Positions 1 through 64,000 of a DNA stretch of 64,000 nucleotides are shown here, piece by piece. A program made the translations under genes and the position numbers. Location: assembly GCA_043803745.1 (NCBI GenBank), contig JAZDJS010000026.1, forward strand, positions 5,025 to 69,024. The letters are read 5' to 3'. The stretch's first letter is position 1. Each line of letters opens with the position of its first letter. The DNA comes from an archaeon (lineage in GTDB: Archaea > SpSt-1190 > DYHY01). The notes below the pieces were generated by a model, which did not search any database, was not told the origin of the DNA, and was given only the letters and a program-made list of their open reading frames with translations.

Positions 1-927
1 CTTTCCGACATTTGCCTGATTGACGAAAGGAAGAATTTCCTAGGGGTCATCCTGGAGGGCGCGCTCTTGCTGGCGTCACCGAAGGAAAAGGCGAAGAATC
101 TCTCCTTCAATCCGCCTTCAATCTCTCCGGAAAGCACTGTGCGCGATGCGCTGAAGGTTTTCGCTTCGTCCGGGATGCAGCTCCTCCCCGTTGTCCAGAA
201 GGGCAAGCTCTCGGGAGTCCTGAAACTCCCTTCAGTGATTCAGAAACTGCCGCTCGGCGAGCTCACACTTGAGGAGGTCACCAACAAGCACCCGTATTCA
301 ATTGGCGAGGCAACGCCCGTTGCGGATGTGAGGGAAATAATGGTCCGGAGCAGGCTTGGCAGGGTTTATGTGACTGACGCGGCGGGGCACCTGACCGGGA
401 TAATAACGCACAATTCGTTCCTGAAGAAGCCCGGTTTCTTCAAGAAAGACTGGCGCCGCGCCTCGGAAATAATGGAGCACGGAGTCCTCTCGATTTCCCC
501 ATCGGACACGGTTCAAAAGGCGGCGGCACTCGTTGCAAAGAACCGCCTGAGGGCTATTGCACTCGTAGAAAACGGGCACCTTGTCGGCTCAGTTGAAGCG
601 GGCTTGATTGTCTCTAAGGTTCTTGAGAAAACCGAACCCGTTGGCGAGGGGATAAGGGTCGAAATTTTGGGACTTGCCTCTTTGGAGTCCTTCGAGAAGA
701 CCGCGATAAACTCCGCGGTTTTCGGTCAGGTCAGGAAAATCTCCGAGGAGCTCGGGCCCTCGACAATCAAGCTCGTTTTCAAGAGGAGCCGGAGCGAGTG
801 GGAAGTCTCCCTGACAGCAACCCTGACCGGGGGGAAGAAAATTCTTGCCAAGGTGTCGGAATTTGACGCCCTTTTCGCAGCATCGGAAGTTTTAAGAACG
901 CTCCAGAAGAGGGTCAGAAATGGCTGA
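1..927 (+). CDS. CBS-domain pair protein (5' end outside window)
   Basis: The frame is open from base 1 and the upstream in-frame peptide LSDICLIDERKNFLGVI continues the ORF. There are repeated CBS-like blocks (GHLTGIITHNSF, GHLVGSV). The gene runs into the window edge. Confidence 0.65.
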   Translation, partial: LSDICLIDERKNFLGVILEGALLLASPKEKAKNLSFNPPSISPESTVRDALKVFASSGMQLLPVVQKGKLSGVLKLPSVIQKLPLGELTLEEVTNKHPYSIGEATPVADVREIMVRSRLGRVYVTDAAGHLTGIITHNSFLKKPGFFKKDWRRASEIMEHGVLSISPSDTVQKAAALVAKNRLRAIALVENGHLVGSVEAGLIVSKVLEKTEPVGEGIRVEILGLASLESFEKTAINSAVFGQVRKISEELGPSTIKLVFKRSRSEWEVSLTATLTGGKKILAKVSEFDALFAASEVLRTLQKRVRNG

Positions 928-1345
928 TGAGGGACGCTTTAGCGAGGTCGAGCACCTTCTAGAGAAGCTGAAATACGGCGAAATAATCCAATTCGTGAAA
1001 GAAGAGGGAATTGAGGCAAAGGGGAACAAGGAAAAACTCGTTGCTGTGATTCTGAAGAAAGTTCCCGAGGAAAAGATCCGCGCGTTCTTCAAACAGGCAA
1101 GGGGAATCAAGGTTGACATCTCCGAGCACAGGCTGGTTCCGCAGCACGAGGTGATCGGGGAGAAGGAGCTTGCCGCGCTTGTTGCAAAGCACCACTGCAA
1201 GATTGCCGATCTTCCGCGGACTTTCGACACCGATCCAATGTGCCTCAAGGTTGGGGCGAGGTCGGGGGATGTAATTAAAATAACCAGGAAAAGCCCAACT
1301 GCGGGCCAAGCATACTATTATAGATTAGTTGTCAAGAGTATATAA
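920..1345 (+). CDS. rpoH: DNA-directed RNA polymerase subunit H (Rpb5-like) with ~60-aa N-terminal extension
   Basis: The C-terminal 80 aa (HRLVPQHEVIGEKELAAL...GDVIKITRKSPTAGQAYYYRLVV) match the RpoH/Rpb5 C-domain signature (HELVPKH...GDVVKIIR.SETAG..YRLV). Confidence 0.75.
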   Translation: MADEGRFSEVEHLLEKLKYGEIIQFVKEEGIEAKGNKEKLVAVILKKVPEEKIRAFFKQARGIKVDISEHRLVPQHEVIGEKELAALVAKHHCKIADLPRTFDTDPMCLKVGARSGDVIKITRKSPTAGQAYYYRLVVKSI

Positions 1346-1973
1346 TATGCTGGCAGGGGCAATTCCAATGCTATCCGGAGGTTTTTTGTCAATTGAAAGG
1401 ATATTCGTCCTTATCGTCGTCATTTTTGGCTTGCTCTGGGCCTCGATCAAGGTGCGGAAATATCTCGCATACCTGAGGGAAACCGGAATGAAGGGCTTCG
1501 GGGCAACCCTGATCGTCCTTGGCGGGATTTTGTTCGTTTTCGCATCAGTCAGGATCGGGGGGCTCTACCTTTTCCAATACCTGACCGAGACGATAACGAG
1601 CGAACAGATGCTCAAGCTCTCGCTCTGGCTTGTCATTTTCGGGGCGGGATTCATCCTCCTAGACTGGATTGTGCGCAAGTTCCAGAAAAGGCAGCTCCTC
1701 GGGCTCGAGGATGAGCGGCGCGAATACATCACCCGCGTTAGGAAGGGGATAAAGATCGAGGATGCGGAAAAAATCGCCTTTGAGAACGTCAAGAAGGTCC
1801 TCAACCCACCCGGACTCAAGTTGATTGCAGCTGAGAAGGAGTTCAAGACCTGGCGCGTCTACATGAAGGACACGATTGGGAAGAAATACATGGTTGCCCT
1901 CGACATCGAAGGGGAGATAATGACGACGGAGACAATGGACGAGCTTCCCTCATATCTCGGCGGGATTAACTGA
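1329..1973 (+). CDS. hypothetical membrane protein (2-3 N-terminal TM helices)
   Basis: Hydrophobic N-terminal segments followed by a charged soluble tail. No recognisable family. Confidence 0.4.
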   Translation: MSRVYNMLAGAIPMLSGGFLSIERIFVLIVVIFGLLWASIKVRKYLAYLRETGMKGFGATLIVLGGILFVFASVRIGGLYLFQYLTETITSEQMLKLSLWLVIFGAGFILLDWIVRKFQKRQLLGLEDERREYITRVRKGIKIEDAEKIAFENVKKVLNPPGLKLIAAEKEFKTWRVYMKDTIGKKYMVALDIEGEIMTTETMDELPSYLGGIN

Positions 1974-1997
1974 GCGGGGGAAAAGAGCCATTCTTTA

Positions 1998-2690
1998 GTG
2001 GGAAACCTGGAAACTGTTTTAAAGGCAGTCCGAACCCGGAAGAAAATGAGCCAAGACGAGCCAGTCATTTTGGTCTGCCTGCCGCAAACAAGGGCGGATA
2101 AAATCAACTATATCAAAAGCATTCTCAGGGTTGCCGACGAGCCTTTCCAGAACGTTGACGATTCGCATCCGGAGCCGTTCCGGGACGCCGTCCTCCAGAA
2201 CCTTGGGAAGGCATTTCCGGGCGCAAGGACCTACCTTGACTGGGTCGATACTCAAAGCAGCGAGCCGCTTCAATTCGAGGAAATTCCCAGCGTCTCAGGA
2301 GCGATCCTTTACGATGTCCTCCTGAAGAAATCGCTTGCAGCTTTTGGCGCCCAGGCTGCCGAGAACGGGCCTTCCGATTCCCCGAGAAAAGCATGCGAAA
2401 TCCTGACTGCAAATTTGCGGGCTCTTCGCGGCTCCGGAATGGCGGGGCAGGAATTTCCAATTGCAATTGTCGACTACTTGGACACTCCTGCGGAGACGCT
2501 CTATCTTGCAACAGCTGCAGCCGGAGCAACCCGGTGGAAGGCTGCCGAACAGGCCTCGCACCAGTGGGCGGATGTCCTCGAGGGCGCAGGACTGAAAATG
2601 CAGAGTTGCCGGACATATCTCAGGGATGGAGTCTACAGGATTGTTGTCGAGGCGGTCGCGCCCGCCGAGTTCGCGGGGCCGCAGAACTGA
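1998..2690 (+). CDS. hypothetical protein
   Basis: Long ORF in an intergenic slot with no motif recognised. Several overlapping shadow ORFs in the region reduce confidence. Confidence 0.3.
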   Translation: MGNLETVLKAVRTRKKMSQDEPVILVCLPQTRADKINYIKSILRVADEPFQNVDDSHPEPFRDAVLQNLGKAFPGARTYLDWVDTQSSEPLQFEEIPSVSGAILYDVLLKKSLAAFGAQAAENGPSDSPRKACEILTANLRALRGSGMAGQEFPIAIVDYLDTPAETLYLATAAAGATRWKAAEQASHQWADVLEGAGLKMQSCRTYLRDGVYRIVVEAVAPAEFAGPQN

Positions 2691-2731
2691 GAAAGGAAAT
2701 GTAATAAACTTGGGTTTTTTCCGGCTAACGG

Positions 2732-4135
2732 ATGAAGAAAATCCTTTTCGCAGTTCCGCCCTCGGAAGCAAAGAGAAGCGCGCTAGAATATCCCCCGATT
2801 TACCCGCCCCTCGGAATACTCTATCTTGCCGCGGCAGTTAGGGCGCGGCTTGGCTGGGATGTTTTCGTCCTTGACGGGCAGAGGGAGAAGGATTTTTTCC
2901 GGAAGGTTTTGCGGACAGCCCCGGATTACATCGCCCTTTCCTTCCACACCTTCCACTCCGAGGATGCGAAAATCACGGCAGGGAAAATACGCGCGCTACT
3001 GCCGGAGACAGTATTGATTGCCGGGGGAAACCACCCGACATATTTCCCGGCCGAGACCGCGCGGATTTTCGACTATGTCGTCGTCGGGGAAGGGGAGGAA
3101 ACACTCCCCGAACTCCTCGAAGCACTTGAAAAAAAAGGAAGGCTCTCCGAAATAAGGGGGCTTGCCTTCCGGAAAAGCGGAAGATTCTTCTTTGCCGGCA
3201 GGCGGCCTTTCAAGAGGAAAATCGACGAGCTCCCCCTCCCCGCCCGGGACCTTGTCGACTGCAAAAGCTATCCCGGTTTCTACTACCAGAAGAGAAAGCC
3301 GGACACGTCCGTGATTTCCTCCCGCGGCTGCCCTTACAAATGCACGTTCTGCTCGAAAACCTGGGGGAATTTCCAGAGGGCGCGCTCGCCAGGGAATTTC
3401 GCCGACGAGCTGGAATTGCTTTCGCAATCGGGAGTGCGCGAGATTTACGACTGGGCTGACGAGTTCAACCTTGTTCCGAAAAAATCGAGCCAGGTCCTCT
3501 CGGAGATAAGGGCGCGCAGGCTAGACCTGACATTCAAGGCGCAGTTCAGGGCCAACGGGCTTGGACGCGAATATGCGGAGGAGCTTGCGAAAACGGGGTT
3601 CTGGCTCGCCAACGTCGGGATAGAAAGCGCGAACGGCAGGACGCTTGCGGGAATAAGGAAAGGCGTCACAATCCCCCAGGTGCGCTCAGCCCTTCGGAAC
3701 CTGAAACGGGCGGGACTGAAGACGCTCGGTTTCTTCATCGGGTTCAACATCTGGGAGGAGAACGGCTTGCTGAAATTCGAAGGGGTTCGGGAGACTCGCC
3801 TTACGCTCAAATTAATCGAAAAACTCCTCAAGGAAAGGCTCCTAGACTATTTCACATTCTCCCTTCCAACTCCGTATCCGGGTTCAGGTCTCTATTCGAC
3901 CGCGAAAAGGCACGGGCTTCTTGCCGGAAACTACTCGGACGCGACATCCCACGAGATGATTGTGCGCCTTCCAGGGATTTCCGGGGCTGAGATTGCTGCG
4001 GTCAAGCGGGAGGCGACTATTCTCCAGGCAGGAGCAGCGTTCTCCGCCGGTCGCCTCAATCCAGGCATCTGGAAATTTTATTTAAGCAAGCTCGGGGAAC
4101 AGCTCAAGCCGAAATTCGGAAGGAGAAAGAACTGA
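2732..4135 (+). CDS. B12-binding (class B) radical SAM protein
   Basis: The N-terminal Rossmann-like cobalamin-binding domain (ILFAVPP...YPPLGILYLAA...VLDG) is followed by a radical SAM CxxxCxxC motif (SRGCPYKCTFCSK). Confidence 0.8.
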   Translation: MKKILFAVPPSEAKRSALEYPPIYPPLGILYLAAAVRARLGWDVFVLDGQREKDFFRKVLRTAPDYIALSFHTFHSEDAKITAGKIRALLPETVLIAGGNHPTYFPAETARIFDYVVVGEGEETLPELLEALEKKGRLSEIRGLAFRKSGRFFFAGRRPFKRKIDELPLPARDLVDCKSYPGFYYQKRKPDTSVISSRGCPYKCTFCSKTWGNFQRARSPGNFADELELLSQSGVREIYDWADEFNLVPKKSSQVLSEIRARRLDLTFKAQFRANGLGREYAEELAKTGFWLANVGIESANGRTLAGIRKGVTIPQVRSALRNLKRAGLKTLGFFIGFNIWEENGLLKFEGVRETRLTLKLIEKLLKERLLDYFTFSLPTPYPGSGLYSTAKRHGLLAGNYSDATSHEMIVRLPGISGAEIAAVKREATILQAGAAFSAGRLNPGIWKFYLSKLGEQLKPKFGRRKN

Positions 4136-4141
4136 CTGGAA

Positions 4142-5179
4142 ATGGCATGGATTCTCGAAATCGCCCTTTTGGCATCCCTGCTCCTTCTTGCAGCGGCCCT
4201 TTTCCGGAAATCCCCCGCAACCTTTGCCGCCGTTTCCGCAATAATCCTTCTTTTCTTCGCTCCGCGCCTTCTCTGGACCGATTACCAAAGGACGTATGCA
4301 GGAAGCTTTCTTGGGCGAAAGGCTGTCGAGTTTTCCGAGAGCTTCCTAGGCTATTATCCCCTCGATTCCACGGACGAACAGGCAAGCTGGTTCTCTGACA
4401 ACCGCGCCCAAGCCTTCCGGGATGACGGGATACATCTGGTTGGCGTGGGGAAAAATTGCCTCGCGCCTTCGGTCGTTTCCAGGGAACTTCCGCTCAATAG
4501 AATGCCCCTCACATTCCGCGCCTGCTCCGGGAAATCGGGCGGAGACGGAGCAAGCTTCTACTTCAGCGTCTGGCCGAAGAAGGTTTCGGAAATAATCAAG
4601 GTCCCCGAGAATTCCTGCATCTCGGTTTACATCAACAAGACAATGGGGTCCGGGTCGAAAATCTACTTTGCAAGCCTTCCCGAGGGGAACTGCGACGAGG
4701 AGGACATTGTCCTGAAGGCCTTCGTTGCCGGAGCTTTCGGGCGAGAGGTGTCCCTCGGCAGCAGCTTGGATTTCTCCGAAATCCGCATTTCCCAAACCTC
4801 CGATTCCTGCGGGATTTCCCTGCAAGGAGGAATCCAACTTTCCGGGTGCGGAGGCTGCAACGGGACGAACTGGGTCGAGTTTTCCCCCGCGCACTTCGAG
4901 AGGCCGGGGAACCTTTCATTCATTGCGTGCGGAGGGAACAGGTCCTCCAGCACACAAGTCCTCGTCGAAGCTTCCGGAGAAAAATACGCCTTTCCTCTAG
5001 ACTTTCTTTCCTGCAGCGACTATTTCATCCCGGGAGAAATTGCAAGGGCGAACTTCACGCTCTCCGCTTCAGGAGCCGGCTGCGAAAGCGCCTCGGCGAC
5101 AATACTGAGGCTCAGGTTCGTCCAACGGGGACCTGAAGGTTTGGAACGGCCGCTCTCGGCAAATACGGAGGCCGGCTGA
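4142..5179 (+). CDS. hypothetical Cys-containing membrane-anchored/extracytoplasmic protein
   Basis: Two N-terminal TM helices precede a ~280-aa domain with multiple Cys (CGISLQGG...SGCGGCNGT). The gene sits 6 nt after the B12-rSAM stop and 2 nt before the next gene, so it is likely co-transcribed. Confidence 0.45.
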   Translation: MAWILEIALLASLLLLAAALFRKSPATFAAVSAIILLFFAPRLLWTDYQRTYAGSFLGRKAVEFSESFLGYYPLDSTDEQASWFSDNRAQAFRDDGIHLVGVGKNCLAPSVVSRELPLNRMPLTFRACSGKSGGDGASFYFSVWPKKVSEIIKVPENSCISVYINKTMGSGSKIYFASLPEGNCDEEDIVLKAFVAGAFGREVSLGSSLDFSEIRISQTSDSCGISLQGGIQLSGCGGCNGTNWVEFSPAHFERPGNLSFIACGGNRSSSTQVLVEASGEKYAFPLDFLSCSDYFIPGEIARANFTLSASGAGCESASATILRLRFVQRGPEGLERPLSANTEAG

Positions 5180-5181
5180 TT

Positions 5182-7374
5182 TTGGCGGGACGGCTAATCA
5201 TACTCGTCCCAATCCTTCTTTCCCTCCTGATTTTCGCCCTTGGCTACTTGTCAATTCCCGCGCTCGTTGCCGCTGCCGCAGCCTCGATTCTCCTTGTACG
5301 TTTCTCAAAAAAGGAGGCGCCGGTCCTCTATCCGACGCTGATTGCCGTTTTTTCAATCATTGTCCTGGCCTCCTCGGGAATTTTCGAGAATACAATCCCG
5401 ACTTTCGCAGATCTTCCGTACCACTACTACCATTCCTGGGTCGTCGACAAGATTCTCCTCGGCGAGTTCTCGGGGCTTGAGGGATGGAACGGATATTTCC
5501 AGCTCGGGCACATGGAGTTCTACGATCTTCCGCCCTTCTTTTTCCTTCTGGTCGCTTTTCTGAAGCGTGCGGCGTTCGGGCTGCTTGAGCTCCACCAGGC
5601 GTTCCGGATTCTTGCGGCAATCGCGTTTGCTGCCGCGCCCCTTGCGCTGTATTTCTTCGCAAAAAAGCTGGGCTTTTCCGGAAGGACTGCCTTCCTTTCC
5701 GGAACGTTCTTCCTTCTTTCACGGCACCATGCGATTGAGAACGGACTTTTCGCGTCCTACCTTTCGGTTGCGCTCTGCCTCGCCTCCGGAATCCTGCTTC
5801 TCTCGGGAAAGGGAAAGTTGGCCGGGGCGTTTTCAGCCCTCTCTTTCATGTCGCACCCAACGGTGTTCATATTCACCTTCCTCCTCGTCATTGTTTCGTC
5901 CGGATTCGGGCGGCTTATGAGGGAAAAGGCCGGCCTTGGAAAATTCCTGCTTGTCTTTTCCGCAGTTTCCCTTCCCTATCTGGTCCAGATCTTTTCCGGA
6001 AGAATCTATTCGATCAGCGCATGGTCGGCCCTGCCGGGGATTTTCCCCGCAATGTACGGAGCGGAGTCCTTCTTCATCGAAATCCTGCGCCATCCCCATT
6101 TCCTTGTCGCGGGAAGCTTCCTCGTGCTTTCCATCTCCTCCCTAAACGGAGCGTCCAAGCGGACCGCAAGGGCGGCGACGTTCCTGTTCATAATAGGGGG
6201 GTTTTTCTCCCTTGTGAAACTCGCCGGAGTCAGTAACCCGGTTCTCAACGTTTTCGTCCCGGAAAGAATCGCGATTCCGCTCATCCTTTCGCTGTCAATT
6301 GCAACCGCCGCGTTTGCCGAAAGGTTCGTCGCCGGAACCTTCTCAGGAAACCCCCTGAAACGGATTGCCGCAACCCTTCCATTCATCTATGCGGCGTGCT
6401 TTTTCCTGTTCTATCTCGCGAGCTCCTGGAACTGCCCCTCCTGCACCGACCTCTTCGACAGGGTGAACTCCCCGCCGTTTTTCCCCGAGGAAGGGGTTTT
6501 CAAAAGCTGGTACGGGATTTCCCCGCACGCGGGGATTTTCTCATCGAATTCCGATCCAGCATTCTCCTCAGCAGTCGATTACCTCAGGAAGAACGAAGAC
6601 AACAGCTCGAGGGTCCTTTTCGAGGATTCAAGCCGCCACACCTACGGGGGCTGGGTCATCCCGCTCCTTCCGATAAAGACCGGGCTTTCCTTCGTAGGGG
6701 GACCGATGGCTTCGATGAATCTCGACGGAGACAGGCCGATGAACTTCTATGACGGCAAACTCCTCGGGCGAGAAATCTCGAACTATTCGACCGAGGAACT
6801 CCGGCAAATCCTTTACGACCTGAACGCCGGGACCGTATGCGTTTGGAACAAAGAGTCCAAAAGGGTCCTGTCGGCATCGCCGCTTTTCGAGAAGGCGTTT
6901 GAAACGGGGAGAAACCAGAATGGACTTTCAATTTCAATCTACGCGATGAAGGGCGCCCGCAGGAATTTTGTCCTTCGCGGCGGCAGGGCGGTCAATTTCT
7001 CGAACAGCGCAATCACGATTGATGCGTCCGGAAAAGAGGACGTGATAGTTTCCTTGCGGTTCCACCCCGGATGGGTTGCACGGGATTCCGAGGGACGCTG
7101 GCTCGCGACAGGCAAGTCCTCCGACGGCCTCCTCCAAGTTGTCAGCCCGCCAAAAGGCGAGGTCAGTCTGGAATTCACGCCTTCAGTGCCTTCAAGGGTT
7201 GCTCTTGCTGTCTCGATTCTCGGGACCGTATCAGTCGTCTTCATTGAGGCGTTCTGGCGCCCTGCCGCCGGAACCTCCGGAACCTCCGGAACCTCCGGAA
7301 CCTCCGAAAAGGGAAGGAAACGAGCCCGGCAAAGCCGCCTGCGGTCCAGGAAATTGCGCGCGCGAAGGAAATGA
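5182..7374 (+). CDS. large polytopic membrane protein with C-terminal soluble domain (glycosyltransferase/polymerase-like)
   Basis: About 12 predicted TM helices are followed by a ~250-aa hydrophilic domain, then a GTSGTSGTSGTS repeat and a basic tail. The topology resembles GT-C-type enzymes but no catalytic motif was verified. Confidence 0.5.
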   Translation: MAGRLIILVPILLSLLIFALGYLSIPALVAAAAASILLVRFSKKEAPVLYPTLIAVFSIIVLASSGIFENTIPTFADLPYHYYHSWVVDKILLGEFSGLEGWNGYFQLGHMEFYDLPPFFFLLVAFLKRAAFGLLELHQAFRILAAIAFAAAPLALYFFAKKLGFSGRTAFLSGTFFLLSRHHAIENGLFASYLSVALCLASGILLLSGKGKLAGAFSALSFMSHPTVFIFTFLLVIVSSGFGRLMREKAGLGKFLLVFSAVSLPYLVQIFSGRIYSISAWSALPGIFPAMYGAESFFIEILRHPHFLVAGSFLVLSISSLNGASKRTARAATFLFIIGGFFSLVKLAGVSNPVLNVFVPERIAIPLILSLSIATAAFAERFVAGTFSGNPLKRIAATLPFIYAACFFLFYLASSWNCPSCTDLFDRVNSPPFFPEEGVFKSWYGISPHAGIFSSNSDPAFSSAVDYLRKNEDNSSRVLFEDSSRHTYGGWVIPLLPIKTGLSFVGGPMASMNLDGDRPMNFYDGKLLGREISNYSTEELRQILYDLNAGTVCVWNKESKRVLSASPLFEKAFETGRNQNGLSISIYAMKGARRNFVLRGGRAVNFSNSAITIDASGKEDVIVSLRFHPGWVARDSEGRWLATGKSSDGLLQVVSPPKGEVSLEFTPSVPSRVALAVSILGTVSVVFIEAFWRPAAGTSGTSGTSGTSEKGRKRARQSRLRSRKLRARRK

Positions 7375-8263
7375 GGAAGAAGACTGGCTTGGAAATTCCG
7401 CGAGCTTCAAGAGATCTTGCCGCAAGCAACGCAACAAGCAGCGAGAGGACCGCTGCCGAGAGAAACAAGCTGAACGGAAGTAGGACGGCTGCCGCCGAAA
7501 GGAGAACTGGCTGTGCAAGATATCCGGCGCCCGGATGGGAAATGCTCGTTTTCGAAAAACCCTCGCCCGAAAGGAAAATCTCGCCGTGGCTTTTTCCGTA
7601 TTTGAAGGCTTCCGAGAGAAGATTGCCAAGCGAATAGTCCTTCATGTGTCTGACCCGCAGGCCGGGCTCATACCACATCCGCTTGCCGGCGTTCCTGAGT
7701 TTCATTGAAATTTCCGTGTCGGTGCCGGTTCCCGAAAGCTCGTCGAACCCCCCGATCCCGGAAAAGTCCTCCGTCCGTATCAGGAGGTTGTTCGTGTCAA
7801 GCCAGAAGGTTTCCCCCCGCTTTCCGAGCCGGATTTCCCAGTCCGCCCGCGCAAAGGAATTGACCGCTCCGGGATATTTCTCAAAGGGGTCGCTCCCTCC
7901 GACAGCCGAGAATCCCTCGGGGAGCGCTCCGGCAATCCTCGCAAGCCAGTCCCTTTCCGGCAGGCAGTCCGGGTCAATGAACGCAAGGAACCGGAACTTC
8001 TTTCCGGCAAGAAGCCCGAGCCCGTAGTTGCGCAGGCCTTGGACGTTCGTCTTCCCAGTCCGGATAGCCTTCACCCTGCGGAAGCTTCCGCAGGTTCTCA
8101 GGGCGGGTTCGTCAGCGTCTCTGTCAAGAAGCGCGAAAACCGAATAGCGGAGTTTCCCCCCAGTTCCCTGGCGCGAGAGCGCGCCAAGACATTTCCGGAG
8201 GCGGGCATCGCCCCGGTAAACCGGAACGAGGACGGCAACAGATTCCTTCCGACTTTGTGTCAT
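7241..8263 (-). CDS. family 2 glycosyltransferase (dolichyl-phosphate sugar transferase-like) with C-terminal TM helices
   Basis: GT2 N-terminal signature (VAVLVPVYRGDARLRKCLGAL), a DxD region (FIDPDCLP) and C-terminal hydrophobic helices. The start is placed at the internal MTQSRKES; the longer track ORF (to 8515) is probably an upstream extension. Confidence 0.6.
   Translation of the reverse strand: MTQSRKESVAVLVPVYRGDARLRKCLGALSRQGTGGKLRYSVFALLDRDADEPALRTCGSFRRVKAIRTGKTNVQGLRNYGLGLLAGKKFRFLAFIDPDCLPERDWLARIAGALPEGFSAVGGSDPFEKYPGAVNSFARADWEIRLGKRGETFWLDTNNLLIRTEDFSGIGGFDELSGTGTDTEISMKLRNAGKRMWYEPGLRVRHMKDYSLGNLLSEAFKYGKSHGEIFLSGEGFSKTSISHPGAGYLAQPVLLSAAAVLLPFSLFLSAAVLSLLVALLAARSLEARGISKPVFFLISFARAISWTAGGFAGLVSFPFRRFRRFRRFRRFRRQGARTPQ
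7270..7305. repeat. perfect 9-nt tandem repeat (GGAACCTCC)x4
   Basis: Directly visible in the sequence. It encodes GTSGTSGTSGTS on the + strand and RRFRRFRRFRRF on the - strand, and lies in the overlap of two convergent ORFs. Confidence 0.9.
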
Positions 8264-8319
8264 CAAGTCTCCCTTCCGGCGCATCCCGCGGAAACTGCAC
8301 AGTTCCTTATTAAGAATTA

Positions 8320-8691
8320 TCAAAGGTAGCTTTTTCCCGGGTCGGTTTCCCGCTTCGTGATTTCCCTCTGGTAGTCTGGGGGATAAATCTCGACTATCTC
8401 GAACTTTCCCCTCGTATGGGGCGTCCCGTCCTTCTGGTAGATTGTCTGCTCCAAAACCCGCGCATGCCCCCAGTAAAGCCATTTCCCTCCGATGTTCTCG
8501 ACGAGGAAAACCCACAAAGGGGGAACCTTGTACACGCGCGCGAGCGGCTTGTCCCTGAAATCGAAAACGCGCCCCCGGAATTCCTCAGCGGCAAGGGGAC
8601 TTTTCAGATGCGTTTCAAGCGAAAGTTCCGGCGGGAAACCCTGCTCCTTCGTCAGCTGAAGTGTGTCGTTAATCTCAATCAAGCTGCCCAT
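8320..8691 (-). CDS. small conserved hypothetical protein
   Basis: A compact ~124-aa ORF starting at MGSLIEIN with a globular composition. The longer track ORF extends over the divergent topoisomerase start. No family recognised. Confidence 0.35.
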   Translation of the reverse strand: MGSLIEINDTLQLTKEQGFPPELSLETHLKSPLAAEEFRGRVFDFRDKPLARVYKVPPLWVFLVENIGGKWLYWGHARVLEQTIYQKDGTPHTRGKFEIVEIYPPDYQREITKRETDPGKSYL

Positions 8692-8731
8692 TTCACCCCA
8701 AATTAGCGGGGAACGTTTTTTAAACACTTGG

Positions 8732-10387
8732 ATGGGGAGGTGTTTCGTGTCAGAGCCTGAGATCGACCGGGCCCCCTCCGGGGAACTTCCCGAGGAACTC
8801 TCCGAGGCGCGCCCAGGGGAAACCTCCAAAAAGCCCCGAAGATGGAGAACCCTTTTCCACGGGGGCGTTGCCTTCCCTCCCAAGTACCGGTTTCGCGGCT
8901 TCTTGACCAAGCTCCGAGGCAAGCAGTTCACGCTCTCTCCAATCCAGGAGGAAATGCTCTGGGCAATCGCGAGGAAAACCGGGACGCCCTACCTTTCCGA
9001 CCCGGTGTTCGTCGAGAATTTCATTGGAGATTTCCGCAGGCAGCTTCCGAAGGAGTTCATTGACCTGACTTTCCAGGAAATCGACCTTTCCGAAATCAGG
9101 CGTGCCCAGGAAGAGGAGCGCGCCAAGCGAGAGGCAATGACACTGGATGAAAAGAAGCTCCTTGCCAAGAGAAGGAAGGCTGACCGCGAAAAGCTGAGGG
9201 CGGCGTTCGGATTCGCAGAGGTCGACGGGAAGACTGTCGAGCGCGCCGGCTATGTCGCCGAACCGGCCGGGCTTTTCATGGGCCGGGGCGCGCATCCGCA
9301 CAGGGGGAAATGGAAGGAGCAAGCCTCCGAAGAGGAAATGATACTGAATCTCGGGGAAAGCGCGCCAGTTCCCCCAGGAAAGTGGAAGGCGATTGTCCAC
9401 GACCACACATCAACCTGGCTCGCGTCCTGGACAGACCGGCTTTCCGGGAAGACGAAATATCTGTGGCTTTCCGATCTTTCCGAAATCCGCCAGGAGAACG
9501 ACATAAGGAAATATGACAAGGCTGAACTCCTTGCCGGCAAGATTTCCAAGGTCAGAAAGGAAATCACAAAAGGGCTTGCATCAAGAAACATCCAGACACA
9601 GAAACTTGCGCTTGTCGCATACCTGATTGACCGGCTTGCGATGCGTGTCGGGGATGAGAAGGACAAGGACGAGGCCGACACGGTCGGGGCAAGCACCCTC
9701 CGCGCCGAGCACGTCAAGACGGACGACAAGAAAATGCTGTTCGATTTCCTCGGCAAGGATTCTGTCAGGTGGCAGAAGGAAATAACCGCCGAGACTCCCG
9801 AGGATTCGGCCGCCCTCGGATATTTCAGGGAAACCCTTCCGAAGAAGAAGGTGGGCGAACTCCTTTTCGAGGGCGTGACTTCCTCAAAGGTTAATGAATT
9901 CCTTTCCTCATGCGCGTCCGGGCTTTCGGCGAAGGTTTTCAGGACGTTCCATGCAACCAGAACCGTCGAGTTATTTCTCCTAAAGGCTCCGGCGGAAAAG
10001 CAGGCCCCGGAATACGAAAAAGTTTACTGGGGAAAGCTCGCGAACCTCGAGGCTGCAAAGGTCTGCAACCACAAAAGGACCCCTCCGGCCGGCTGGGAGG
10101 AATCCCTCAGAAAAAAAGAGGAGAAGCTCAAGGAACTGGAGGCCTCCGGCAAAGAAGCGGAGAAGATAGGAAAATCCAAGAGGGAAATCGAGCTTGCAAT
10201 TTCCGTCCGCGACTATAACCTGAACACGTCCCTTCGGAACTACATCGACCCCAGGGTTTATGCTAAATGGGCAAGGAGAGTCGGGGTTGATGCGAGGAAG
10301 ATTTACCCGACATCCCTGCAGAAGAAGTTCTCCTGGCTGCCGGAAATCAAACCTGCCGAGAGGAAAACCGGGAAGAAATCAAATTAG
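8732..10387 (+). CDS. topIB: DNA topoisomerase IB (eukaryotic-type topoisomerase I)
   Basis: Core-domain conservation (KWKAIVHDHTSTWLASW, GDEKDKDEADTVG, TLRAEHV, FRTFHATR) and the active-site tyrosine motif LNTSLRNYIDPRVY (compare human SKLNYLDPR). The start is likely the internal MGRCFVSEP. Confidence 0.85.
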   Translation: MGRCFVSEPEIDRAPSGELPEELSEARPGETSKKPRRWRTLFHGGVAFPPKYRFRGFLTKLRGKQFTLSPIQEEMLWAIARKTGTPYLSDPVFVENFIGDFRRQLPKEFIDLTFQEIDLSEIRRAQEEERAKREAMTLDEKKLLAKRRKADREKLRAAFGFAEVDGKTVERAGYVAEPAGLFMGRGAHPHRGKWKEQASEEEMILNLGESAPVPPGKWKAIVHDHTSTWLASWTDRLSGKTKYLWLSDLSEIRQENDIRKYDKAELLAGKISKVRKEITKGLASRNIQTQKLALVAYLIDRLAMRVGDEKDKDEADTVGASTLRAEHVKTDDKKMLFDFLGKDSVRWQKEITAETPEDSAALGYFRETLPKKKVGELLFEGVTSSKVNEFLSSCASGLSAKVFRTFHATRTVELFLLKAPAEKQAPEYEKVYWGKLANLEAAKVCNHKRTPPAGWEESLRKKEEKLKELEASGKEAEKIGKSKREIELAISVRDYNLNTSLRNYIDPRVYAKWARRVGVDARKIYPTSLQKKFSWLPEIKPAERKTGKKSN

Positions 10388-11095
10388 CGAGAATCCGCTG
10401 CCCGCGTAGACTTTCAGGAGCCTTCCAGACTGTCCCCGCGAGAAAACCCAAGCTCCCCGGCCCCTTTTCGCCGAAAGGACCGAGAAGTTCCTCCCGTCGA
10501 CAGTTTCCAGGGCGGCGCAGTCTTCAATTCCGACGACAAATTCGGCTTTCCTGACAAGCTTGCCCGCCGCCCGCTCCCTCCAGGCCCGCTCCCGGAAATG
10601 GTGCGGGCTTATGCCGAAAGGAAGGAAGCCGAGGCCTTTCACGCGCATCGCCTTCTGGGACGGTTTTGTCCAGAACCTCCTGGAATCGCTCGTTCCGAAG
10701 CGGGCCCAGCAGAGCGCCCCTGCCGAAATCCCGGAAAGAACCGTTCCGCGCCCTCCTGCAGTCCGCAGGAGTTCCCCGACCCCGAATCTTTTCCAGAGCC
10801 GCAGCATCCGCAAGGTGTTCCCCCCGCCGACGTAAATTATGTCGGAGGAAAGAATCTTCCTCTTGATTTTCGCGCGGTCCCGGTCATCCGAACAAAGGCG
10901 CAGGTGCGCAACCATGCAGCCGAGCTTTGAGAAGCGGGCTTCCACCGCGTTGCAGTAGCCGGGAGAATCCCCGCTGGCAGTTGGTATGAACAAGAGCCGA
11001 GGCGCCCTCTTTCCAGAAAGACGAACGATTTCCCTTTCAATCCGCCCGGTTTCTCCGAGGGAAATCTCCCCGCCGCCAATCGCCACAATCTTCAT
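10379..11095 (-). CDS. S51 peptidase (peptidase E / cyanophycinase-like)
   Basis: MKIVAIGGGE...LLFIPTASGD...IIYVGGGNTLRMLRLW...GTVLSGISAGALCW matches the peptidase E family layout, with the nucleophile Ser in GISAG. Confidence 0.7.
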   Translation of the reverse strand: MKIVAIGGGEISLGETGRIEREIVRLSGKRAPRLLFIPTASGDSPGYCNAVEARFSKLGCMVAHLRLCSDDRDRAKIKRKILSSDIIYVGGGNTLRMLRLWKRFGVGELLRTAGGRGTVLSGISAGALCWARFGTSDSRRFWTKPSQKAMRVKGLGFLPFGISPHHFRERAWRERAAGKLVRKAEFVVGIEDCAALETVDGRNFSVLSAKRGRGAWVFSRGQSGRLLKVYAGSGFSLI

Positions 11096-11289
11096 TTCGA
11101 GCGCAAAAAGCCAAGCACGAGAAGCCCGATTCCGACCGCGCTTACGGCAAGCTTCGTAAGAAAATCAGTCCCAAGCCCGCCAATCCAGGGAAGGAGTATC
11201 AAGCCCCCGCCGATTGCCATCGCAAGGACCGGGAAGGAGAACGGGCCCGATTTTCTCAGCTGCGCCTGCCGGGTTTGCTCTTCAGCCAT
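11092..11289 (-). CDS. small two-TM membrane protein (hypothetical)
   Basis: A 65-aa ORF starting at MAEEQ with two hydrophobic helices, immediately downstream of PCNA on the same strand. Confidence 0.3.
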   Translation of the reverse strand: MAEEQTRQAQLRKSGPFSFPVLAMAIGGGLILLPWIGGLGTDFLTKLAVSAVGIGLLVLGFLRSK

Positions 11290-11311
11290 TTTCTTTCGTT
11301 TTCCCCCCCTC

Positions 11312-12103
11312 TTACTCGCTTTCAATCCTCGGCGCAAGGACATACTTGAGCTGGAGCTTGTCAGTCACCGAATACTCGACCTGTATCGGGAAATCCGACT
11401 TGAACTGGATTTTCGCGGTTTCGGAAAGCTTCCCGCCCTTGACAATCTTCTTCAGATAATCCACCGCATAGCGCGCCTTTGCCGGAGCAGTCACCTGCAG
11501 CTCGACAAGCGCAGTGTCCACCCCCTTCTCAAGCTCCGTTATTGCCTTGCCGGTTTCCCCGGAAGCTTCGATAGAGAACTTGCCCGAGTCCGCGAGGAAG
11601 ATGACCGAATCTGAAAAGACCTCCGCGTCGGAAATCGCCTGGGAAAGCGCGGTGCTTTTCACGACAACGGTTGCCTCGAAGTTTATTGTCGGGGGCTTCC
11701 GTCCCTCGGAAGGGTTGTCGAGGAGGGGGATGTTGAACCTCCTTGTGCTCAGCGCGCTCTTGAAAACAAAGGAAAGGTTCGAGGCTTCGTCCCCGCCGAA
11801 GCGGATTGTGACCGCATCGCCCGAGTCCGCCTGCTTGACCACCTGCATCAGGCGTTCCATGTCAACGCCTATTGTCCTCTCTTCAGAGAGCTTGTAATCC
11901 TCGAAAGCAGTCACGAGCAGGCGAAAGGTCACCATTGAGACGTTCGCAGCATCCATTGCTGAAAGGAAAAGCCCGTCCTTCGTCAGCTTGAATGAGACAT
12001 CCTCCTTCACAATCTCATATACGGCAGAAATAGCATCCTTGAGTATGCCCGCCCCGGCAAGCTTTGCTTCGAAAGAGGCTTTAATAGTTCCCTCACTAGC
12101 CAT
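11312..12103 (-). CDS. pcn: DNA polymerase sliding clamp PCNA
   Basis: Length (~263 aa), two-domain pattern, an acidic C-terminus and conserved blocks (FEAKLAGAGILKDAISAVYEIV, SLSAMD..NVSMV) typical of archaeal PCNA. Start taken at MASEG. Confidence 0.85.
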   Translation of the reverse strand: MASEGTIKASFEAKLAGAGILKDAISAVYEIVKEDVSFKLTKDGLFLSAMDAANVSMVTFRLLVTAFEDYKLSEERTIGVDMERLMQVVKQADSGDAVTIRFGGDEASNLSFVFKSALSTRRFNIPLLDNPSEGRKPPTINFEATVVVKSTALSQAISDAEVFSDSVIFLADSGKFSIEASGETGKAITELEKGVDTALVELQVTAPAKARYAVDYLKKIVKGGKLSETAKIQFKSDFPIQVEYSVTDKLQLKYVLAPRIESE

Positions 12104-12509
12104 GTTTCGCAAGGATTCCCTCCGCCCTTTTTATTAGTTCACCGGAAAGCCCGCGTTCCGCCGCAGACTTCAAGATTATCTCCCCGTTTATGTCGAACTT
12201 CGACGGTCCTTGGGGGACCACAAGGCCCGACACAAGAACCTGTTCGCCCTCCCGGTAATTCTTCTCGATTTCGTCCACAACGTCGAGATTGTCGAAGAAA
12301 ACCTCCGCCCTGCCGGTTCCGTCGGAAAGCGTGAGGGCGCCGTTTAGCCCCTTTTTCTCTATCTTCCCGGAAAGCCTCACACGCCGGTCGGCTCCGGAAA
12401 TCTCGGAAATCTTCCTGGGAATTGCAGGATTCCTTCGTTTCAGAAGACCTTCTCCTCCCTCGGTCTGGCCCCCTTCAACGGGGGGCGCACTTCCAAAAGC
12501 ATCGGCCAC
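12096..12509 (-). CDS. OB-fold nucleic-acid-binding protein (RPA-like)
   Basis: An OB-fold-like core (RVRLSGKIEKKGLNGALTLSDGTGRAEVFF...GEQVLVSGLV) preceded by a Gly/Glu-rich N-terminus. Adjacent to PCNA. Confidence 0.4.
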   Translation of the reverse strand: MADAFGSAPPVEGGQTEGGEGLLKRRNPAIPRKISEISGADRRVRLSGKIEKKGLNGALTLSDGTGRAEVFFDNLDVVDEIEKNYREGEQVLVSGLVVPQGPSKFDINGEIILKSAAERGLSGELIKRAEGILAKHG

Positions 12510-12526
12510 GGGGCGAGAACCCCGGT

Positions 12527-12540
12527 AAAGTTTAAAACAA
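12527..12540 (+). promoter_or_regulatory. TATA-like box (AAGTTTAAAACAA) ~25 nt upstream of pepA start
   Basis: An A/T-rich box in an otherwise GC-rich intergenic region at the archaeal promoter distance. Confidence 0.35.
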
Positions 12541-12560
12541 TTGCCCTCCCACCAACCCCC

Positions 12561-13979
12561 ATGACGCAGGAAAATATCGAACTCGTTTTTTCCCAGGGAA
12601 CTTCGGCAAAGAAGAAGGGCAAGGCTTCCGCAAGGCTCGTTTTTCTTTCCGAGGACAAGGCTTTCGGGAAGCTTCTGAAGGTGGCGCCTTCCCCCGAAGG
12701 CGTCATAATCGGGCTTGGCGACGAGAAAACAGCGGATGCGGAAACGATAAGGCGCGCCGCCGGAAGCGCGGTCCAGTACATACTGAAAACCCTTGGAGCG
12801 GGCTCGCTTTCCCTTTCCCCGAAATCCTCGAAGAAGCTTCTTTCGAACAGGAAGTTCTTGGCAGCATTCACGGAGGGCGCAATTCTCTCAGCATATTCGT
12901 TTGACAAGTACAAGACGCCCTCGGAGGAGCAACAGCAGGCGGCAAAGCTGACCGGGTTGCATTTGCCCGTTCCAGCCTCAAGGGAAATCCTGGAGGCAAA
13001 GTCGGTCGCCGAATGCGCCAATTGGGCGAGGGAAATACAGAACGAGCCGGCGAACGTTGCCACACCCACGATGCTTTCCCTCCTCGCGGCAAAGGAGGCG
13101 AAAATATTCGGGATGAGCTGCAAGATATTCGGCAGGGCTGAACTCGAGAAGATGGGGATGAACGCAATACTTGCGGTTGGTCGCGGAAGCGCCGAGGAGC
13201 CCAAGCTGATCGTCCTCGAATACCTGCCGAAGAGCGGGGTTGCGAAGAAAAAAATAGCCCTCGTCGGCAAAGGAGTCTGCTTCGATTCCGGCGGGATTTC
13301 GATCAAGCCCTCCCGGGCAATGGATGAGATGAAGTTCGACAAGAGCGGCGCAGTTGCCGCAATCGCAACGATGCGGCTTGCCTCGATACTCAAGCTCCCG
13401 CTTCACCTTGTCGCGCTCGTTCCCGCCGTAGAGAATCTGCCTTCCGGAACGGCAGGAAAGCCCGGGGACATCGTGCGCGCCCACAACGGGAAGACGATTG
13501 AGATACTTGACACCGATGCCGAGGGACGGCTCATACTTGCCGACGCCCTTTCCTTCGCATGCAAGGAGCACAAACCGGACGTCCTGATAGACCTCGCAAC
13601 CCTGACCGGCGCCTGCGTTGTCGCGCTCGGGGACGTTGCGGCAGGGCTTTTCTCAAACGACCCGTCCCTCGCAAAGGAGCTTTTCGAGGCGGGAATGGAA
13701 TCAGGGGAGCGGCTCTGGGAGCTGCCGATGATGTGGAAGGATTATGACGAGAAGGTGAAAAGCGACGTTGCCGACGTCAAGAACCTCGGGGAATCCGGGC
13801 AGGCGGGCGCAACGGCTGGCGCAAGCTTCCTCAAGGAGTTCGTTTCGTCCGGAACGAAGTGGGCGCACCTCGACATTGCCGGGACTGCCTGGACAACGAA
13901 ACCCAGGCACCAGTTCTCCTTCAAGGGCGGAACCGGGTTCGGCGTCAGGCTCTTGGCGAGATACCTTTCCAAGCAGTGA
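12561..13979 (+). CDS. pepA: leucyl aminopeptidase (M17 family)
   Basis: M17 catalytic-domain signatures: VGKGVCFDSGGISIKPS, NTDAEGRLILADAL, NEPANVATP. Confidence 0.85.
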   Translation: MTQENIELVFSQGTSAKKKGKASARLVFLSEDKAFGKLLKVAPSPEGVIIGLGDEKTADAETIRRAAGSAVQYILKTLGAGSLSLSPKSSKKLLSNRKFLAAFTEGAILSAYSFDKYKTPSEEQQQAAKLTGLHLPVPASREILEAKSVAECANWAREIQNEPANVATPTMLSLLAAKEAKIFGMSCKIFGRAELEKMGMNAILAVGRGSAEEPKLIVLEYLPKSGVAKKKIALVGKGVCFDSGGISIKPSRAMDEMKFDKSGAVAAIATMRLASILKLPLHLVALVPAVENLPSGTAGKPGDIVRAHNGKTIEILDTDAEGRLILADALSFACKEHKPDVLIDLATLTGACVVALGDVAAGLFSNDPSLAKELFEAGMESGERLWELPMMWKDYDEKVKSDVADVKNLGESGQAGATAGASFLKEFVSSGTKWAHLDIAGTAWTTKPRHQFSFKGGTGFGVRLLARYLSKQ

Positions 13980-13981
13980 GT

Positions 13982-14389
13982 TTAGACAGCTAGCAAAACT
14001 GCTGCGGCAATCCCAAGAGCAATGCCTGCAATTTTCGTCAATGTTAGCTTCTCAGAAAGAAGGATTACCGCCAAGAAAACAGCTACAAGCGCGCTCAGTG
14101 CATTAAGGGTTGCAACAACACTTGTGCTTCCCCGTTTCAGAGCAACGACGAAAAGAAGAAGAGCCAGAAAATACACCGCTCCCGAAAGCACGCCAGACGC
14201 AACACCCAAACTACTAAGAATTTTCTCCTTTACGAAAAAAATCCAGTAAAGGAGTGTCAAAAAAGCCGCGGTTGCAAGGGAGATTAATGTCAAGCTAGTG
14301 GAGTCAATGTTCTTGGCGCTTTTGAGGATAATTGCATTCGCTCCGAAGAAAACTGTGCTTGCCAGCGCAATCAGAATGTACGATTCCAT
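13982..14389 (-). CDS. EamA/DMT-superfamily small membrane transporter (single 4-TM domain)
   Basis: A 135-aa protein made of four hydrophobic helices with an EamA-like GANAIILKSA...ATLNALSALVAVFLAV pattern. Confidence 0.5.
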   Translation of the reverse strand: MESYILIALASTVFFGANAIILKSAKNIDSTSLTLISLATAAFLTLLYWIFFVKEKILSSLGVASGVLSGAVYFLALLLFVVALKRGSTSVVATLNALSALVAVFLAVILLSEKLTLTKIAGIALGIAAAVLLAV

Positions 14390-14696
14390 GGATTTCCTGA
14401 GATTTGTTTTGTTAAATAGGTTGTTTATTTTCCGAGAGAAAAAGTCCGTCCTCAGGACGAATATAGGAGGGGTCAGGAACGGCTGGTAACTGGAGAGCGG
14501 TTCAGGTATACTCGAAACTTTACGAAAGTTTCATCAAAAAGCGGGTTTGCGCAATCCTCAAACCCGCCCGGAATTTTCTTTTACGCCCGTGTCCGTGCTT
14601 TTGCACCGATGGTCTGAGGACCAAACGGATTTGCCCCACAGGGCATTCAGCCCTTAGGCAGGATTTTCTTTTTCGAAAAGAAAAAATGGGTTCGGT

Positions 14697-15032
14697 TCAG
14701 GCGTACTCTTTCCAGGTGTAATTGCACTTGACGCATTTGTAAAAACGGGTCGCGGGCTCGTCAACGCCCCGGGTCTGCACCATCCACCATATTGCCCCGA
14801 TGTTCTTGCAGCGCGGGCATTCGACGGCGATCTTTGAAACGTTCTTCAGGTGCTTTTCGTTGTCAATCACGGGAATCGCGCTTCCGGTGTTTACGATGTT
14901 CTTCGTCATCGTGAAGCCCTCTTTGGAAGTGTCCTTTGCGCCGCACTTCCTGCAGACAATCTTCACCTTTCCGTCCTTCCCCTCTTCCGAGGCAGGAATC
15001 ATGAGGCCGCCGCACTTCTTGCAGAATTTCAT
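14697..15032 (-). CDS. tfs: transcription factor S / RNA polymerase subunit M
   Basis: An N-terminal zinc ribbon (MKFCKKCGGLM...CRKCG) and a C-terminal TFIIS-type ribbon (CPRCKN...RGVDEPATRFYKCVKCNYTW). Start taken at the internal Met. Confidence 0.8.
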   Translation of the reverse strand: MKFCKKCGGLMIPASEEGKDGKVKIVCRKCGAKDTSKEGFTMTKNIVNTGSAIPVIDNEKHLKNVSKIAVECPRCKNIGAIWWMVQTRGVDEPATRFYKCVKCNYTWKEYA

Positions 15033-15067
15033 CCACCCTTCCGGAAAATCCCGGTTTAAAAAAGCTG

Positions 15068-15709
15068 CTACTGCCTGCCAGGGTCGAAAAGAGGCCTGCA
15101 AAGGGAGGTGGATATGCAGAGCTCCGTCGGCACGACCTTGATGTATCCGAGAAAAGGGATTACGAAAATCGCCTTGCCTTTCACCTCTCCGTGGGGAATC
15201 AGCCACCTGTCCTCTGAGGGATTGTGGTCGCCCTTCGTCCGGTAGTAGACTTTCCCGAGGGAATCCTCGGAGGTTCCGATTACCCTGTGTATTATCGGAT
15301 AGGAGGCGTTCGGAACGTTGAAGACAATTACATCCCCGATTTTGTATTTCTTTTCCCGCCCTTTCACGACAATTACATCCCCTTTTCTGAAACCGCCGGA
15401 AATCGGGAAACCGTCAATCTGCTCCCGGGAGAAGCCCTGTGCCTGCAGGTAGCCGTAGTGCGTCTGGGGGACGTCCGAACCGTGCGTCATGCTGCCGCTC
15501 ATTATCGCGACAAGGGGAACCGTGTTTCCAAGCGCAAAGTTCAGGATGTTTCCGACAATGAACGAGAGAATCACCGCAAAGCCAATCCAGACAATCCAGT
15601 CCCGGAGTTCGGCGAGTAGGGGCCCGAGGTCAACGAAGCCTTCCTTTCGCCCCTTTGGAGGTTTTTCCTCCCGGGGATCCCTTTTCGGCATTTTCAAAGG
15701 CATTTGCAT
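15068..15709 (-). CDS. signal peptidase I (S26/Sec11-type)
   Basis: A TM anchor followed by the catalytic Ser motif (IMSGSMTHGS), GDVIVV..., and the YRTKGDHN box typical of archaeal/eukaryotic S26B. Start placed at MQMPLK. Confidence 0.7.
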   Translation of the reverse strand: MQMPLKMPKRDPREEKPPKGRKEGFVDLGPLLAELRDWIVWIGFAVILSFIVGNILNFALGNTVPLVAIMSGSMTHGSDVPQTHYGYLQAQGFSREQIDGFPISGGFRKGDVIVVKGREKKYKIGDVIVFNVPNASYPIIHRVIGTSEDSLGKVYYRTKGDHNPSEDRWLIPHGEVKGKAIFVIPFLGYIKVVPTELCISTSLCRPLFDPGRQ

Positions 15710-15951
15710 TTCCGGGTTTAAAAAACAACAGTCCCGCGCCGGAAAGAATTCCGAATGAAACGAGCTTGAACGGGTCGGGAACGAACGCAGAGAGCGCAAG
15801 AGCAACGCCAAGCGGACAGAGATAGCGGACCTTCGCGAGGAATCCGGTTGCAGCAAGGGAAATCCCAGCAAGAACCAGCGCAGCCGTGAAGACAGGAAAA
15901 GCCCCGAGGACGACCATTTTTTATTTAAAGCTAGTCCGGATTAAAAGTCTG

Positions 15952-16404
15952 ATGGCTGAGACAACTGACGTTATGAAGGGCTCCGCTCCCGCAGACGGGA
16001 ACTACTGGACTTATTGGGTTCACAAGGTTCAGGAGCTTTGGAAGAGGGTCGAGGCCCTGGAGGAGAAGGTCGACGCGCTCGAGGTCCTCAGCGAGGACAC
16101 TGACGGGGAGGATAGCGAAAGCGCCCCGGCGCCAAAAGGGGTTCCGGAGGTCAGAACTGTTCCCGTCGAAGGCCTTGCCCTTTCCGAGAAGGAGCTCACG
16201 GTCTGCATGGCACTGAAGGAGCTTGCAAAACCGGCAACGCTTGAGGAGGTAAACGGGCACCTGAAGAACACGAGGATGATTTCCGAAGGCCTGCGGGACA
16301 CCCTGGTGTTGCGGCTGAAAGGCGCAGTCGAAAAGGGGTATATAGGCTATGATGAGAGCGGAAAAACCTTCATCCTTGCGAAGAAGACCTTCCTTGTAGA
16401 GTGA
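15952..16404 (+). CDS. hypothetical protein with coiled coil and C-terminal winged-helix-like domain
   Basis: A heptad-like segment (VQELWKRVEALEEKVDALEVL), an acidic linker and a C-terminal wH-like block (LTVCMALKELAKPATLEEVNGHL). Confidence 0.4.
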   Translation: MAETTDVMKGSAPADGNYWTYWVHKVQELWKRVEALEEKVDALEVLSEDTDGEDSESAPAPKGVPEVRTVPVEGLALSEKELTVCMALKELAKPATLEEVNGHLKNTRMISEGLRDTLVLRLKGAVEKGYIGYDESGKTFILAKKTFLVE

Positions 16405-16419
16405 GATGGATCCCAAGAT

Positions 16420-17013
16420 ATGGCTGAATTCGAGAAAATAACAATACAACCATTCGACCTTCCGGAAGAGCCGGAGCCGAAGGAAAAGTTCGGAAGGCTG
16501 CGCGGGGACAAGGCAATCCTCCCTGAAGGGGGGGAATTTTTCGAGCGGGGCGGATTCGGGGAGCTAGTCTCGGATGGCCTCGAGCTTTCAGCGGAGGAAA
16601 CGCTCTACCTTTTCCAGAAGGGGAAAATCTCCATCGTTTCCAAGGAGGACCGGAAAATCCCGGACTTTGACGCCCTCCTTTCGGAACTGCGGAAATTCCT
16701 TCCGGAAATCTACATAAGATACCAGCTTTACCGCGATTTGCGCGAGAGGGGATATGTCGTCAGGAGCGGTCTCAAATACGGGACGCATTTCCGGGTCTAT
16801 GACCGGGGGGTGAAGCCCTCCCGGGGCGAACGCGAATCCTGGGAACACGCCAAATACCTTGCCCACGCAATCCCGGAAGCGGCGGTCTATTCAATCTCCG
16901 AGCTTTCCCGTTTCGTCCGCCTTTCCCATTCAGTCAGAAAGACGCTCTGGCTGGGCGTTGTCGATGGAGAAGGGGACGTCACCTATTTCCAGATAACCCG
17001 GGCGACGCCTTGA
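16420..17013 (+). CDS. endA: tRNA-splicing endonuclease catalytic subunit
   Basis: EndA catalytic domain with YGTHFRVYDRG plus conserved His and Lys residues, at a typical length of ~190 aa. Confidence 0.75.
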   Translation: MAEFEKITIQPFDLPEEPEPKEKFGRLRGDKAILPEGGEFFERGGFGELVSDGLELSAEETLYLFQKGKISIVSKEDRKIPDFDALLSELRKFLPEIYIRYQLYRDLRERGYVVRSGLKYGTHFRVYDRGVKPSRGERESWEHAKYLAHAIPEAAVYSISELSRFVRLSHSVRKTLWLGVVDGEGDVTYFQITRATP

Positions 17014-17803
17014 ACGATGCTCTAGGAGACTTTAGACGTATGGATTTTTTGACAAATTTTGAAAGGACATATGAGCTTATGTCTGACGTTCCCCAGTTCA
17101 AGGAAACTTGGCGAGTGTCAGATTACCTCGATTTTTATTCCAAAGCAAAAAAGCGCGCCAGAATCAACAAAAAATATTTGGAAATACTTGACATAGGCGG
17201 CGCAGAGGGGAACCTCGCAATTGAGCTTGCGCAACAAGGACATTCAGTTACCTGCCTGGAAATATCCAGGAAAAACCTGCTGAAGACAAATGAACTTGCC
17301 AAGGAAAACTCAGTTTCAGTCAAATGCATTGCTGGAGACATTGAACAACGCCCCCCCCTGGGAAATTTGACTGCATCTTTTTGATGGAAGTAATAGAGCA
17401 CCTCAGGAATCCGTCGGGCGCGTTAATTAACATACGACGAGCTCTTAAGAAAGGCGGGCTCCTGATACTTTCCACTCCCAATGCCCACGGACTTTCCCGC
17501 GTCAGGGACAATTCGCAGGACACGCCGTTTTCCGAACGGAACACCGGGGCACTCCACCTATCCATATACGACTATTCTCAACTGAAGCTCCTCTTCGCCT
17601 TCTCAGGTTTCAGGCCGCTTATCCGGGCAGGGATTGGCCTTTACATTCCGTTCATAGGGCGTTTCCGCTGGGGAAGATGGATAATTTCTCAAACAGGGAA
17701 GCTCGTGCCCTTTTTTGCGGAGAACCTTTTTGTTGCAGCCGAGGCAGCAGAACCAATAGACATCTTCGAGCTCCACAAGAATTGGACTCGAAAGAACGCA
17801 TGA
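17010..17803 (+). pseudogene. class I SAM-dependent methyltransferase interrupted by a frameshift in a C8 homopolymer (17351-17358)
   Basis: ORF 17010-17384 carries motif I (ILDIGGAEGNLAIELA). The frame starting at 17357 reads PGKFDCIFLMEVIEHL, the post-I/II motifs of the same fold. The two frames join if the C-run is 9 or 6 long. Confidence 0.55.
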
Positions 17804-17863
17804 TGAGGATTCCCGCAGGTAGAAAGCCCGACAGCGCAGTTTTTCTCCGGAAAAACACAAAAC

Positions 17864-18574
17864 TCAAGAAACAGTTATTATTTCCCTTGAGGGGCTCCAG
17901 CTGGAAAGGACGTCCGCATGGTATTTTTCAACTGCCTGGATAATAGTTTCGCTTTCCTCCGGAATCCTGTATTTGAAGACAAGCCCGATTGCATAGCCTT
18001 CGACCTTGAGGAAATTCTCGGCAGCTTCCCTTGATTCGAAAGCCTCCTCATAGGAGCGCGCGTTCTCAGTCCCGGGCCCCTTCGGGGCGAACTCCTCAAG
18101 GAGCTTGTATGCGTCAAGTATTTCCCGGCAGAGCAAGGATTCTCTCCCGATTCCGAGGGGCTTGAGCGGGCTTTTCGGGAAAATGTCAAAGTCTGCAAAA
18201 GCGTCGGGAGCACATTCCTCTCCTGGAGACGCGCCCCCCTTTTCCTGGGCAATCTCGGATTCAATTTCACCCAAGAGGGTGTCAGTTGCAAGAATCGAGA
18301 AATCCCAGACAGCCTGCCTTGCGGTTGCGACAGCGCCTTTCCCCGTGAATCTTGTGTAGGAGTCAAGGAGCCGGTATGCCTCCTCGCTGATTTCCGGGAC
18401 AACCCCCTCCGAAATCTCGGCAAGCCCGCTCTCCCCGGAATAGTATTTGGCATATCCCTCTAGAAATTTCGCAGCTTCCTCCTGGTACAGCTCGAGCGGT
18501 TCGGGGAAATCCAGTGCTTCAGGGCCACGGGGAGGGAGACTGGAAAGCGCAAAACCAAGGAACCAAGGGATCAT
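17864..18574 (-). CDS. hypothetical secreted acidic protein
   Basis: An N-terminal signal-like hydrophobic segment followed by an acidic helical protein. No family recognised. Confidence 0.4.
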   Translation of the reverse strand: MIPWFLGFALSSLPPRGPEALDFPEPLELYQEEAAKFLEGYAKYYSGESGLAEISEGVVPEISEEAYRLLDSYTRFTGKGAVATARQAVWDFSILATDTLLGEIESEIAQEKGGASPGEECAPDAFADFDIFPKSPLKPLGIGRESLLCREILDAYKLLEEFAPKGPGTENARSYEEAFESREAAENFLKVEGYAIGLVFKYRIPEESETIIQAVEKYHADVLSSWSPSREIITVS

Positions 18575-18629
18575 TCAAAGCACCCCCACAAAAAGATGAA
18601 CCGACTTTAAGTATTTTAGCGTAGCTAGC

Positions 18630-19103
18630 TTAAAGTTTCCCTTCTTCGAGAGCCTTGATTGCTTCTTTGCCCTTCATGCCCTCGACGGTTATGCCCATCG
18701 AAACGCAGGTCCCGACAAGCTGCTTGAGCGCGTTTTTTTCGCTCTTGAAGTGGAGAACGTCCTTTTTCTTTTCCAGGAGCTCCTTCAGCTGATTGAGCGT
18801 AACGTTCCCGACCGTTTCCTGGCCCTTGCCCGCCTCGCCCTTCGCCCCAAGGCTGAGCTTGAGCTCCTTCTTGATGAACTCGCTTGTCGCAGGCTGCCCG
18901 AGAGTCACTGAAAAGCTCTTGTCGGAAGTGTTGATCGCGACCGTGACCGGCACGCGCATTCCCGAGAAATCCTTTGTCGCCGAATTTATCTGGGCCACGA
19001 CCTGGCCCGGGTTGACTCCCATTGGCGCAAGAGCAGGTCCGAGAGGGGGTCCCGCAGTTGCCTTTCCGGCCTCGACAAGTATGTTTATTTTAGCAGTTGC
19101 CAT
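18630..19103 (-). CDS. rpl11: 50S ribosomal protein L11 (uL11)
   Basis: The N-terminal PPLGPALAPMGVN motif and the overall uL11 pattern. Confidence 0.9.
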   Translation of the reverse strand: MATAKINILVEAGKATAGPPLGPALAPMGVNPGQVVAQINSATKDFSGMRVPVTVAINTSDKSFSVTLGQPATSEFIKKELKLSLGAKGEAGKGQETVGNVTLNQLKELLEKKKDVLHFKSEKNALKQLVGTCVSMGITVEGMKGKEAIKALEEGKL

Positions 19104-19160
19104 ATTCCCTGCCTTCGGGCAGGGGGGTTTTTATTTGTTGTTGTTTCCCCACAGGTCCCC

Positions 19161-19727
19161 TTATTTCCCGGTTTTCTCCAAAAAAGCCCTGAGCTTGTCG
19201 CAGGCAATCTTCCGGTGGCTCATCTGGTTCTTCTTCAAGGTCCCCATTTCCCCGAAGGTCTGGTCGAAGCCGTCCGGCTGGAAAATGGAATCCCAGCTGA
19301 AGCCGCCATCCCCCCTCGGCGGGACTATCTTTCCCGAAACCTCGCCCTGAAAATACTGGATGTTGCTTCCATCGAAATACCCGACAAGCGTGACTACCCG
19401 CGCCCGGTCGTCCCCGTTTTTCAGGACGAACTCGGAAATCCCGTTCTTTCCCAGCGCCTGGGCGAAGGCTTGCGTGAACGAGCCGGGAAGGTTCCCGCCC
19501 AGGCAGGAAAGCATAAGGCAGGTTTTCTCGGCAAGGAACGGAATTGGCAGCTGCTTTGCAGCCTCAAGGAGCTTTTCCCGCAGAACCTCGGAAGGCTCAA
19601 GGGACTGTATTTCCTTTATCGGAAGGTCCATCAGGTCAATTGTCCATCCCGGAAGGAGGCTCTGGAACTCAACCTGCTTCGAAACGCTGCTGCTGACAAA
19701 GGCGAGACGCTTTTCTTCAGCCATCAT
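19161..19727 (-). CDS. non-canonical purine NTP pyrophosphatase (Ham1/ITPase family)
   Basis: C-terminal signature [20 protein letters not shown]...[10 protein letters not shown] (compare GFGYDPIF.P.G...TFAEM...K...SHR). Confidence 0.75.
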
Positions 19728-20245
19728 CAGTCCTCGGTATTTTCTTCCTTCTTGTCCACAAGCCCCGCGCCAGTGTTGAGGTGCTGGATTACCCTGACAG
19801 CCTCGAGAGGAACCGTGACCGGGATTGCGACCGCAGCTTCGACGAACTCTATCGTGACCTCGCGCTTGCCCACGTCAACCCTGGTTGTCTTCGCCTTTTC
19901 GCCCTTGAATGCGCCGGAAACGACCTCTACAAGGTCGCCCTTTTCAATCTCAACGTTCGCCGGACGCGTCTCGAGGAAATGCTTTATCTCGTCAATCCTG
20001 ACAAGGTGCCTGACAATCCCGCGGACATGGTTTATTCCTGAAAGGGCCTCCTCAATGTCGCCGACGCTGTCCGCCTCTACAAGGACATATCCCTTCAGTT
20101 CCTTCGGAAGAAGGACCGCCTTTATCCCGTATGTCTTGTTGGTCATTGTCTGCTTCGCAAGGACGAGGTCGAGCTTCTCAAGAACGCCTTCTTCCCTTCC
20201 AACAGTTGTCCTTACCGCGTATATTACAGTCATTTTTTCATTCAC
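19727..20245 (-). CDS. spt5: transcription elongation factor Spt5 (NusG homologue)
   Basis: An NGN domain ([14 protein letters not shown]...GYVLVEA) and a KOW motif ([22 protein letters not shown]). Confidence 0.85.
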
Positions 20246-20356
20246 TCACTTTGTTTTTTCCATATGTATTGGTTCGGCCATCCTCAGATGGTCTAGCCCT
20301 CTGCTGGAAACCTCGGGTTTACGGCCCTCGGTCACTCCATCTATATTATTCAGCCA

Positions 20357-20524
20357 TCACACGCCAAGCAGCGTGAACACCAGCGTTATTATCAGTCCCA
20401 TTGCGCCCATCACGAGTATCCCGAGGCCCGTGAGCTTTGCAATCTGCAAATACTCCTTCCAGGAGGGCCTTTTCGCAACCTTGAGGACCCTAAGATAGTC
20501 GTTTAACTTTTCCTTCAGAGCCAA
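20357..20524 (-). CDS. secE: protein translocase subunit SecE/Sec61-gamma (TTG start; not in ORF track)
   Basis: Hand translation of the minus strand gives (M/L)ALKEKLNDYLRVLKVAKRPSWKEYLQIAKLTGLGILVMGAMGLIITLVFTLLGV, which matches archaeal SecE (KPTKDEYLAVAKVTALGISLLGIIGYII). It lies upstream of spt5 as in the conserved secE-nusG cluster, and its first ~33 nt overlap the ftsZ 3' end out of frame. Confidence 0.55.
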   Translation of the reverse strand: MALKEKLNDYLRVLKVAKRPSWKEYLQIAKLTGLGILVMGAMGLIITLVFTLLGV

Positions 20525-21680
20525 AGCCCTTCAGACCTCCCTTTGATGCATCGTTCTCAGACTCGGAATTGACGAAGGAAATCCCCAGGGATTTCTCCAT
20601 CTTCTCCTTCCGCTTCTGCTCGAATATCTTCTCGCGCACAAGAACCTGGGAAGACTGGATTCCCGTCACAATGAGCAGGACCTTTATCGCTTCCTTCATG
20701 GAATCCTCAATCCGTGCGCCCCAGATTACCTTCGCGCCAACCTCGAGCTTGTCAGAGACGACCGAGACGATCTGGCGGGATTCCTCGAGCGTGAGGTCCG
20801 GTCCGCCAATGACATCGACAAGAGCCCCCTTCGCCCCGGTTATGTCAACGTCAAGCAGGGGATTGTTGACTGCGCGCTGGATCGCCTCTCCCGCGCGGTT
20901 GTCGGAATCGCTTTCCCCGAGACCTATCAGGGCGAGTCCCCCGCCGCGCATAACCGCCCGCACGTCGGCGAAATCAAGGTTGATAAGACCGGGCTTTGTG
21001 ATTAGCTCGGCGATCCCCTTGACTGCGTTGACGAGGATTTCGTCGGCGACCTTGAACGCCGTTGCAATCGGTATGTCGGGGACTATCTGCAGGAGCTTGT
21101 CGTTCGGGACAACTATCAGCGTGTCAACGGACGTCTCGAGCTTTGCAAGCCCGCTGCTTGCATTGTCCCACCTGTGCTTTCCCTCCATTTCGAAGGGAAG
21201 CGTCGCAATCCCGATAACGAGCGCGCCGAGCTTCTTCGCAACCTCGGCAACAACCGGCGCGCTGCCCGTCCCGGTTCCGCCACCGAGGCCGCATGCAACG
21301 AAAACGAGGTCCGAGCCGGAAAGGGCCTGCTTGATTTCGCTCTCATTCTCCCTTGCCGCGGCTTCGCCAACAGCCGGATCCGCGCCAGCCCCAAGCCCGG
21401 CAGTTGTTTCCTTGCCGATTAGCAGTTTCTTGTTCGCCTTTATTTTCATGAGGTCCTGGGCGTCCGTGTTGATGGCGATTATCTCAGCGCCTTCAATCCC
21501 TATTTCCATCATCCTGTCCGCGGAGTTTCCACCGGCGCCGCCGCATCCGACAACCTTGATAACCGCCCGGCTCCCGGAGAAATCGGTGCTATCGTTCTGG
21601 ATCGTCACACGCCCCTTCTGTTCTTCTGCACGCCCAATTGCCGATTGAATAAGTCCCTTCATCATTTCAGCCGTCTCCAC
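20490..21680 (-). CDS. ftsZ: cell division GTPase FtsZ
   Basis: Tubulin/FtsZ signature GGGTGTGSAPVVAE, the N-terminal IKVVGCGGAGGN P-loop-like segment and an FtsZ-type C-terminal tail. Confidence 0.9.
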   Translation of the reverse strand: METAEMMKGLIQSAIGRAEEQKGRVTIQNDSTDFSGSRAVIKVVGCGGAGGNSADRMMEIGIEGAEIIAINTDAQDLMKIKANKKLLIGKETTAGLGAGADPAVGEAAARENESEIKQALSGSDLVFVACGLGGGTGTGSAPVVAEVAKKLGALVIGIATLPFEMEGKHRWDNASSGLAKLETSVDTLIVVPNDKLLQIVPDIPIATAFKVADEILVNAVKGIAELITKPGLINLDFADVRAVMRGGGLALIGLGESDSDNRAGEAIQRAVNNPLLDVDITGAKGALVDVIGGPDLTLEESRQIVSVVSDKLEVGAKVIWGARIEDSMKEAIKVLLIVTGIQSSQVLVREKIFEQKRKEKMEKSLGISFVNSESENDASKGGLKGFGSEGKVKRLS

Positions 21681-21681
21681 T

Positions 21682-22344
21682 TCATTCGAAAATGTATGTA
21701 AATTTAACCTTTTTTATTTCAGGAACGCCTTCCTTCGATTCCTCGAAAATCTCCGTCATGACCCCCTCAGGCATGGGATTTGCCGGAGGCAGGATAACCT
21801 CCGCAACATCCCCGGAAAGCGAGAATTTTGCATCCTGCCCCTTGTGCGCGTGGAGCCTCAGGATTCCCGCAAACTTTTCATTGAGCGCAGTTACGACCTT
21901 TTCGAGCGTGAACTCGTATTCAACCTCTTTCCCCGCAAGCGGGTGATTGAAGTCAAGGACAACGCGCCCCCCGGAAACCGACTGGACCTTCCCCATCAGC
22001 CCCTGAATGTTGACAATCATCCCGACAACCGGCTTCTGTTCCTTGAAGACCTTGTCGGGGACCGTCTGTATCTTGCTCGGGTCCCTTGCCCCGAAAGCCC
22101 GGTCGGAAGAAATCCGGACAACACGGGTTTCGCCCGGAGCCATCTGGACAACGGCGTCCTCAAGCCCCGCAAGCATGTGCCCGGAGCCGATCCGCACGGT
22201 CATAGGACCGTAGATGACCTGCTCGCTGTAGAGGCCGGCCTGGCGCGCCCTTGCCTCGTCTGTCAGGTCGAAGACCTCGCCGGTTTCGACGATTTTCCCA
22301 ACATAGCTCACTGAAACGAAATCTCCCTTCACAGGATTTGCCAT
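21682..22344 (-). CDS. FKBP-type peptidyl-prolyl cis-trans isomerase (archaeal long type with IF insert)
   Basis: An FKBP fold (GDFVSVSYVGKIVETGEVFD...) with the insert-in-flap region seen in ~26-kDa archaeal FKBPs. The stop abuts the ftsZ start. Confidence 0.75.
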   Translation of the reverse strand: MANPVKGDFVSVSYVGKIVETGEVFDLTDEARARQAGLYSEQVIYGPMTVRIGSGHMLAGLEDAVVQMAPGETRVVRISSDRAFGARDPSKIQTVPDKVFKEQKPVVGMIVNIQGLMGKVQSVSGGRVVLDFNHPLAGKEVEYEFTLEKVVTALNEKFAGILRLHAHKGQDAKFSLSGDVAEVILPPANPMPEGVMTEIFEESKEGVPEIKKVKFTYIFE

Positions 22345-22498
22345 TTTATTTTTTCTTCACTCCATCTGTTTTATTCTAGCCCGGCTTGTTCGTCAGGTTT
22401 CGCGCTTTGCCCAGGTCCGCCGGACCGCGGCTCGGCGCCCTAACCTTTTCTTTCCCTAGTTTCTCCTTCTCCCAGTCATCAAAACCAAAAGAAGCAAT

Positions 22499-22891
22499 TT
22501 GTGGGGAAAAGCCAGTGTTTTTAAAGTTATGTTGCCCACTCGCCGGATGGAAGTCCTCAAACCCTCGGAATCAGCGGAAAAGAAGAACGTCCTCAGCGTC
22601 AGCAAGGAAATCAAGATTCCGGAAGACATGCCGAAGGTTTATGCGATCGGCGCCGCCGGCGGTTTCACGCCCTACGATTTCAGGATACTTTTCTTCGATG
22701 CCGGAAGGCATCAGCCGGAAGGGCGCGTCGAAATAGCGTTGTCGCCCCTTGCAGCGAAGGAGCTCCGCGACTGGCTTGACGGGCTCGTCAAGGAGTTTGA
22801 GAAGAAGGTGCGGAAAATAGAGCGCAAGCCGGGCATGCCGAACAAGTCAGAAATGAAGCAGTCGGGCCAGACTCTCAGGATGTTCGGGTAA
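22499..22891 (+). CDS. hypothetical protein (possibly DUF3467-like)
   Basis: A small basic protein. The block VYAIGAAGGFTPYDFRILFFDAGRH resembles DUF3467 family members. The call is uncertain and the start is probably an internal Met. Confidence 0.35.
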   Translation: MWGKASVFKVMLPTRRMEVLKPSESAEKKNVLSVSKEIKIPEDMPKVYAIGAAGGFTPYDFRILFFDAGRHQPEGRVEIALSPLAAKELRDWLDGLVKEFEKKVRKIERKPGMPNKSEMKQSGQTLRMFG

Positions 22892-22936
22892 GTAGCCCCT
22901 TTAGTTCTGCGTCTCAGGGTCCGTTTGCTTATCTCC

Positions 22937-24259
22937 TTATTCCCTTTTTATCGGAATGTATGCTTCCTCTTCAACCAGCATAAGCATCAGGAAGACGATC
23001 GCGCCAATCCCGACCGCCCAGAGCATCGGGGTGTTCTCGATCAAGTCGAACTGGAGCCAGCCGAGGAGGAAGACCAGCGCGAAATAGACCGAGACGGCCG
23101 CGTTCCCTGCAAGCGAGACTCCCGAGGATGCGAAGAAAATCGACGCAAGCCCGACGACGAGGAGTGCAAGGACAGCCTCAAGCAGGATCGGCGATGTCCT
23201 GAACGCGAGGAAAACAGTTGCGGACCCGAGGAGAAGCCCGAGCAAGCGGCGGACTCCCTTCGAAATTCCCGGAAAGTTCTGCGGGGAGAAAAGGCAGACC
23301 GAAACGGTCACGAGGAAGACGATTCCGAGGTCGTACCAGATGCTAGTCAGCGAGGGCGCGCCGGACCGCGCGAAGACCGTGCCGAGGAAGTATGCAGTCG
23401 CCATAAGGAACCAGACGAACGGGTCGTCAATTGCGAAAAAGTGGCTCCCAAGGAAACCCTTTGCGGCAAGGCGCTCGAAGGCTTTTTCGACGTCCGAGGC
23501 CGCAACCCCGAGCCAGCTCGCAATAAGCGGGGCGTGCTTCCTGTCCTTGCCATAGGATTTCACGTAGCCGAGAACCTTTTCCTCGTGTTCGGAAAGGACC
23601 CGCGCGGCCATCGCATGCTCGTAGAACATCACTGCGGCCGGAACGACGGTCACGGTCGCCACAAGAGAGATTCCGTTCGCAATTGCGACAAGTATCCCCA
23701 AAAAGCCAGTCATTTCGTACGTGAACGCGGCAATCCCTAGGAACATCAGGGTTTCAATCACGTAGACGCCCGCAACCGATTTGGAGAGCTTGGAGAACGT
23801 CTCAAAAAGGCTTGTGAGAACGGTCGCAGGCTTCCTCCTTTCGTCGAAATACTTCTTGACGAGGGTGTAGTTGAGGCCGACCGCCGTAGTGAAGGCGAAC
23901 GTTGCGAAAATGGTTTCGATGCCAGAGGGGCTTTCCCCGAGCGCATATGCTATCAGAAGGGTCACCGGTACGGAAATTAGCGCGGGATAAAGCGCGGTGA
24001 GCGCCTTGCGGAAGCTACGGAGCATAAGCGTAACGAGAACTCCCGTTGCAGCGACAAGGGAAATGAAAAGAATCACGGTGTTGCCGAGATATGCCGTGAA
24101 GACGGGGTCCGTTGTTACCGCAAGCCCCCCGGCAAGGAGAAGGAACGACAGGACGAGAACGGCCCGCCAGTGGTATGTCGCCTCCCTTGCGAGAGGCCCG
24201 ATTACCCTGCTGTAATGCCGGTGTTCGATTGGGGATGAAAGCTCCGTTTCAGTAGCCAT
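22937..24259 (-). CDS. polytopic membrane protein with an embedded cytoplasmic winged-helix-like domain
   Basis: Ten or more hydrophobic helices, with a soluble segment (EHEEKVLGYVKSYGKDRKHAPLIASWLGVAASDVEKAFERLAAKGFL) that looks like a wH/HTH domain. Confidence 0.45.
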   Translation of the reverse strand: MATETELSSPIEHRHYSRVIGPLAREATYHWRAVLVLSFLLLAGGLAVTTDPVFTAYLGNTVILFISLVAATGVLVTLMLRSFRKALTALYPALISVPVTLLIAYALGESPSGIETIFATFAFTTAVGLNYTLVKKYFDERRKPATVLTSLFETFSKLSKSVAGVYVIETLMFLGIAAFTYEMTGFLGILVAIANGISLVATVTVVPAAVMFYEHAMAARVLSEHEEKVLGYVKSYGKDRKHAPLIASWLGVAASDVEKAFERLAAKGFLGSHFFAIDDPFVWFLMATAYFLGTVFARSGAPSLTSIWYDLGIVFLVTVSVCLFSPQNFPGISKGVRRLLGLLLGSATVFLAFRTSPILLEAVLALLVVGLASIFFASSGVSLAGNAAVSVYFALVFLLGWLQFDLIENTPMLWAVGIGAIVFLMLMLVEEEAYIPIKRE

Positions 24260-24307
24260 GTCCCAAGAACGCGCCCCCGCTTTTATTGCTTTTCGGTCGT
24301 TGCCGGA

Positions 24308-25267
24308 TTATTCAAGCGGCCCGACAAGAATACGCCCTTCCTTCCGCCGGAACTCTTTCACGATGCCGGAAAGCCTCTTGCCCGCCCTTGCAAGCGAGAT
24401 TAACTCGTCAATTTCCCGGAGGTTGCCCAATATTTTCTCTCCGGAAAGCCGAAGGGAGGCTTCCTCCTGCTCAAGGGTTGAAATGCTTTTTTCAAGCCGT
24501 TCCAGCTTCTTCTGCTTCTCGGAAATCTTCGGGCTTTCCGGGGAGGTCAGTTCCCCGAGGGAAATTGCCGGCTCGGAAGGCGTTGCGGAAAAGAGCTCCC
24601 TGATTGCGGAAATTATTTTCCGCCGCCCCTCCTGGCTGCCAATCCCGTCCGCCCCGGAAATATCAATTATCCTCCCGGAAATCTCCGGGCCGAACCCGAA
24701 GGAAACCGCAAGGAGCCTTCCGGCCGAATCCCCGGGCCCGCCAGTCAGGTCGCTTTCGGAAAGCTCATCCGGACATTTTCCAGGTCCCTTCGGGGGGCGG
24801 TATTCCTCCCCGACGGCGATTTTCCGCCCCCTCCATTCCCGCGGTTCCCTGGCGAAGACTATTCTTCCCTCCCGGCCGAGAAGGAGGAGGTTCCCGTCGA
24901 AAGTCTCGGCAACAAGGGAAGTTCCATTGGAGAACGAGATTCTGAGAATCCTGTCGAATCCAACCTGACCTGCCGAGGAAACGACGAGGCCCGAGAGAAA
25001 CTGCCTTCCGAACTTCCAGGTTTCGCTGCCCGGAACCTCCGTCTCGGCCGGAAGGAATCCCAGCAAGCCCTTGCCAAGGGCGAGAAGTTTCTTCCCGCCA
25101 AGTTTCCGCGAATAGAATTCTATCCCGAAGGAACTGCCGGAAATCCTGGAGACGCCCTTGTCAATCTTCGCCCCCGGAAGATTCTCGGCGAGCCATTTCG
25201 ATGCAAGGAAAAATTCAAGGCTGTTCATTGTCCGGAAGAGCCTCCAGTTCCTTTTCCGCAGGCTCAC
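24308..25267 (-). CDS. NFACT-N domain protein (short Rqc2/FbpA-like) with coiled-coil tail
   Basis: N-terminus MNSLEFFLASKWLAENLPGAKIDKGVSRI...FDRILRISF...GNLLLLGREGRI resembles the NFACT-N domain. The C-terminus is a heptad coiled coil. At ~300 aa it lacks the NFACT-R/C domains. Confidence 0.45.
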   Translation of the reverse strand: MSLRKRNWRLFRTMNSLEFFLASKWLAENLPGAKIDKGVSRISGSSFGIEFYSRKLGGKKLLALGKGLLGFLPAETEVPGSETWKFGRQFLSGLVVSSAGQVGFDRILRISFSNGTSLVAETFDGNLLLLGREGRIVFAREPREWRGRKIAVGEEYRPPKGPGKCPDELSESDLTGGPGDSAGRLLAVSFGFGPEISGRIIDISGADGIGSQEGRRKIISAIRELFSATPSEPAISLGELTSPESPKISEKQKKLERLEKSISTLEQEEASLRLSGEKILGNLREIDELISLARAGKRLSGIVKEFRRKEGRILVGPLE

Positions 25268-25913
25268 TCAGCGGTTCAGTCGCAGCTTCCTCGGCGGAAA
25301 TCTCCGCCCTCGCAGTTTCAACAGCCCCGTCAATGATTGCCTTGTCCTTTGCGTCAAGCTTTCCCTTGAGTGATTCGAGGGGCGCCCCGAAATAATCGGC
25401 GAACCTCTCGGTTGTCCTGAGAAGCCGAGTTATCCCCTTCGGTTCCGCAACAACAAGCCCGGAGCCGACAAGGTTCTTGACCTGCTCATACGCCCGGTTC
25501 CCCCGGATTTTCACGATTTCGCTCTGCTTAATCGGCTGATAGAACGCAATCACCGCAAGGGTTTTCGTTTCCCCGTCGGAAAGGTCCGTGAAGTTCGAAA
25601 GCCGCCTTACCTGGGAAAGGAACTCGTCCTTGACCTTCATCTTGTATTTTATTTCCTGGCCGACCTCGCGCACAACCTCCAGGGCGCTTTCAGCAGTTCC
25701 CGCGCCAACGAGGGATTCGACCGCGTCCCGCGCCCTTGCTGGCGTGAGGGTTGGCACCGCTTTCAGCAGTTCCTTGACCGTGAGCCCCCTTCCGGAGATG
25801 AAAAGCGCAGCTTCCGCAAGCCGGCGATTGACCCTCAAAAGCGCCTCATCTGCCATTTGGGAATTCCCCCTCCCGCTCCCCGGCGGACGGCTGCGGAATT
25901 TCCGAAGCAACAA
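25215..25913 (-). CDS. scpB: segregation and condensation protein B
   Basis: Tandem winged-helix pattern (EAALFISGRGLTVKELLKAV...TLAVIAFYQPIKQSEIVKIRG) typical of ScpB. It lies directly downstream of scpA with overlapping ends. Confidence 0.7.
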   Translation of the reverse strand: MLLRKFRSRPPGSGRGNSQMADEALLRVNRRLAEAALFISGRGLTVKELLKAVPTLTPARARDAVESLVGAGTAESALEVVREVGQEIKYKMKVKDEFLSQVRRLSNFTDLSDGETKTLAVIAFYQPIKQSEIVKIRGNRAYEQVKNLVGSGLVVAEPKGITRLLRTTERFADYFGAPLESLKGKLDAKDKAIIDGAVETARAEISAEEAATEPLSEPAEKELEALPDNEQP

Positions 25914-26577
25914 TGACCTGCTGGCTGGCGCGCCTTATTGTTATAGAGCCGTTCCATTCCTCCTGGAAAAGGTCAAGTTCCCCGTTGTTGGCCATGTGAA
26001 GGATTGAAAGGAACGCAATTTCGAATTTCTTGTATCTGAGGATTTCGGCGAACTCAATGGATTCCCGCGCATGGAAAAGGTCGTCGAAAATGACCCTGAG
26101 ATCCCTCATCACCGCGTCGATGTTCGCCGTCGTTATCCTGACGCCAATCTGCCTGAAGTTCTTCTTCCTTAGGAGCTTGCGTTTTTCAACCTCGAACGCG
26201 CTCCTCAGCGCGTCGACAAGCTCGACAATTGTTATTTTCCGCTCGACAATCCGCCTTACCGGATGGAGGTCCGGAACCGATTCGATGTCAATCTGCAGGG
26301 CGGAGGGTGCCAGCGACGCCCTTTCCCCCCTTTCCCGCTCCTCGAAGAAAAGCTTCTCGCTTTTCAGCTTCAGGAGCACTGCCGCGGTAATCACCGCCTT
26401 CCCGGGAATCCTGAAATCGAGGGCCTGTATCGCCATTATCCTCTGAAGATATCCCGCAGTGAGCGCGGTAATGTCGATGTCCCAGGGGTTTATCTTCTCC
26501 TCCCGGACAAGCTCGACAAGCTGCGAGTCCCACTTCTCAAGCTCGCCAAGCGCAAGGCCGATGAAATCGATTCCCAT
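25846..26577 (-). CDS. scpA: segregation and condensation protein A (kleisin)
   Basis: ScpA N-terminal motif (WDSQLVELVREEKINPWDIDITALTAGYL) and a C-terminal winged helix. It pairs with scpB. Confidence 0.75.
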   Translation of the reverse strand: MGIDFIGLALGELEKWDSQLVELVREEKINPWDIDITALTAGYLQRIMAIQALDFRIPGKAVITAAVLLKLKSEKLFFEERERGERASLAPSALQIDIESVPDLHPVRRIVERKITIVELVDALRSAFEVEKRKLLRKKNFRQIGVRITTANIDAVMRDLRVIFDDLFHARESIEFAEILRYKKFEIAFLSILHMANNGELDLFQEEWNGSITIRRASQQVIVASEIPQPSAGEREGEFPNGR

Positions 26578-26685
26578 CCGGTTCGGCCGGGGCGCTCTGT
26601 GCTTTTAGACTTTTTCCTGAATCGCAAAAGTCTCGACGTTTAAATCGAGGCAAATCAATCCGCGATTCATGTCAAACTGCCGAAT

Positions 26686-28743
26686 TCAGCCCGTAGTATT
26701 TGACCCGAACCCGAAAAGCCACGCAAAGAAACTGCGTAAAATTTCCCCGAGCCGCGAGCCTCCGCAGGAAACCCTTGCGACCGAATTGCCCCGCAGGAAA
26801 CCGCCCCTTCCCGCCAAGTCCTCGTACTCGACCGAGTATTTTATCGAAACAGTTCCGCAGGGCTCGCCGGAAACGAAATAGCCCCCGTCGCGTTCGGGGA
26901 ACCCGTCAATGCTTTCAGAGACTATCCTGCCGTTCGCAATCCGCGCAAGCGGCCTGCCGATCAGTTTCCCGCTCGCCGGGATTTCTTCGGGGAGCGGGAC
27001 CGAGACGTCGGGCTTGGGGATTCTCCGTATGGTCCCAGTCAAACTTTCTTCGGTTCCGTTCTTCAGCCGCACCGTCACCCGAGCTTCCGAGGCGGTTCCA
27101 AGGGGTATTGTGCCGCCGCCGGAGGGGATTTTGTACTCCTTTCCCGAGTAGACAGCGGTCACTTCCTCGGTTGAGAAAATCACGGCCTCGGCAGACTCGT
27201 CCGAATATGCCGCGGAGGGAACGGAGAACGACAAGGCAAGCGACGAGCGTTCCGGAAGCTCAAGATAATTTCCGGTTGTCAGGAAAACCTTTCCGGAAAA
27301 CCCGACAAGGGGCAGCTCCAGAATCCCGCCGGAGGGGATTTCAAAGGGAACTTCCGAGCCGCCATCGAGCCCGAGCGCGTAATACCGTCCCGGAGCCCCG
27401 GAAATTCTCGCATAGTTTCCCAGGATTGATGCAAGCGCGCCCCTTCCCGGAAGCGCAGTAAGCTCGGCAGGAGTCATGAAAGCTGCGCCGCCGATTGAGG
27501 CGGTCACGGGGTATTTGTAATAATAATTGCCTGCGATTTTTTCCGGAGCCCTGACAACAAAAAACCAGTCTTTTCGCCCGTTCGGCTTGAGGACCGCCGG
27601 GGCGCCCTGCCCTGCAAGGGAAAGCCGCTCAGATTCCCCGACCCCCGCAGAGCCGTAAAACGGGGACGGGTTTGCAAAAACCGCAGAATCGAGATTGTTC
27701 TTCAGCGTGACGTTTGCAAGGGAGAACGCCCCCGCAAAGATTTCCGACGGGACAACCGCGACAGATTCTATCGAAGCCGCCTCTCCCGCGCCCGTCCCGG
27801 AAGAAACCGCGAAAGCAGGTTCTGTCGGAAGAAGCCCCGTCCAGGAAAGGGTTCTGCATCCCGTAACCGATTCGCACGAAGCCTGCTCAACGGTCTGCGC
27901 AGCCTCCTCACCGGAATAGAATTTCACGTGGCTCGCGTCAAGCCAGCCATATTGTCCGAAGCCAGTCGTTGGATCGAAGGGAACCCACCCGCTTCCAGGG
28001 AAGTATGCTTCAGCCCAGCCATGGGATCCGAACGATTTTTCCCCGCTGCCCCCCCAGGCGAATCCGCCAACATATCTTGCAGGGATCCCCGCTGAGCGGG
28101 CAAGCGCAATGAAAAGGTGCGCGAATTCCTCGCAAACGCCCTGGCGCGTCCGCAAAACCTCGCCGCTGTCGAGCCTGAAGCCGAAATAGGAGCTATTGTA
28201 GGTTATGTTTTCATTGACGAATTCGGCAAGCCTTGCGAGAGCCTCGAACTCGGCTGTCGCCCCGCCAATGAGCCCTTTGGAAAGAAGAACAGTCTCGGGC
28301 GTCACCTTGACCTTTTCGGAAGAGACGAGGAACATCTGGAAGGAGGGATCGATTGCGCCGACAAGAGGATACGGCTCGCTGCCGGAAATCCTCGCGCCGA
28401 CAAGCCCGGTCTTGACAGTGCAGGAATATCGCACTTCCAGGGGTCCCGCAGCGCCTTTTCCAAGAGAGAATTTCATTGTGCCGTCCGGGAGGATTGCCCT
28501 GTCACATACAACGCTCTGCCTTTCGTCGTTTTTCGGGAAAAGCGTTGTTGCATAGCTCAGCGAGTTGAAGCTTTCCGAAATCTGACCGCGGCCGCTCACC
28601 GAAACGGATATTGTCGCTGAGGAGTATCCGTCCGGGGAAGCTTCCGCCCGAGCGGGCGGCAGGCTGGAAACGAGAAAAAGAAGGAGGAGGACGAGAAAAA
28701 CAAATACTTTTCCGGGCAGTTTCGTTTCCCCCATTGCGCGCAA
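26686..28743 (-). CDS. secreted transglutaminase-like cysteine protease domain protein
   Basis: A signal peptide and a transglutaminase core Cys motif (TRQGVCEEFAHLFIALARSAGIPARYVGGF), followed by the His/Asp region (GSHGWAEAYF...WVPFDPT) and a large beta-rich C-terminal part. Confidence 0.7.
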   Translation of the reverse strand: MRAMGETKLPGKVFVFLVLLLLFLVSSLPPARAEASPDGYSSATISVSVSGRGQISESFNSLSYATTLFPKNDERQSVVCDRAILPDGTMKFSLGKGAAGPLEVRYSCTVKTGLVGARISGSEPYPLVGAIDPSFQMFLVSSEKVKVTPETVLLSKGLIGGATAEFEALARLAEFVNENITYNSSYFGFRLDSGEVLRTRQGVCEEFAHLFIALARSAGIPARYVGGFAWGGSGEKSFGSHGWAEAYFPGSGWVPFDPTTGFGQYGWLDASHVKFYSGEEAAQTVEQASCESVTGCRTLSWTGLLPTEPAFAVSSGTGAGEAASIESVAVVPSEIFAGAFSLANVTLKNNLDSAVFANPSPFYGSAGVGESERLSLAGQGAPAVLKPNGRKDWFFVVRAPEKIAGNYYYKYPVTASIGGAAFMTPAELTALPGRGALASILGNYARISGAPGRYYALGLDGGSEVPFEIPSGGILELPLVGFSGKVFLTTGNYLELPERSSLALSFSVPSAAYSDESAEAVIFSTEEVTAVYSGKEYKIPSGGGTIPLGTASEARVTVRLKNGTEESLTGTIRRIPKPDVSVPLPEEIPASGKLIGRPLARIANGRIVSESIDGFPERDGGYFVSGEPCGTVSIKYSVEYEDLAGRGGFLRGNSVARVSCGGSRLGEILRSFFAWLFGFGSNTTG

Positions 28744-28793
28744 GTCAAATATGCGAATTCCTTTTAAAACACCCTCCTTTCCGAACTTGCGAA

Positions 28794-29720
28794 ATGCCCC
28801 TTAATGCCGACGCAGGTTTCTTCATTGCAAAGGAGAAATATGAAAAGGCAAGGACAATTGCGGAAAAGATAACCGGGCTCGAGGAGGTAATACGCGCCGC
28901 GCCAACCCACAAGGGGGCGGAAAAGCTGCGGGCCCAACTCAAGCGGAAGCTTGCCGAGTTGAAGGCGCAGCAAATAGTTGCGGCAAGAAAGAAAGGGGGA
29001 CACACGAGCGCGTTCTCGGTCAAGAGGACCGGGATTGCGCAGGTCGTCCTTGTCGGCTATCCGGGGTCGGGAAAGTCCTCGGTTCTTGCGGCAATAACAA
29101 ATGCAAAGCCGGAGATTTCCGGCAAGATGTATACTACGGTCCTTCCCGGGGTCGGAACAATGAAGTTTTCGGGAATGGAAATTCAAGTGATAGAAGTTCC
29201 CGCAATAACTCCCGGAATGTTCGGGTCGGGCCGGGGGGAACTTTTTGCAATTGTCAGGAACGCCGACGTTGTTGCCCTCGTTATCGATTCCCAGAAGGCG
29301 TCCGAACAGTTTTCCGGTCTGGCCGGGGAGCTCCGGAAGGCGGGAATTTCCGGAAAGGAAATCGTGGTAATCGCCAACAAGAACGACCTGAGAGCCGCTC
29401 CCTTTGAAAGCTGCCCATACCCGGTAATAAGATCGTCAAAGAACGACCGGACCAAGCTCCGCGAAATCGGCGAGATTGCCTGGAAATCAATCGGGAAGAT
29501 GCGGATATACACCCGCAAGGGGGACAACACCGATGAGAAGCCGTTCGTGATGGGAACCGGCTCGAACGTCCGGGATGCAGTGAGGACGATACACAAGGAA
29601 ATACTCGAGACATTCCGTTTCGCAAGGGTCTGGCGCAAGAGCTCGCAGCATTCCGGTTCAAGGGTCGGGCTCGATTTCGTTCTCCGGGATTGCGACGTAA
29701 TAGAGATTTTCGCGAAATAA
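28794..29720 (+). CDS. Obg/DRG-family GTPase with C-terminal TGS domain
   Basis: G1 GYPGSGKSS, G3 and G4 (ANKNDL), and a C-terminal TGS-like block (RIYTRKGDN...DCDVIEIF). Start placed at MPLNAD, with a TATA-like CTTTTAAAAC ~25 nt upstream. Confidence 0.75.
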   Translation: MPLNADAGFFIAKEKYEKARTIAEKITGLEEVIRAAPTHKGAEKLRAQLKRKLAELKAQQIVAARKKGGHTSAFSVKRTGIAQVVLVGYPGSGKSSVLAAITNAKPEISGKMYTTVLPGVGTMKFSGMEIQVIEVPAITPGMFGSGRGELFAIVRNADVVALVIDSQKASEQFSGLAGELRKAGISGKEIVVIANKNDLRAAPFESCPYPVIRSSKNDRTKLREIGEIAWKSIGKMRIYTRKGDNTDEKPFVMGTGSNVRDAVRTIHKEILETFRFARVWRKSSQHSGSRVGLDFVLRDCDVIEIFAK

Positions 29721-29767
29721 GCAACGATTCAACAAGTTAAAAAACCGGGTTCCCCCTGGGGGATTCG

Positions 29768-30874
29768 ATGGAGAAAAAGCAGCTGATTCTTCTCGGGGTT
29801 GTGCTTTTGCATTCCCTCGCTGCCTCAACTTCAGGGATTTACCTGCCGCTATTCTACCTTTCGAGAGGAATTCCCATCTCCGGAATAATCCTCCTTCTTT
29901 GTGCAACATTCGCAATCCTGACAATCGTTCCCCTCTTCCTTTCCGGAAGGAACACGATTTCCCTCGGACTCCTTTTCTTCTCCCTCTTCTACTTCTCAGC
30001 AAGCTTTTCCCAGCCGATAGTTGTCGGAGTTCTCTACGGGCTCGGGCTCGCATTTTTCTGGCCTTCCCTGAATTTCCTTTCCTCGGAGCTTACCGATTCT
30101 GGCGAGCGGGCCGGATTCCTCGGGAAAATATCAGCGGTAAGGACGCTTGCGCCGGTTTTCGGAGTGCTTTTCGGAGGATTCTTCGCAGCGGCATTCGGAT
30201 TGAAATACCTCATTTTCGTTTCCGGAGGGATCTTCATCCTGTCTTTCCTCCTCTCCCTGCTCTTCCTCATAGATTTCCCTTCAAAGGATTTTGACGCGAA
30301 GGAAATGAGGCTTCCATTTGTCGACAGGAACTTTTTCCTCTTCTCCGCGGGGTTCTTCCTGAACGGCTTCGCCGATTCGTCGTGGCTGGTGTATCCGCTC
30401 CTGCTTGCGAAAATATCCGGGGGAAACACTTCCGAAATCGGGATTGCCTCCTCGGCGATAACCGTCCTCTCGGCAATGATTTTCGTCGTGGTGGGCAAAC
30501 TATCCGACGTTTTCGGCAGGAGGAAACCATTCCTCCTGCTTTCAGTTCCCTTCGAATTCATCTGGTTTTTCGGGGTTTCGGTCTCCGCATCACTAATCCA
30601 GATAATTCTCGTCTCCGTTTCCTCGTCGCTTGCAAGCGCGCTTATGAGGACGGGCGATTCCCTTTACATCGACTGCTACGAGAAGAAGCATCACGCATTC
30701 CTGACCGCCCTGAGGGAGAGCGCCCTGAACCTCGGACGGATAGCAAGCATACTCGTTCTTTCATCACTGATAATCTCAGGAAACTACCACTTCTACTACC
30801 GGATTTTCGCGACAGCCTCGCTTTTCTACATCCCAATCTACCTTCTCCTGAAGGAGCGGCACAACTATGCGTGA
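29768..30874 (+). CDS. MFS transporter
   Basis: Twelve hydrophobic helices in a 6+6 arrangement with a central loop, and an MFS-like GRR..SLG motif region. Confidence 0.65.
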   Translation: MEKKQLILLGVVLLHSLAASTSGIYLPLFYLSRGIPISGIILLLCATFAILTIVPLFLSGRNTISLGLLFFSLFYFSASFSQPIVVGVLYGLGLAFFWPSLNFLSSELTDSGERAGFLGKISAVRTLAPVFGVLFGGFFAAAFGLKYLIFVSGGIFILSFLLSLLFLIDFPSKDFDAKEMRLPFVDRNFFLFSAGFFLNGFADSSWLVYPLLLAKISGGNTSEIGIASSAITVLSAMIFVVVGKLSDVFGRRKPFLLLSVPFEFIWFFGVSVSASLIQIILVSVSSSLASALMRTGDSLYIDCYEKKHHAFLTALRESALNLGRIASILVLSSLIISGNYHFYYRIFATASLFYIPIYLLLKERHNYA

Positions 30875-31475
30875 ACTCGTCCTTGCAAGCGCTTCTCCGA
30901 GAAGACGGATGCTGCTTTCCCGCTGGGGCTTCTCTTTCCGGGTGATTCCTTCAAGCATCCGCGAGAACGTACGATTTCGCAGCCCAAGGCAGCTCGCGGA
31001 AAAACTCTCAGCCATGAAAGCGGAGGCCGTCCGGAAAAGGGCGTCCCGGGACTCGGTAATTGTAGCATCAGACCTTGTCGTTTCGCTCAAAGGAAAGATT
31101 TTCGGAAAGCCCATCGACGCGCTGGAAGCGGTCAGAATGCTCAAGAGGCTTTCCGGGAGAACGCACCGGATTTTTTGCGGGGTTACTGTCCTTGACAATC
31201 CCAGCGGGCGGAGAAAGACGGGATGCGTGTCTGCGAAAATAACGTTCAAGAAACTTTCAGATGAAGAAATACTCAGATACGTTTCAACGGGGGAGCCGAA
31301 CGACAAAGCGGGGGCGTATGCAATCCAAGGAAAGGGACGCAGGCTGATAGCGAAAATCCAGGGAGAACTGAGCGCGATAATAGGCCTTTCGAAGCAACTC
31401 ACGCTGAAATATCTCCGAGAAACAGGCATCCGGCCAGGGACTGGCGGGATTGTCCGGGTCCGGACCGGGCCCTAA
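30867..31475 (+). CDS. maf: Maf-like nucleoside triphosphate pyrophosphatase
   Basis: Maf signature: LVLASASPRRRMLLS..., VIVASDLVV, GKP.D, AYAIQG. Confidence 0.8.
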   Translation: MRELVLASASPRRRMLLSRWGFSFRVIPSSIRENVRFRSPRQLAEKLSAMKAEAVRKRASRDSVIVASDLVVSLKGKIFGKPIDALEAVRMLKRLSGRTHRIFCGVTVLDNPSGRRKTGCVSAKITFKKLSDEEILRYVSTGEPNDKAGAYAIQGKGRRLIAKIQGELSAIIGLSKQLTLKYLRETGIRPGTGGIVRVRTGP

Positions 31476-31483
31476 AGAAGCGC

Positions 31484-31560
31484 ACTCAATCACTCAACTG
31501 AGTGATACCTCAACTGAGTGCTACTGTATTTAATGAATTGAGTGAGGCAAACCTTTAAAA
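31484..31560. promoter_or_regulatory. operator-like array of CACTCA/TGAGTG half-sites plus TATA-like box (CCTTTAAAAG, 31548-31557)
   Basis: CACTCAA occurs at 31484 and 31491. TCAACTGAGTG is a direct repeat at 31494 and 31510. CACTCA-N2-TGAGTG is an imperfect palindrome at 31491-31504, with the inverted copy TTGAGTGA at 31538. These are followed by an A/T box ~27 nt before the ATG at 31585. Confidence 0.4.
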
Positions 31561-31566
31561 GGGAGT

Positions 31567-31773
31567 TTGGCCAAAAAAGGGCCAATGCGGGCCAGCTTCG
31601 ACTACGAAGACGTAAAAATGCGCTCGGTTGACGAAATCCTCTTCAACTACAACCGGGACAAGCCGACTTCCCGCAGAATTTCGAAATCGGAGCTGCTCAG
31701 ACGGCTCCTGGACCTTGTGTCGAACGGAAAAATACCTCTGGAGAAGGTGGTCATAATTAATGAGAAGAGATAA
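31567..31773 (+). CDS. small hypothetical protein (possible regulator) preceding the giant surface-protein genes
   Basis: A 62-68-aa basic ORF (likely start at MRASF, 31585) overlapping the start of the giant gene by 14 nt. No family recognised. Confidence 0.3.
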   Translation: MAKKGPMRASFDYEDVKMRSVDEILFNYNRDKPTSRRISKSELLRRLLDLVSNGKIPLEKVVIINEKR

Positions 31774-34700
31774 CGCCCTCCTCGCCCTTTCGGTTTTCCT
31801 CTTCCTTTTCCTCTTCCTATTCACCGCCTCGTTCGCGGCCAGTCCGAGCTTTTCCCCGTATGTCACTCGGTCAGGCTTCAGCAATCCCTCGGTGCTTACG
31901 ACGAACCAGTCCGAGGTTTCAATGACAATCTGGACGGGAACGATTTCAGCAGATGCATTCATAACTAGTGTGGAAATAAACATTGCCGGACTGAACCCTG
32001 TCGAGGGGCAGGTACTTTCAGTCCCGGAGCCAACTTGCCCTTCGGGAATCTCAACCAGGAACATAATAAACGAGCAAACACTTCTCTGCTCAACGGGAAT
32101 GAGCGAATCCGGAATAGCGGGCGGAAGCAACGTCCCTATAACCCTTACGTTGAACCGCGTCAAGGATTCGGTCGGAACCAACCCCAACCAGATATCAATC
32201 AAGCTGGTCGATGAGCAACTTAACGAAACGACAATGCTGATTGATTTCACCATCCAGAACAAGCCGGCCCTCGCCTCTTCGGTCGCCGTCGGGTATCCCG
32301 CAACCGTCTCGAAGGGGCAGATCGGAGTTCCGGTAACTTTCAGGACGATAAACACCGCAAGTTCCCCGGCGGCAGCCGCAAACTCTGTTACACAGGATGC
32401 AGTGATACGGGATGCGGGAGGCGCGGCAATATCTGCAGTATCTTACACTCAGACCCCCTCCGGGGCAATAAGCCTTGGCTCCGGGCAGGAGGTCAACTTC
32501 ACATTCTACGTCGATGTTCCCGTCGGCGCAGCAGCGGGTTTGATGACACACTGGTTCAACCTTTCAGCAGTCGACCCGAACAGCGGGCGGGTTTTCACGT
32601 CGGCAACCGTCCAGAATTCGACAACAGTGCTCACTCCTCCGAACCTTAACGCAACACTCCTCCTCAACAACACCGCGTTCATCTCCAACATTTATCCGTA
32701 CAACACAGCCCTCCTTACTGTGCGGCTGAACAACACGGGCGAAGCGCGTGCGAACCTGACCGGAGCGAGCCTGGTCTTTCTGGATTCCAACGGACTTGAC
32801 AGGACCGCGAATTTCATTTACGCGAACACGACCCAGCTGAACGCCTCAATCCCGGCAAGCGCAACCACCGACATCTCATTCAACGTCACGGGAATAGGCA
32901 GCTGGGCCGGAGGGGCCGTTACGGTCAACTACACGGTTTATTACGTGGACGGAGGCAGCGGGCTTTCCTGCGGACCTTACAGGACAAACCACTCGAACGC
33001 ATTCACCTATGACACGGTCGCCCCTTTGGTGAACTTCCACAGCTATGACGGAAACACTTCAAATTACCGCGACACGCAGGATGGGACCGCCGCAATTGTC
33101 GTCAACGCAACCGACAGTTCCTCGGGGCTCACTCCAAGCGCGCTGGTTCTTTTCACCGCAAAGGACGGCTCAACAGTCAGGACAACTAACCTTTCCTGCT
33201 CCCCGCCATTGTGCAGCGGAACGGTCGACGTTGATGAGCTTTCCCTCGACATATACGGCGACACCCAGACGCGCGTTGTTGTCTCGGACGCGGTCGGAAA
33301 CAACGCAACCGCGACGGCGAGCGTCTTCTTCTACAACGTGCGCCTGTTTGCAAAAGACGGGTTCAACAACTATTACATTGAAGAACCCAACTTTACCAAT
33401 CCGGTATTCGCCCTTTTGAACATGACGAACGGAGAAAGGACGGCCTGCCTTGGGCAGCCTTTCGGCTCTTCCCTCTGCGCAGTGCCTTTCGGCACGGTCG
33501 TCAATGTTTCACTTTCCTCAGTTTCGCACGTTTGGAACCAGTCGGACGGCAACCGGACCCTCTGCATTGGGACCGGAACGACGACTTCTTGCAACAAGGC
33601 CTTTCCGTCATCCGCCCACATTAACGACACTATTTACCTCCTCCCGAACACGCTGATAACCCTTCAAAACGAGTTCGGAATTCCGGTCAAGGCATTCAAC
33701 GTAACGGTCCGCGATTCCCTCTCCTGGTTCGTCTACCTTTCCGACGGAGCCGTCGGCGACGAGAATTCCTCGGACGGCGCCTTGCTTTTCCCCTTCGACA
33801 CGGGCAAGCATCAGACGCCCTTCACAGCGGAGTTCAACGTTGCGCCCAACTACAACAACACGGGGCTTTCCTTCTGGACCCAGCAATTCACCCCCTCGAA
33901 CGCAACCCTTACCACGATTTCGAAAACGTCCAAATTCTCAGTTCTCTTCAACCTTCTTGACGAGTTCGGAAACGCAATTGACAGGACGGGGGGTTCGGCA
34001 GTATACAACCAACTGAACGAGTTCGGCTTCTCAGCCGTCGCCTGCGTAACGAACCCCGTTGACAACCACGTTTACGGCTGCAGGATTCCGACGGCTGCCG
34101 AGGTTGCGAATGCATCCTACCCCTCCCAGGGAGCGAGCTTTTCAGTTTCAAAGCCCGGCTATGTGGATTTTTCAACGGTGCGCGTAGTCCCTCCAACAAG
34201 CCCGGCATCGGCGCAGGTAAACGCGACCGCTCGCGCGAACTTCACGATCCTCATAATTCCGACGGATGCATGGAACGTCTCGACGATTGACGGGAATTCG
34301 ATCGATTCAGTCATCAGCGAATTCGCGGGAGCCTGCTACCGGAACGGGACGCAATCCCTCTGGGGCTGCCCCGCAACATCAAGCGACACATACGTGAACG
34401 TAACTCCTGTGAATTCAAGCGGATTCCTGAATCGCAGGATTCTCATCAACCCCTCCCAGGCCCAGCAGAAAACGAACTACTCGGCAAGCAACTACACTCT
34501 TGAGGTCAACGCATCCGAGGAGGTTTTCGGCGGACGGCTTCACAGCAACGACATTTCCCAGGTCCTGTTCAACGGCAGCATCAACTGCATCGGCAAGCCC
34601 GCGCCGGCGGACCACACCTGGGGCTGCCCCGTTCCAATAGGGACCGCCCTGTCCCCAGTATATGTCAACACATCCTCCCAGAGCGGGTATCTCAGCGCGA

Positions 34701-37672
34701 CGGCATATCCGAGCGGAGTGATAAGTTCGGTCCACGCAACCTCCCCGGCAACCGCGTCAAGCACGCACAATTACACCGTCAGAGTCAACACCACAAACCA
34801 GTTCGGAAGCACTGTCTCCTCCGCCGGAGGGAACGTCAGCGCATATCTTGCGAACACGACGAGAATCTCCTGCGTGAACACATCCCTTTCAGACTGGTTC
34901 TGCGCAGTGCCGGTCTCCACCGCAGCAACGGTAAGAACGACCCTTCAGGCGTACATTTCCGCAAACAATTCGCTGACGGCACCGGCGAATTCCGGGAACC
35001 AGTCAAGGATTTCGAGCGGAAACCTTTTCACGGCAGTCGTCTATACGCGGGACGAGCTCGGCAACTTTCCGGACCTCCGCACCGGCTCCGCGGTCAGCCT
35101 TGCCGGATATTCATGTGTCAACAATTCAGTTTCCGCATTCCTCTGGGGCTGCGCAGTTCCGTGGTCAACCTCGGGAAACGCGACAATTTCCGCCTCCGGG
35201 ATGATTTCCTGGAATTCCGGACCGTACATCACGAACTCGTATGACGGACCCCAGATCTCAGTCCAACCAACCCTGCAATACACCTTGCTTGTGAACCTGA
35301 CCGATCAGATAGGCAATGCCCTTTCGGGGGCGACAGTGACTGCGACCAATTCGGCGGTCAGCTGCTATTCAAACCTGAGCAGATACTACTGCCCCGTTTC
35401 CTCCGCCTCCTCCGCCGTGACGGCTTCGAAAGTCGGGTTTGTCAACAGGACGGTCACTACAGCCGGGATTTCCTCAGCAGGACCCCAGACGGTCCTCCAA
35501 ATGACATATGCCAATAATTCCGGATTGCCCTATTCCGCAAGCATCCGGGTTACCCGCGAAGTCAACAACAGCAACATTGAGATGTCCCAAGATGTCTCAT
35601 TCATCAACGCAACGAGCGGGGCGCAGGTCTTCCCGGCGGGAAACTCCTCAAACCCCTCAACCCCCAACATCTTCTATTTTGCATTCCCGGAAGGATCCCA
35701 GGAACTGTTCGTCCGGAAGGCGGGATATGTCGACAAGCAGGTCTACTTCACAACGAGCCAGGCAACGCCATATGACAACTCGAACACTTCGAACAGTTTC
35801 TCGCTTCGCATCTACCTTCATTCCGAAAGCGGCGCGGCAATAACGAGCGGCGCCGTCCTTTATCCCTACCAATACCACCAGGACGGCTCATACTATTATT
35901 TCGCAATCCCTTCCGGAACCGCAACGGTTTACGCCGGAAAGACGGGATATGTCAACAATTCCACAACGGTTTCAATAAACACAACCTATCCGCAGGGCCA
36001 AGTGCAGGCGCCGCTCAAGCTCCAATTCACGCTGAAGGTCGTTTCAGTTGATTGGGGCGGAGCTTCCCTGAACGGAACGACCGTCAACGTAACATATGCC
36101 GCCAACAGCTCGCTCCTTGCTTCACAGACCCTTTCCTCGTCCGAGAACACCGCCTATTTCGACCTTTCCCATACGACGCCGGCGATAATCGTTTCGGTTT
36201 CCAAGGCGAATTACAACACCGTCGGATTCGGCCCCACAGCGCTCTCCCAGTCGAGCCAGGCAAGCATGCAGTCGGCGCACGCCCAGAACATCATAGTCAA
36301 TCTGACTGATTGGGGCGGAGCCGCCCTAGGCAGCGCAACGGCAACCCTCTATCGGAACGACTTTTCAACCTCGAACAAAATAGCCAAATGCACAACCCTT
36401 CCCTCGGGACTGTGCACTTTCACCTCATACAACGGCGTGGCGGATCCCGACACAAGCAGTTTCAATTCATCCAGGGTTTCCCAGGGCGATTTGATAGTTG
36501 TTTCAGCGGACAAACCCGGATTCGGGCAGATACAGACCGCCGATGGCAGGTATTACTACCAGAATTCCTCGACGCCCCTTCCAGCGGGAACGTTCAAACT
36601 CGGAGCGAAAATAACCGTTTTCGCGAACCAGGCATGGGGCTCGGGGAACCCGATAGCCGGGGCAACGATCAGCCTCAAGAACACTTCGAACGTCCAGATT
36701 GCGAGCATCACAACCAATTCAACCGGCGGCGGGGCGTTCAGCCCCAACTATTACGCCTCCAACAGCCCGAGCGATTCGTCGATAGCTTCAGGGGAGCTCC
36801 AGAACCTTGCGAATTATGCCGCATATTTCTCAAAGCTCGGGTATTCCAACCAGACGAACGCATCGACTTTTAATTCCTCCCTGCCCAAAACCCTGACCTT
36901 CACCGGATATGACTCTGCTGCGCCGGTCTTCACGTTCTACTGGCCGGACGGCTCGGTTTATGACGGAATAGAAAGCTCGCCATACAACGGGAGCGCGATA
37001 GGGCTCGAGAACTTCACGGTGAACTTTTCAGTCTCAGACCCGTACGGGACTGACGGCTCGGGCGTTAACCTCAGCAACATCACGGTCGGGGTAATCAACT
37101 CGACGCAATCATTCCAACTCAAGACACTCAGCTGCCCTTCCGGAAGCTGTTCGACTTCATTCTCCGGAAAGGAATTCCCCGTCCAGAATCTCACCCTGAG
37201 GTTCGGCGCCCTTGACAATTTCGGGAATGGCAACACCTCAGATTCCCTCCTGATCTCAATACCCGCCGTGAACGTGACCGGAATCGGTTTCGTTAACGCA
37301 AGCGCGTATTCCAACGGTCTTGGCTACTGGAACTTTTCATTCAACCTCGCGCTCAAGGGGGCTTTCGCCCGCATGAAGCTTTCCGACTTTACGGGACTTG
37401 TCGGGGGATATGTCAACATAACCGACCCTTCCTGTGCCGAAAGCCATTGTGCGAACCTGTGGTACTACAACGCAACGAGCTGCGCCGCGGAGAGCGTCCC
37501 GGTCTACAACGAGTTCAACGCAACCGTCACACCCTACGCCTTCTGCGACAGGAACTTGACGACAACTTACCTGCGTGAGCAGACTGCCTTCCTCGTGATG
37601 ACCGTGCCGCCGGGCGCCCAGTCGGACAAATACAACGCAAGCTACGGGTTTGCGGGAGGGGGCTCTTCATAA
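31760..37672 (+). CDS. giant secreted cell-surface protein (1970 aa; S-layer/adhesin-like, heavily N-glycosylation-sequon-rich) with repeated Cys-pair modules
   Basis: An N-terminal signal/TM segment (LLALSVFLFLFLFLFTASFAASP), S/T/N-rich composition with dozens of N-x-S/T sequons, and at least six ~100-aa repeats each ending in C-x8-14-[WY]GCP (HVYGCRIP, SLWGCPATS, HTWGCPVPIG, DWFCAVPV, FLWGCAVPW, RYYCPVSS). It is paralogous to the next gene (shared LKYTLKVVS.DWGGA.LNGTT and HAQNII blocks). Confidence 0.75.
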   Translation: MRRDNALLALSVFLFLFLFLFTASFAASPSFSPYVTRSGFSNPSVLTTNQSEVSMTIWTGTISADAFITSVEINIAGLNPVEGQVLSVPEPTCPSGISTRNIINEQTLLCSTGMSESGIAGGSNVPITLTLNRVKDSVGTNPNQISIKLVDEQLNETTMLIDFTIQNKPALASSVAVGYPATVSKGQIGVPVTFRTINTASSPAAAANSVTQDAVIRDAGGAAISAVSYTQTPSGAISLGSGQEVNFTFYVDVPVGAAAGLMTHWFNLSAVDPNSGRVFTSATVQNSTTVLTPPNLNATLLLNNTAFISNIYPYNTALLTVRLNNTGEARANLTGASLVFLDSNGLDRTANFIYANTTQLNASIPASATTDISFNVTGIGSWAGGAVTVNYTVYYVDGGSGLSCGPYRTNHSNAFTYDTVAPLVNFHSYDGNTSNYRDTQDGTAAIVVNATDSSSGLTPSALVLFTAKDGSTVRTTNLSCSPPLCSGTVDVDELSLDIYGDTQTRVVVSDAVGNNATATASVFFYNVRLFAKDGFNNYYIEEPNFTNPVFALLNMTNGERTACLGQPFGSSLCAVPFGTVVNVSLSSVSHVWNQSDGNRTLCIGTGTTTSCNKAFPSSAHINDTIYLLPNTLITLQNEFGIPVKAFNVTVRDSLSWFVYLSDGAVGDENSSDGALLFPFDTGKHQTPFTAEFNVAPNYNNTGLSFWTQQFTPSNATLTTISKTSKFSVLFNLLDEFGNAIDRTGGSAVYNQLNEFGFSAVACVTNPVDNHVYGCRIPTAAEVANASYPSQGASFSVSKPGYVDFSTVRVVPPTSPASAQVNATARANFTILIIPTDAWNVSTIDGNSIDSVISEFAGACYRNGTQSLWGCPATSSDTYVNVTPVNSSGFLNRRILINPSQAQQKTNYSASNYTLEVNASEEVFGGRLHSNDISQVLFNGSINCIGKPAPADHTWGCPVPIGTALSPVYVNTSSQSGYLSATAYPSGVISSVHATSPATASSTHNYTVRVNTTNQFGSTVSSAGGNVSAYLANTTRISCVNTSLSDWFCAVPVSTAATVRTTLQAYISANNSLTAPANSGNQSRISSGNLFTAVVYTRDELGNFPDLRTGSAVSLAGYSCVNNSVSAFLWGCAVPWSTSGNATISASGMISWNSGPYITNSYDGPQISVQPTLQYTLLVNLTDQIGNALSGATVTATNSAVSCYSNLSRYYCPVSSASSAVTASKVGFVNRTVTTAGISSAGPQTVLQMTYANNSGLPYSASIRVTREVNNSNIEMSQDVSFINATSGAQVFPAGNSSNPSTPNIFYFAFPEGSQELFVRKAGYVDKQVYFTTSQATPYDNSNTSNSFSLRIYLHSESGAAITSGAVLYPYQYHQDGSYYYFAIPSGTATVYAGKTGYVNNSTTVSINTTYPQGQVQAPLKLQFTLKVVSVDWGGASLNGTTVNVTYAANSSLLASQTLSSSENTAYFDLSHTTPAIIVSVSKANYNTVGFGPTALSQSSQASMQSAHAQNIIVNLTDWGGAALGSATATLYRNDFSTSNKIAKCTTLPSGLCTFTSYNGVADPDTSSFNSSRVSQGDLIVVSADKPGFGQIQTADGRYYYQNSSTPLPAGTFKLGAKITVFANQAWGSGNPIAGATISLKNTSNVQIASITTNSTGGGAFSPNYYASNSPSDSSIASGELQNLANYAAYFSKLGYSNQTNASTFNSSLPKTLTFTGYDSAAPVFTFYWPDGSVYDGIESSPYNGSAIGLENFTVNFSVSDPYGTDGSGVNLSNITVGVINSTQSFQLKTLSCPSGSCSTSFSGKEFPVQNLTLRFGALDNFGNGNTSDSLLISIPAVNVTGIGFVNASAYSNGLGYWNFSFNLALKGAFARMKLSDFTGLVGGYVNITDPSCAESHCANLWYYNATSCAAESVPVYNEFNATVTPYAFCDRNLTTTYLREQTAFLVMTVPPGAQSDKYNASYGFAGGGSS

Positions 37673-40600
37673 TGGCGAACGGACGCGGAAAGCTCGCTGC
37701 CGCCTCGATCACGCTCCTCTACCTGGCGCTCTCACTCGCCTTTTCAATCCCGGTTTTCACGGCCGACCTGAGCCCCAATGCAGTCAGCACCGGGCAGAAC
37801 GTCTCTTTCACGCTCGTTGTTTCGAACACCGGGTCTGAGCTAATCGAGAACGTTTCAATCAGCATGAACCCGCTCAATTCCGAGGGCAAGATAACCTCCG
37901 CCGACTGCGACGCCTCAAGGTTCTCGGGGTCAATAATAACCGGGACAAACCTCAACCTCCTGATATGCCTGCGTCAGGGGTCAAGCGGGATAAGTACCGG
38001 GCAGTCTGCGACAATCCGCTTCAATTTCTCAGCAGCGCCCCTTTCCAAACCAATCCCGAACCCGGTCACAATCTCGATCTATGCATACAACACGACCCAG
38101 GAATCTGATTTCCGGACTGACGGAGTCGAATTCGAGAACGCCGCTTCCCTCTCAACAACACTTTCCTCGCCGCTTCCCTCCAGAATTATTGCGGGACAGA
38201 CCGGAATCTTCGCCAATTTCACCGTGATAAACAACGGGGATGCCACCGCAAGCACGGTCACTCCCGCCGCCTCAATAGGCGCGCCCTACGGCTCAATAAC
38301 CCCGACAGTAATACCGGCGCCGCAGAACATACTGGGCGGGGGCTCCCGCACCTTCGAGGCGAGGTTTGACTTGCCCTCCGGAGCCGCTTCAAGCTCCCTC
38401 ACCTTGAATTTCAACGCAACCGGAACGGATGTGAACAGCCTCCTCAATACCACAACGCAAGCAAGCTCGACAGCAACGGTTTACCTCCAGCCAAACCTCC
38501 AGATATACTCAATAACCCCGAACATCACCTTCGCTTCCGCGAATCCCGGCTACCGGACGGTCAGGCTTTCGGTTCTCGCCGGCGTGCTTGGTTCGGCTGC
38601 AACGATATCTGAAGCGAACATCACCGGGTTCTCGCTGAAAATAGTTTCCGGGAGCGGGGTTGATGAAAGCTCAAGCTATACCTCTCCGCTAAGAACCGAC
38701 TCGGTCGTAAGCATTGCAGCAGGGACCAACGCAACGCTGACCTTCGAGCTTTCGATCAACAACCCCGGCGAGGGGCAGAAATATGCAAACGTTTCGCTCA
38801 ACTACAACGACGGGATCGCAGGAATCTCCCCGAACCAAACGGCGCTCAACAACGGGACAATCTTCGCGGTTGACAACACGAACCCGACAATCAACATAGT
38901 CTCGGCAACCTCGGATTCGGGCGCGGGGTTCTTCAGGCAGGGCGAGACGATAACGGTAAGCTCGACGGTCACGGACGCCCTTTCAGGAATAGGCTCTCCG
39001 AGCTGCTCGGTTTCCATCGGAGGAATAAGCGCCGGAACCCTCAGCTTTACCTCGAACTCCTGCAACGGAACCGTGCAGATACCGCAGGACTCTTCGATCT
39101 ACGGAAGCGAAATCCTCTCAATATCGACCTCCGACGCCGTCGGCAATCTTGGGACGGGAACACTGACAGTGCAAATCTACACCCTTGCCGTAAACACAAC
39201 CGACATTCTGACGGGAGCGGACATAAAGGACGGGTCAGACCTTTCCAACGCAACAGTTTACGCCACCAACTCATCGGGAGGGCAGACCTTCTCGTGCACG
39301 CCACTTTACGGGACAAAGACCCACCTTTGCGGGGTCCCTCTCGGAACCGTTGTCAACATCTCCGCAACCTCCCCGGCATACGTTCGCAGCAATAACACGA
39401 CGGATTCCTCCAGGATTTGCGTCGGAACCGGAACCCTTTCCTCCTGCGCGGGAGCGCTCCCTTCCGGGGGATTTGCGCAGATAACAATATCCCTCACGCC
39501 AAACACAAAGATAACCGTCCTCAACGAGTTCAACCGGACGATCCTTTACGGCAACGTCACTGTCGGGGATTCTGCGGCAACCCCGTGGTACAAATCATTC
39601 ATGGACGGCGGCGCATATGACCACAACACGACAATCAACGGCATAATTGTCGCGCCAATTGACACCGGAAAGCACACGAGCCCGTTCCAGGTAAGGTTCA
39701 ATCTGGACGCCTCGATGAACCCCGGATATCTTGCCGCGACAAATTCGAACTACGTCCCGTCGCAGGAAAATCAGACCAACCTGACTATAACCGCGAGGTT
39801 CACAATATTTGTCCGGCTTTTCACGGAATTCGGGGCCCCGCTGAACACAACGACCGGAACGGTTTCATTCAGCCACTCGAGCGGAACATTCCCCTGCATC
39901 CAGAATCCGGCGAACTACTCGGAATACGGCTGTCTTGTGCCGACCCTTACCGAGAACCCGGGGCTTTCCTCCGGCGGGAACATAACGATAACCAAGCCCG
40001 GATATGTGACCAAGCGAATACAAGGGGCTGTCCCTCCGGCAAACCCCAGCGCAGCCCAGGTTCAGGCGTCAGAATTGCTCCAGTTCGACCTTGCGGTAAG
40101 GGTCACCGACGAGTTCGGCCTGGCAAACCTTACAACGTCCGAGGTCTCAAGAGTTTCCCTTATTTCGAGCAATTGCACGTACGGGAGCGGCGGCTTCTGG
40201 GGCTGCCCGGCGGTTTCCGGCGACGAAATCGGAATAACCGTGGAGCCGCTTTCATCGAGCGGATATCTCGTGAAGACAAGCCAGATAATCCCGTTCGTCG
40301 ATTATGTCCAGTCTTCCGTCGTAATCCCCCTGAAATACTCCCTGAAAATATTCGCAAGGGACGAGCTTGGGAACTATCTCAACGCAACGAACATTTCCGA
40401 GATAAAGTTCCTTTTCGGTTCCGGAGTATCCTGCACGAGGAACGGGAACACTTCGGAATGGGGCTGCCCCGTTTCGGCGGGAACCGCAGCAGCCCCGGTC
40501 CACGTTAACGCATCCTCTTCGAGCGGACGCCTGAACTACGTCATAGCAGCCCAGGCGATTCCCGCAAACACCTCAGAGTCCCAGCTCGTGAATTATTCGG

Positions 40601-43600
40601 CGAACAACTTCACGATACGGGTCCTGCCGGCTTCGGAGATGGGAACTGAACTTCCGCTTTCGGGCCTTTACGTCAGCTGGGGCGGGCAGAACGCATGCAT
40701 CCAGTCCGGCTCATACTGGTATTGCCCGGCGAACGCAAGCATTGCAACGAACGTTTCATCTGGCGCTGTCGGATTCATAAACTACCTGAACTCCTCGGTC
40801 AATTCCCCCGCGCTTTCCGGAAGCCAGCTGCTTGTGACAACCGCCAACAAATATTCCATCCTTGTCAACACGCTTGACGAGTTCGGCACGCCAAGGAACT
40901 TTTCATCCGGAAGGGTCTCGTTTGGAAGCGTTTCCTGCGTTTCTTCGGCGGGAAGGCCCTACGAATGGGGCTGCCCCTCGCCAGCCGGAACGCTTTCCCA
41001 GGCGAACGTTTCCCATCCCGGATATATCAACTTCACAAGTCCGGCTTCCTATACCGCCCCGGAGCAAACCGCGGCACAGGTCGTGATTAACTCCGCCAAC
41101 AAATTCACGCTCAGGGCGAACATCTACGACGAGCTTGGACAGGAGCTCCCTTCCGCGCAAGTTTCGTCCGGTTCGGTAGACTGCTATTTGATTGGCGGCC
41201 AGCCGGTCAACAGCTATTTCTGCCCCCTTGTTCCGCCCCAGGCAAGCCTCACAATTTCGAAAACCGGCTTCGTTTCCTCGACAGTGCAAATCTCCAGCCT
41301 CAACTACACCGAACAGCAGGTAATCACAATCAACAGCTCATCGACAAGCCCGAAGTATTCTGCCGTCCTGACAATCCGGAGGTCGCCCTCAAGCAACGAC
41401 GAAACGGAAATGACCAGCGCGACGTTCTTCAATCTCACCAATTCAGCGTCAATCCCATATTCGCAGAGAGTCCAGAACAGATATTATTTCGCCCTTGCCG
41501 AAGGGAGCGCTTCCTTGATTATACGGCACCAGAGCACCTACGTTGACAGGGCCTACAACTTCACAACCTCTTCCGTTGCCCAGCACGTTGGGGAGCCGGT
41601 TCTGGATTATCCGCTCAAGGCAATAGTTATTGCCGAGGATGGCGCCGGGATAGAGGGAGCGACCCTTGCCCTGAACGTTTCCGGAACTTTCATCGAGTCG
41701 AACACAATTTCCGAATACTATTCCTCCCTTGCCAACGGCGCTTATTCCGTATATGCCTCAAAAGTCGGATTCGTAACGTCCTCTCCCCAGGCGTTCAGCA
41801 TAAACACGACATATCCCGCCAACCAGACAACGGTCCAGGTTTCTCTCAAATACACCCTCAAGGTCGTTTCGAACGACTGGGGGGGCGCGCCCCTGAACGG
41901 GACGACAATTTCGGTTACGGGCCAAAGCATCCTGACCAATCCGGAGTCCTTGAACACCGCGTATTTCCCGGTCAATCCCGCGACAAGCCCGGTGGTCAAC
42001 GTCACCGTTTCGAAGACAGGCTACAACACCGTTGCGTTCGTTTCGGTGCCAATTTCCGCATCTTCGCAGAACGTGACAACGACAAGCCACGCCCAGAATA
42101 TAATTGCCCAGGTGCAGAATTGGGCGGGCAGCCCCCTTTCGGATGCCGTCCTCCGGCTCCACTCCAACGGAGCGGAGGTCGCCGACTGCGTCACGACCGC
42201 GAGCGGAACGTGCACTTTCGTTTCGACAAACGGAATCTCCACAACCGGGAACTTCAACTCCTCAGAGATGCCCCCCGGAGCAAGCGTAAGCTTTTCAGCT
42301 GAAAAACCGGACTATTGGAACGCACGTTCCGGCAATTACACCTATGCTGCGCAGAATTCGTCGCCCCCCCAAAGCCTTGGCGCGCTGAGGATAGGAATAC
42401 CTCCGAAGGTTCTTGTTGTGAAGGGCTGGAACACCAGCCTGCCTGTCGATGATGCGGCGGTCGTCCTCAATGCGGGCTCAACCCAAATCTCCTCAAACTC
42501 AACGGATTCCGGCGGATATGCGATCTTCCTCCCCAATTATTCCGCAGCTTCGTCGGGATCCGACTTCTTCATTTCCGGCGCCGAAGCGTCGTCCGGCGCG
42601 AACCTTTCCGCCCAGGGGTCGAAAACCGGATATTCTGGGAACATCACGAGCTTCAGTTTCAGCCCCGACACGAACTCAACAATCGTTCTCGTGCTTTCCG
42701 ACAGCGTTCCGCCCCAGCTCGAGCTGAACCTTTCCGGACGGGACGGCACCGCCTTCGTGGGCTTTGAGAACTTCAACGTCTCCCTCTTCTCCGACGAGCT
42801 TTATCCGCAGGATTCGTCAGGAGTGAACTATTCCGGCTCAAGCTACAGGATTTCCTGGGCGAACGGCACTATTGCCAGGGGCTCGGCGAGCCTGTCCTCC
42901 TGCTCCGGATACTGGTGCAACCTGACCGAGATAAACGGCTGGGACCTTCCGGTCGGCAGCCTTTATGTTGTCGTCAACGTCACGGACGGGCAGGGCAACT
43001 GGAATTCGACAAACATCTCCTTCGTCTCGGCTCCGGGCCTTAACGAAACGTTCGTCACAATTGAGAAAAGCACCGCTTCCTCGGCAGGAGACGACTTCTT
43101 CCTCGTGACATGGGGCCTCGTTGTCAAGGGAACCCAAGGGAAGCTGCGCGCCTCAAACCTCTATCCGGTGAACTGCTCAAGTTCGTGCGCGGAATTCCCG
43201 ATTCAAGGATGGGCAAATCTCGTTTATACGGATGTCGCAAGCTGCTACGGAACGGCGAGATATTCCGTTGTCAAGAACACGTTCCCGGCAGGGCAGACGC
43301 CCGCAACATTCTGCGACTATGATTTCTCGACCCAGTATGCCCGGGAACAGAACGTTTCCCTGAAGATTATTGTGCCGACCGGGCTTGCCAATGCAAGATA
43401 TAACGCGAGCTACTATTGGACCGCCCTGCAGCAGGACCTTCCAAGAGCGAACGTTTCGGTGAGTTCGGTAACCTCGTCCAATTCAAGCCCCGAAACCGGG
43501 ACGAACTTCACCGTGACGGTCCGGGTTTACGATGATGCGAACGGCGGGACTGCGGACGACATACTTGTTTCGCTGAACTCGACAATCGGCTCCGTTGTTT

Positions 43601-44988
43601 ATCCGGCGAACCAGACGATTTCCCAGATTTACAGCGGCCAGTACGGGGAAGCGAACTTCACCGTAATGGGCTCGCCTACAACGCTTGGAACCGAAACCCT
43701 TACGGCGAGGATTCACTCCGGTCTTGACGCGAACTCCGGATGGCCAGCGACAATCTCGGTTGCGACGGCAAGCACGGCGGTTGTCATCGTAGACCTGACG
43801 GCGCCCTTCGTAATCCAGGGAACAAGCCCGCTCAGCAACTACAACTACTCTTCCCCGACAGTCCAATTCGACACTTTCGCTTTCGACAACTTCCGCTTGA
43901 ACTACACTGCCGTCTACGGCAACTGGTCCGGCGGCTGGGGCGCGAAATCTCTGAACTCGACCCCGCTCAACAACACCTGGTGGAACCAGACAATCGCGAT
44001 TTCTGATGGAATCTATCTCTGGGGTCTCTTTGCAAATGACACCTCGGGCAACTGGAACCTGACTGCCAACAGAACCTTCACAGTCGACACTGTCGCACCT
44101 TCTTCAGTAATTTCAGCTCCAGTGAACACAACCAACACGACAGATTCAACCCCGACAATCACAGGAACCGCCTCTGACGCGACCTCCGGAGTGAGAAGGG
44201 TCTGGCTCAGCTCAGACGGTTCGACCTGGAACCTTGCGACGGGAACGACCGCCTGGACCTACACTTTCGGCACCCTGTCAGAAGGAATCCACGTTATCGA
44301 ATCAAAAGCTGAAGACTGGGCAGGGAACAACCAGTCAGCCTTCGGAGAAGTCTACATAACAATCGACACGGTTGCGCCCTTCGTAATCCAGGGAACCAAC
44401 CCGCTTGACACCTTCAACTCCTCTTTAGCATCGGTTACTTTCGATCTCATGGGAATTGACAATCTCTTCCTGCATTCGCTTGCCGTCTACGGCAACTGGT
44501 CCGGCGGCTGGGGCGCGAAATCTCTGAACTCGACCCCGCTCAACAACACCTGGTGGAACTCGACTCTTTCCCTCCCCGACGGCTACTTTGTCTGGGGCGC
44601 ATATGCGAACGATTCCTCCGGAAACGGCAACTTTTCCTCAGCCAACAGGACGCTTTTGGTTGACACGACCGCGCCTTCGTATGGCGCCTCGCTCGGCCAG
44701 AACACGACTGAGATAAACGTTTCCCTCGGCGAGGTTGCGCTCCTGTACTCGTACTGGTCTGATGCGCTTGCCGGACTTGCCGGCTCAATCCTCTCAACGA
44801 ACGAGACCGGCGCGTTCGCAAACTACACGTCAATTGCCCTTTCCGGAAGCGGAGCCTGGTCCAACTTCACCTGGACGAACACGACAGCTCTTGCGAATGG
44901 CACGGCTGTCGCCTGGAGAATCTGGGCGAACGACACCCTAGGGAACTGGAACTTGACAACTGAAACGATAATAACAGTGATAACTTAA
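37672..44988 (+). CDS. giant secreted cell-surface protein (2438 aa) with DUF11/CARDB-like N-terminal domains, seven Cys-pair repeat modules and duplicated C-terminal Ig/PKD-like domains
   Basis: A signal peptide, the same C-x-[WY]GCP repeat module (FWGCPAVSG, EWGCPVSAG, YWYCPANAS, EWGCPSPAG, SYFCPLVPP and others), a CARDB-like N-terminus (NVSFTLVVSNTGSELIENVSISMNP), and two near-identical ~190-aa C-terminal segments each containing AVYGNWSGGWGAKSLNSTPLNNTWWN. There is no C-terminal TM anchor. Confidence 0.75.
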   Translation: MANGRGKLAAASITLLYLALSLAFSIPVFTADLSPNAVSTGQNVSFTLVVSNTGSELIENVSISMNPLNSEGKITSADCDASRFSGSIITGTNLNLLICLRQGSSGISTGQSATIRFNFSAAPLSKPIPNPVTISIYAYNTTQESDFRTDGVEFENAASLSTTLSSPLPSRIIAGQTGIFANFTVINNGDATASTVTPAASIGAPYGSITPTVIPAPQNILGGGSRTFEARFDLPSGAASSSLTLNFNATGTDVNSLLNTTTQASSTATVYLQPNLQIYSITPNITFASANPGYRTVRLSVLAGVLGSAATISEANITGFSLKIVSGSGVDESSSYTSPLRTDSVVSIAAGTNATLTFELSINNPGEGQKYANVSLNYNDGIAGISPNQTALNNGTIFAVDNTNPTINIVSATSDSGAGFFRQGETITVSSTVTDALSGIGSPSCSVSIGGISAGTLSFTSNSCNGTVQIPQDSSIYGSEILSISTSDAVGNLGTGTLTVQIYTLAVNTTDILTGADIKDGSDLSNATVYATNSSGGQTFSCTPLYGTKTHLCGVPLGTVVNISATSPAYVRSNNTTDSSRICVGTGTLSSCAGALPSGGFAQITISLTPNTKITVLNEFNRTILYGNVTVGDSAATPWYKSFMDGGAYDHNTTINGIIVAPIDTGKHTSPFQVRFNLDASMNPGYLAATNSNYVPSQENQTNLTITARFTIFVRLFTEFGAPLNTTTGTVSFSHSSGTFPCIQNPANYSEYGCLVPTLTENPGLSSGGNITITKPGYVTKRIQGAVPPANPSAAQVQASELLQFDLAVRVTDEFGLANLTTSEVSRVSLISSNCTYGSGGFWGCPAVSGDEIGITVEPLSSSGYLVKTSQIIPFVDYVQSSVVIPLKYSLKIFARDELGNYLNATNISEIKFLFGSGVSCTRNGNTSEWGCPVSAGTAAAPVHVNASSSSGRLNYVIAAQAIPANTSESQLVNYSANNFTIRVLPASEMGTELPLSGLYVSWGGQNACIQSGSYWYCPANASIATNVSSGAVGFINYLNSSVNSPALSGSQLLVTTANKYSILVNTLDEFGTPRNFSSGRVSFGSVSCVSSAGRPYEWGCPSPAGTLSQANVSHPGYINFTSPASYTAPEQTAAQVVINSANKFTLRANIYDELGQELPSAQVSSGSVDCYLIGGQPVNSYFCPLVPPQASLTISKTGFVSSTVQISSLNYTEQQVITINSSSTSPKYSAVLTIRRSPSSNDETEMTSATFFNLTNSASIPYSQRVQNRYYFALAEGSASLIIRHQSTYVDRAYNFTTSSVAQHVGEPVLDYPLKAIVIAEDGAGIEGATLALNVSGTFIESNTISEYYSSLANGAYSVYASKVGFVTSSPQAFSINTTYPANQTTVQVSLKYTLKVVSNDWGGAPLNGTTISVTGQSILTNPESLNTAYFPVNPATSPVVNVTVSKTGYNTVAFVSVPISASSQNVTTTSHAQNIIAQVQNWAGSPLSDAVLRLHSNGAEVADCVTTASGTCTFVSTNGISTTGNFNSSEMPPGASVSFSAEKPDYWNARSGNYTYAAQNSSPPQSLGALRIGIPPKVLVVKGWNTSLPVDDAAVVLNAGSTQISSNSTDSGGYAIFLPNYSAASSGSDFFISGAEASSGANLSAQGSKTGYSGNITSFSFSPDTNSTIVLVLSDSVPPQLELNLSGRDGTAFVGFENFNVSLFSDELYPQDSSGVNYSGSSYRISWANGTIARGSASLSSCSGYWCNLTEINGWDLPVGSLYVVVNVTDGQGNWNSTNISFVSAPGLNETFVTIEKSTASSAGDDFFLVTWGLVVKGTQGKLRASNLYPVNCSSSCAEFPIQGWANLVYTDVASCYGTARYSVVKNTFPAGQTPATFCDYDFSTQYAREQNVSLKIIVPTGLANARYNASYYWTALQQDLPRANVSVSSVTSSNSSPETGTNFTVTVRVYDDANGGTADDILVSLNSTIGSVVYPANQTISQIYSGQYGEANFTVMGSPTTLGTETLTARIHSGLDANSGWPATISVATASTAVVIVDLTAPFVIQGTSPLSNYNYSSPTVQFDTFAFDNFRLNYTAVYGNWSGGWGAKSLNSTPLNNTWWNQTIAISDGIYLWGLFANDTSGNWNLTANRTFTVDTVAPSSVISAPVNTTNTTDSTPTITGTASDATSGVRRVWLSSDGSTWNLATGTTAWTYTFGTLSEGIHVIESKAEDWAGNNQSAFGEVYITIDTVAPFVIQGTNPLDTFNSSLASVTFDLMGIDNLFLHSLAVYGNWSGGWGAKSLNSTPLNNTWWNSTLSLPDGYFVWGAYANDSSGNGNFSSANRTLLVDTTAPSYGASLGQNTTEINVSLGEVALLYSYWSDALAGLAGSILSTNETGAFANYTSIALSGSGAWSNFTWTNTTALANGTAVAWRIWANDTLGNWNLTTETIITVIT
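43908..44559. repeat. intragenic direct duplication: 78-nt perfect repeat (43908-43987 and 44482-44559) within a ~575-nt tandemly duplicated domain
   Basis: The exact string gccgtctacggcaactggtccggcggctggggcgcgaaatctctgaactcgaccccgctcaacaacacctggtggaac occurs twice. The flanking protein segments (TAPFVIQGT.PL...VDT.AP) are also duplicated with divergence. Confidence 0.85.
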
Positions 44989-45004
44989 AAAGGAAAGGAG
45001 AAAA

Positions 45005-46714
45005 ATGGAAAAGAGGGAAATGGGGATTAAGATTGCCGCGGCAGGGATTCTTGCAATTCTCCTGCTTGTTGCGCTCCCCCTCGTCCTCGCGGACACGCCC
45101 TTCCCGGGATATTTCGAGGTGATTCCCTCCTGCCTTTCGACTCTCACCTGCGGTCAGGGACCGAACATAACAGTCAATGGAACGGGGATAGTCAACCTCC
45201 TTGCCGCTCCAGCCAACGGCGCTGCCGACGGGCTTGTCACCGGAGTTCCAGTCAACGTGACCTGGGAAACCACGACGGACGGCTCAAGCCCTTACCCGAT
45301 GAATTCCTCAGTCTGGAGAGCCAACTCATCAGGACATTTCCTTCTCGGGAGCAACGCAACTGTTTCTGCAAGCCACAGGGTGCAGATAGGGCCCTTCGAA
45401 TATTCCGAGGCATACTGCCCCTCGGCAGGCTGCGAGATTCGCCTCGTCGTTTCCAGCTGCAACGCAACGAGCGGAATGTGCATAAACTCCTCGGCTGACA
45501 ACTCAACATTCTCAATTGTCGTAGCGCCGTCCCTCTACAATTTCTCCTACCTGCCGGCAAGCCCGAAGACAGGGGATCTCGTAACGCTCAGCTGGAACAC
45601 ATATTCGGCAATGAACCATTCGGCGACCTGGACCGGCGGTTCCGCGGCAAACGCAAGCTATCTGACGGGGCATTCCGTCCAGGCAGGCTATTTCAACTAT
45701 TCCGAAAATCCGGTCTTCTCAATCAGGTCCTGCTCCTCGGGAAGCCAGTGCGAGCTGAAGAACCAGCAGGTCAACATAAGCCTAAGCACTGCCGGACTTG
45801 CCCTCTCGTCAACTTCGCCGAGCACGGCAATCACCGCAAGCTGGACAACCCACAACTCATCGAACGGCACACTCTTCTTCTCGGTTAACGGAGGCGCAGT
45901 GCAGAACTCAACCGACGGCAGCTTTTCAACGGGCCATTCGGCAGCTTTGGGAAGCTTCGCAGCAGGGGATTCCATAACCTACTATGCCCGGAGCTGCCTC
46001 CTTCCGAACAACTGCGAGACAACCGCGAACGCGACAGCGACAATCTCGGCAACTTTGACGACAACAATCCCGCCAGCAACTACGACAGTTTCCACCGGCG
46101 GAGGGGGAAGCGGCGGATTCTTCGGGGGGACGGTCACGACAATACCCGCAGTTGCAATTCCCGCGGGCTCAGAATACGCCTATAGGGCCCTCCCTGCCGG
46201 GCTTCCGGCAAGCTTCGCAGTCAACGGCACGTCCCAGGCAATAATCCTCGTCACTTTCACGCACAGCCAATATGTTCCCAACGCGACAATCGTTCTTCAG
46301 CGGGTGCTTTCATTCTCCGGAACACGCCCCCCGGGAGCCGTTTACCAGTATGTCAACCTCACCCACTATTACGTCGACGAGTCGAAATTGGTTCTCCCCG
46401 TCAAGATAGAATTCAGAGTGTCCAAGCAATGGGTCGCTGACAGCAACATTGACCGCGCGACAATTTCCCTCTACCGGCTGTCCGGAGGAAGCTGGCAGGC
46501 TCTCGAAACGGTCCATTCGGGGGAAGACGCCCAATACTACTACTTCAAGTCGAATTCTCCGGGGCTTTCCCTTTTCGCAATAACCGGGCTTTCAAGGACC
46601 GCTTTCTGGGATCTCATAAACCTAATCGAGGTCTATTACGCGGGAGACCCCTCGGTGGACTTTTGGAAGGTCCTTGATGCCCTGACCGCATATTACTCTT
46701 CGGGAGGAAACTGA
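45005..46714 (+). CDS. secreted S/T-rich protein with C-terminal PGF-pre-PGF-like domain (no PGF-CTERM)
   Basis: A signal peptide (AAAGILAILLLVALPLVLA) and sequon-rich repeats. The C-terminal block VKIEFRVSKQWVADSNIDRATISLYRLSGGSWQALETVHSGEDAQYYYFKSNSPGLSLFAITG matches the PGF-pre-PGF domain pattern, but it is followed by a hydrophilic tail rather than a PGF-CTERM anchor. Confidence 0.55.
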   Translation: MEKREMGIKIAAAGILAILLLVALPLVLADTPFPGYFEVIPSCLSTLTCGQGPNITVNGTGIVNLLAAPANGAADGLVTGVPVNVTWETTTDGSSPYPMNSSVWRANSSGHFLLGSNATVSASHRVQIGPFEYSEAYCPSAGCEIRLVVSSCNATSGMCINSSADNSTFSIVVAPSLYNFSYLPASPKTGDLVTLSWNTYSAMNHSATWTGGSAANASYLTGHSVQAGYFNYSENPVFSIRSCSSGSQCELKNQQVNISLSTAGLALSSTSPSTAITASWTTHNSSNGTLFFSVNGGAVQNSTDGSFSTGHSAALGSFAAGDSITYYARSCLLPNNCETTANATATISATLTTTIPPATTTVSTGGGGSGGFFGGTVTTIPAVAIPAGSEYAYRALPAGLPASFAVNGTSQAIILVTFTHSQYVPNATIVLQRVLSFSGTRPPGAVYQYVNLTHYYVDESKLVLPVKIEFRVSKQWVADSNIDRATISLYRLSGGSWQALETVHSGEDAQYYYFKSNSPGLSLFAITGLSRTAFWDLINLIEVYYAGDPSVDFWKVLDALTAYYSSGGN

Positions 46715-46715
46715 A

Positions 46716-47753
46716 ATGAAGATGAGAAAACGACATGCAAGCTACCAGCATCTTGCCGCGGCAATCATTTTCCTTCTTGCGCTGGTGGTCGGTGTCGCAT
46801 CCGCAGCAACGAGCGTTTCCTTCGAATTCACAGGTCCCGATGGGATCCTTCCCGGAAAAACCGGCGCCTACCGCGCGACAATCTCGCCAAACGAGGCAGT
46901 TTCGGGATTCGACTTGGCGGTCCTTGTGCCTTCCGGATGGAGCATAGATTCCTGGTCCGCTTCCGGATATTCCCGCAGCGCAATAACGCTCGACACGCGA
47001 AGCAGGTCCTACAGGGGGTTGCCTTATACGGCATACCACTGGAAATTCGCGAACGCCCTTTCCGCCGGGGAGAACATTTCATTCTCGTTGAACGTCAAAG
47101 TTCCGGAAACCGAAGCTATTGGGACCCGGAAGGAAATCTCCGCAATCTGGACCAACCCGAGCGGATTCGGCACAGAGAACAGGAACGTCAGCATCGCAAG
47201 CGCCTCAATTCTGTGCGGCGACGGCGCCTGCTCGTCAGGGGAAACTTGTTCAACCTGCCCGAAGGACTGCGGAGTCTGCTGGACGCCAGTATGCGGCGAC
47301 GGCGCCTGCTCCCCCGGAGAAGTCTCCTGCCAGGCCGACTGCGGGAATGGAAACACTCCGGTTAACACACCGACGACGGCAGGAAACTCAGGAAGCATCT
47401 TCGGAACCTTCGAAGGCAGCAGGAATTATCTGCTCTACGGAGGCTTGATTGTCCTTGTGCTTGCCCTGATAATGGTCGCGATATATGTTGTCAGGAAGGT
47501 TTCCGGGAGGCCGCGGGCGTTGGAACCGAGCCAGCCAATCCCCCTCGAGGAATACAATCGCGCCCAGGAGGCGGGCTCGCCCCTGCGCGACCAGGTTTCC
47601 GGGCGCTTTGACGTAAGACCGGTGAACCGGCAGCTTGAGAGGGCAACCGTCACGCCAAGGGAAATCGACACGACCGAGAAGAAAATCGTCCTTCTGAAAA
47701 AGGCAATGATGCGGATAAACAAGGTAATGGACGACCTTGGGAAAAACCTTTGA
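46716..47753 (+). CDS. type I membrane protein with Ig-like ectodomain and duplicated Cys-rich CGDGACS motifs
   Basis: A signal peptide, a beta-rich domain, two copies of CGDGACS.GE..C..DCG, a single TM (LLYGGLIVLVLALIMVAIYVV) and a cytoplasmic tail. The start is 2 nt after the previous gene. Confidence 0.5.
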   Translation: MKMRKRHASYQHLAAAIIFLLALVVGVASAATSVSFEFTGPDGILPGKTGAYRATISPNEAVSGFDLAVLVPSGWSIDSWSASGYSRSAITLDTRSRSYRGLPYTAYHWKFANALSAGENISFSLNVKVPETEAIGTRKEISAIWTNPSGFGTENRNVSIASASILCGDGACSSGETCSTCPKDCGVCWTPVCGDGACSPGEVSCQADCGNGNTPVNTPTTAGNSGSIFGTFEGSRNYLLYGGLIVLVLALIMVAIYVVRKVSGRPRALEPSQPIPLEEYNRAQEAGSPLRDQVSGRFDVRPVNRQLERATVTPREIDTTEKKIVLLKKAMMRINKVMDDLGKNL

Positions 47754-47779
47754 GGCGGAAAACCGATATTTATCGGCTA

Positions 47780-47795
47780 CTAAAAACTTATAAAG
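47780..47795 (+). promoter_or_regulatory. BRE/TATA-like promoter (AAAACTTATAAAGGG) upstream of tfb
   Basis: An A/T box ~40-50 nt upstream of the TFB ORF. It is preceded by a short palindrome (CCGATATTTATCGG) that could act as a terminator-like hairpin for the upstream gene. Confidence 0.4.
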
Positions 47796-47835
47796 GGGAA
47801 AATGTCGGATATTAAAACTTTTTGGTGGCTGAAAA

Positions 47836-48765
47836 ATGGCTCTTTTGGAAAAGGACATGGAAGGGGTTCTGCAATGCCCCGAGTGCGGAAGCAAGAAGAT
47901 TTTCAAGGACAAAAGCCGCGGGGAGATAGTTTGCGCAGCCTGCGGCCTCGTCATCGAGGACGATATGGTGGACTTTTCGCAGGAATGGCGCGAGTTCGAC
48001 TCCGGGGACTCCGACAAGAAGAGACGTAGCGGGGCCCCGATTTCCCTCGCGCGCCACGACAAGGGGATCTCGACGGAAATAGGCCTGGGATATGCGGACA
48101 TATTCCGCCTTCCCGCAAGCAAGAGGCCGAAATTCTTCCGGCTGAAGAAATGGCAGCAGCGGATCTCGACCGCGACCGAGCGCAACCTGAAGTACGCGCT
48201 TGCGGAACTGAAAAGGTACACCTCATTCCTCAACCTGCCGCATTCGGTCGAGGAGACAATCGCCCTCCTTTACAGGAAAGCCGTCGCAAAGGAGCTTGTG
48301 AGGGGAAGAAGCATGGAATCCGTTATTGCCGGGGCGCTTTACGCCGCATGCAGAGAACATGGAACGCCGAGGACTCTTGACGAAATCTCCGAGGTTTCGC
48401 ACGTCCCGAAGAGGGAAATAGGGCGGACCTACCGCTTTCTAGCAAGGCAGGTCGGGCTCCGGATTCTCCCGACGGACCCTGCCGACTACATCCCGAGATT
48501 CGCGTCCCAGCTCAACCTTTCGGGGAGCGTCGTGACAAAGGCGCTTGAGATACTCAAGCAGTCGAAGGAGAAGGAGCTGACAAGCGGACGTGGCCCGACG
48601 GGAGTTGCGGCGGCGGTGCTTTACATTGCTGCGCAGGTTGTCGGGGAAAAACGAACCCAGAGGCAGGTCGCCGATGTTGCGGGAGTAACCGAGGTCACGA
48701 TACGGAACCGGTACAAGGAGCTTGTGAAGGAGCTGAACCTCACGAACCTCCAGATTGAAGAGTGA
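47836..48765 (+). CDS. tfb: transcription initiation factor IIB (TFB)
   Basis: An N-terminal zinc ribbon (CPECGS...CAACG), a B-finger/linker and two cyclin-like repeats (GRS..SVIAGALYAACR..., GRGPTGVAAAVLYIAAQ). Confidence 0.9.
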   Translation: MALLEKDMEGVLQCPECGSKKIFKDKSRGEIVCAACGLVIEDDMVDFSQEWREFDSGDSDKKRRSGAPISLARHDKGISTEIGLGYADIFRLPASKRPKFFRLKKWQQRISTATERNLKYALAELKRYTSFLNLPHSVEETIALLYRKAVAKELVRGRSMESVIAGALYAACREHGTPRTLDEISEVSHVPKREIGRTYRFLARQVGLRILPTDPADYIPRFASQLNLSGSVVTKALEILKQSKEKELTSGRGPTGVAAAVLYIAAQVVGEKRTQRQVADVAGVTEVTIRNRYKELVKELNLTNLQIEE

Positions 48766-48775
48766 AAAGAGCGCA

Positions 48776-49855
48776 TCAAACAATTTCGAGTATTTTCCGC
48801 AAGGGCGCATCAGTCCTGAATCCATTCTCCGAGAAGTGGGTCCTTTCCGCCGAAAAGCCAGCCCCTCTCAGGGCGCCCAAAAGAACCTCAAGCTTCCCGG
48901 GAGCGGTGTGCTTGAAGCTGCAGAGGGCGTGATGCTCGTAGTGGAACGCGGGAAGCGAAGCTTCCTTCGAAATCCGTTCGAGGAGCGCCTTGCAAGCTCC
49001 AAAGCCCCTTTTGTCAGCTTCGGCAAGAGCCGCTTTGCAAAGGCTCCCGTCAAAAAGCCCGCCGATGTAAAGGGGCCCGATTTCCTTGATTCGCGAGCTT
49101 CCGCTGTCGCAAATGCACTGGGCCTTCCCGGTCGATGAGCGGAATCCGCAGGAGGGGCACCAAAAAAGGCTCCCAATGTTTTCAAGGGCGGAATCAGAGC
49201 GCTTCGATCCCTTTTCCTTTCCGAAGTAAATCCGATAGTAATGGTTAGAGGAATGGCAGATGCGCGGAGTCAGCGCAACTTCGTATTTCGCAGCCATCCG
49301 GACGGCATATCCGGCGAGAATCCTTATGCCGACCTCATGGTAGAAGTCAGTCTTCACAACCCTTGCAAGATACTTGCGCCAGGTGACGCGCGGGTAGACT
49401 CCGCAAAGGGCTGCCGGGTCTGTCGCGGTTATTGCGAGGACGCTCCCGGCTGCGCGGGCAGCAAGATCCACAAAGGGGACCGGGGAACCGAACGGGTCAA
49501 TGTCAACCGCATCCCAGCCGAAACCCTCCGCCATAAGCGAGTTCGCGTTCCGGCTTGCAACCGAAACCTTAGATGCAACCCGGTTTTCCCGCGCGTTTTT
49601 CTTGATCAGCCCGCAGGCAACCTTGCTTATGTCCCCGCACGTCACGGGTATGCCGATTTCCCGGGCAATCCGAACGCCCCGCGCGCCCGTTGCGGCGAGA
49701 GGATCGCAAACCGAGCGCACACCCATGGCCGAATAGACCGCAACCGAGAAATCCCTTGAAAGCTCCTGCACCGGATTGTAGAAGACCGCGCCTTCCTCGG
49801 GTCGTTCCACTTTCGGAATCACAAGCTTGGTTTTACCCTCGACTATCTTTTTCAA
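48776..49855 (-). CDS. trm1: tRNA (guanine26-N2)-dimethyltransferase Trm1
   Basis: N-terminus EGKTKLVIPKVERPEEGAVFYNPVQELSRDFSVAV plus the SAM-binding and C-terminal Trm1 domains, with four Cys (CPSCG...CICDSG). Confidence 0.8.
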   Translation of the reverse strand: MKKIVEGKTKLVIPKVERPEEGAVFYNPVQELSRDFSVAVYSAMGVRSVCDPLAATGARGVRIAREIGIPVTCGDISKVACGLIKKNARENRVASKVSVASRNANSLMAEGFGWDAVDIDPFGSPVPFVDLAARAAGSVLAITATDPAALCGVYPRVTWRKYLARVVKTDFYHEVGIRILAGYAVRMAAKYEVALTPRICHSSNHYYRIYFGKEKGSKRSDSALENIGSLFWCPSCGFRSSTGKAQCICDSGSSRIKEIGPLYIGGLFDGSLCKAALAEADKRGFGACKALLERISKEASLPAFHYEHHALCSFKHTAPGKLEVLLGALRGAGFSAERTHFSENGFRTDAPLRKILEIV

Positions 49856-50318
49856 TTATCTCCGAAACCTCCCGTTCGACAAGATGTTTCCATTGCCCGC
49901 GCCCCGCGCGAATCCGCCTTCTTATTTCCGTCCCCGAATAGAGTCTTTTCTTAAGGAACTTGTGCCCCTCCGCTGCGAAGCCGGCTCTTGAGAAAGTCGA
50001 GAGAACCCAGGTGTTGCCGGAAACGACAATGTCGAACGGGCGGGCCCGCTCCAGGACCGCCGCAAGCCAATCGGCATCCCGCCCGGTGTCGGGAACCGGG
50101 AAGGTCCTGAAGCGCGCGAGCTTCTTCCTCCTGAGCACCCTTTCAATCATCCTTTTTCGCTCTCGCCAGGAAAACGGATTTTCCCCGCCAGCCCTGGCGT
50201 TGCTCGAACCGATCGCAATTTCAAGGCGGTTCCGGCCCCCATTGGAAAGTCTTTCCAGCAGGAAAAAATGTCCCTTGTGGAACGGCTGGAACCGGCCTAT
50301 CACCAGGATGACTGACAT
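49833..50318 (-). CDS. nadM: nicotinamide-nucleotide adenylyltransferase (archaeal NMNAT)
   Basis: MSVILVIGRFQPFHKGHFFLLE carries the HxGH nucleotidyltransferase motif. The ~160-aa length is typical, and ISGNTWV matches the second motif. Confidence 0.75.
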   Translation of the reverse strand: MSVILVIGRFQPFHKGHFFLLERLSNGGRNRLEIAIGSSNARAGGENPFSWRERKRMIERVLRRKKLARFRTFPVPDTGRDADWLAAVLERARPFDIVVSGNTWVLSTFSRAGFAAEGHKFLKKRLYSGTEIRRRIRAGRGQWKHLVEREVSEIIEKDSRG

Positions 50319-50347
50319 TTGACCTAAGCTTCGGAGGTGTCTTTATA

Positions 50348-50360
50348 AAAAGAGTTTTTA
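50348..50360 (+). promoter_or_regulatory. TATA-like box (CTTTATAAAAAG) ~25-30 nt upstream of ABCE1 start
   Basis: An A/T box in a GC-rich intergenic spacer at the archaeal promoter distance. Confidence 0.4.
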
Positions 50361-50384
50361 TGCAAAACCTCGGGCGCCCTTAAG

Positions 50385-52160
50385 ATGACCAAAAGAATTG
50401 CAATAGTCAGGCTGGAAAAGTGCAAGGCGCCGAAGGACTGTCCGTATCTCTGCATACGGGCGTGCCCCCCCGTGCGCGCAGGAAAGCAGACGATAATCGA
50501 AAACAAGGAGACGGGGAAGATAATAATCGAGGAGGAAACCTGCATCGGCTGCGGACTGTGCGTCAAAAAATGCCCTTTCGACGCAATAACCATAATCAAT
50601 CTCCCGGAAGCCCTTGCCGAACCAATCCATCGTTTCGGGAAAAACAGCTTCGCACTTTACGGGCGGACGCTCCCCTTCCCCGAAAAAGGGGCCGTGACCG
50701 GCTTCCTCGGGCCGAACGGCTGCGGCAAGACAACCGTGGTCTCAATACTTTCCGGCTCGCTAATCCCCAACCTCAACTCCCAGGAGGAAGGGCGCCTTCC
50801 CGCGGTAATTGAGCACTTCGCAGGGCAGGAGATACAGAAGCATTTCAAGGTTCTTGAGAAGGGCTCCCTTCGAGCGGCTGTGAAGCCGCAGCAAATTTCC
50901 GTGAGCGGAAGGATTGGCGAGACGCTCGTTTCCGAGGCAGCGGCGAAGGTTCCGGAGGAGACCCTCAGGGAGTTCAACATCAGGCCCCTTTTTGGGAGGA
51001 AGATTTCAGAGCTTTCCGGCGGCGAGCTCCAGAGGCTGACAATCGCCCTTGCATATGGGAAGGATGCGGACCTTTATTTCTTCGATGAGCCCTCCTCATT
51101 CCTCGACATCCGGGAGAGGATACGGACGGCAAAGCGGCTTCGCAATCTGGCAGGGACCGGCAAATCGGTCTTCCTTGTCGAGCACGACCTCACCCTCCTC
51201 GACACCGCGTCCGACAACGTGATCCTTTTCTACGGGGAGCCTTCCGTTTACGGGGTTGTCTCAATTCCGAAGACCCAGCGCGTCGGGATAAACACGTATC
51301 TTTCCGGATTTTCCCGGGACGAGAACATAAGATTCCGCCCCGGGGAGATAAAATTCTCGGAAAGGGCTCCGGTCGAGAAGATGTCGCGAAAGGAAGCAGT
51401 CCAGGAGTTCTCGAAAATAGAGAAGAAGCTCGGCGAGTTCTCCCTATTCGTCGAGGGGGGGAAGATACGCAAGGGCGAAGTTGTCGGAGTTGTCGGGGAG
51501 AACGGGACCGGAAAGACGACCTTCGTGAGAATCCTTGCCGGGGAAATGAAGCCCGACAGGGGCGACGTGAAAAAACAGCTCATGAAGCTTTCCTACAAGC
51601 CTCAGCAGCTTGAAGTCGCGGACAGGGAGCTTGCGGTGCGGCAGTATCTGGCGGTCCCGATTGCCGAGGCAAGCGACCTTAATTTCGAGAGCGAGGTTGC
51701 CGAGCCGCTCAGCCTGAGGCTCCTGATGCAGAAGAAGTTGGGCGAGCTTTCCGGCGGCGAGCTCCAGCGGGTTGTTATCGCTGCCGCAATGATGAAGAAG
51801 GCGGACCTGTACCTCCTTGACGAGCCCTCGGCTTTCCTTGACGTCGAGCAAAGGCTCGAGGTTGCAAAGTTCATCAAGCGCGTGAACGAGAAACGGGGGG
51901 CGGGCGTCCTCGTCGTCGACCACGACGTGCTGTTCATAGATTACCTTGCCGACAGCCTCGTCGTCTTCTCCGGAACCCCCGCGGTTTCAGCGAAGGCGGT
52001 CGGACCCCTGACAATGCGGGAAGGGATGAACCTTTTCCTTTCCGATCTCGGAGTGACTTTCAGGAGGGATCCCGACACCAAGAGGCCGCGCGCCAACAAG
52101 GAAGACAGCCGGCTTGACCGGGAGCAGAAGGGCACCGGGGAATATTACTTTTCGGGATAA
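50385..52160 (+). CDS. abcE1: ABCE1 / RNase L inhibitor-type ribosome recycling ATPase
   Basis: An N-terminal diferredoxin Fe-S domain (CKAPKDCPYLCIRACPP...CIGCGLCVKKCPF) and two ABC cassettes (Walker A GPNGCGKTT and GENGTGKTT, with signature motifs). Confidence 0.9.
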   Translation: MTKRIAIVRLEKCKAPKDCPYLCIRACPPVRAGKQTIIENKETGKIIIEEETCIGCGLCVKKCPFDAITIINLPEALAEPIHRFGKNSFALYGRTLPFPEKGAVTGFLGPNGCGKTTVVSILSGSLIPNLNSQEEGRLPAVIEHFAGQEIQKHFKVLEKGSLRAAVKPQQISVSGRIGETLVSEAAAKVPEETLREFNIRPLFGRKISELSGGELQRLTIALAYGKDADLYFFDEPSSFLDIRERIRTAKRLRNLAGTGKSVFLVEHDLTLLDTASDNVILFYGEPSVYGVVSIPKTQRVGINTYLSGFSRDENIRFRPGEIKFSERAPVEKMSRKEAVQEFSKIEKKLGEFSLFVEGGKIRKGEVVGVVGENGTGKTTFVRILAGEMKPDRGDVKKQLMKLSYKPQQLEVADRELAVRQYLAVPIAEASDLNFESEVAEPLSLRLLMQKKLGELSGGELQRVVIAAAMMKKADLYLLDEPSAFLDVEQRLEVAKFIKRVNEKRGAGVLVVDHDVLFIDYLADSLVVFSGTPAVSAKAVGPLTMREGMNLFLSDLGVTFRRDPDTKRPRANKEDSRLDREQKGTGEYYFSG

Positions 52161-53458
52161 ACTTCCCTATTGGTGAGCGCCCTGAAGCCAATTACAAGCG
52201 CGTGCAAAAGCTTGCCAGGGGCGAAAATCTTCCCCGCCAGGGTCATCGGGTTGAGATAATAATTCACAAGCAGCCGTCTTTTGAAACTCCAAAGCCGGGC
52301 TCCACCCCCTTTGTTCAATGTTATGCTTTTTCCAAGGAAGACGCGCTTCGCTTCTGAGCGCCCCTCTTCCGGATATTGCACGAAATTGGAAATCTGGACA
52401 ACGTCGGGCGTTATCCTGAAGACGAGCTCGTATGTTTTTTGGAGGTCGCTTTCGGTTTCCCCCGGACAGCCCACAATGAAATATGCCTGCGTCCGTATGC
52501 CCGCCTTTTTCGCCCTGGCGAAAGTGGACTCTATTCCCCTGACGGAAGTTCTTTTGTTCAGCCTGTCAAGGAGCTCCTGGCTTCCGGATTCAACTCCGAA
52601 GGCAATCAGTTTGCACCCGGCGGCCTTCATGAGGCGCAGTTCTGCCAAGCCAACCGAATCAACCCGTTCCTTGCAAAACCATTCTATCCTCCCTCCGAGC
52701 CCCCGTGAAATTATCTCCTTGCAGAAACTTCGGAGCCATTCCTTTCGGAAGCCGAATATGTCGTCCAGGAAAGCGAAGCGACGTATCCTTTTTTGCTTGA
52801 GCAGGTTTTCCATCAGATTCACGACCTGCTCCGGAGGATAGGCCCTCCAAACACTTCCAGACACGGAAGGGACAACGCAGAAAGAACACTTGTAAGGACA
52901 GCCCGCGCTTGCTCCAACAATTGCGCAGGGCCCTATTATGAACTCCTTGATGATTCCGTAATGGATTGGACCGCCCAATTTCCTTGAAAAACAAACCCGC
53001 CTACGCCCGCCGCTCGGCAAAATGCAGTTCTTCCCAATCAGCTTCCAGTTGCGTTCGAAGCACATTCTCACAAGAGTTTCTTCGGCAAACCCCGCGACAA
53101 CCGCGCTTGCTCCTGAGGATTTCAGCGCAGCATGAGGAGTCAAGGTTGCATGCGGGCCCCCGAGGATGCAAAGAAAACCCCGGCGCCTCAGCCCGGAGCA
53201 AAGACGGCAAATCTCTGGAAAAGACTCGCTGTACGTGTAAAGGCCCACGAAGGCGGGATTCAGGGCGGAAACAAACTCCAGGAAAGCCGTGTCCGAGGGG
53301 AAATCTCCCGCACGAACCAGTTTGGCTTCAACTCCCGCCGCGCCCAGGGCGGAGGACAGTTTCAGCAGCCCGAGCGGGACATCCACCAGGCTTTTTCTGG
53401 ATGCGCCCGGAGCAACAAGAAGAATTTTGGATGCCCAGGGCGCGGTGGCTGCGTTCAT
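52145..53458 (-). CDS. B12-binding (class B) radical SAM protein
   Basis: An N-terminal cobalamin-binding Rossmann domain and a CxxxCxxC motif (SAGCPYKCSFCVVP). Confidence 0.8.
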   Translation of the reverse strand: MNAATAPWASKILLVAPGASRKSLVDVPLGLLKLSSALGAAGVEAKLVRAGDFPSDTAFLEFVSALNPAFVGLYTYSESFPEICRLCSGLRRRGFLCILGGPHATLTPHAALKSSGASAVVAGFAEETLVRMCFERNWKLIGKNCILPSGGRRRVCFSRKLGGPIHYGIIKEFIIGPCAIVGASAGCPYKCSFCVVPSVSGSVWRAYPPEQVVNLMENLLKQKRIRRFAFLDDIFGFRKEWLRSFCKEIISRGLGGRIEWFCKERVDSVGLAELRLMKAAGCKLIAFGVESGSQELLDRLNKRTSVRGIESTFARAKKAGIRTQAYFIVGCPGETESDLQKTYELVFRITPDVVQISNFVQYPEEGRSEAKRVFLGKSITLNKGGGARLWSFKRRLLVNYYLNPMTLAGKIFAPGKLLHALVIGFRALTNREVYPEK

Positions 53459-53522
53459 TCTCGGGGAATCCCGCCCGGCGCGAATAAAAAGCTTGCCAGC
53501 CGGCGATTCCCGCGGTCAAGCG

Positions 53523-55472
53523 CTAAGCCAGAAGGAGGGGGAGAAAGCCCGCAACCGAAGCCGCCAGCAAAAACGTGGAGGACCACAGCCGATTTTCGGC
53601 GGAAGCATAGCTGAACGAAAGTTCAAATTCCTCCCCCGGAGCAACTTCAAAGTATACTCCGCATCCGCGCGCACCCGGCCGCGCCGAGTTACCAGCCTTT
53701 CCGTTGATTGAAAGCGAGATTTGCGGGTCGTAAACGAGAGGAAAGAAGCCCTTTGTCGAGTTGCACTTGCCAAGAATCGAACCCCCGCTCTTCCGGTATG
53801 AGCACCCGACTTCCGAGGCGAGGCTTCTGAGATTCCTGTCGAAAACGGATATGTCGGAAAATTCGGCGACTTTTTCACCGCTTTGGGGAGCGCCCCCGGG
53901 ATTTCCGAAACTGAATTCCCTGGCTATTTCCAGCGCATCCTTCTCGTCCTCGACAGCCTCTTCCACTTGGAGCCGGCCCACCGGATAAAGAACCCCATAG
54001 TACTCTCCGGCGGGCCTCACCTGAAGAAGCTTCAGGAAGAAACCCCCGGACCTTTGGGAGTTGTCGACGATGACAGACGTCTTTTTCGGGAAGGGCGGGG
54101 CGTTCTCAACGGACCAGGCAAGAAGCTCCGAGTCGGAATCTTCCATCCTCCCGGACAATACGGCCGCGTTCGGAAACTTCCCGTGTTCCTTTTCAAAGTC
54201 GTAATGCAGGGCCTTGCCGAAGGAATCCGGCCCCCCCGAGAGGGCGCCAACGAAGAAAAAGAACTGAACTGCGAAGAGCAGGGTTGCCACAATGGTCGCC
54301 GGAAGAAAGGCCGATTTTTCCCCGTCTTGCGAGGGGATAAGCTCGCCCACCAAGAGAGCCGCGCCAACCCAAATGACCGGCACCAGATAGTAGCCCAGAA
54401 AAGCCTCCAGATAGACGCTTCCGGAAAAATTCAAAAGCGCCCCCAAAAGGAGAACAACCCCAAAGGACGCGTATCTTTCGACAGTTTCCGATTTCCGTTT
54501 GGAAAAAACTAGCGAGACTGCGCCCAGAAGGCCCCCGAAAAGGAGGATTGGCGCAATCGAGCTCTGATAAAGGAAATTCGGAACGAATGTTTTGGAATTT
54601 TCAGGCCTTGCAAGGCTGAGGTCCTGGAAGAAGTGCGAAAACACCTCGGCGATGGGAAGACTGAGGAGCCCGCTGTAGAAAACCAGAAACGCACCGAACG
54701 CCATTATGGGAAGCGCGACCAGGGCGGCAAGCGACGCGAGCCCCCCCGTCCCAGACCTCCTGCGGAAGACGCGCGAAACCAGCTCTCGCAGAAAAACGAC
54801 GGCGGCAACGGAGACGAACGTCCCGTTGTGAAAAAGGTAGGCGCTTCCGCCCAGAAGGAAAGAGGCAACCGGCCCGATGCGCTTTCCCATCAGCAGGGGC
54901 ATTGAAACTGCCAACGCGAGGTAAACCGAATAGTTCCCTATTATGAACTGCTGGTGCGGCTGCAGGACCGCCCACGCGACTGCCGCAGCAAACCCGCTCG
55001 CGCGTTTGTCTCTTGTTGAAAGTACGATCGAAACCGGAACCGAGGCGAAAGCGAGAAAAAGCGCAAGCCTCCACGAAAACTCCCCGCTTGCGGGAATGAA
55101 AAGCGAGACAACCCCGGAAATGAACGTCAGGATGAATTTGTTTATGTGGACCGGCGATATCAGGCGAAAGTTCGAATAAGCGTCATCCGAAAGAAAAAGC
55201 TTTCTTGCCCCGTCGAAAAACGCGTACTGGAGCGGAGAGTCCCCGACCAGAGGGATCCCTCCGGAAAACCCCCCCATCGAAAGGAACTGGACGAATGCAA
55301 TGCAGATTATGGAGACGAGCCTTGCCTTCGGGTGGCGCAGCCCAAGAAGAAAAAGCAGGGCGAATGCAGCAGTTTTTCCCAGGGCGGTTGCGGGCGAGAG
55401 CGAAGGCATTGCGAGAACGCTGAAAACCAGCAAAACAAGCAGAAACGGGAACCTTGTTGATTGGCCGGACAT
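53523..55472 (-). CDS. large polytopic membrane protein with periplasmic-type C-terminal domain (function unknown)
   Basis: About 12 TM helices, then a ~200-aa soluble domain and a terminal hydrophobic segment. The architecture is the same as ORF 5182-7374, which also sits next to a B12-rSAM gene. Confidence 0.5.
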   Translation of the reverse strand: MSGQSTRFPFLLVLLVFSVLAMPSLSPATALGKTAAFALLFLLGLRHPKARLVSIICIAFVQFLSMGGFSGGIPLVGDSPLQYAFFDGARKLFLSDDAYSNFRLISPVHINKFILTFISGVVSLFIPASGEFSWRLALFLAFASVPVSIVLSTRDKRASGFAAAVAWAVLQPHQQFIIGNYSVYLALAVSMPLLMGKRIGPVASFLLGGSAYLFHNGTFVSVAAVVFLRELVSRVFRRRSGTGGLASLAALVALPIMAFGAFLVFYSGLLSLPIAEVFSHFFQDLSLARPENSKTFVPNFLYQSSIAPILLFGGLLGAVSLVFSKRKSETVERYASFGVVLLLGALLNFSGSVYLEAFLGYYLVPVIWVGAALLVGELIPSQDGEKSAFLPATIVATLLFAVQFFFFVGALSGGPDSFGKALHYDFEKEHGKFPNAAVLSGRMEDSDSELLAWSVENAPPFPKKTSVIVDNSQRSGGFFLKLLQVRPAGEYYGVLYPVGRLQVEEAVEDEKDALEIAREFSFGNPGGAPQSGEKVAEFSDISVFDRNLRSLASEVGCSYRKSGGSILGKCNSTKGFFPLVYDPQISLSINGKAGNSARPGARGCGVYFEVAPGEEFELSFSYASAENRLWSSTFLLAASVAGFLPLLLA

Positions 55473-55511
55473 TAGTTTGACTGGCCGCTTGGCCGCAAAT
55501 TATAACTCTTT

Positions 55512-56909
55512 CTAGGTGGGATATGTGTGGCCGAGAAGCTCCCTTCCTTCCGGGGTCTTCGAATATTCGTAAACGTCAACCTGCCTTGAATAGTCGACGT
55601 TGTGCTGGGTCGAGATGTCGGCTATGTGGAGCTGGAGCATGTCGCGCCGGTCAAGAGACTTGTATATGCCCGCTATCCTGTCGAACCCGCTTCCAAGAAG
55701 GGAAACAAGAACCTTGCGATTCTCATTCTCAAACAAAATCGGAAACGCGCTGATAAGGGCCGTCATCCCATTCCGCCCCTTGAGAAACCCTTCGAGCCCC
55801 TTGCTGACGGAGTTGAGGAAGCTTTCCGTGAAGAGCGGGGTGTAGAACCCCTTTTCATCCACTTTCAACAGTATGGAATATCCCCGCCCCCATGCGAATT
55901 TCCGGGCAGCGTCCCTTCCAAAGAGCCGTTCTATGCAGTCAAGGGCGAGCCGTCGGGTCCTTAGGAGGCTTTCGAAATCTGAGGATTTCACCCGTCCCTC
56001 CGTCTGCGCCTCAAGGAGCTTTATTATGTCGGACGAAGTGAGAAGCCAGTCGTGCTTTATTTTCAGTTTCCCGTACGGCTTCATCGGGTGGAACATCACC
56101 CTCGCCGCCCCGTTCTTCGCGGCAAAGTCGAGTATTCCCGAAACCTCCCCGTCATTCACGCCCTTGGCGATTGTGGCAACGAGGCAAGTGGGGATCCCTT
56201 CAGCCCGGAGGTTTTCAAAGGCGGAAAGCTTGGCTTTCAAAAGATTCTTCCCCTTCATTTTCACGTATGCTGAACCATTCAGGGAATCGAAAGAAAGGTT
56301 GACCAGGCTTATGCGCGCCGCCTTCATTTTCTTCACGAACGGCCTGCTCGCAAGCCTTTTTCCGTTCGTATAAAGGACAACGAAATTCCCGCTCTCCCTG
56401 AAAGTTTCGACAATTTCAAGGAAATCCTTGTGGATTGTGGGCTCTCCCCCGACAAGGAGGATCTCCTTTCCCCTGAGGGACGCCCTTTCTATCACGGACT
56501 TGATTTCCGCGACGGTCAGCTGTTTTTTCCGGGTGATGGAACTTTCGCACATGAAATCCCTTGCAATGCAGACCGAACAGTTCGCGTTGCAGCGCGGCGT
56601 CACGAAGAAGCCTATCGCATGGGAGCTGACCTTGCCGAGGTCTTCCACCCTTGCCTGAGCCGGGTCGGACTCGGGCGGGAACGAATCGATCGTCCTCCTG
56701 AAGAAATCCGCATCGTTCTCAACGAGGCACCGTTCATGGACCCCGCAAGGAACGCAGTCTTTTTCAAGAAAAATCCGTCCGTTTTCCTCGGAAATTTCGC
56801 CGCTAACTTTCCCAAAGCACTTTGAACAGAGACTTTCCGTCCTGTAGAGGGGGACTGCGCCCCGCAATTGAGTTTCCTGCAGTTGGACTTGCGTGGATGA
56901 ACTCGCCAT
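55512..56909 (-). CDS. radical SAM protein with N-terminal 2xCxxC zinc-ribbon/rubredoxin-like knuckle and C-terminal domain of unknown function
   Basis: CSKC...CVPC precede a canonical CNANCSVC radical SAM motif. Only four more Cys follow, so a full twin-cluster SPASM domain is unlikely. Start placed at MASSS, with TATAATAAAG ~25 nt upstream on the minus strand. Confidence 0.7.
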   Translation of the reverse strand: MASSSTQVQLQETQLRGAVPLYRTESLCSKCFGKVSGEISEENGRIFLEKDCVPCGVHERCLVENDADFFRRTIDSFPPESDPAQARVEDLGKVSSHAIGFFVTPRCNANCSVCIARDFMCESSITRKKQLTVAEIKSVIERASLRGKEILLVGGEPTIHKDFLEIVETFRESGNFVVLYTNGKRLASRPFVKKMKAARISLVNLSFDSLNGSAYVKMKGKNLLKAKLSAFENLRAEGIPTCLVATIAKGVNDGEVSGILDFAAKNGAARVMFHPMKPYGKLKIKHDWLLTSSDIIKLLEAQTEGRVKSSDFESLLRTRRLALDCIERLFGRDAARKFAWGRGYSILLKVDEKGFYTPLFTESFLNSVSKGLEGFLKGRNGMTALISAFPILFENENRKVLVSLLGSGFDRIAGIYKSLDRRDMLQLHIADISTQHNVDYSRQVDVYEYSKTPEGRELLGHTYPT

Positions 56910-56919
56910 GCTTCCGGGG

Positions 56920-57030
56920 GGCAATCTCTCTTTATTATAGTTATTGGTGCCCGGAACGCCCGTCCGCTCTTTTTGCGAAACGCGGAGGCGCCCGGCCCGT
57001 TGAACAGGTTTTATATATTCGGCCGGAACT
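56920..57030. promoter_or_regulatory. divergent promoter region with two A/T boxes (TATAATAAAG for minus gene; TTTTATATATT for plus gene)
   Basis: A 130-bp spacer between divergently transcribed radical SAM genes. Each A/T box lies ~20-30 nt from its ATG. Confidence 0.35.
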
Positions 57031-57039
57031 GCTGCGGGA

Positions 57040-58416
57040 ATGGCGCTCATGAGGCCGGGCCCGGAGTTTCCGATAAAGCGCGTTCTCCTAGTGCTCCCCC
57101 CTTGCCCGGAAGAGATACTGGCCGGGCGCAAGGGAGTTTCCTACAGCAAAGAAAATCCGCTGGGGCTCCTCGAGCTTTCGCGAAGCCTTCGGGCCGCGGG
57201 AATTTCCGCGAAAGTCCTTGATTTGGGGAACAACGATTTTTCCCCGGGGACCTTTGAGCGGGAGATACTCAGCTTCAAGCCGGGCATCGTCGGATTTTCG
57301 GCCACGATAATCACCTTAACGGAAGTTGCCAAAATGGTCGGCTCCGCCAAGCGGCTCGGCTGCCTGACCGTCGTCGGCGGGCGCATAACCTCGATGCTTT
57401 CGGGCAGGGAGCTCTCCCGTCTTGGCGCGGATGCGGTGGTTTTCGGGGCGGGCGCAGACCCCCTTTTGGAAATGTGCAAGTCGAGAAACTGGTCCGCAAT
57501 CCCCCGTGTTCTCGCTCATGGGCGCGGCGCCTCGAAGGCGAAACGACCGAGCCTGCAGAAAAGCCGGAAACTCAAGCTCACCGGACGCCCGCCATCCTCG
57601 ATCTCACCGGCCAACAAATCGTTCGCGTTCATAATAGCGAGCTTCGGGTGCCCCTACTCGTGCAACTTCTGCTCGGAGTTCGTCGAAACCGACCGGGTCT
57701 GGCAGGCCTATGAGCCGGAAAGCGTCGTCAAGGAACTGGCGCGGCTTGCGGACAAAGGGGTCAAGGGAGCTTTTTTCTATGACAGCATATTCGGATTTGA
57801 AAGGAAGTGGCTTTGCGAGTTCTGCAACCGGATGATTGAAACCGGGATTGGGAAGCGCATCTGGTGGCAATGCTTCAGGAGGGTTGACGAGGTTGACGAA
57901 GAAATCCTTTCCCTGATGAAGCGCGCGGGATGCAACATGATTTTTTTCGGGGTCGAATCCGGAAGCGACCGCGTTCTGAAGCTAATGAACAAGGGAATAA
58001 CCACGAGGCAAACGCGCGAAGCATTCTCGGCAACGAGGAGGGCCGGAATATTCGCGTATGCCGCAATAATGCTGGGATATCCCGGGGAAACCCGGCGCGA
58101 CCTGGAGCTGACGAAAAAGCTCCTCATCGAAATCGAGCCGGATTTTTTCCACATGAGCTATTTCATACCGCTTCCTAGGACAAAGGCGGCGAAAAAGGGG
58201 CGCGTGCGGGGGGGCTGCGCGGACTTTTACGGCGAATCCCCGAGAAAATACCAAGGCATCCTCGACTTTGACCAGCTCGCGGCCGCGAAAAAGGAAATTC
58301 ACAGGGCGTTCTACCTGAGGCCCTCGCGGCTTTTCAAGATTCTCCTGCAGTCGAAGGGGAGCCCGCGGACGCTCTCAATTCTTTTGAGCCCGCTTGTCAC
58401 CTCATTCAGGAAATAG
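57040..58416 (+). CDS. B12-binding (class B) radical SAM protein
   Basis: An N-terminal cobalamin-binding domain and a CxxxCxxC motif (FGCPYSCNFCSEF). Confidence 0.8.
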   Translation: MALMRPGPEFPIKRVLLVLPPCPEEILAGRKGVSYSKENPLGLLELSRSLRAAGISAKVLDLGNNDFSPGTFEREILSFKPGIVGFSATIITLTEVAKMVGSAKRLGCLTVVGGRITSMLSGRELSRLGADAVVFGAGADPLLEMCKSRNWSAIPRVLAHGRGASKAKRPSLQKSRKLKLTGRPPSSISPANKSFAFIIASFGCPYSCNFCSEFVETDRVWQAYEPESVVKELARLADKGVKGAFFYDSIFGFERKWLCEFCNRMIETGIGKRIWWQCFRRVDEVDEEILSLMKRAGCNMIFFGVESGSDRVLKLMNKGITTRQTREAFSATRRAGIFAYAAIMLGYPGETRRDLELTKKLLIEIEPDFFHMSYFIPLPRTKAAKKGRVRGGCADFYGESPRKYQGILDFDQLAAAKKEIHRAFYLRPSRLFKILLQSKGSPRTLSILLSPLVTSFRK

Positions 58417-58494
58417 CGGGGAACGGGCGCGCCTTGGATTTCCGAAGAACAAGGAGACGTCACATTTATTAACGAACCCCTGCGGGGGCTGCCG

Positions 58495-59337
58495 ATGAAG
58501 CCGGGGAAACTGATTCTTGCAGCGATGCTAATCTCGTTGACCGTTCTTTCCGGGTGCAGCATGAGCCTCGGCGACAACGTCCAGTTCGGGCAATTCGGGA
58601 AGGAGGTCCTGGCCGAAACGGCCCGGACGTATGAAGGGGATTTTCTCCCCCTTCAGGAGGAATATCGCGCCGAGATGCTCCTCTCGGCAGCGAACGGGAC
58701 GTTCGCCTATTCGGAAACCCGGCGCTCCCTCTCGCGCGCCAACGCATGGAGCAACCTGCATCGGCTGATCTCGCCCCTTTATTCGTGCTTCGACATCTCG
58801 TTCGATTCCCCGCCGCAGAGATTCATTTGCCCTGACGAGTTCAAGAGCTTCAGCGACTTTAGGGAGGACATTTATTCGGTTGCGCTCTCAAGGAACTCGG
58901 TCGCTTCCCGCGTCCCCTCCCTTTTCGCAATACACTATCCGTTCCCGGTTCTGACGGTCAACGGACAGGGCATGAAACTTGAGAACTTCAGCGCCTCGAG
59001 CAAGCCGTCCTATTCGGAAATAATGAGAATGGCCGAGAAGCCCATGCGGCTCACGTCGGTAAACTCAACCGAGGAACGCGCCGGATTTTCGGCAGGCTTC
59101 GAAACGGGAGACACGCTCTGCGTCGATTTCGGTTTCCTTCCGAAGAGGTCGCAGGAAATTTCCGTTGCATCCGACCTTCCCTTCCTGAACTACACCTTCT
59201 ATGGACGGCTCCCGGAAAGCAACATGCGCGTCGAGCGGACTCAGCAGGGGAGACTGGTTTTCAAATATGACGCGTTCGACCCGGAATACATGAACCTCAC
59301 CCTTGCAAAGGTCTGCTTCGGACGAACCGGAGGGTGA
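58495..59337 (+). CDS. putative secreted lipoprotein
   Basis: A signal peptide with a lipobox-like LSGC, followed by a hydrophilic domain. No family recognised. Confidence 0.4.
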   Translation: MKPGKLILAAMLISLTVLSGCSMSLGDNVQFGQFGKEVLAETARTYEGDFLPLQEEYRAEMLLSAANGTFAYSETRRSLSRANAWSNLHRLISPLYSCFDISFDSPPQRFICPDEFKSFSDFREDIYSVALSRNSVASRVPSLFAIHYPFPVLTVNGQGMKLENFSASSKPSYSEIMRMAEKPMRLTSVNSTEERAGFSAGFETGDTLCVDFGFLPKRSQEISVASDLPFLNYTFYGRLPESNMRVERTQQGRLVFKYDAFDPEYMNLTLAKVCFGRTGG

Positions 59338-59347
59338 CTGCGCCGAA

Positions 59348-60781
59348 GTGAAGCCGCGAGTTCTCCTTGTCAATCCCCCCGCCATCCAGGGGAACTTCGT
59401 CCGCGAAGGGCGCTGCATGAACCGGCAATCCGCATGGGGGTCGATTTGGCCGCCGCTGACCCTGATGTACATCTCGGCCGTGCTGAGGAAGGCAGGCTAC
59501 CGGACAATGATAGCGGATTCAAACGTCGGGAGCCCGGAGAGCTTTTGGAGAAGAATAGGGGAATTCCGCCCGGAACTCTCAATAATCAGCACTTCAACGC
59601 CGACAATAGACTCGGACGTCGGGTTTGCCGGAACGCTCAAGAGGAAATTTTCCTCAAAAACGGCGCTTGTCGGAACCCACCCGACCGCAACCTGGCGGGA
59701 ATTGCTTTGCAGGCCCTCGGTCGATTTCGTTGTCAGGGGGGAGCCCGAGCAGACGTGCCTCGAGCTTGCCAGTTTCCTCGGCAAGCGCGGGAAGGGGTCC
59801 CCCGGAAAAATCCGCGGTCTTGCATGGAAGGCCGGCAGGCACGGAAGACCCGTCTCAAACCTGGCGAGGAAATTTCTTTCCAACCTTGACAGGCTCCCCT
59901 TCCCAGACAGGGATTCAATTGACAACACAGCATACAGGATGCCCCTGTCCGGAAGGAGCTTCTCGCTACTCAGCACCTCCCGCGGATGCCCGTATTGCTG
60001 CACGTTCTGCGTTGCCTCGATATTTTACGGGAAAAGCTTCCGCAAACGGTCCGCAGGGTCAATTGCCGACGAAATTGAGATTTGCAAGAGGAAATACGGA
60101 ATCGAAAACTTCCTTTTCTGGGCCGACGAATTCACGTTCGACAGGCGGCAGGTGAGGGAAATCTGCAGGGAAATAAAATCCCGGAAGCTGAAAATCTCCT
60201 GGTTCGCGAACAGCCGGGTCGATTCCGGCGACTATGCCCTTTTCCGCGAGATGAGGGAATCCGGATGCTTCCTCGTCTCCTTCGGAATAGAGTCGGCAAG
60301 CCAGAAAATACTTGACAACGCGAGGAAGGGGGCGACAGTCGAGCGGGCGCTCTCCGCCGTCAGGGATGCCAAGAGGGCGGGCCTCGAAGTGATAGGCCAT
60401 TTCATTTTCGGCCTCCCGGGAGAAACGAAGGAGACTCTCCGGGCAACGACCGACCTTGCGAAAAGAAGCGGGGTTGACTATGCCCAATTTTACGCCGCAA
60501 CGCCATATCCCGGGACGGTTTTCTACGAGCGGTGCCGGAAAGGCAACCTGATAGCCGCCGATGCGGACTTTTCCGAAATGGAAATAAGCAGGGCGGCGAT
60601 ACGGCAGGGCGAGCTTTCAGCTGACGAGCTTTCCGAAGCAAGGCGGCGCGCATACGCGGAGTTCTACTTGCGCCCGTCCTACTTCATCCCCAGGATTCTT
60701 TCAGTCCTTTTCAGAAACGGTCCGAAGGGGCTTTTGGATTCCTTCGACTACCTCTCCGACTGGGGGGGACTTGCGAAGTGA
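59348..60781 (+). CDS. B12-binding (class B) radical SAM protein
   Basis: A cobalamin-binding N-domain and a CxxxCxxC motif (SRGCPYCCTFCVAS). Likely GTG start at 59348 after GGAGGGTGA. The stop overlaps the next gene's GTG start (GTGA). Confidence 0.8.
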   Translation: MKPRVLLVNPPAIQGNFVREGRCMNRQSAWGSIWPPLTLMYISAVLRKAGYRTMIADSNVGSPESFWRRIGEFRPELSIISTSTPTIDSDVGFAGTLKRKFSSKTALVGTHPTATWRELLCRPSVDFVVRGEPEQTCLELASFLGKRGKGSPGKIRGLAWKAGRHGRPVSNLARKFLSNLDRLPFPDRDSIDNTAYRMPLSGRSFSLLSTSRGCPYCCTFCVASIFYGKSFRKRSAGSIADEIEICKRKYGIENFLFWADEFTFDRRQVREICREIKSRKLKISWFANSRVDSGDYALFREMRESGCFLVSFGIESASQKILDNARKGATVERALSAVRDAKRAGLEVIGHFIFGLPGETKETLRATTDLAKRSGVDYAQFYAATPYPGTVFYERCRKGNLIAADADFSEMEISRAAIRQGELSADELSEARRRAYAEFYLRPSYFIPRILSVLFRNGPKGLLDSFDYLSDWGGLAK

Positions 60782-61593
60782 GCCTTTATTCAAGCGCGAA
60801 ACCCCTGTCGGATTTCTACAGGCTGAAGGAGCACCTGCCGATTCTTGCTCTGGCTTTCGCGCCATTCGCAGCCGCGGGCTTCCCGGATTGGCGCTTGTTC
60901 GCCCTCGACCTCGCGGCAACCTTCCTCGCCCTTTCCTCCATATATTCGGTCAACAATTTCTTCGACTCGATCTCCGGGGAGCGGAATCCCGCCGGTTCCG
61001 TCAGGCGGCTGAGCGGGAAAGCCCCCGCATTCTTCCTCTCGATCCTTCCCGGGATTGCCTCGGTCTTCCTGGGGAGCCTCCTTCCCGGGAAATGCTTTTT
61101 CCTCCTCCTCGCAATCCTCCTGATTTTCCTCGCCTATTCGGCGGACTTCCCGAGGGCGCGGAACATCCCCGGGCCCGACTTTCTCCTGAACGTTCTCGGG
61201 TTCTACCTTGTTTTCGCCAAATCCTATTTCCTCTATTTCAAGGAGACGGGGGCCTTTTTCATTGCGTTTTCGGTTTTCATAGTTTCCTTCTATTCGGTTT
61301 CCGAAGCGGTACACCAGCTCGCCCATGAAAGGGAGGATTCCCGGCTCGGGAGAAAAACCCTTTTCGGAATTCTCGGGCGCGGCGGCGCAATAGCGCTCTC
61401 GGCAGCCCTCCTTGCGCTTCCGATAATCTTCTGGAGGGGACTTCCGTCCGCCGCATCCCTCGCATTTTCAGCCCTGAGGCTCTTCTCAGTTGCTTCAACT
61501 TCAGGGGATTTCCGGGCCCTCCGGAAAGAACTCTACGGCCGGGAAGAGCTTGCCGTCCAGCTCGCGCTTTTCGCTTTCCTCGTTCCCGCCTGA
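60778..61593 (+). CDS. polytopic membrane protein resembling UbiA-superfamily prenyltransferases with degenerate Asp motifs
   Basis: Eight to nine TM helices. The first loop reads NNFFDSISGERN (compare N(D)xxDxxxD). The second motif HEREDSRLGRKTLFGILG closely parallels UbiA DRDDDVKIGIKSTAILFG. Confidence 0.4.
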   Translation: MSLYSSAKPLSDFYRLKEHLPILALAFAPFAAAGFPDWRLFALDLAATFLALSSIYSVNNFFDSISGERNPAGSVRRLSGKAPAFFLSILPGIASVFLGSLLPGKCFFLLLAILLIFLAYSADFPRARNIPGPDFLLNVLGFYLVFAKSYFLYFKETGAFFIAFSVFIVSFYSVSEAVHQLAHEREDSRLGRKTLFGILGRGGAIALSAALLALPIIFWRGLPSAASLAFSALRLFSVASTSGDFRALRKELYGREELAVQLALFAFLVPA

Positions 61594-61621
61594 AAGCCAT
61601 TATAAACTTCCGGGCGCGCCA

Positions 61622-62653
61622 ATGCGGGTGAGCGGATTTTCCAGGAGCGCCAGATTCCTGAAAGGGCTCGCGCTTTCAAGGCTTGGAAGGTCGGTCCCCC
61701 TTTTCGTCGGGCACACGATAAACTTCAAGTGCAACCTTTCATGCGCCTATTGCGGGACGTGGAGGGACGCGCGCACCAGGGAGCTTCCGACCGGAAAAGT
61801 ACTGGAGATGATTGACGCCTTTTCGAGGGCGGGGACGGTCTCATGGAACCTTTCCGGGGGCGAACCCCTCCTCCGGGAAGATATCGGGGAGATAATCGGT
61901 TTCGCAAGGGAGAAGGGGCTCGCGGTTTCGGTCAACACCAACGGAATACTCGTTCCGGAAAAGCTGGAAAGCCTCGGGCGCGCCGACCTTCTGAGCGTTT
62001 CAATTGACAGCGGCGAGCGGGAAAACGACCTGGTCCGCGGAAAAGGTTCGTTCAGGAAAGCGGTCAAGGGAATTCTCGCGGCGAAAAAGGCGGGGATAAA
62101 AACATCGATAATGGCAGTCCTTTCCCCGGCAACGCTCTCATCCGGCTGCAAGGGGGTTGCGCGGGCAATCGCCCTTTCCAGGAAGCTCGGGGTCCAGATC
62201 GCCTTCCAGCCAATGCACGGGGATTCCTACAACCGAATTGGCGGGGGAATCGGCTACACTCAGGCGGTTTTCCGGAATCCGAACTATCAGAACGCGATTT
62301 CCCTGATTGAATCCGAGAAAAGAAGGAATCCCCGGAGGATACGGATGTCCTGGGGCTATCTTCGGAAGCTCAGGAGCCTGAAGCCCCACAACTGCTTCGC
62401 AGGAAGGAACTTTTGCATAATATTCCCGGACGGGAGAATCGCCCCTTGTTTCGTCAGGGGCCCGGCAGCCTCCCCGAGGGCATCCCCGAGGGCAACCCCG
62501 AGGGCAACCCCGAGGGCAACCCCGGAAAACTTCGCAAGGCTTGCCAGAACCTCCTCCTGTTTCTGCCATTTCAACTGCTATTCGGAATGGAACGCGCTCC
62601 TCTCGCTTGAGCCGGAAAGCATCCTCCACTACGCTTCAAACTATTTCGGCTGA
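61622..62653 (+). CDS. radical SAM/SPASM-domain protein
   Basis: A CNLSCAYC radical SAM motif plus seven downstream Cys (SGCK, HNC, NFC, APC, CFCHFNC) consistent with a SPASM/twitch domain. Start placed at MRVSGF after the previous stop. Confidence 0.75.
   Translation: MRVSGFSRSARFLKGLALSRLGRSVPLFVGHTINFKCNLSCAYCGTWRDARTRELPTGKVLEMIDAFSRAGTVSWNLSGGEPLLREDIGEIIGFAREKGLAVSVNTNGILVPEKLESLGRADLLSVSIDSGERENDLVRGKGSFRKAVKGILAAKKAGIKTSIMAVLSPATLSSGCKGVARAIALSRKLGVQIAFQPMHGDSYNRIGGGIGYTQAVFRNPNYQNAISLIESEKRRNPRRIRMSWGYLRKLRSLKPHNCFAGRNFCIIFPDGRIAPCFVRGPAASPRASPRATPRATPRATPENFARLARTSSCFCHFNCYSEWNALLSLEPESILHYASNYFG
62472..62519. repeat. 12-nt tandem repeat (CCCCGAGGGCAA)x4, in-frame PRAS-PRAT-PRAT-PRAT inside the SPASM domain
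   Basis: Directly visible in the sequence. It is inserted between the 4th and 5th auxiliary-cluster cysteines. Confidence 0.85.
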
Positions 62654-62744
62654 TCTGAGAGCCGCCTAGGAGGCCGCGGACCGGCAAAAGGAAAACGTTT
62701 TTTATCTTGAAACGCAGGATGTTTCCGTGGCCCCTTCCGGAAGG

Positions 62745-64000
62745 ATGAAATCAGTTGCGCTATCCCTGATAGTGATTTCAATCCTCCTTCGCGCAGCGTT
62801 CTTCCTCTCCCCGACATATTATGCCGAGGAGAACATCTCGGTTGCAATGGCGCTCTCGATAGAGTCCGGGGCAAGCCCATATGCGGATTTCTTCCATGCC
62901 CACCCCCCGCTCCACCTTTTCCTTCTTGCCGTTTTCAGGCAGGTTTCCGGCCTTGAGCCGATTCTTTCGGCAAAGCTCCTTTCCCTCCTGCTTTCCGTCC
63001 TCATGGTCTTTTTCATCTGGCGGCTGGGCGGGCCCTTTTCAGCAGCAATATTTTCCTGCGCGTTCCCTTCCTTCTACTGGTTCTCCTTTTCCCTCCCCCT
63101 GGTTCCGCTTTCGCTCTTCCTTCTGGCTGCGTATTTTTCCGAGAGGCGGCTGGGCGGGGGGGCGGCTTTCCTCCTATTCAGCATTTGCGCATTCCTCTCG
63201 GAGTTTTCGGCGGCAACCCTGATTTTTCCGATGCTCCTTTTTTCCGGAAGGCTGAAATCTCCGGGAGAAAAAATCCGCGCAGCAGCGGTTGCCGCAAGCG
63301 TCCTCGGCATCGCCTTCCTGCTGCTCTCGCTTCCCACCGGAGGGAAATTCCTCGGCCAGGCGGCGTTCTCCCAGCTTTCCGGGCGGTTCGCCAGTACGCC
63401 TTTGGGAGCCAGCGTAGCGGAAAACCTCAGCCAGTATTTCCTCTGGATATTCATCTATTCCGCCCCGCTTTTCGCGCTCTCCCTTTTTTCAGGCGACCGG
63501 AAGCCCCTCGCGCTCTCCCTTTTTTCAGGAGCGATATTGGTTCTCGCGCTTCCGGGACTTTCCAACAACACCCTGCAGTTCCTCGTCCCCTTCCTGTCGA
63601 TTTCAGCCGGGGGTTTCAGGAGAAAAAGCGCCCTGCCAGCGGTTTCAATTGCCTTGGCAGCACTTTCAATATTCCTCCTATTCAGGGCGGGGCTTTTCAG
63701 CCCGGCAACGCCCGCCCTTGACAGGATAGTTTCCGCAGCCGAGGCTTCGGCGGAGCCGGGGCTCGGCGAGATTTGGGGGACGCCCGAGGCGATTCTGGTC
63801 TCAATCAAGACAGGCATCCCGGTTGCCTCGCGCTTTTTCGACACAACCCCCTTCTCAGTTGCGGAACAGGGCGCGCCTCCCCGTCCGGACCTGCTCGTGA
63901 TTTCATCCTATTACTACGAAAGCCGGATTTACGGGAGCCTGGAGGATTACCAGCTGGTTTTCTCTTCCAGGGAACCGATTGTCGGGGAAATAGGCGTTTA
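62745..64000 (+). CDS. GT-C family (ArnT/PMT-like) membrane glycosyltransferase, 3' end outside window
   Basis: The frame is open from ATG 62745 to the window end and is not in the ORF track because it has no stop. N-terminus: TM helix, AEENISVAMALS...SPYADFFHAHPPLHLFL (compare the ArnT/PMT DE..Y...KPPL motif), followed by more than ten TM helices. Confidence 0.55.
   Translation, partial: MKSVALSLIVISILLRAAFFLSPTYYAEENISVAMALSIESGASPYADFFHAHPPLHLFLLAVFRQVSGLEPILSAKLLSLLLSVLMVFFIWRLGGPFSAAIFSCAFPSFYWFSFSLPLVPLSLFLLAAYFSERRLGGGAAFLLFSICAFLSEFSAATLIFPMLLFSGRLKSPGEKIRAAAVAASVLGIAFLLLSLPTGGKFLGQAAFSQLSGRFASTPLGASVAENLSQYFLWIFIYSAPLFALSLFSGDRKPLALSLFSGAILVLALPGLSNNTLQFLVPFLSISAGGFRRKSALPAVSIALAALSIFLLFRAGLFSPATPALDRIVSAAEASAEPGLGEIWGTPEAILVSIKTGIPVASRFFDTTPFSVAEQGAPPRPDLLVISSYYYESRIYGSLEDYQLVFSSREPIVGEIGV

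Follow-up and report, generated by a model that had tools for sequence, protein, structure and literature searches.

The locus raises the question of what an archaeal radical SAM enzyme built like the tetraether synthase Tes (GDGT-MAS) does when it holds too few cysteines for the metal clusters of that enzyme. We analyzed the target gene and its surroundings in the window, that is, the whole 64-kb stretch of DNA (Table 1), together with the loci of its homologues, which are denoted here by L numbers.

Table 1. Features of the target gene and its neighbors, in positions of the window.
Feature	Position	Strand	Remarks	Basis
Target gene, cluster-less Tes/GDGT-MAS-like radical SAM enzyme, 465 aa	55512..56909	-	ATG 56909, TAG 55512-55514	ORF, translation, Pfam
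N-terminal zinc-ribbon / rubredoxin-like domain, residues 22-62	56724..56846	-		PF23545, predicted model
Metal-site motif C28-X2-C31-X20-C52-X2-C55	56745..56828	-		Direct reading
Radical SAM core (partial TIM barrel), residues 103-263	56121..56603	-	GGEPT at 154-158	PF04055
CX3CX2C motif C107-N-A-N-C111-S-V-C114	56568..56591	-	SAM-cleaving [4Fe-4S] cluster	Invariant in alignments
C-terminal domain, residues ~290-465	55515..56042	-	Homologous to the [4Fe-4S]C / lipid-pocket domain of Tes, without the cluster ligands	Foldseek, alignment
TATA-like box TATAATAAA	56931..56939	-	~30 nt 5' of the target ATG	Direct reading
Multi-pass membrane protein, 649 aa	53523..55472	-	Downstream of the target, same strand	Hydropathy scan
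B12-binding radical SAM enzyme	52145..53458	-	End of the same-strand run	Pfam, cross-locus matches
B12-binding radical SAM enzyme	57040..58416	+	Divergent from the target; relatives in L001, L004, L012, L017, L018	Pfam
280-aa protein, lipoprotein-like signal peptide (…LTVLSGC)	58495..59337	+	One N-terminal hydrophobic segment	Translation
B12-binding radical SAM enzyme	59303..60781	+	Related to HpnJ, BchE and AprD4	Pfam B12-binding and Radical_SAM
UbiA-family prenyltransferase, 271 aa	60778..61593	+		PF01040, 49.2 bits
Small radical SAM enzyme	61490..62653	+	PTO1314 family 91 bits, under cut-off	PF04055, 87.2 bits

A radical SAM protein with a rubredoxin-like N-terminus

The translation of the target gene is identical to the deposited protein MFH0961752.1 ('MAG: radical SAM protein [archaeon]'); a longer alternative frame that starts at TTG 57131 and overlaps the divergent neighbor would add 74 residues, which are not part of the deposited protein. 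The TATA-like box lies in the 130-bp divergent intergenic region and is a possible archaeal promoter, and an Rfam scan of the 64-kb window gave no match.

The protein contains 11 cysteines, at positions 28 and 31 (CSKC), 52 and 55 (CVPC), 61 (HERC), 107, 111 and 114 (CNANCSVC), 121 (FMC), 242 (PTC) and 325 (LDC), in agreement with an earlier note on this DNA, which had read the CSKC and CVPC pairs ahead of CNANCSVC and four further cysteines only. The spacer between the two pairs, given there as 17 amino acids, is actually 20 residues long, which yields the site C28-X2-C31-X20-C52-X2-C55. Since Zn_ribbon_HMPTM (PF23545; residues 22-62, 36.4 bits, gathering threshold 27, E 3.7e-9) and Radical_SAM (PF04055; residues 103-263, 85.5 bits, gathering threshold 29.5) both matched above their Pfam gathering thresholds, these motifs are not chance occurrences. 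The proposed N-terminal zinc ribbon was thereby supported, and in the predicted model this domain comprises four beta-strands with a pLDDT of ~90. A search for SPASM/twitch (PF13186) gave no match at E<=0.01, and a single, non-conserved cysteine lies beyond residue 300.

The closest solved relative of the target is the tetraether synthase

By sequence, GDGT-MAS (7TOL) was by far the best relative of the target among solved structures (E 2.7e-35, residues 17-379). An AF2 model of the target (pLDDT 84.8, pTM 0.87) gave the same picture at the level of predicted structure, matching 7TOL and 7TOM in Foldseek with TM scores of 0.73-0.74 over 481-487 aligned columns (E ~1e-28), while the next match, MoaA, reached a TM of only 0.36. 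The Tes-like architecture claimed in the earlier note thus extends over the full length of the protein, and no non-lipid radical SAM family matched it in this way, with MoaA, SkfB and viperin aligning on the core alone (TM ~0.36).

The target and Tes/GDGT-MAS (MJ0619; 7TOL, 7TOM; NF045702) have in common the order of ribbon, radical SAM core and C-terminal domain, the CX3CX2C motif and a D..R motif in the C-terminal hairpin; the fold comparison covered these three of the four Tes domains, which match in the predicted structure. The spacing of the mononuclear site, C-X2-C-X20-C-X2-(H/C), is identical to that of the rubredoxin-like site of GDGT-MAS (C9-X2-C12-X20-C33-X2-H36), with a Cys as the fourth ligand in the target and a His in GDGT-MAS.

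The ligands of both auxiliary clusters are missing

In Tes, the cluster [4Fe-4S]N is ligated by C73, C77 and C80 (CPxDCGxC) and a His, and the cluster [4Fe-4S]C by three Cys and the labile Met439. A C-S substrate intermediate sits on the C-terminal cluster, which in this way stores the first radical. We compared these ligand positions between 29 Tes-like relatives and 34 members of the target's subfamily. The three [4Fe-4S]N columns are Cys in 100% of the Tes-like relatives and in 0% of the subfamily members, which have gaps or other residues there, and the segment of Tes that bears CPxDCGxC is absent from the target. Likewise, the three [4Fe-4S]C columns are Cys in at least 90% of the Tes-like relatives and in 0% of the subfamily, the target having G341, V446 and H461 at these positions, and the Met of the FMD motif, a [4Fe-4S]C ligand in Tes, is replaced in the target (IADIS).

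The earlier note had judged the cysteines too few for two auxiliary clusters, and indeed none of the six Cys ligand positions has a Cys and the Met ligand is gone as well. It had further allowed for at most one such cluster, a limit that can now be tightened: the four extra cysteines of the target (61, 121, 242, 325) are not conserved in the aligned relatives and every ligand position is missing, and therefore no auxiliary cluster at all is to be expected. From these alignments, both auxiliary [4Fe-4S] clusters appear to have been lost in the target, although non-Cys ligands or a cluster shared between subunits could still take their place.

A clade of Tes-like proteins without auxiliary cluster ligands

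A word-indexed homology search retrieved a single near-full-length relative and a profile repeat added little; the family became visible only in an exhaustive profile search, which returned 517 representatives at E<1e-30. We grouped 161 of the retrieved proteins, including the target, by UPGMA on identity distances, a clustering that is not a proper phylogeny. The first group (33 proteins) carries both cluster signatures; the second (49) is without the N motif and has one to three of the C-terminal ligand positions (two or three in 42 of the 49); and the third (79, including the target) is without the N motif and has none or one. As judged from these sequences, the loss of auxiliary ligands is a property of the whole clade and not a peculiarity of the target. 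This cluster-less Tes-like clade is previously undescribed, and the earlier proposal of a distinct, uncharacterized subfamily is supported, the target belonging to this 79-member group and failing to reach the curated cut-off of either Tes or TrsS.

The target has the defining features of the clade, namely a length of ~440-480 aa, a ribbon, a core and a Tes-type C-terminal domain, no auxiliary ligands and a UbiA gene nearby. Its closest relative, P0033, is 38% identical and syntenic (locus L012). Full-length relatives come from Aenigmatarchaeota and Woesearchaeota MAGs, and the clade members with a taxon label are DPANN archaea. The ABCE1 of the host of the target gene is 76% identical to that of the organism carrying L012 and at most 56% identical to those of named archaea.

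Within the subfamily, the CX3CX2C motif (C107/C111/C114) is invariant in 34/34 members, as it is in 29/29 Tes-like relatives, and GGEPT (G154, G155, E156, P157, T158) is invariant or nearly so among the 34, which are 24-38% identical. The conservation of the two CxxC pairs, on which the earlier note had made its reading depend, was borne out in part: the conservation of C28 and C31 is at least 90% among the 34 close members, but the second pair is CC in most of them and CxxC in the target and a few others only, and a simple regular expression for the N-terminal Cys site fails in about half of the wider cluster-less clade, some members of which have three to five cysteines in total.

The clade is coupled to a dedicated UbiA-type prenyltransferase

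The gene for the UbiA-family prenyltransferase belongs to a subfamily with a recurrent place beside the cluster-less enzymes. An alignment of eight orthologues revealed the motifs FYR.K, S.N(D).FD and E..HQ..H...D, the last of which is unusual and lies near the end of the protein. Using an HMM built from this alignment and counting distinct loci with a match within 10 kb of the homologue, we found one copy at 10/11 cluster-less loci and none at the 21 loci of cluster-bearing relatives; in L003 and L020, the UbiA gene is directly 3' of the target homologue. The cluster-less clade is thus genomically coupled to a dedicated UbiA-type prenyltransferase.

This coupling also bears on the possibility that the target is a decayed, inactive remnant of Tes or a non-enzymatic lipid-binding protein. 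Metal sites have apparently been lost stepwise across the family, up to the N-terminal Cys site, whose regular expression about half of the cluster-less group does not match, as decay would have it; against this, the motif of the SAM-cleaving cluster is invariant and GGEPT invariant or nearly so, and both gene length and UbiA synteny are kept across distant low-GC and high-GC lineages. Selection for catalysis is therefore indicated, and we regard the chance of decay as close to negligible.

Several other families recur near the clade homologues: B12-radical-SAM enzymes, a small radical SAM enzyme, methyltransferases, GT2 glycosyltransferases, sulfatase-like proteins and large multi-pass membrane proteins. 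The 649-aa protein next to the target has ~11 hydrophobic segments in its first 415 aa, followed by a soluble domain of ~210 aa and a C-terminal anchor. Neither Pfam nor NCBIfam gave a match for it, and phmmer did not link it to the large membrane proteins encoded at other loci, but it is 25% identical over 548 aa to a gene adjoining the target's closest relative in L012. In L003 and L016, too, the target homologue has proteins of about this size beside it; a single-sequence structure model of it (pLDDT 42) was useless. Of the three B12-binding enzymes, the one upstream of UbiA scored 232 bits with HpnJ (cut-off 577.6) and 177 bits with BchE, matched the AprD4 structure 6FD2 at E 1.5e-29, and has orthologues in L001, L004, L012, L017 and L018. 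The 280-aa protein has an orthologue in the same position at L012. The small radical SAM gene, which probably starts near 61622 (MRVSGF), has orthologues in L012 (383 bits), L017 and L004.

Could the target, in spite of its missing clusters, be a genuine tetraether (or macrocyclic archaeol) synthase that works by a route with no need of radical storage? Its predicted fold matches that of GDGT-MAS over the full length, including the lipid-pocket C-terminal domain, it has the identical rubredoxin-like spacing, and Tes homologues have unexpectedly been reported in DPANN MAGs. Yet a comparison with the Tes profile, as the earlier note had suggested, placed it well under the curated cut-off (132.9 bits with the equivalog NF045702, cut-off 450, over model positions 2-309 of 486 only), as were five other clade members (125-164 bits), and all ligands are missing for the cluster that bears the C-S intermediate in the established mechanism. 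The gene neighborhood also differs from that of Tes, the partners being the novel UbiA, glycosyltransferases and sulfatase-like proteins, with no known archaeal lipid-biosynthesis family in any neighborhood annotation. We consider this explanation very improbable. A second Tes homologue was not found within the 64-kb window.

Some of the loci would fit another role, in which the Tes fold was recruited to tailor a non-lipid product (a ribosomal or ATP-grasp-built peptide, or a glycan) that UbiA merely prenylates or anchors. In L004 and L017, the gene immediately 5' of the homologue encodes an ATP-grasp ligase; SPASM and many B12-radical-SAM enzymes, which are typical of peptide maturation, occur in L003 and L017, the latter with ten radical SAM genes in 21 kb; L003 and L004 contain sugar-modifying genes for a carbamoyltransferase, an acetyltransferase, an oxidoreductase and an epimerase; and several loci have ATP-grasp ligases as well as SPASM radical SAM enzymes. 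Nevertheless, neither the window nor most of the loci contain an ATP-grasp gene, while UbiA occurs at nearly all of them, and an unsystematic look recognized no precursor-peptide gene. To our knowledge, Tes is the only characterized enzyme of this fold, and it works on lipid tails. A non-lipid product is thus unlikely.

A proposed one-radical reaction on an isoprenoid lipid

We propose that the target stems from the Tes lineage, tailors an isoprenoid lipid by one-radical chemistry and is not a tetraether synthase, and give this proposal about an even chance of being right; its chemistry on such a lipid is probably different from that of Tes. The target would be a soluble or peripheral radical SAM enzyme of Tes/GDGT-MAS descent, with three features retained from Tes: the mononuclear Cys4 site, binding Fe or Zn, the SAM-cleaving [4Fe-4S] cluster and the C-terminal fold, which lines the lipid pockets in Tes. 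Two observations, the homology to Tes and the partnership with UbiA, suggest a lipid substrate, which would be the hydrocarbon tail of an isoprenoid lipid, or of a lipid carrier, that the partner UbiA makes or otherwise handles. Because there is no cluster sulfur on which to park a first substrate radical, we infer a one-SAM, one-radical transformation. Candidate reactions would be ring closure or C-C bond formation onto a double bond, addition of 5'-deoxyadenosyl to an olefin, or isomerization; the two-SAM sp3-sp3 tail-to-tail coupling of Tes would not be among them. The product may then pass into a pathway for envelope lipids or glycolipids that also involves the B12-radical-SAM enzymes, the methyltransferase, the glycosyltransferase, the sulfatase-like protein and the large membrane proteins.

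DPANN-type archaea are generally held to be lipid auxotrophs that take their membranes from their hosts. A bolder version of the proposal, which strikes us as distinctly unlikely, is that UbiA and the cluster-free Tes paralogue form a dedicated core whose radical chemistry, new for the fold, lets these archaea build or remodel an unusual isoprenoid lipid. Such a core might perform tail-to-tail or ring-forming C-C coupling via unsaturated chains, without radical storage, or an HpnH-like 5'-deoxyadenosyl addition that would place a polar group on the far chain end, after which the product would be open to decoration by the B12-radical-SAM enzymes, the methyltransferase and the enzymes that modify glycosyl groups.

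With regard to the proposed lipid-tailoring role, the cluster-less clade offers a natural test of the Tes scaffold without its auxiliary clusters and probably hides a new lipid-tail reaction. That the clade is so closely linked to a UbiA subfamily of its own suggests that DPANN-type archaea have an envelope pathway, hitherto undescribed, that is based on isoprenoids. The finding matters for practice as well: palaeoclimate and ecology studies take Tes homologues in genomes as markers of tetraether (GDGT) production, and the proteins of the cluster-less clade should be left out of such counts of tetraether synthases.

Comparison with other known systems

Among curated models, the target scored highest with TrsS (NF045646), an uncharacterized bacterial radical SAM (seleno)protein to which the literature assigns no function. 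The likeness comprises the N-terminal ribbon and the radical SAM core, ~310 residues in all (model positions 2-305 of 441), at 151 bits, far below the cut-off of 490. A true TrsS scorer, P0142 (503 bits), has CPYDCGLC and the C-terminal cysteines, while the target has neither, so that both score and motif content rule out its being a TrsS.

MoaA and the SPASM-twitch enzymes (PqqE, SkfB, anSME) resemble the target in the radical SAM core (E 1e-9 to 1e-6, TM ~0.36), but the N- and C-terminal domains of the target are of the Tes type, without SPASM/twitch or a C-terminal Cys cluster motif.

HpnH, the adenosyl-hopene transferase, adds the 5'-deoxyadenosyl radical to a terminal olefin at the end of an isoprenoid lipid at the cost of a single SAM, and similar one-radical chemistry would be open to a cluster-less Tes-like enzyme. 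The analogy is one of function, since the similarity is limited to the generic core (38.7 bits with TIGR03470, cut-off 225). A cyclitol side-chain pathway of the HpnH/I/J/K kind, with a GT2, a polysaccharide deacetylase and a B12-radical-SAM enzyme, was considered and set aside, the GT2 being MftF/EpsD-like and the deacetylase PdaB-like; both are generic, with no specific likeness to HpnI or HpnK. The neighboring B12 enzymes score about equally with BchE, HpnJ and AprD4, no HpnG-like nucleosidase appears in the neighborhood annotations, and the analogy to HpnH/I/J/K stays weak.

The 49 proteins of the uncharacterized intermediate class also resemble the cluster-less clade. They are ~440-460 aa long, mostly have the same ribbon, also lack the N-terminal cluster motif and fall on the side of the target's clade at the first UPGMA split. 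Unlike the target, which retains none of the three C-terminal Cys ligand positions, most of them keep two or three, and therefore this class could still hold a catalytic auxiliary cluster.

A radical SAM protein with a predicted Tes-like fold

The sequence of the target, a radical SAM protein, is identical to the deposited MFH0961752.1 ('MAG: radical SAM protein [archaeon]'), which is encoded on a 71-kb contig. Direct reading of the translation recovered all eleven cysteines listed in an earlier note, namely C28/C31 (CSKC), C52/C55 (CVPC), C61, C107/C111/C114 (CNANCSVC), C121, C242 and C325, the sole error in its motifs being the spacer between CSKC and CVPC, which is 20 residues long and not 17. 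The N-terminal site reads C-X2-C-X20-C-X2-C, a spacing equal to that of the rubredoxin-like C9X2C12X20C33X2H36 in the crystal structure of the tetraether synthase (Tes) GDGT-MAS. Pfam supported both the zinc-ribbon N-terminus and the radical SAM core noted earlier (Zn_ribbon_HMPTM, residues 22-62, 36.4 bits, gathering threshold 27; Radical_SAM, residues 103-263, 85.5 bits). The motifs are genuine, chance being excluded.

Among solved structures, sequence comparison put GDGT-MAS (7TOL) far ahead (E 2.7e-35, residues 17-379), with MoaA next (E 1e-9). An AlphaFold2 model built from 34 relatives (pLDDT 84.8, pTM 0.87) superposed on 7TOL and 7TOM with a TM of 0.73-0.74 across 481-487 columns, whereas all other radical SAM structures matched it in the core alone (TM about 0.36). 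Since only the Tes structures superpose over the full length, the protein is predicted to be Tes-like throughout, C-terminal domain included, in agreement with the tetraether-synthase-like architecture that had been proposed together with such modeling and a profile comparison. In the latter, the target scored well under the cut-off of the curated Tes model (132.9 bits, cut-off 450) and 151 bits against the 490 of TrsS, listed in the literature just as an uncharacterised selenoprotein family; neither match went beyond about model position 305-310.

Ligands for the auxiliary clusters are missing

Besides the SAM cluster, GDGT-MAS has a rubredoxin-like iron and two further [4Fe-4S] clusters, one N-terminal and one C-terminal; papers on Tes, together with a review from 2026, call this set of four metal sites characteristic of Tes. 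The N-terminal cluster is held by C73, C77, C80 and a His, and the C-terminal one by Met439 and three Cys. In the C-terminal cluster, a sulfur bonds the substrate carbon (C-S), storing the first radical during the second SAM cleavage.

An alignment combined 34 close relatives of the target and 29 proteins resembling Tes or TrsS. In these 29, the three CPxDCGxC columns ([4Fe-4S]N) were 100% Cys and each of the three [4Fe-4S]C columns in the C-terminal part was at least 90% Cys, compared to 0% at all six in the close relatives, bearing out the claim of too few cysteines for two auxiliary clusters. In the FMD motif, the conserved Met was substituted, with the surrounding hairpin and a common D..R motif still alignable, and the four extra cysteines of the target were unconserved even among its nearest relatives. 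Judging by these alignments, the expected metal complement is one SAM cluster, one mononuclear site and zero auxiliary clusters, so that the earlier "at most one" holds as an upper limit and is sharpened to none. It appears improbable to us that the target is a genuine tetraether synthase working by a cluster-independent route.

A distinct clade

The target looked nearly orphan by word-indexed search; an exhaustive profile search returned 517 representatives at E<1e-30, dozens of them full-length (about 440-480 aa). When 161 retrieved proteins were clustered by identity, they fell into three groups. Both auxiliary-cluster signatures are present in 33 sequences; the other two groups lack the N-terminal motif, one (49 sequences) having one to three of the C-terminal ligand positions (two or three in 42) and the other (79, the target among them) at most one. 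The target is thus a radical SAM enzyme of the Tes fold that lacks ligands for auxiliary clusters and, as the note had surmised, belongs to a distinct clade. None of five further clade members tested reached a curated NCBIfam cut-off.

C28 and C31 were each retained in at least 90% of the 34 nearest clade members. The second ribbon pair was in most cases a vicinal CC and in others CxxC, which the target has, CxxH or HC. In the cluster-less group at large, roughly half the sequences failed a simple ribbon-site regular expression, some of these having 3-5 Cys in total. The SAM-cluster motif and G154 were invariant and the rest of GGEPT at least 90% conserved, at 24-38% identity, which argues for retained catalysis and makes an inactive remnant highly improbable.

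Proteins of the intermediate type (among P0081-P0175, retrieved from outside the window) lack the N-terminal cluster motif, mostly have the ribbon and mostly retain two or three C-terminal ligand positions; this third architecture class and the target clade alike fall outside the curated Tes and TrsS cut-offs.

A private UbiA partner in envelope-type gene clusters

The strongest neighbor signal across loci was a UbiA-family prenyltransferase of 257-287 aa, forming its own subfamily with the common motifs FYR.K, S.ND..D and E..HQ..H...D. A subfamily HMM placed a copy within 10 kb of the target homologue at 10 of the 11 distinct loci with cluster-less proteins (the window, L001/2, L003, L012-14 and L015-L020); at L003 and L020 this copy immediately follows the homologue. 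L004 is the exception, with only about 670 bp available downstream. None of the 21 loci of cluster-bearing relatives had a copy. The target clade is therefore genomically coupled to this subfamily, within envelope-type gene clusters. We found neither the clade nor its UbiA partnership described in the literature. The partner gave no sequence match to solved UbiA structures and matched generic prenyltransferase models weakly.

The E..HQ..H...D motif sits close to the protein end. In canonical UbiA enzymes, the second Asp-rich motif lies at about this position.

Synteny extends to the surroundings of the closest relative, P0033 (38% identity; locus L012), where the housekeeping genes recur and so do the partners: a small radical SAM, UbiA, a B12-radical-SAM, a 266-aa protein and a sulfatase-like protein; a large membrane protein adjoins the homologue. 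Recurrent neighbors across loci were B12-binding radical SAM (BchE/HpnJ/AprD4-like), small radical SAM, UbiE-like methyltransferase, GT2, polysaccharide deacetylase, sulfatase/alkaline-phosphatase-family and PMT_2 (GT-C) proteins, along with family-less multi-pass membrane proteins of 520-710 aa. In the window, a 649-aa membrane protein directly downstream of the target combines about 11 hydrophobic segments with a soluble domain and a C-terminal anchor. Family scoring gave no support to an HpnH/I/J/K-like pathway. ATP-grasp and SPASM enzymes at some loci would fit tailoring of a non-lipid product (peptide or glycan), which we consider unlikely.

Several further features were observed (listed below). 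The second module, similarly laid out, has a B12-binding radical SAM gene followed by 345-aa and 730-aa proteins, the latter with about 10 hydrophobic segments, a soluble domain and a C-terminal anchor and thus sharing the topology of the 649-aa protein, with no sequence similarity detected between the two. The 280-aa protein keeps its position in L012; family-less proteins of 266-302 aa near UbiA in L015, L016 and L017 are comparable to it in size. The density of radical SAM genes is unusually high: four of the six in the 64-kb window have B12-binding domains, and L017 packs ten into 21 kb together with UbiA, three of the ten being SPASM, three B12-binding and four of other kinds, the target homologue among these. 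The tandem repeat encodes (A-S/T-P-R)n between the C-terminal Cys segments …CFAGRNFCIIFPDGRIAPC… and …CFCHFNC…, and would therefore be a low-complexity insert within a possible twitch/SPASM-like motif. The giant ORFs, probably surface proteins, are hydrophobic at the N-terminus, and hardly any domain can be recognised in them, the sole matches being weak Ig-like ones near the end of the second.

Coordinates of the features (window unless a locus is named)
Feature	Position	Detail
Target	55512-56909 (-)	ATG 56909 to TAG 55512; 465 aa
Other radical SAM genes	2732-4135, 52145-53458, 57040-58416, 59303-60781, 61490-62653
UbiA subfamily	60778-61593
UbiA, L002	5562-6425
UbiA, L003	11413-12228
UbiA, L012	1824-2651
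UbiA, L015-L018
Second module	2732-7374
Family-less protein	58495-59337	280 aa; lipobox-like N-terminus LTVLSGC
Tandem repeat	62461-62524	12 bp, 4.4 copies, 97% match; in small radical SAM gene
Giant ORFs, adjacent	31760-37672, 37672-44988	1970 aa, 2438 aa
Two family-less ORFs	45005-47753	follow giant pair
ABCE1	50385-52160
Topoisomerase IB	8663-10387	Topoisom_I_N, Topoisom_I, Topo_C_assoc, all strong
L017 radical SAM cluster	1-21383

Host organisms

Full-length relatives in species-representative genomes came from one Aenigmatarchaeota and one Woesearchaeota MAG; Tes homologues in DPANN MAGs have been noted as unexpected and possibly host-derived. Other loci lie on archaeal contigs of low GC (30-38%) with archaeal ribosomal proteins or eEF1A. 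The window has a GC of 56% and encodes ABCE1, archaeal NMN adenylyltransferase, Trm1, TFIIB-like, FtsZ and a eukaryote-type topoisomerase IB, an enzyme known from few archaeal lineages. Within a collection of 5.8 billion sequences, the highest identity of its ABCE1 to any other protein is 76% (the copy of the L012 organism), and to proteins of named archaea it is at most 56%, a divergence that points to a deep, poorly sampled archaeal lineage.

Discussion

These data support and sharpen the earlier interpretation of the target. The enzyme may act on the tail of an isoprenoid lipid, or of a lipid carrier, that its UbiA partner supplies, and because the radical-storing device of Tes is missing, the chemistry would be a single-radical event; we give this joint reading about an even chance. 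The enzyme could thereby close a ring or couple its substrate onto a double bond, add a 5'-deoxyadenosyl group, or act as an isomerase. What is new here, and relevant to radical SAM and archaeal-lipid specialists, is a Tes-like scaffold stripped of auxiliary clusters and provided with a conserved new partner, which calls for caution before genes of this kind are counted as tetraether synthases.
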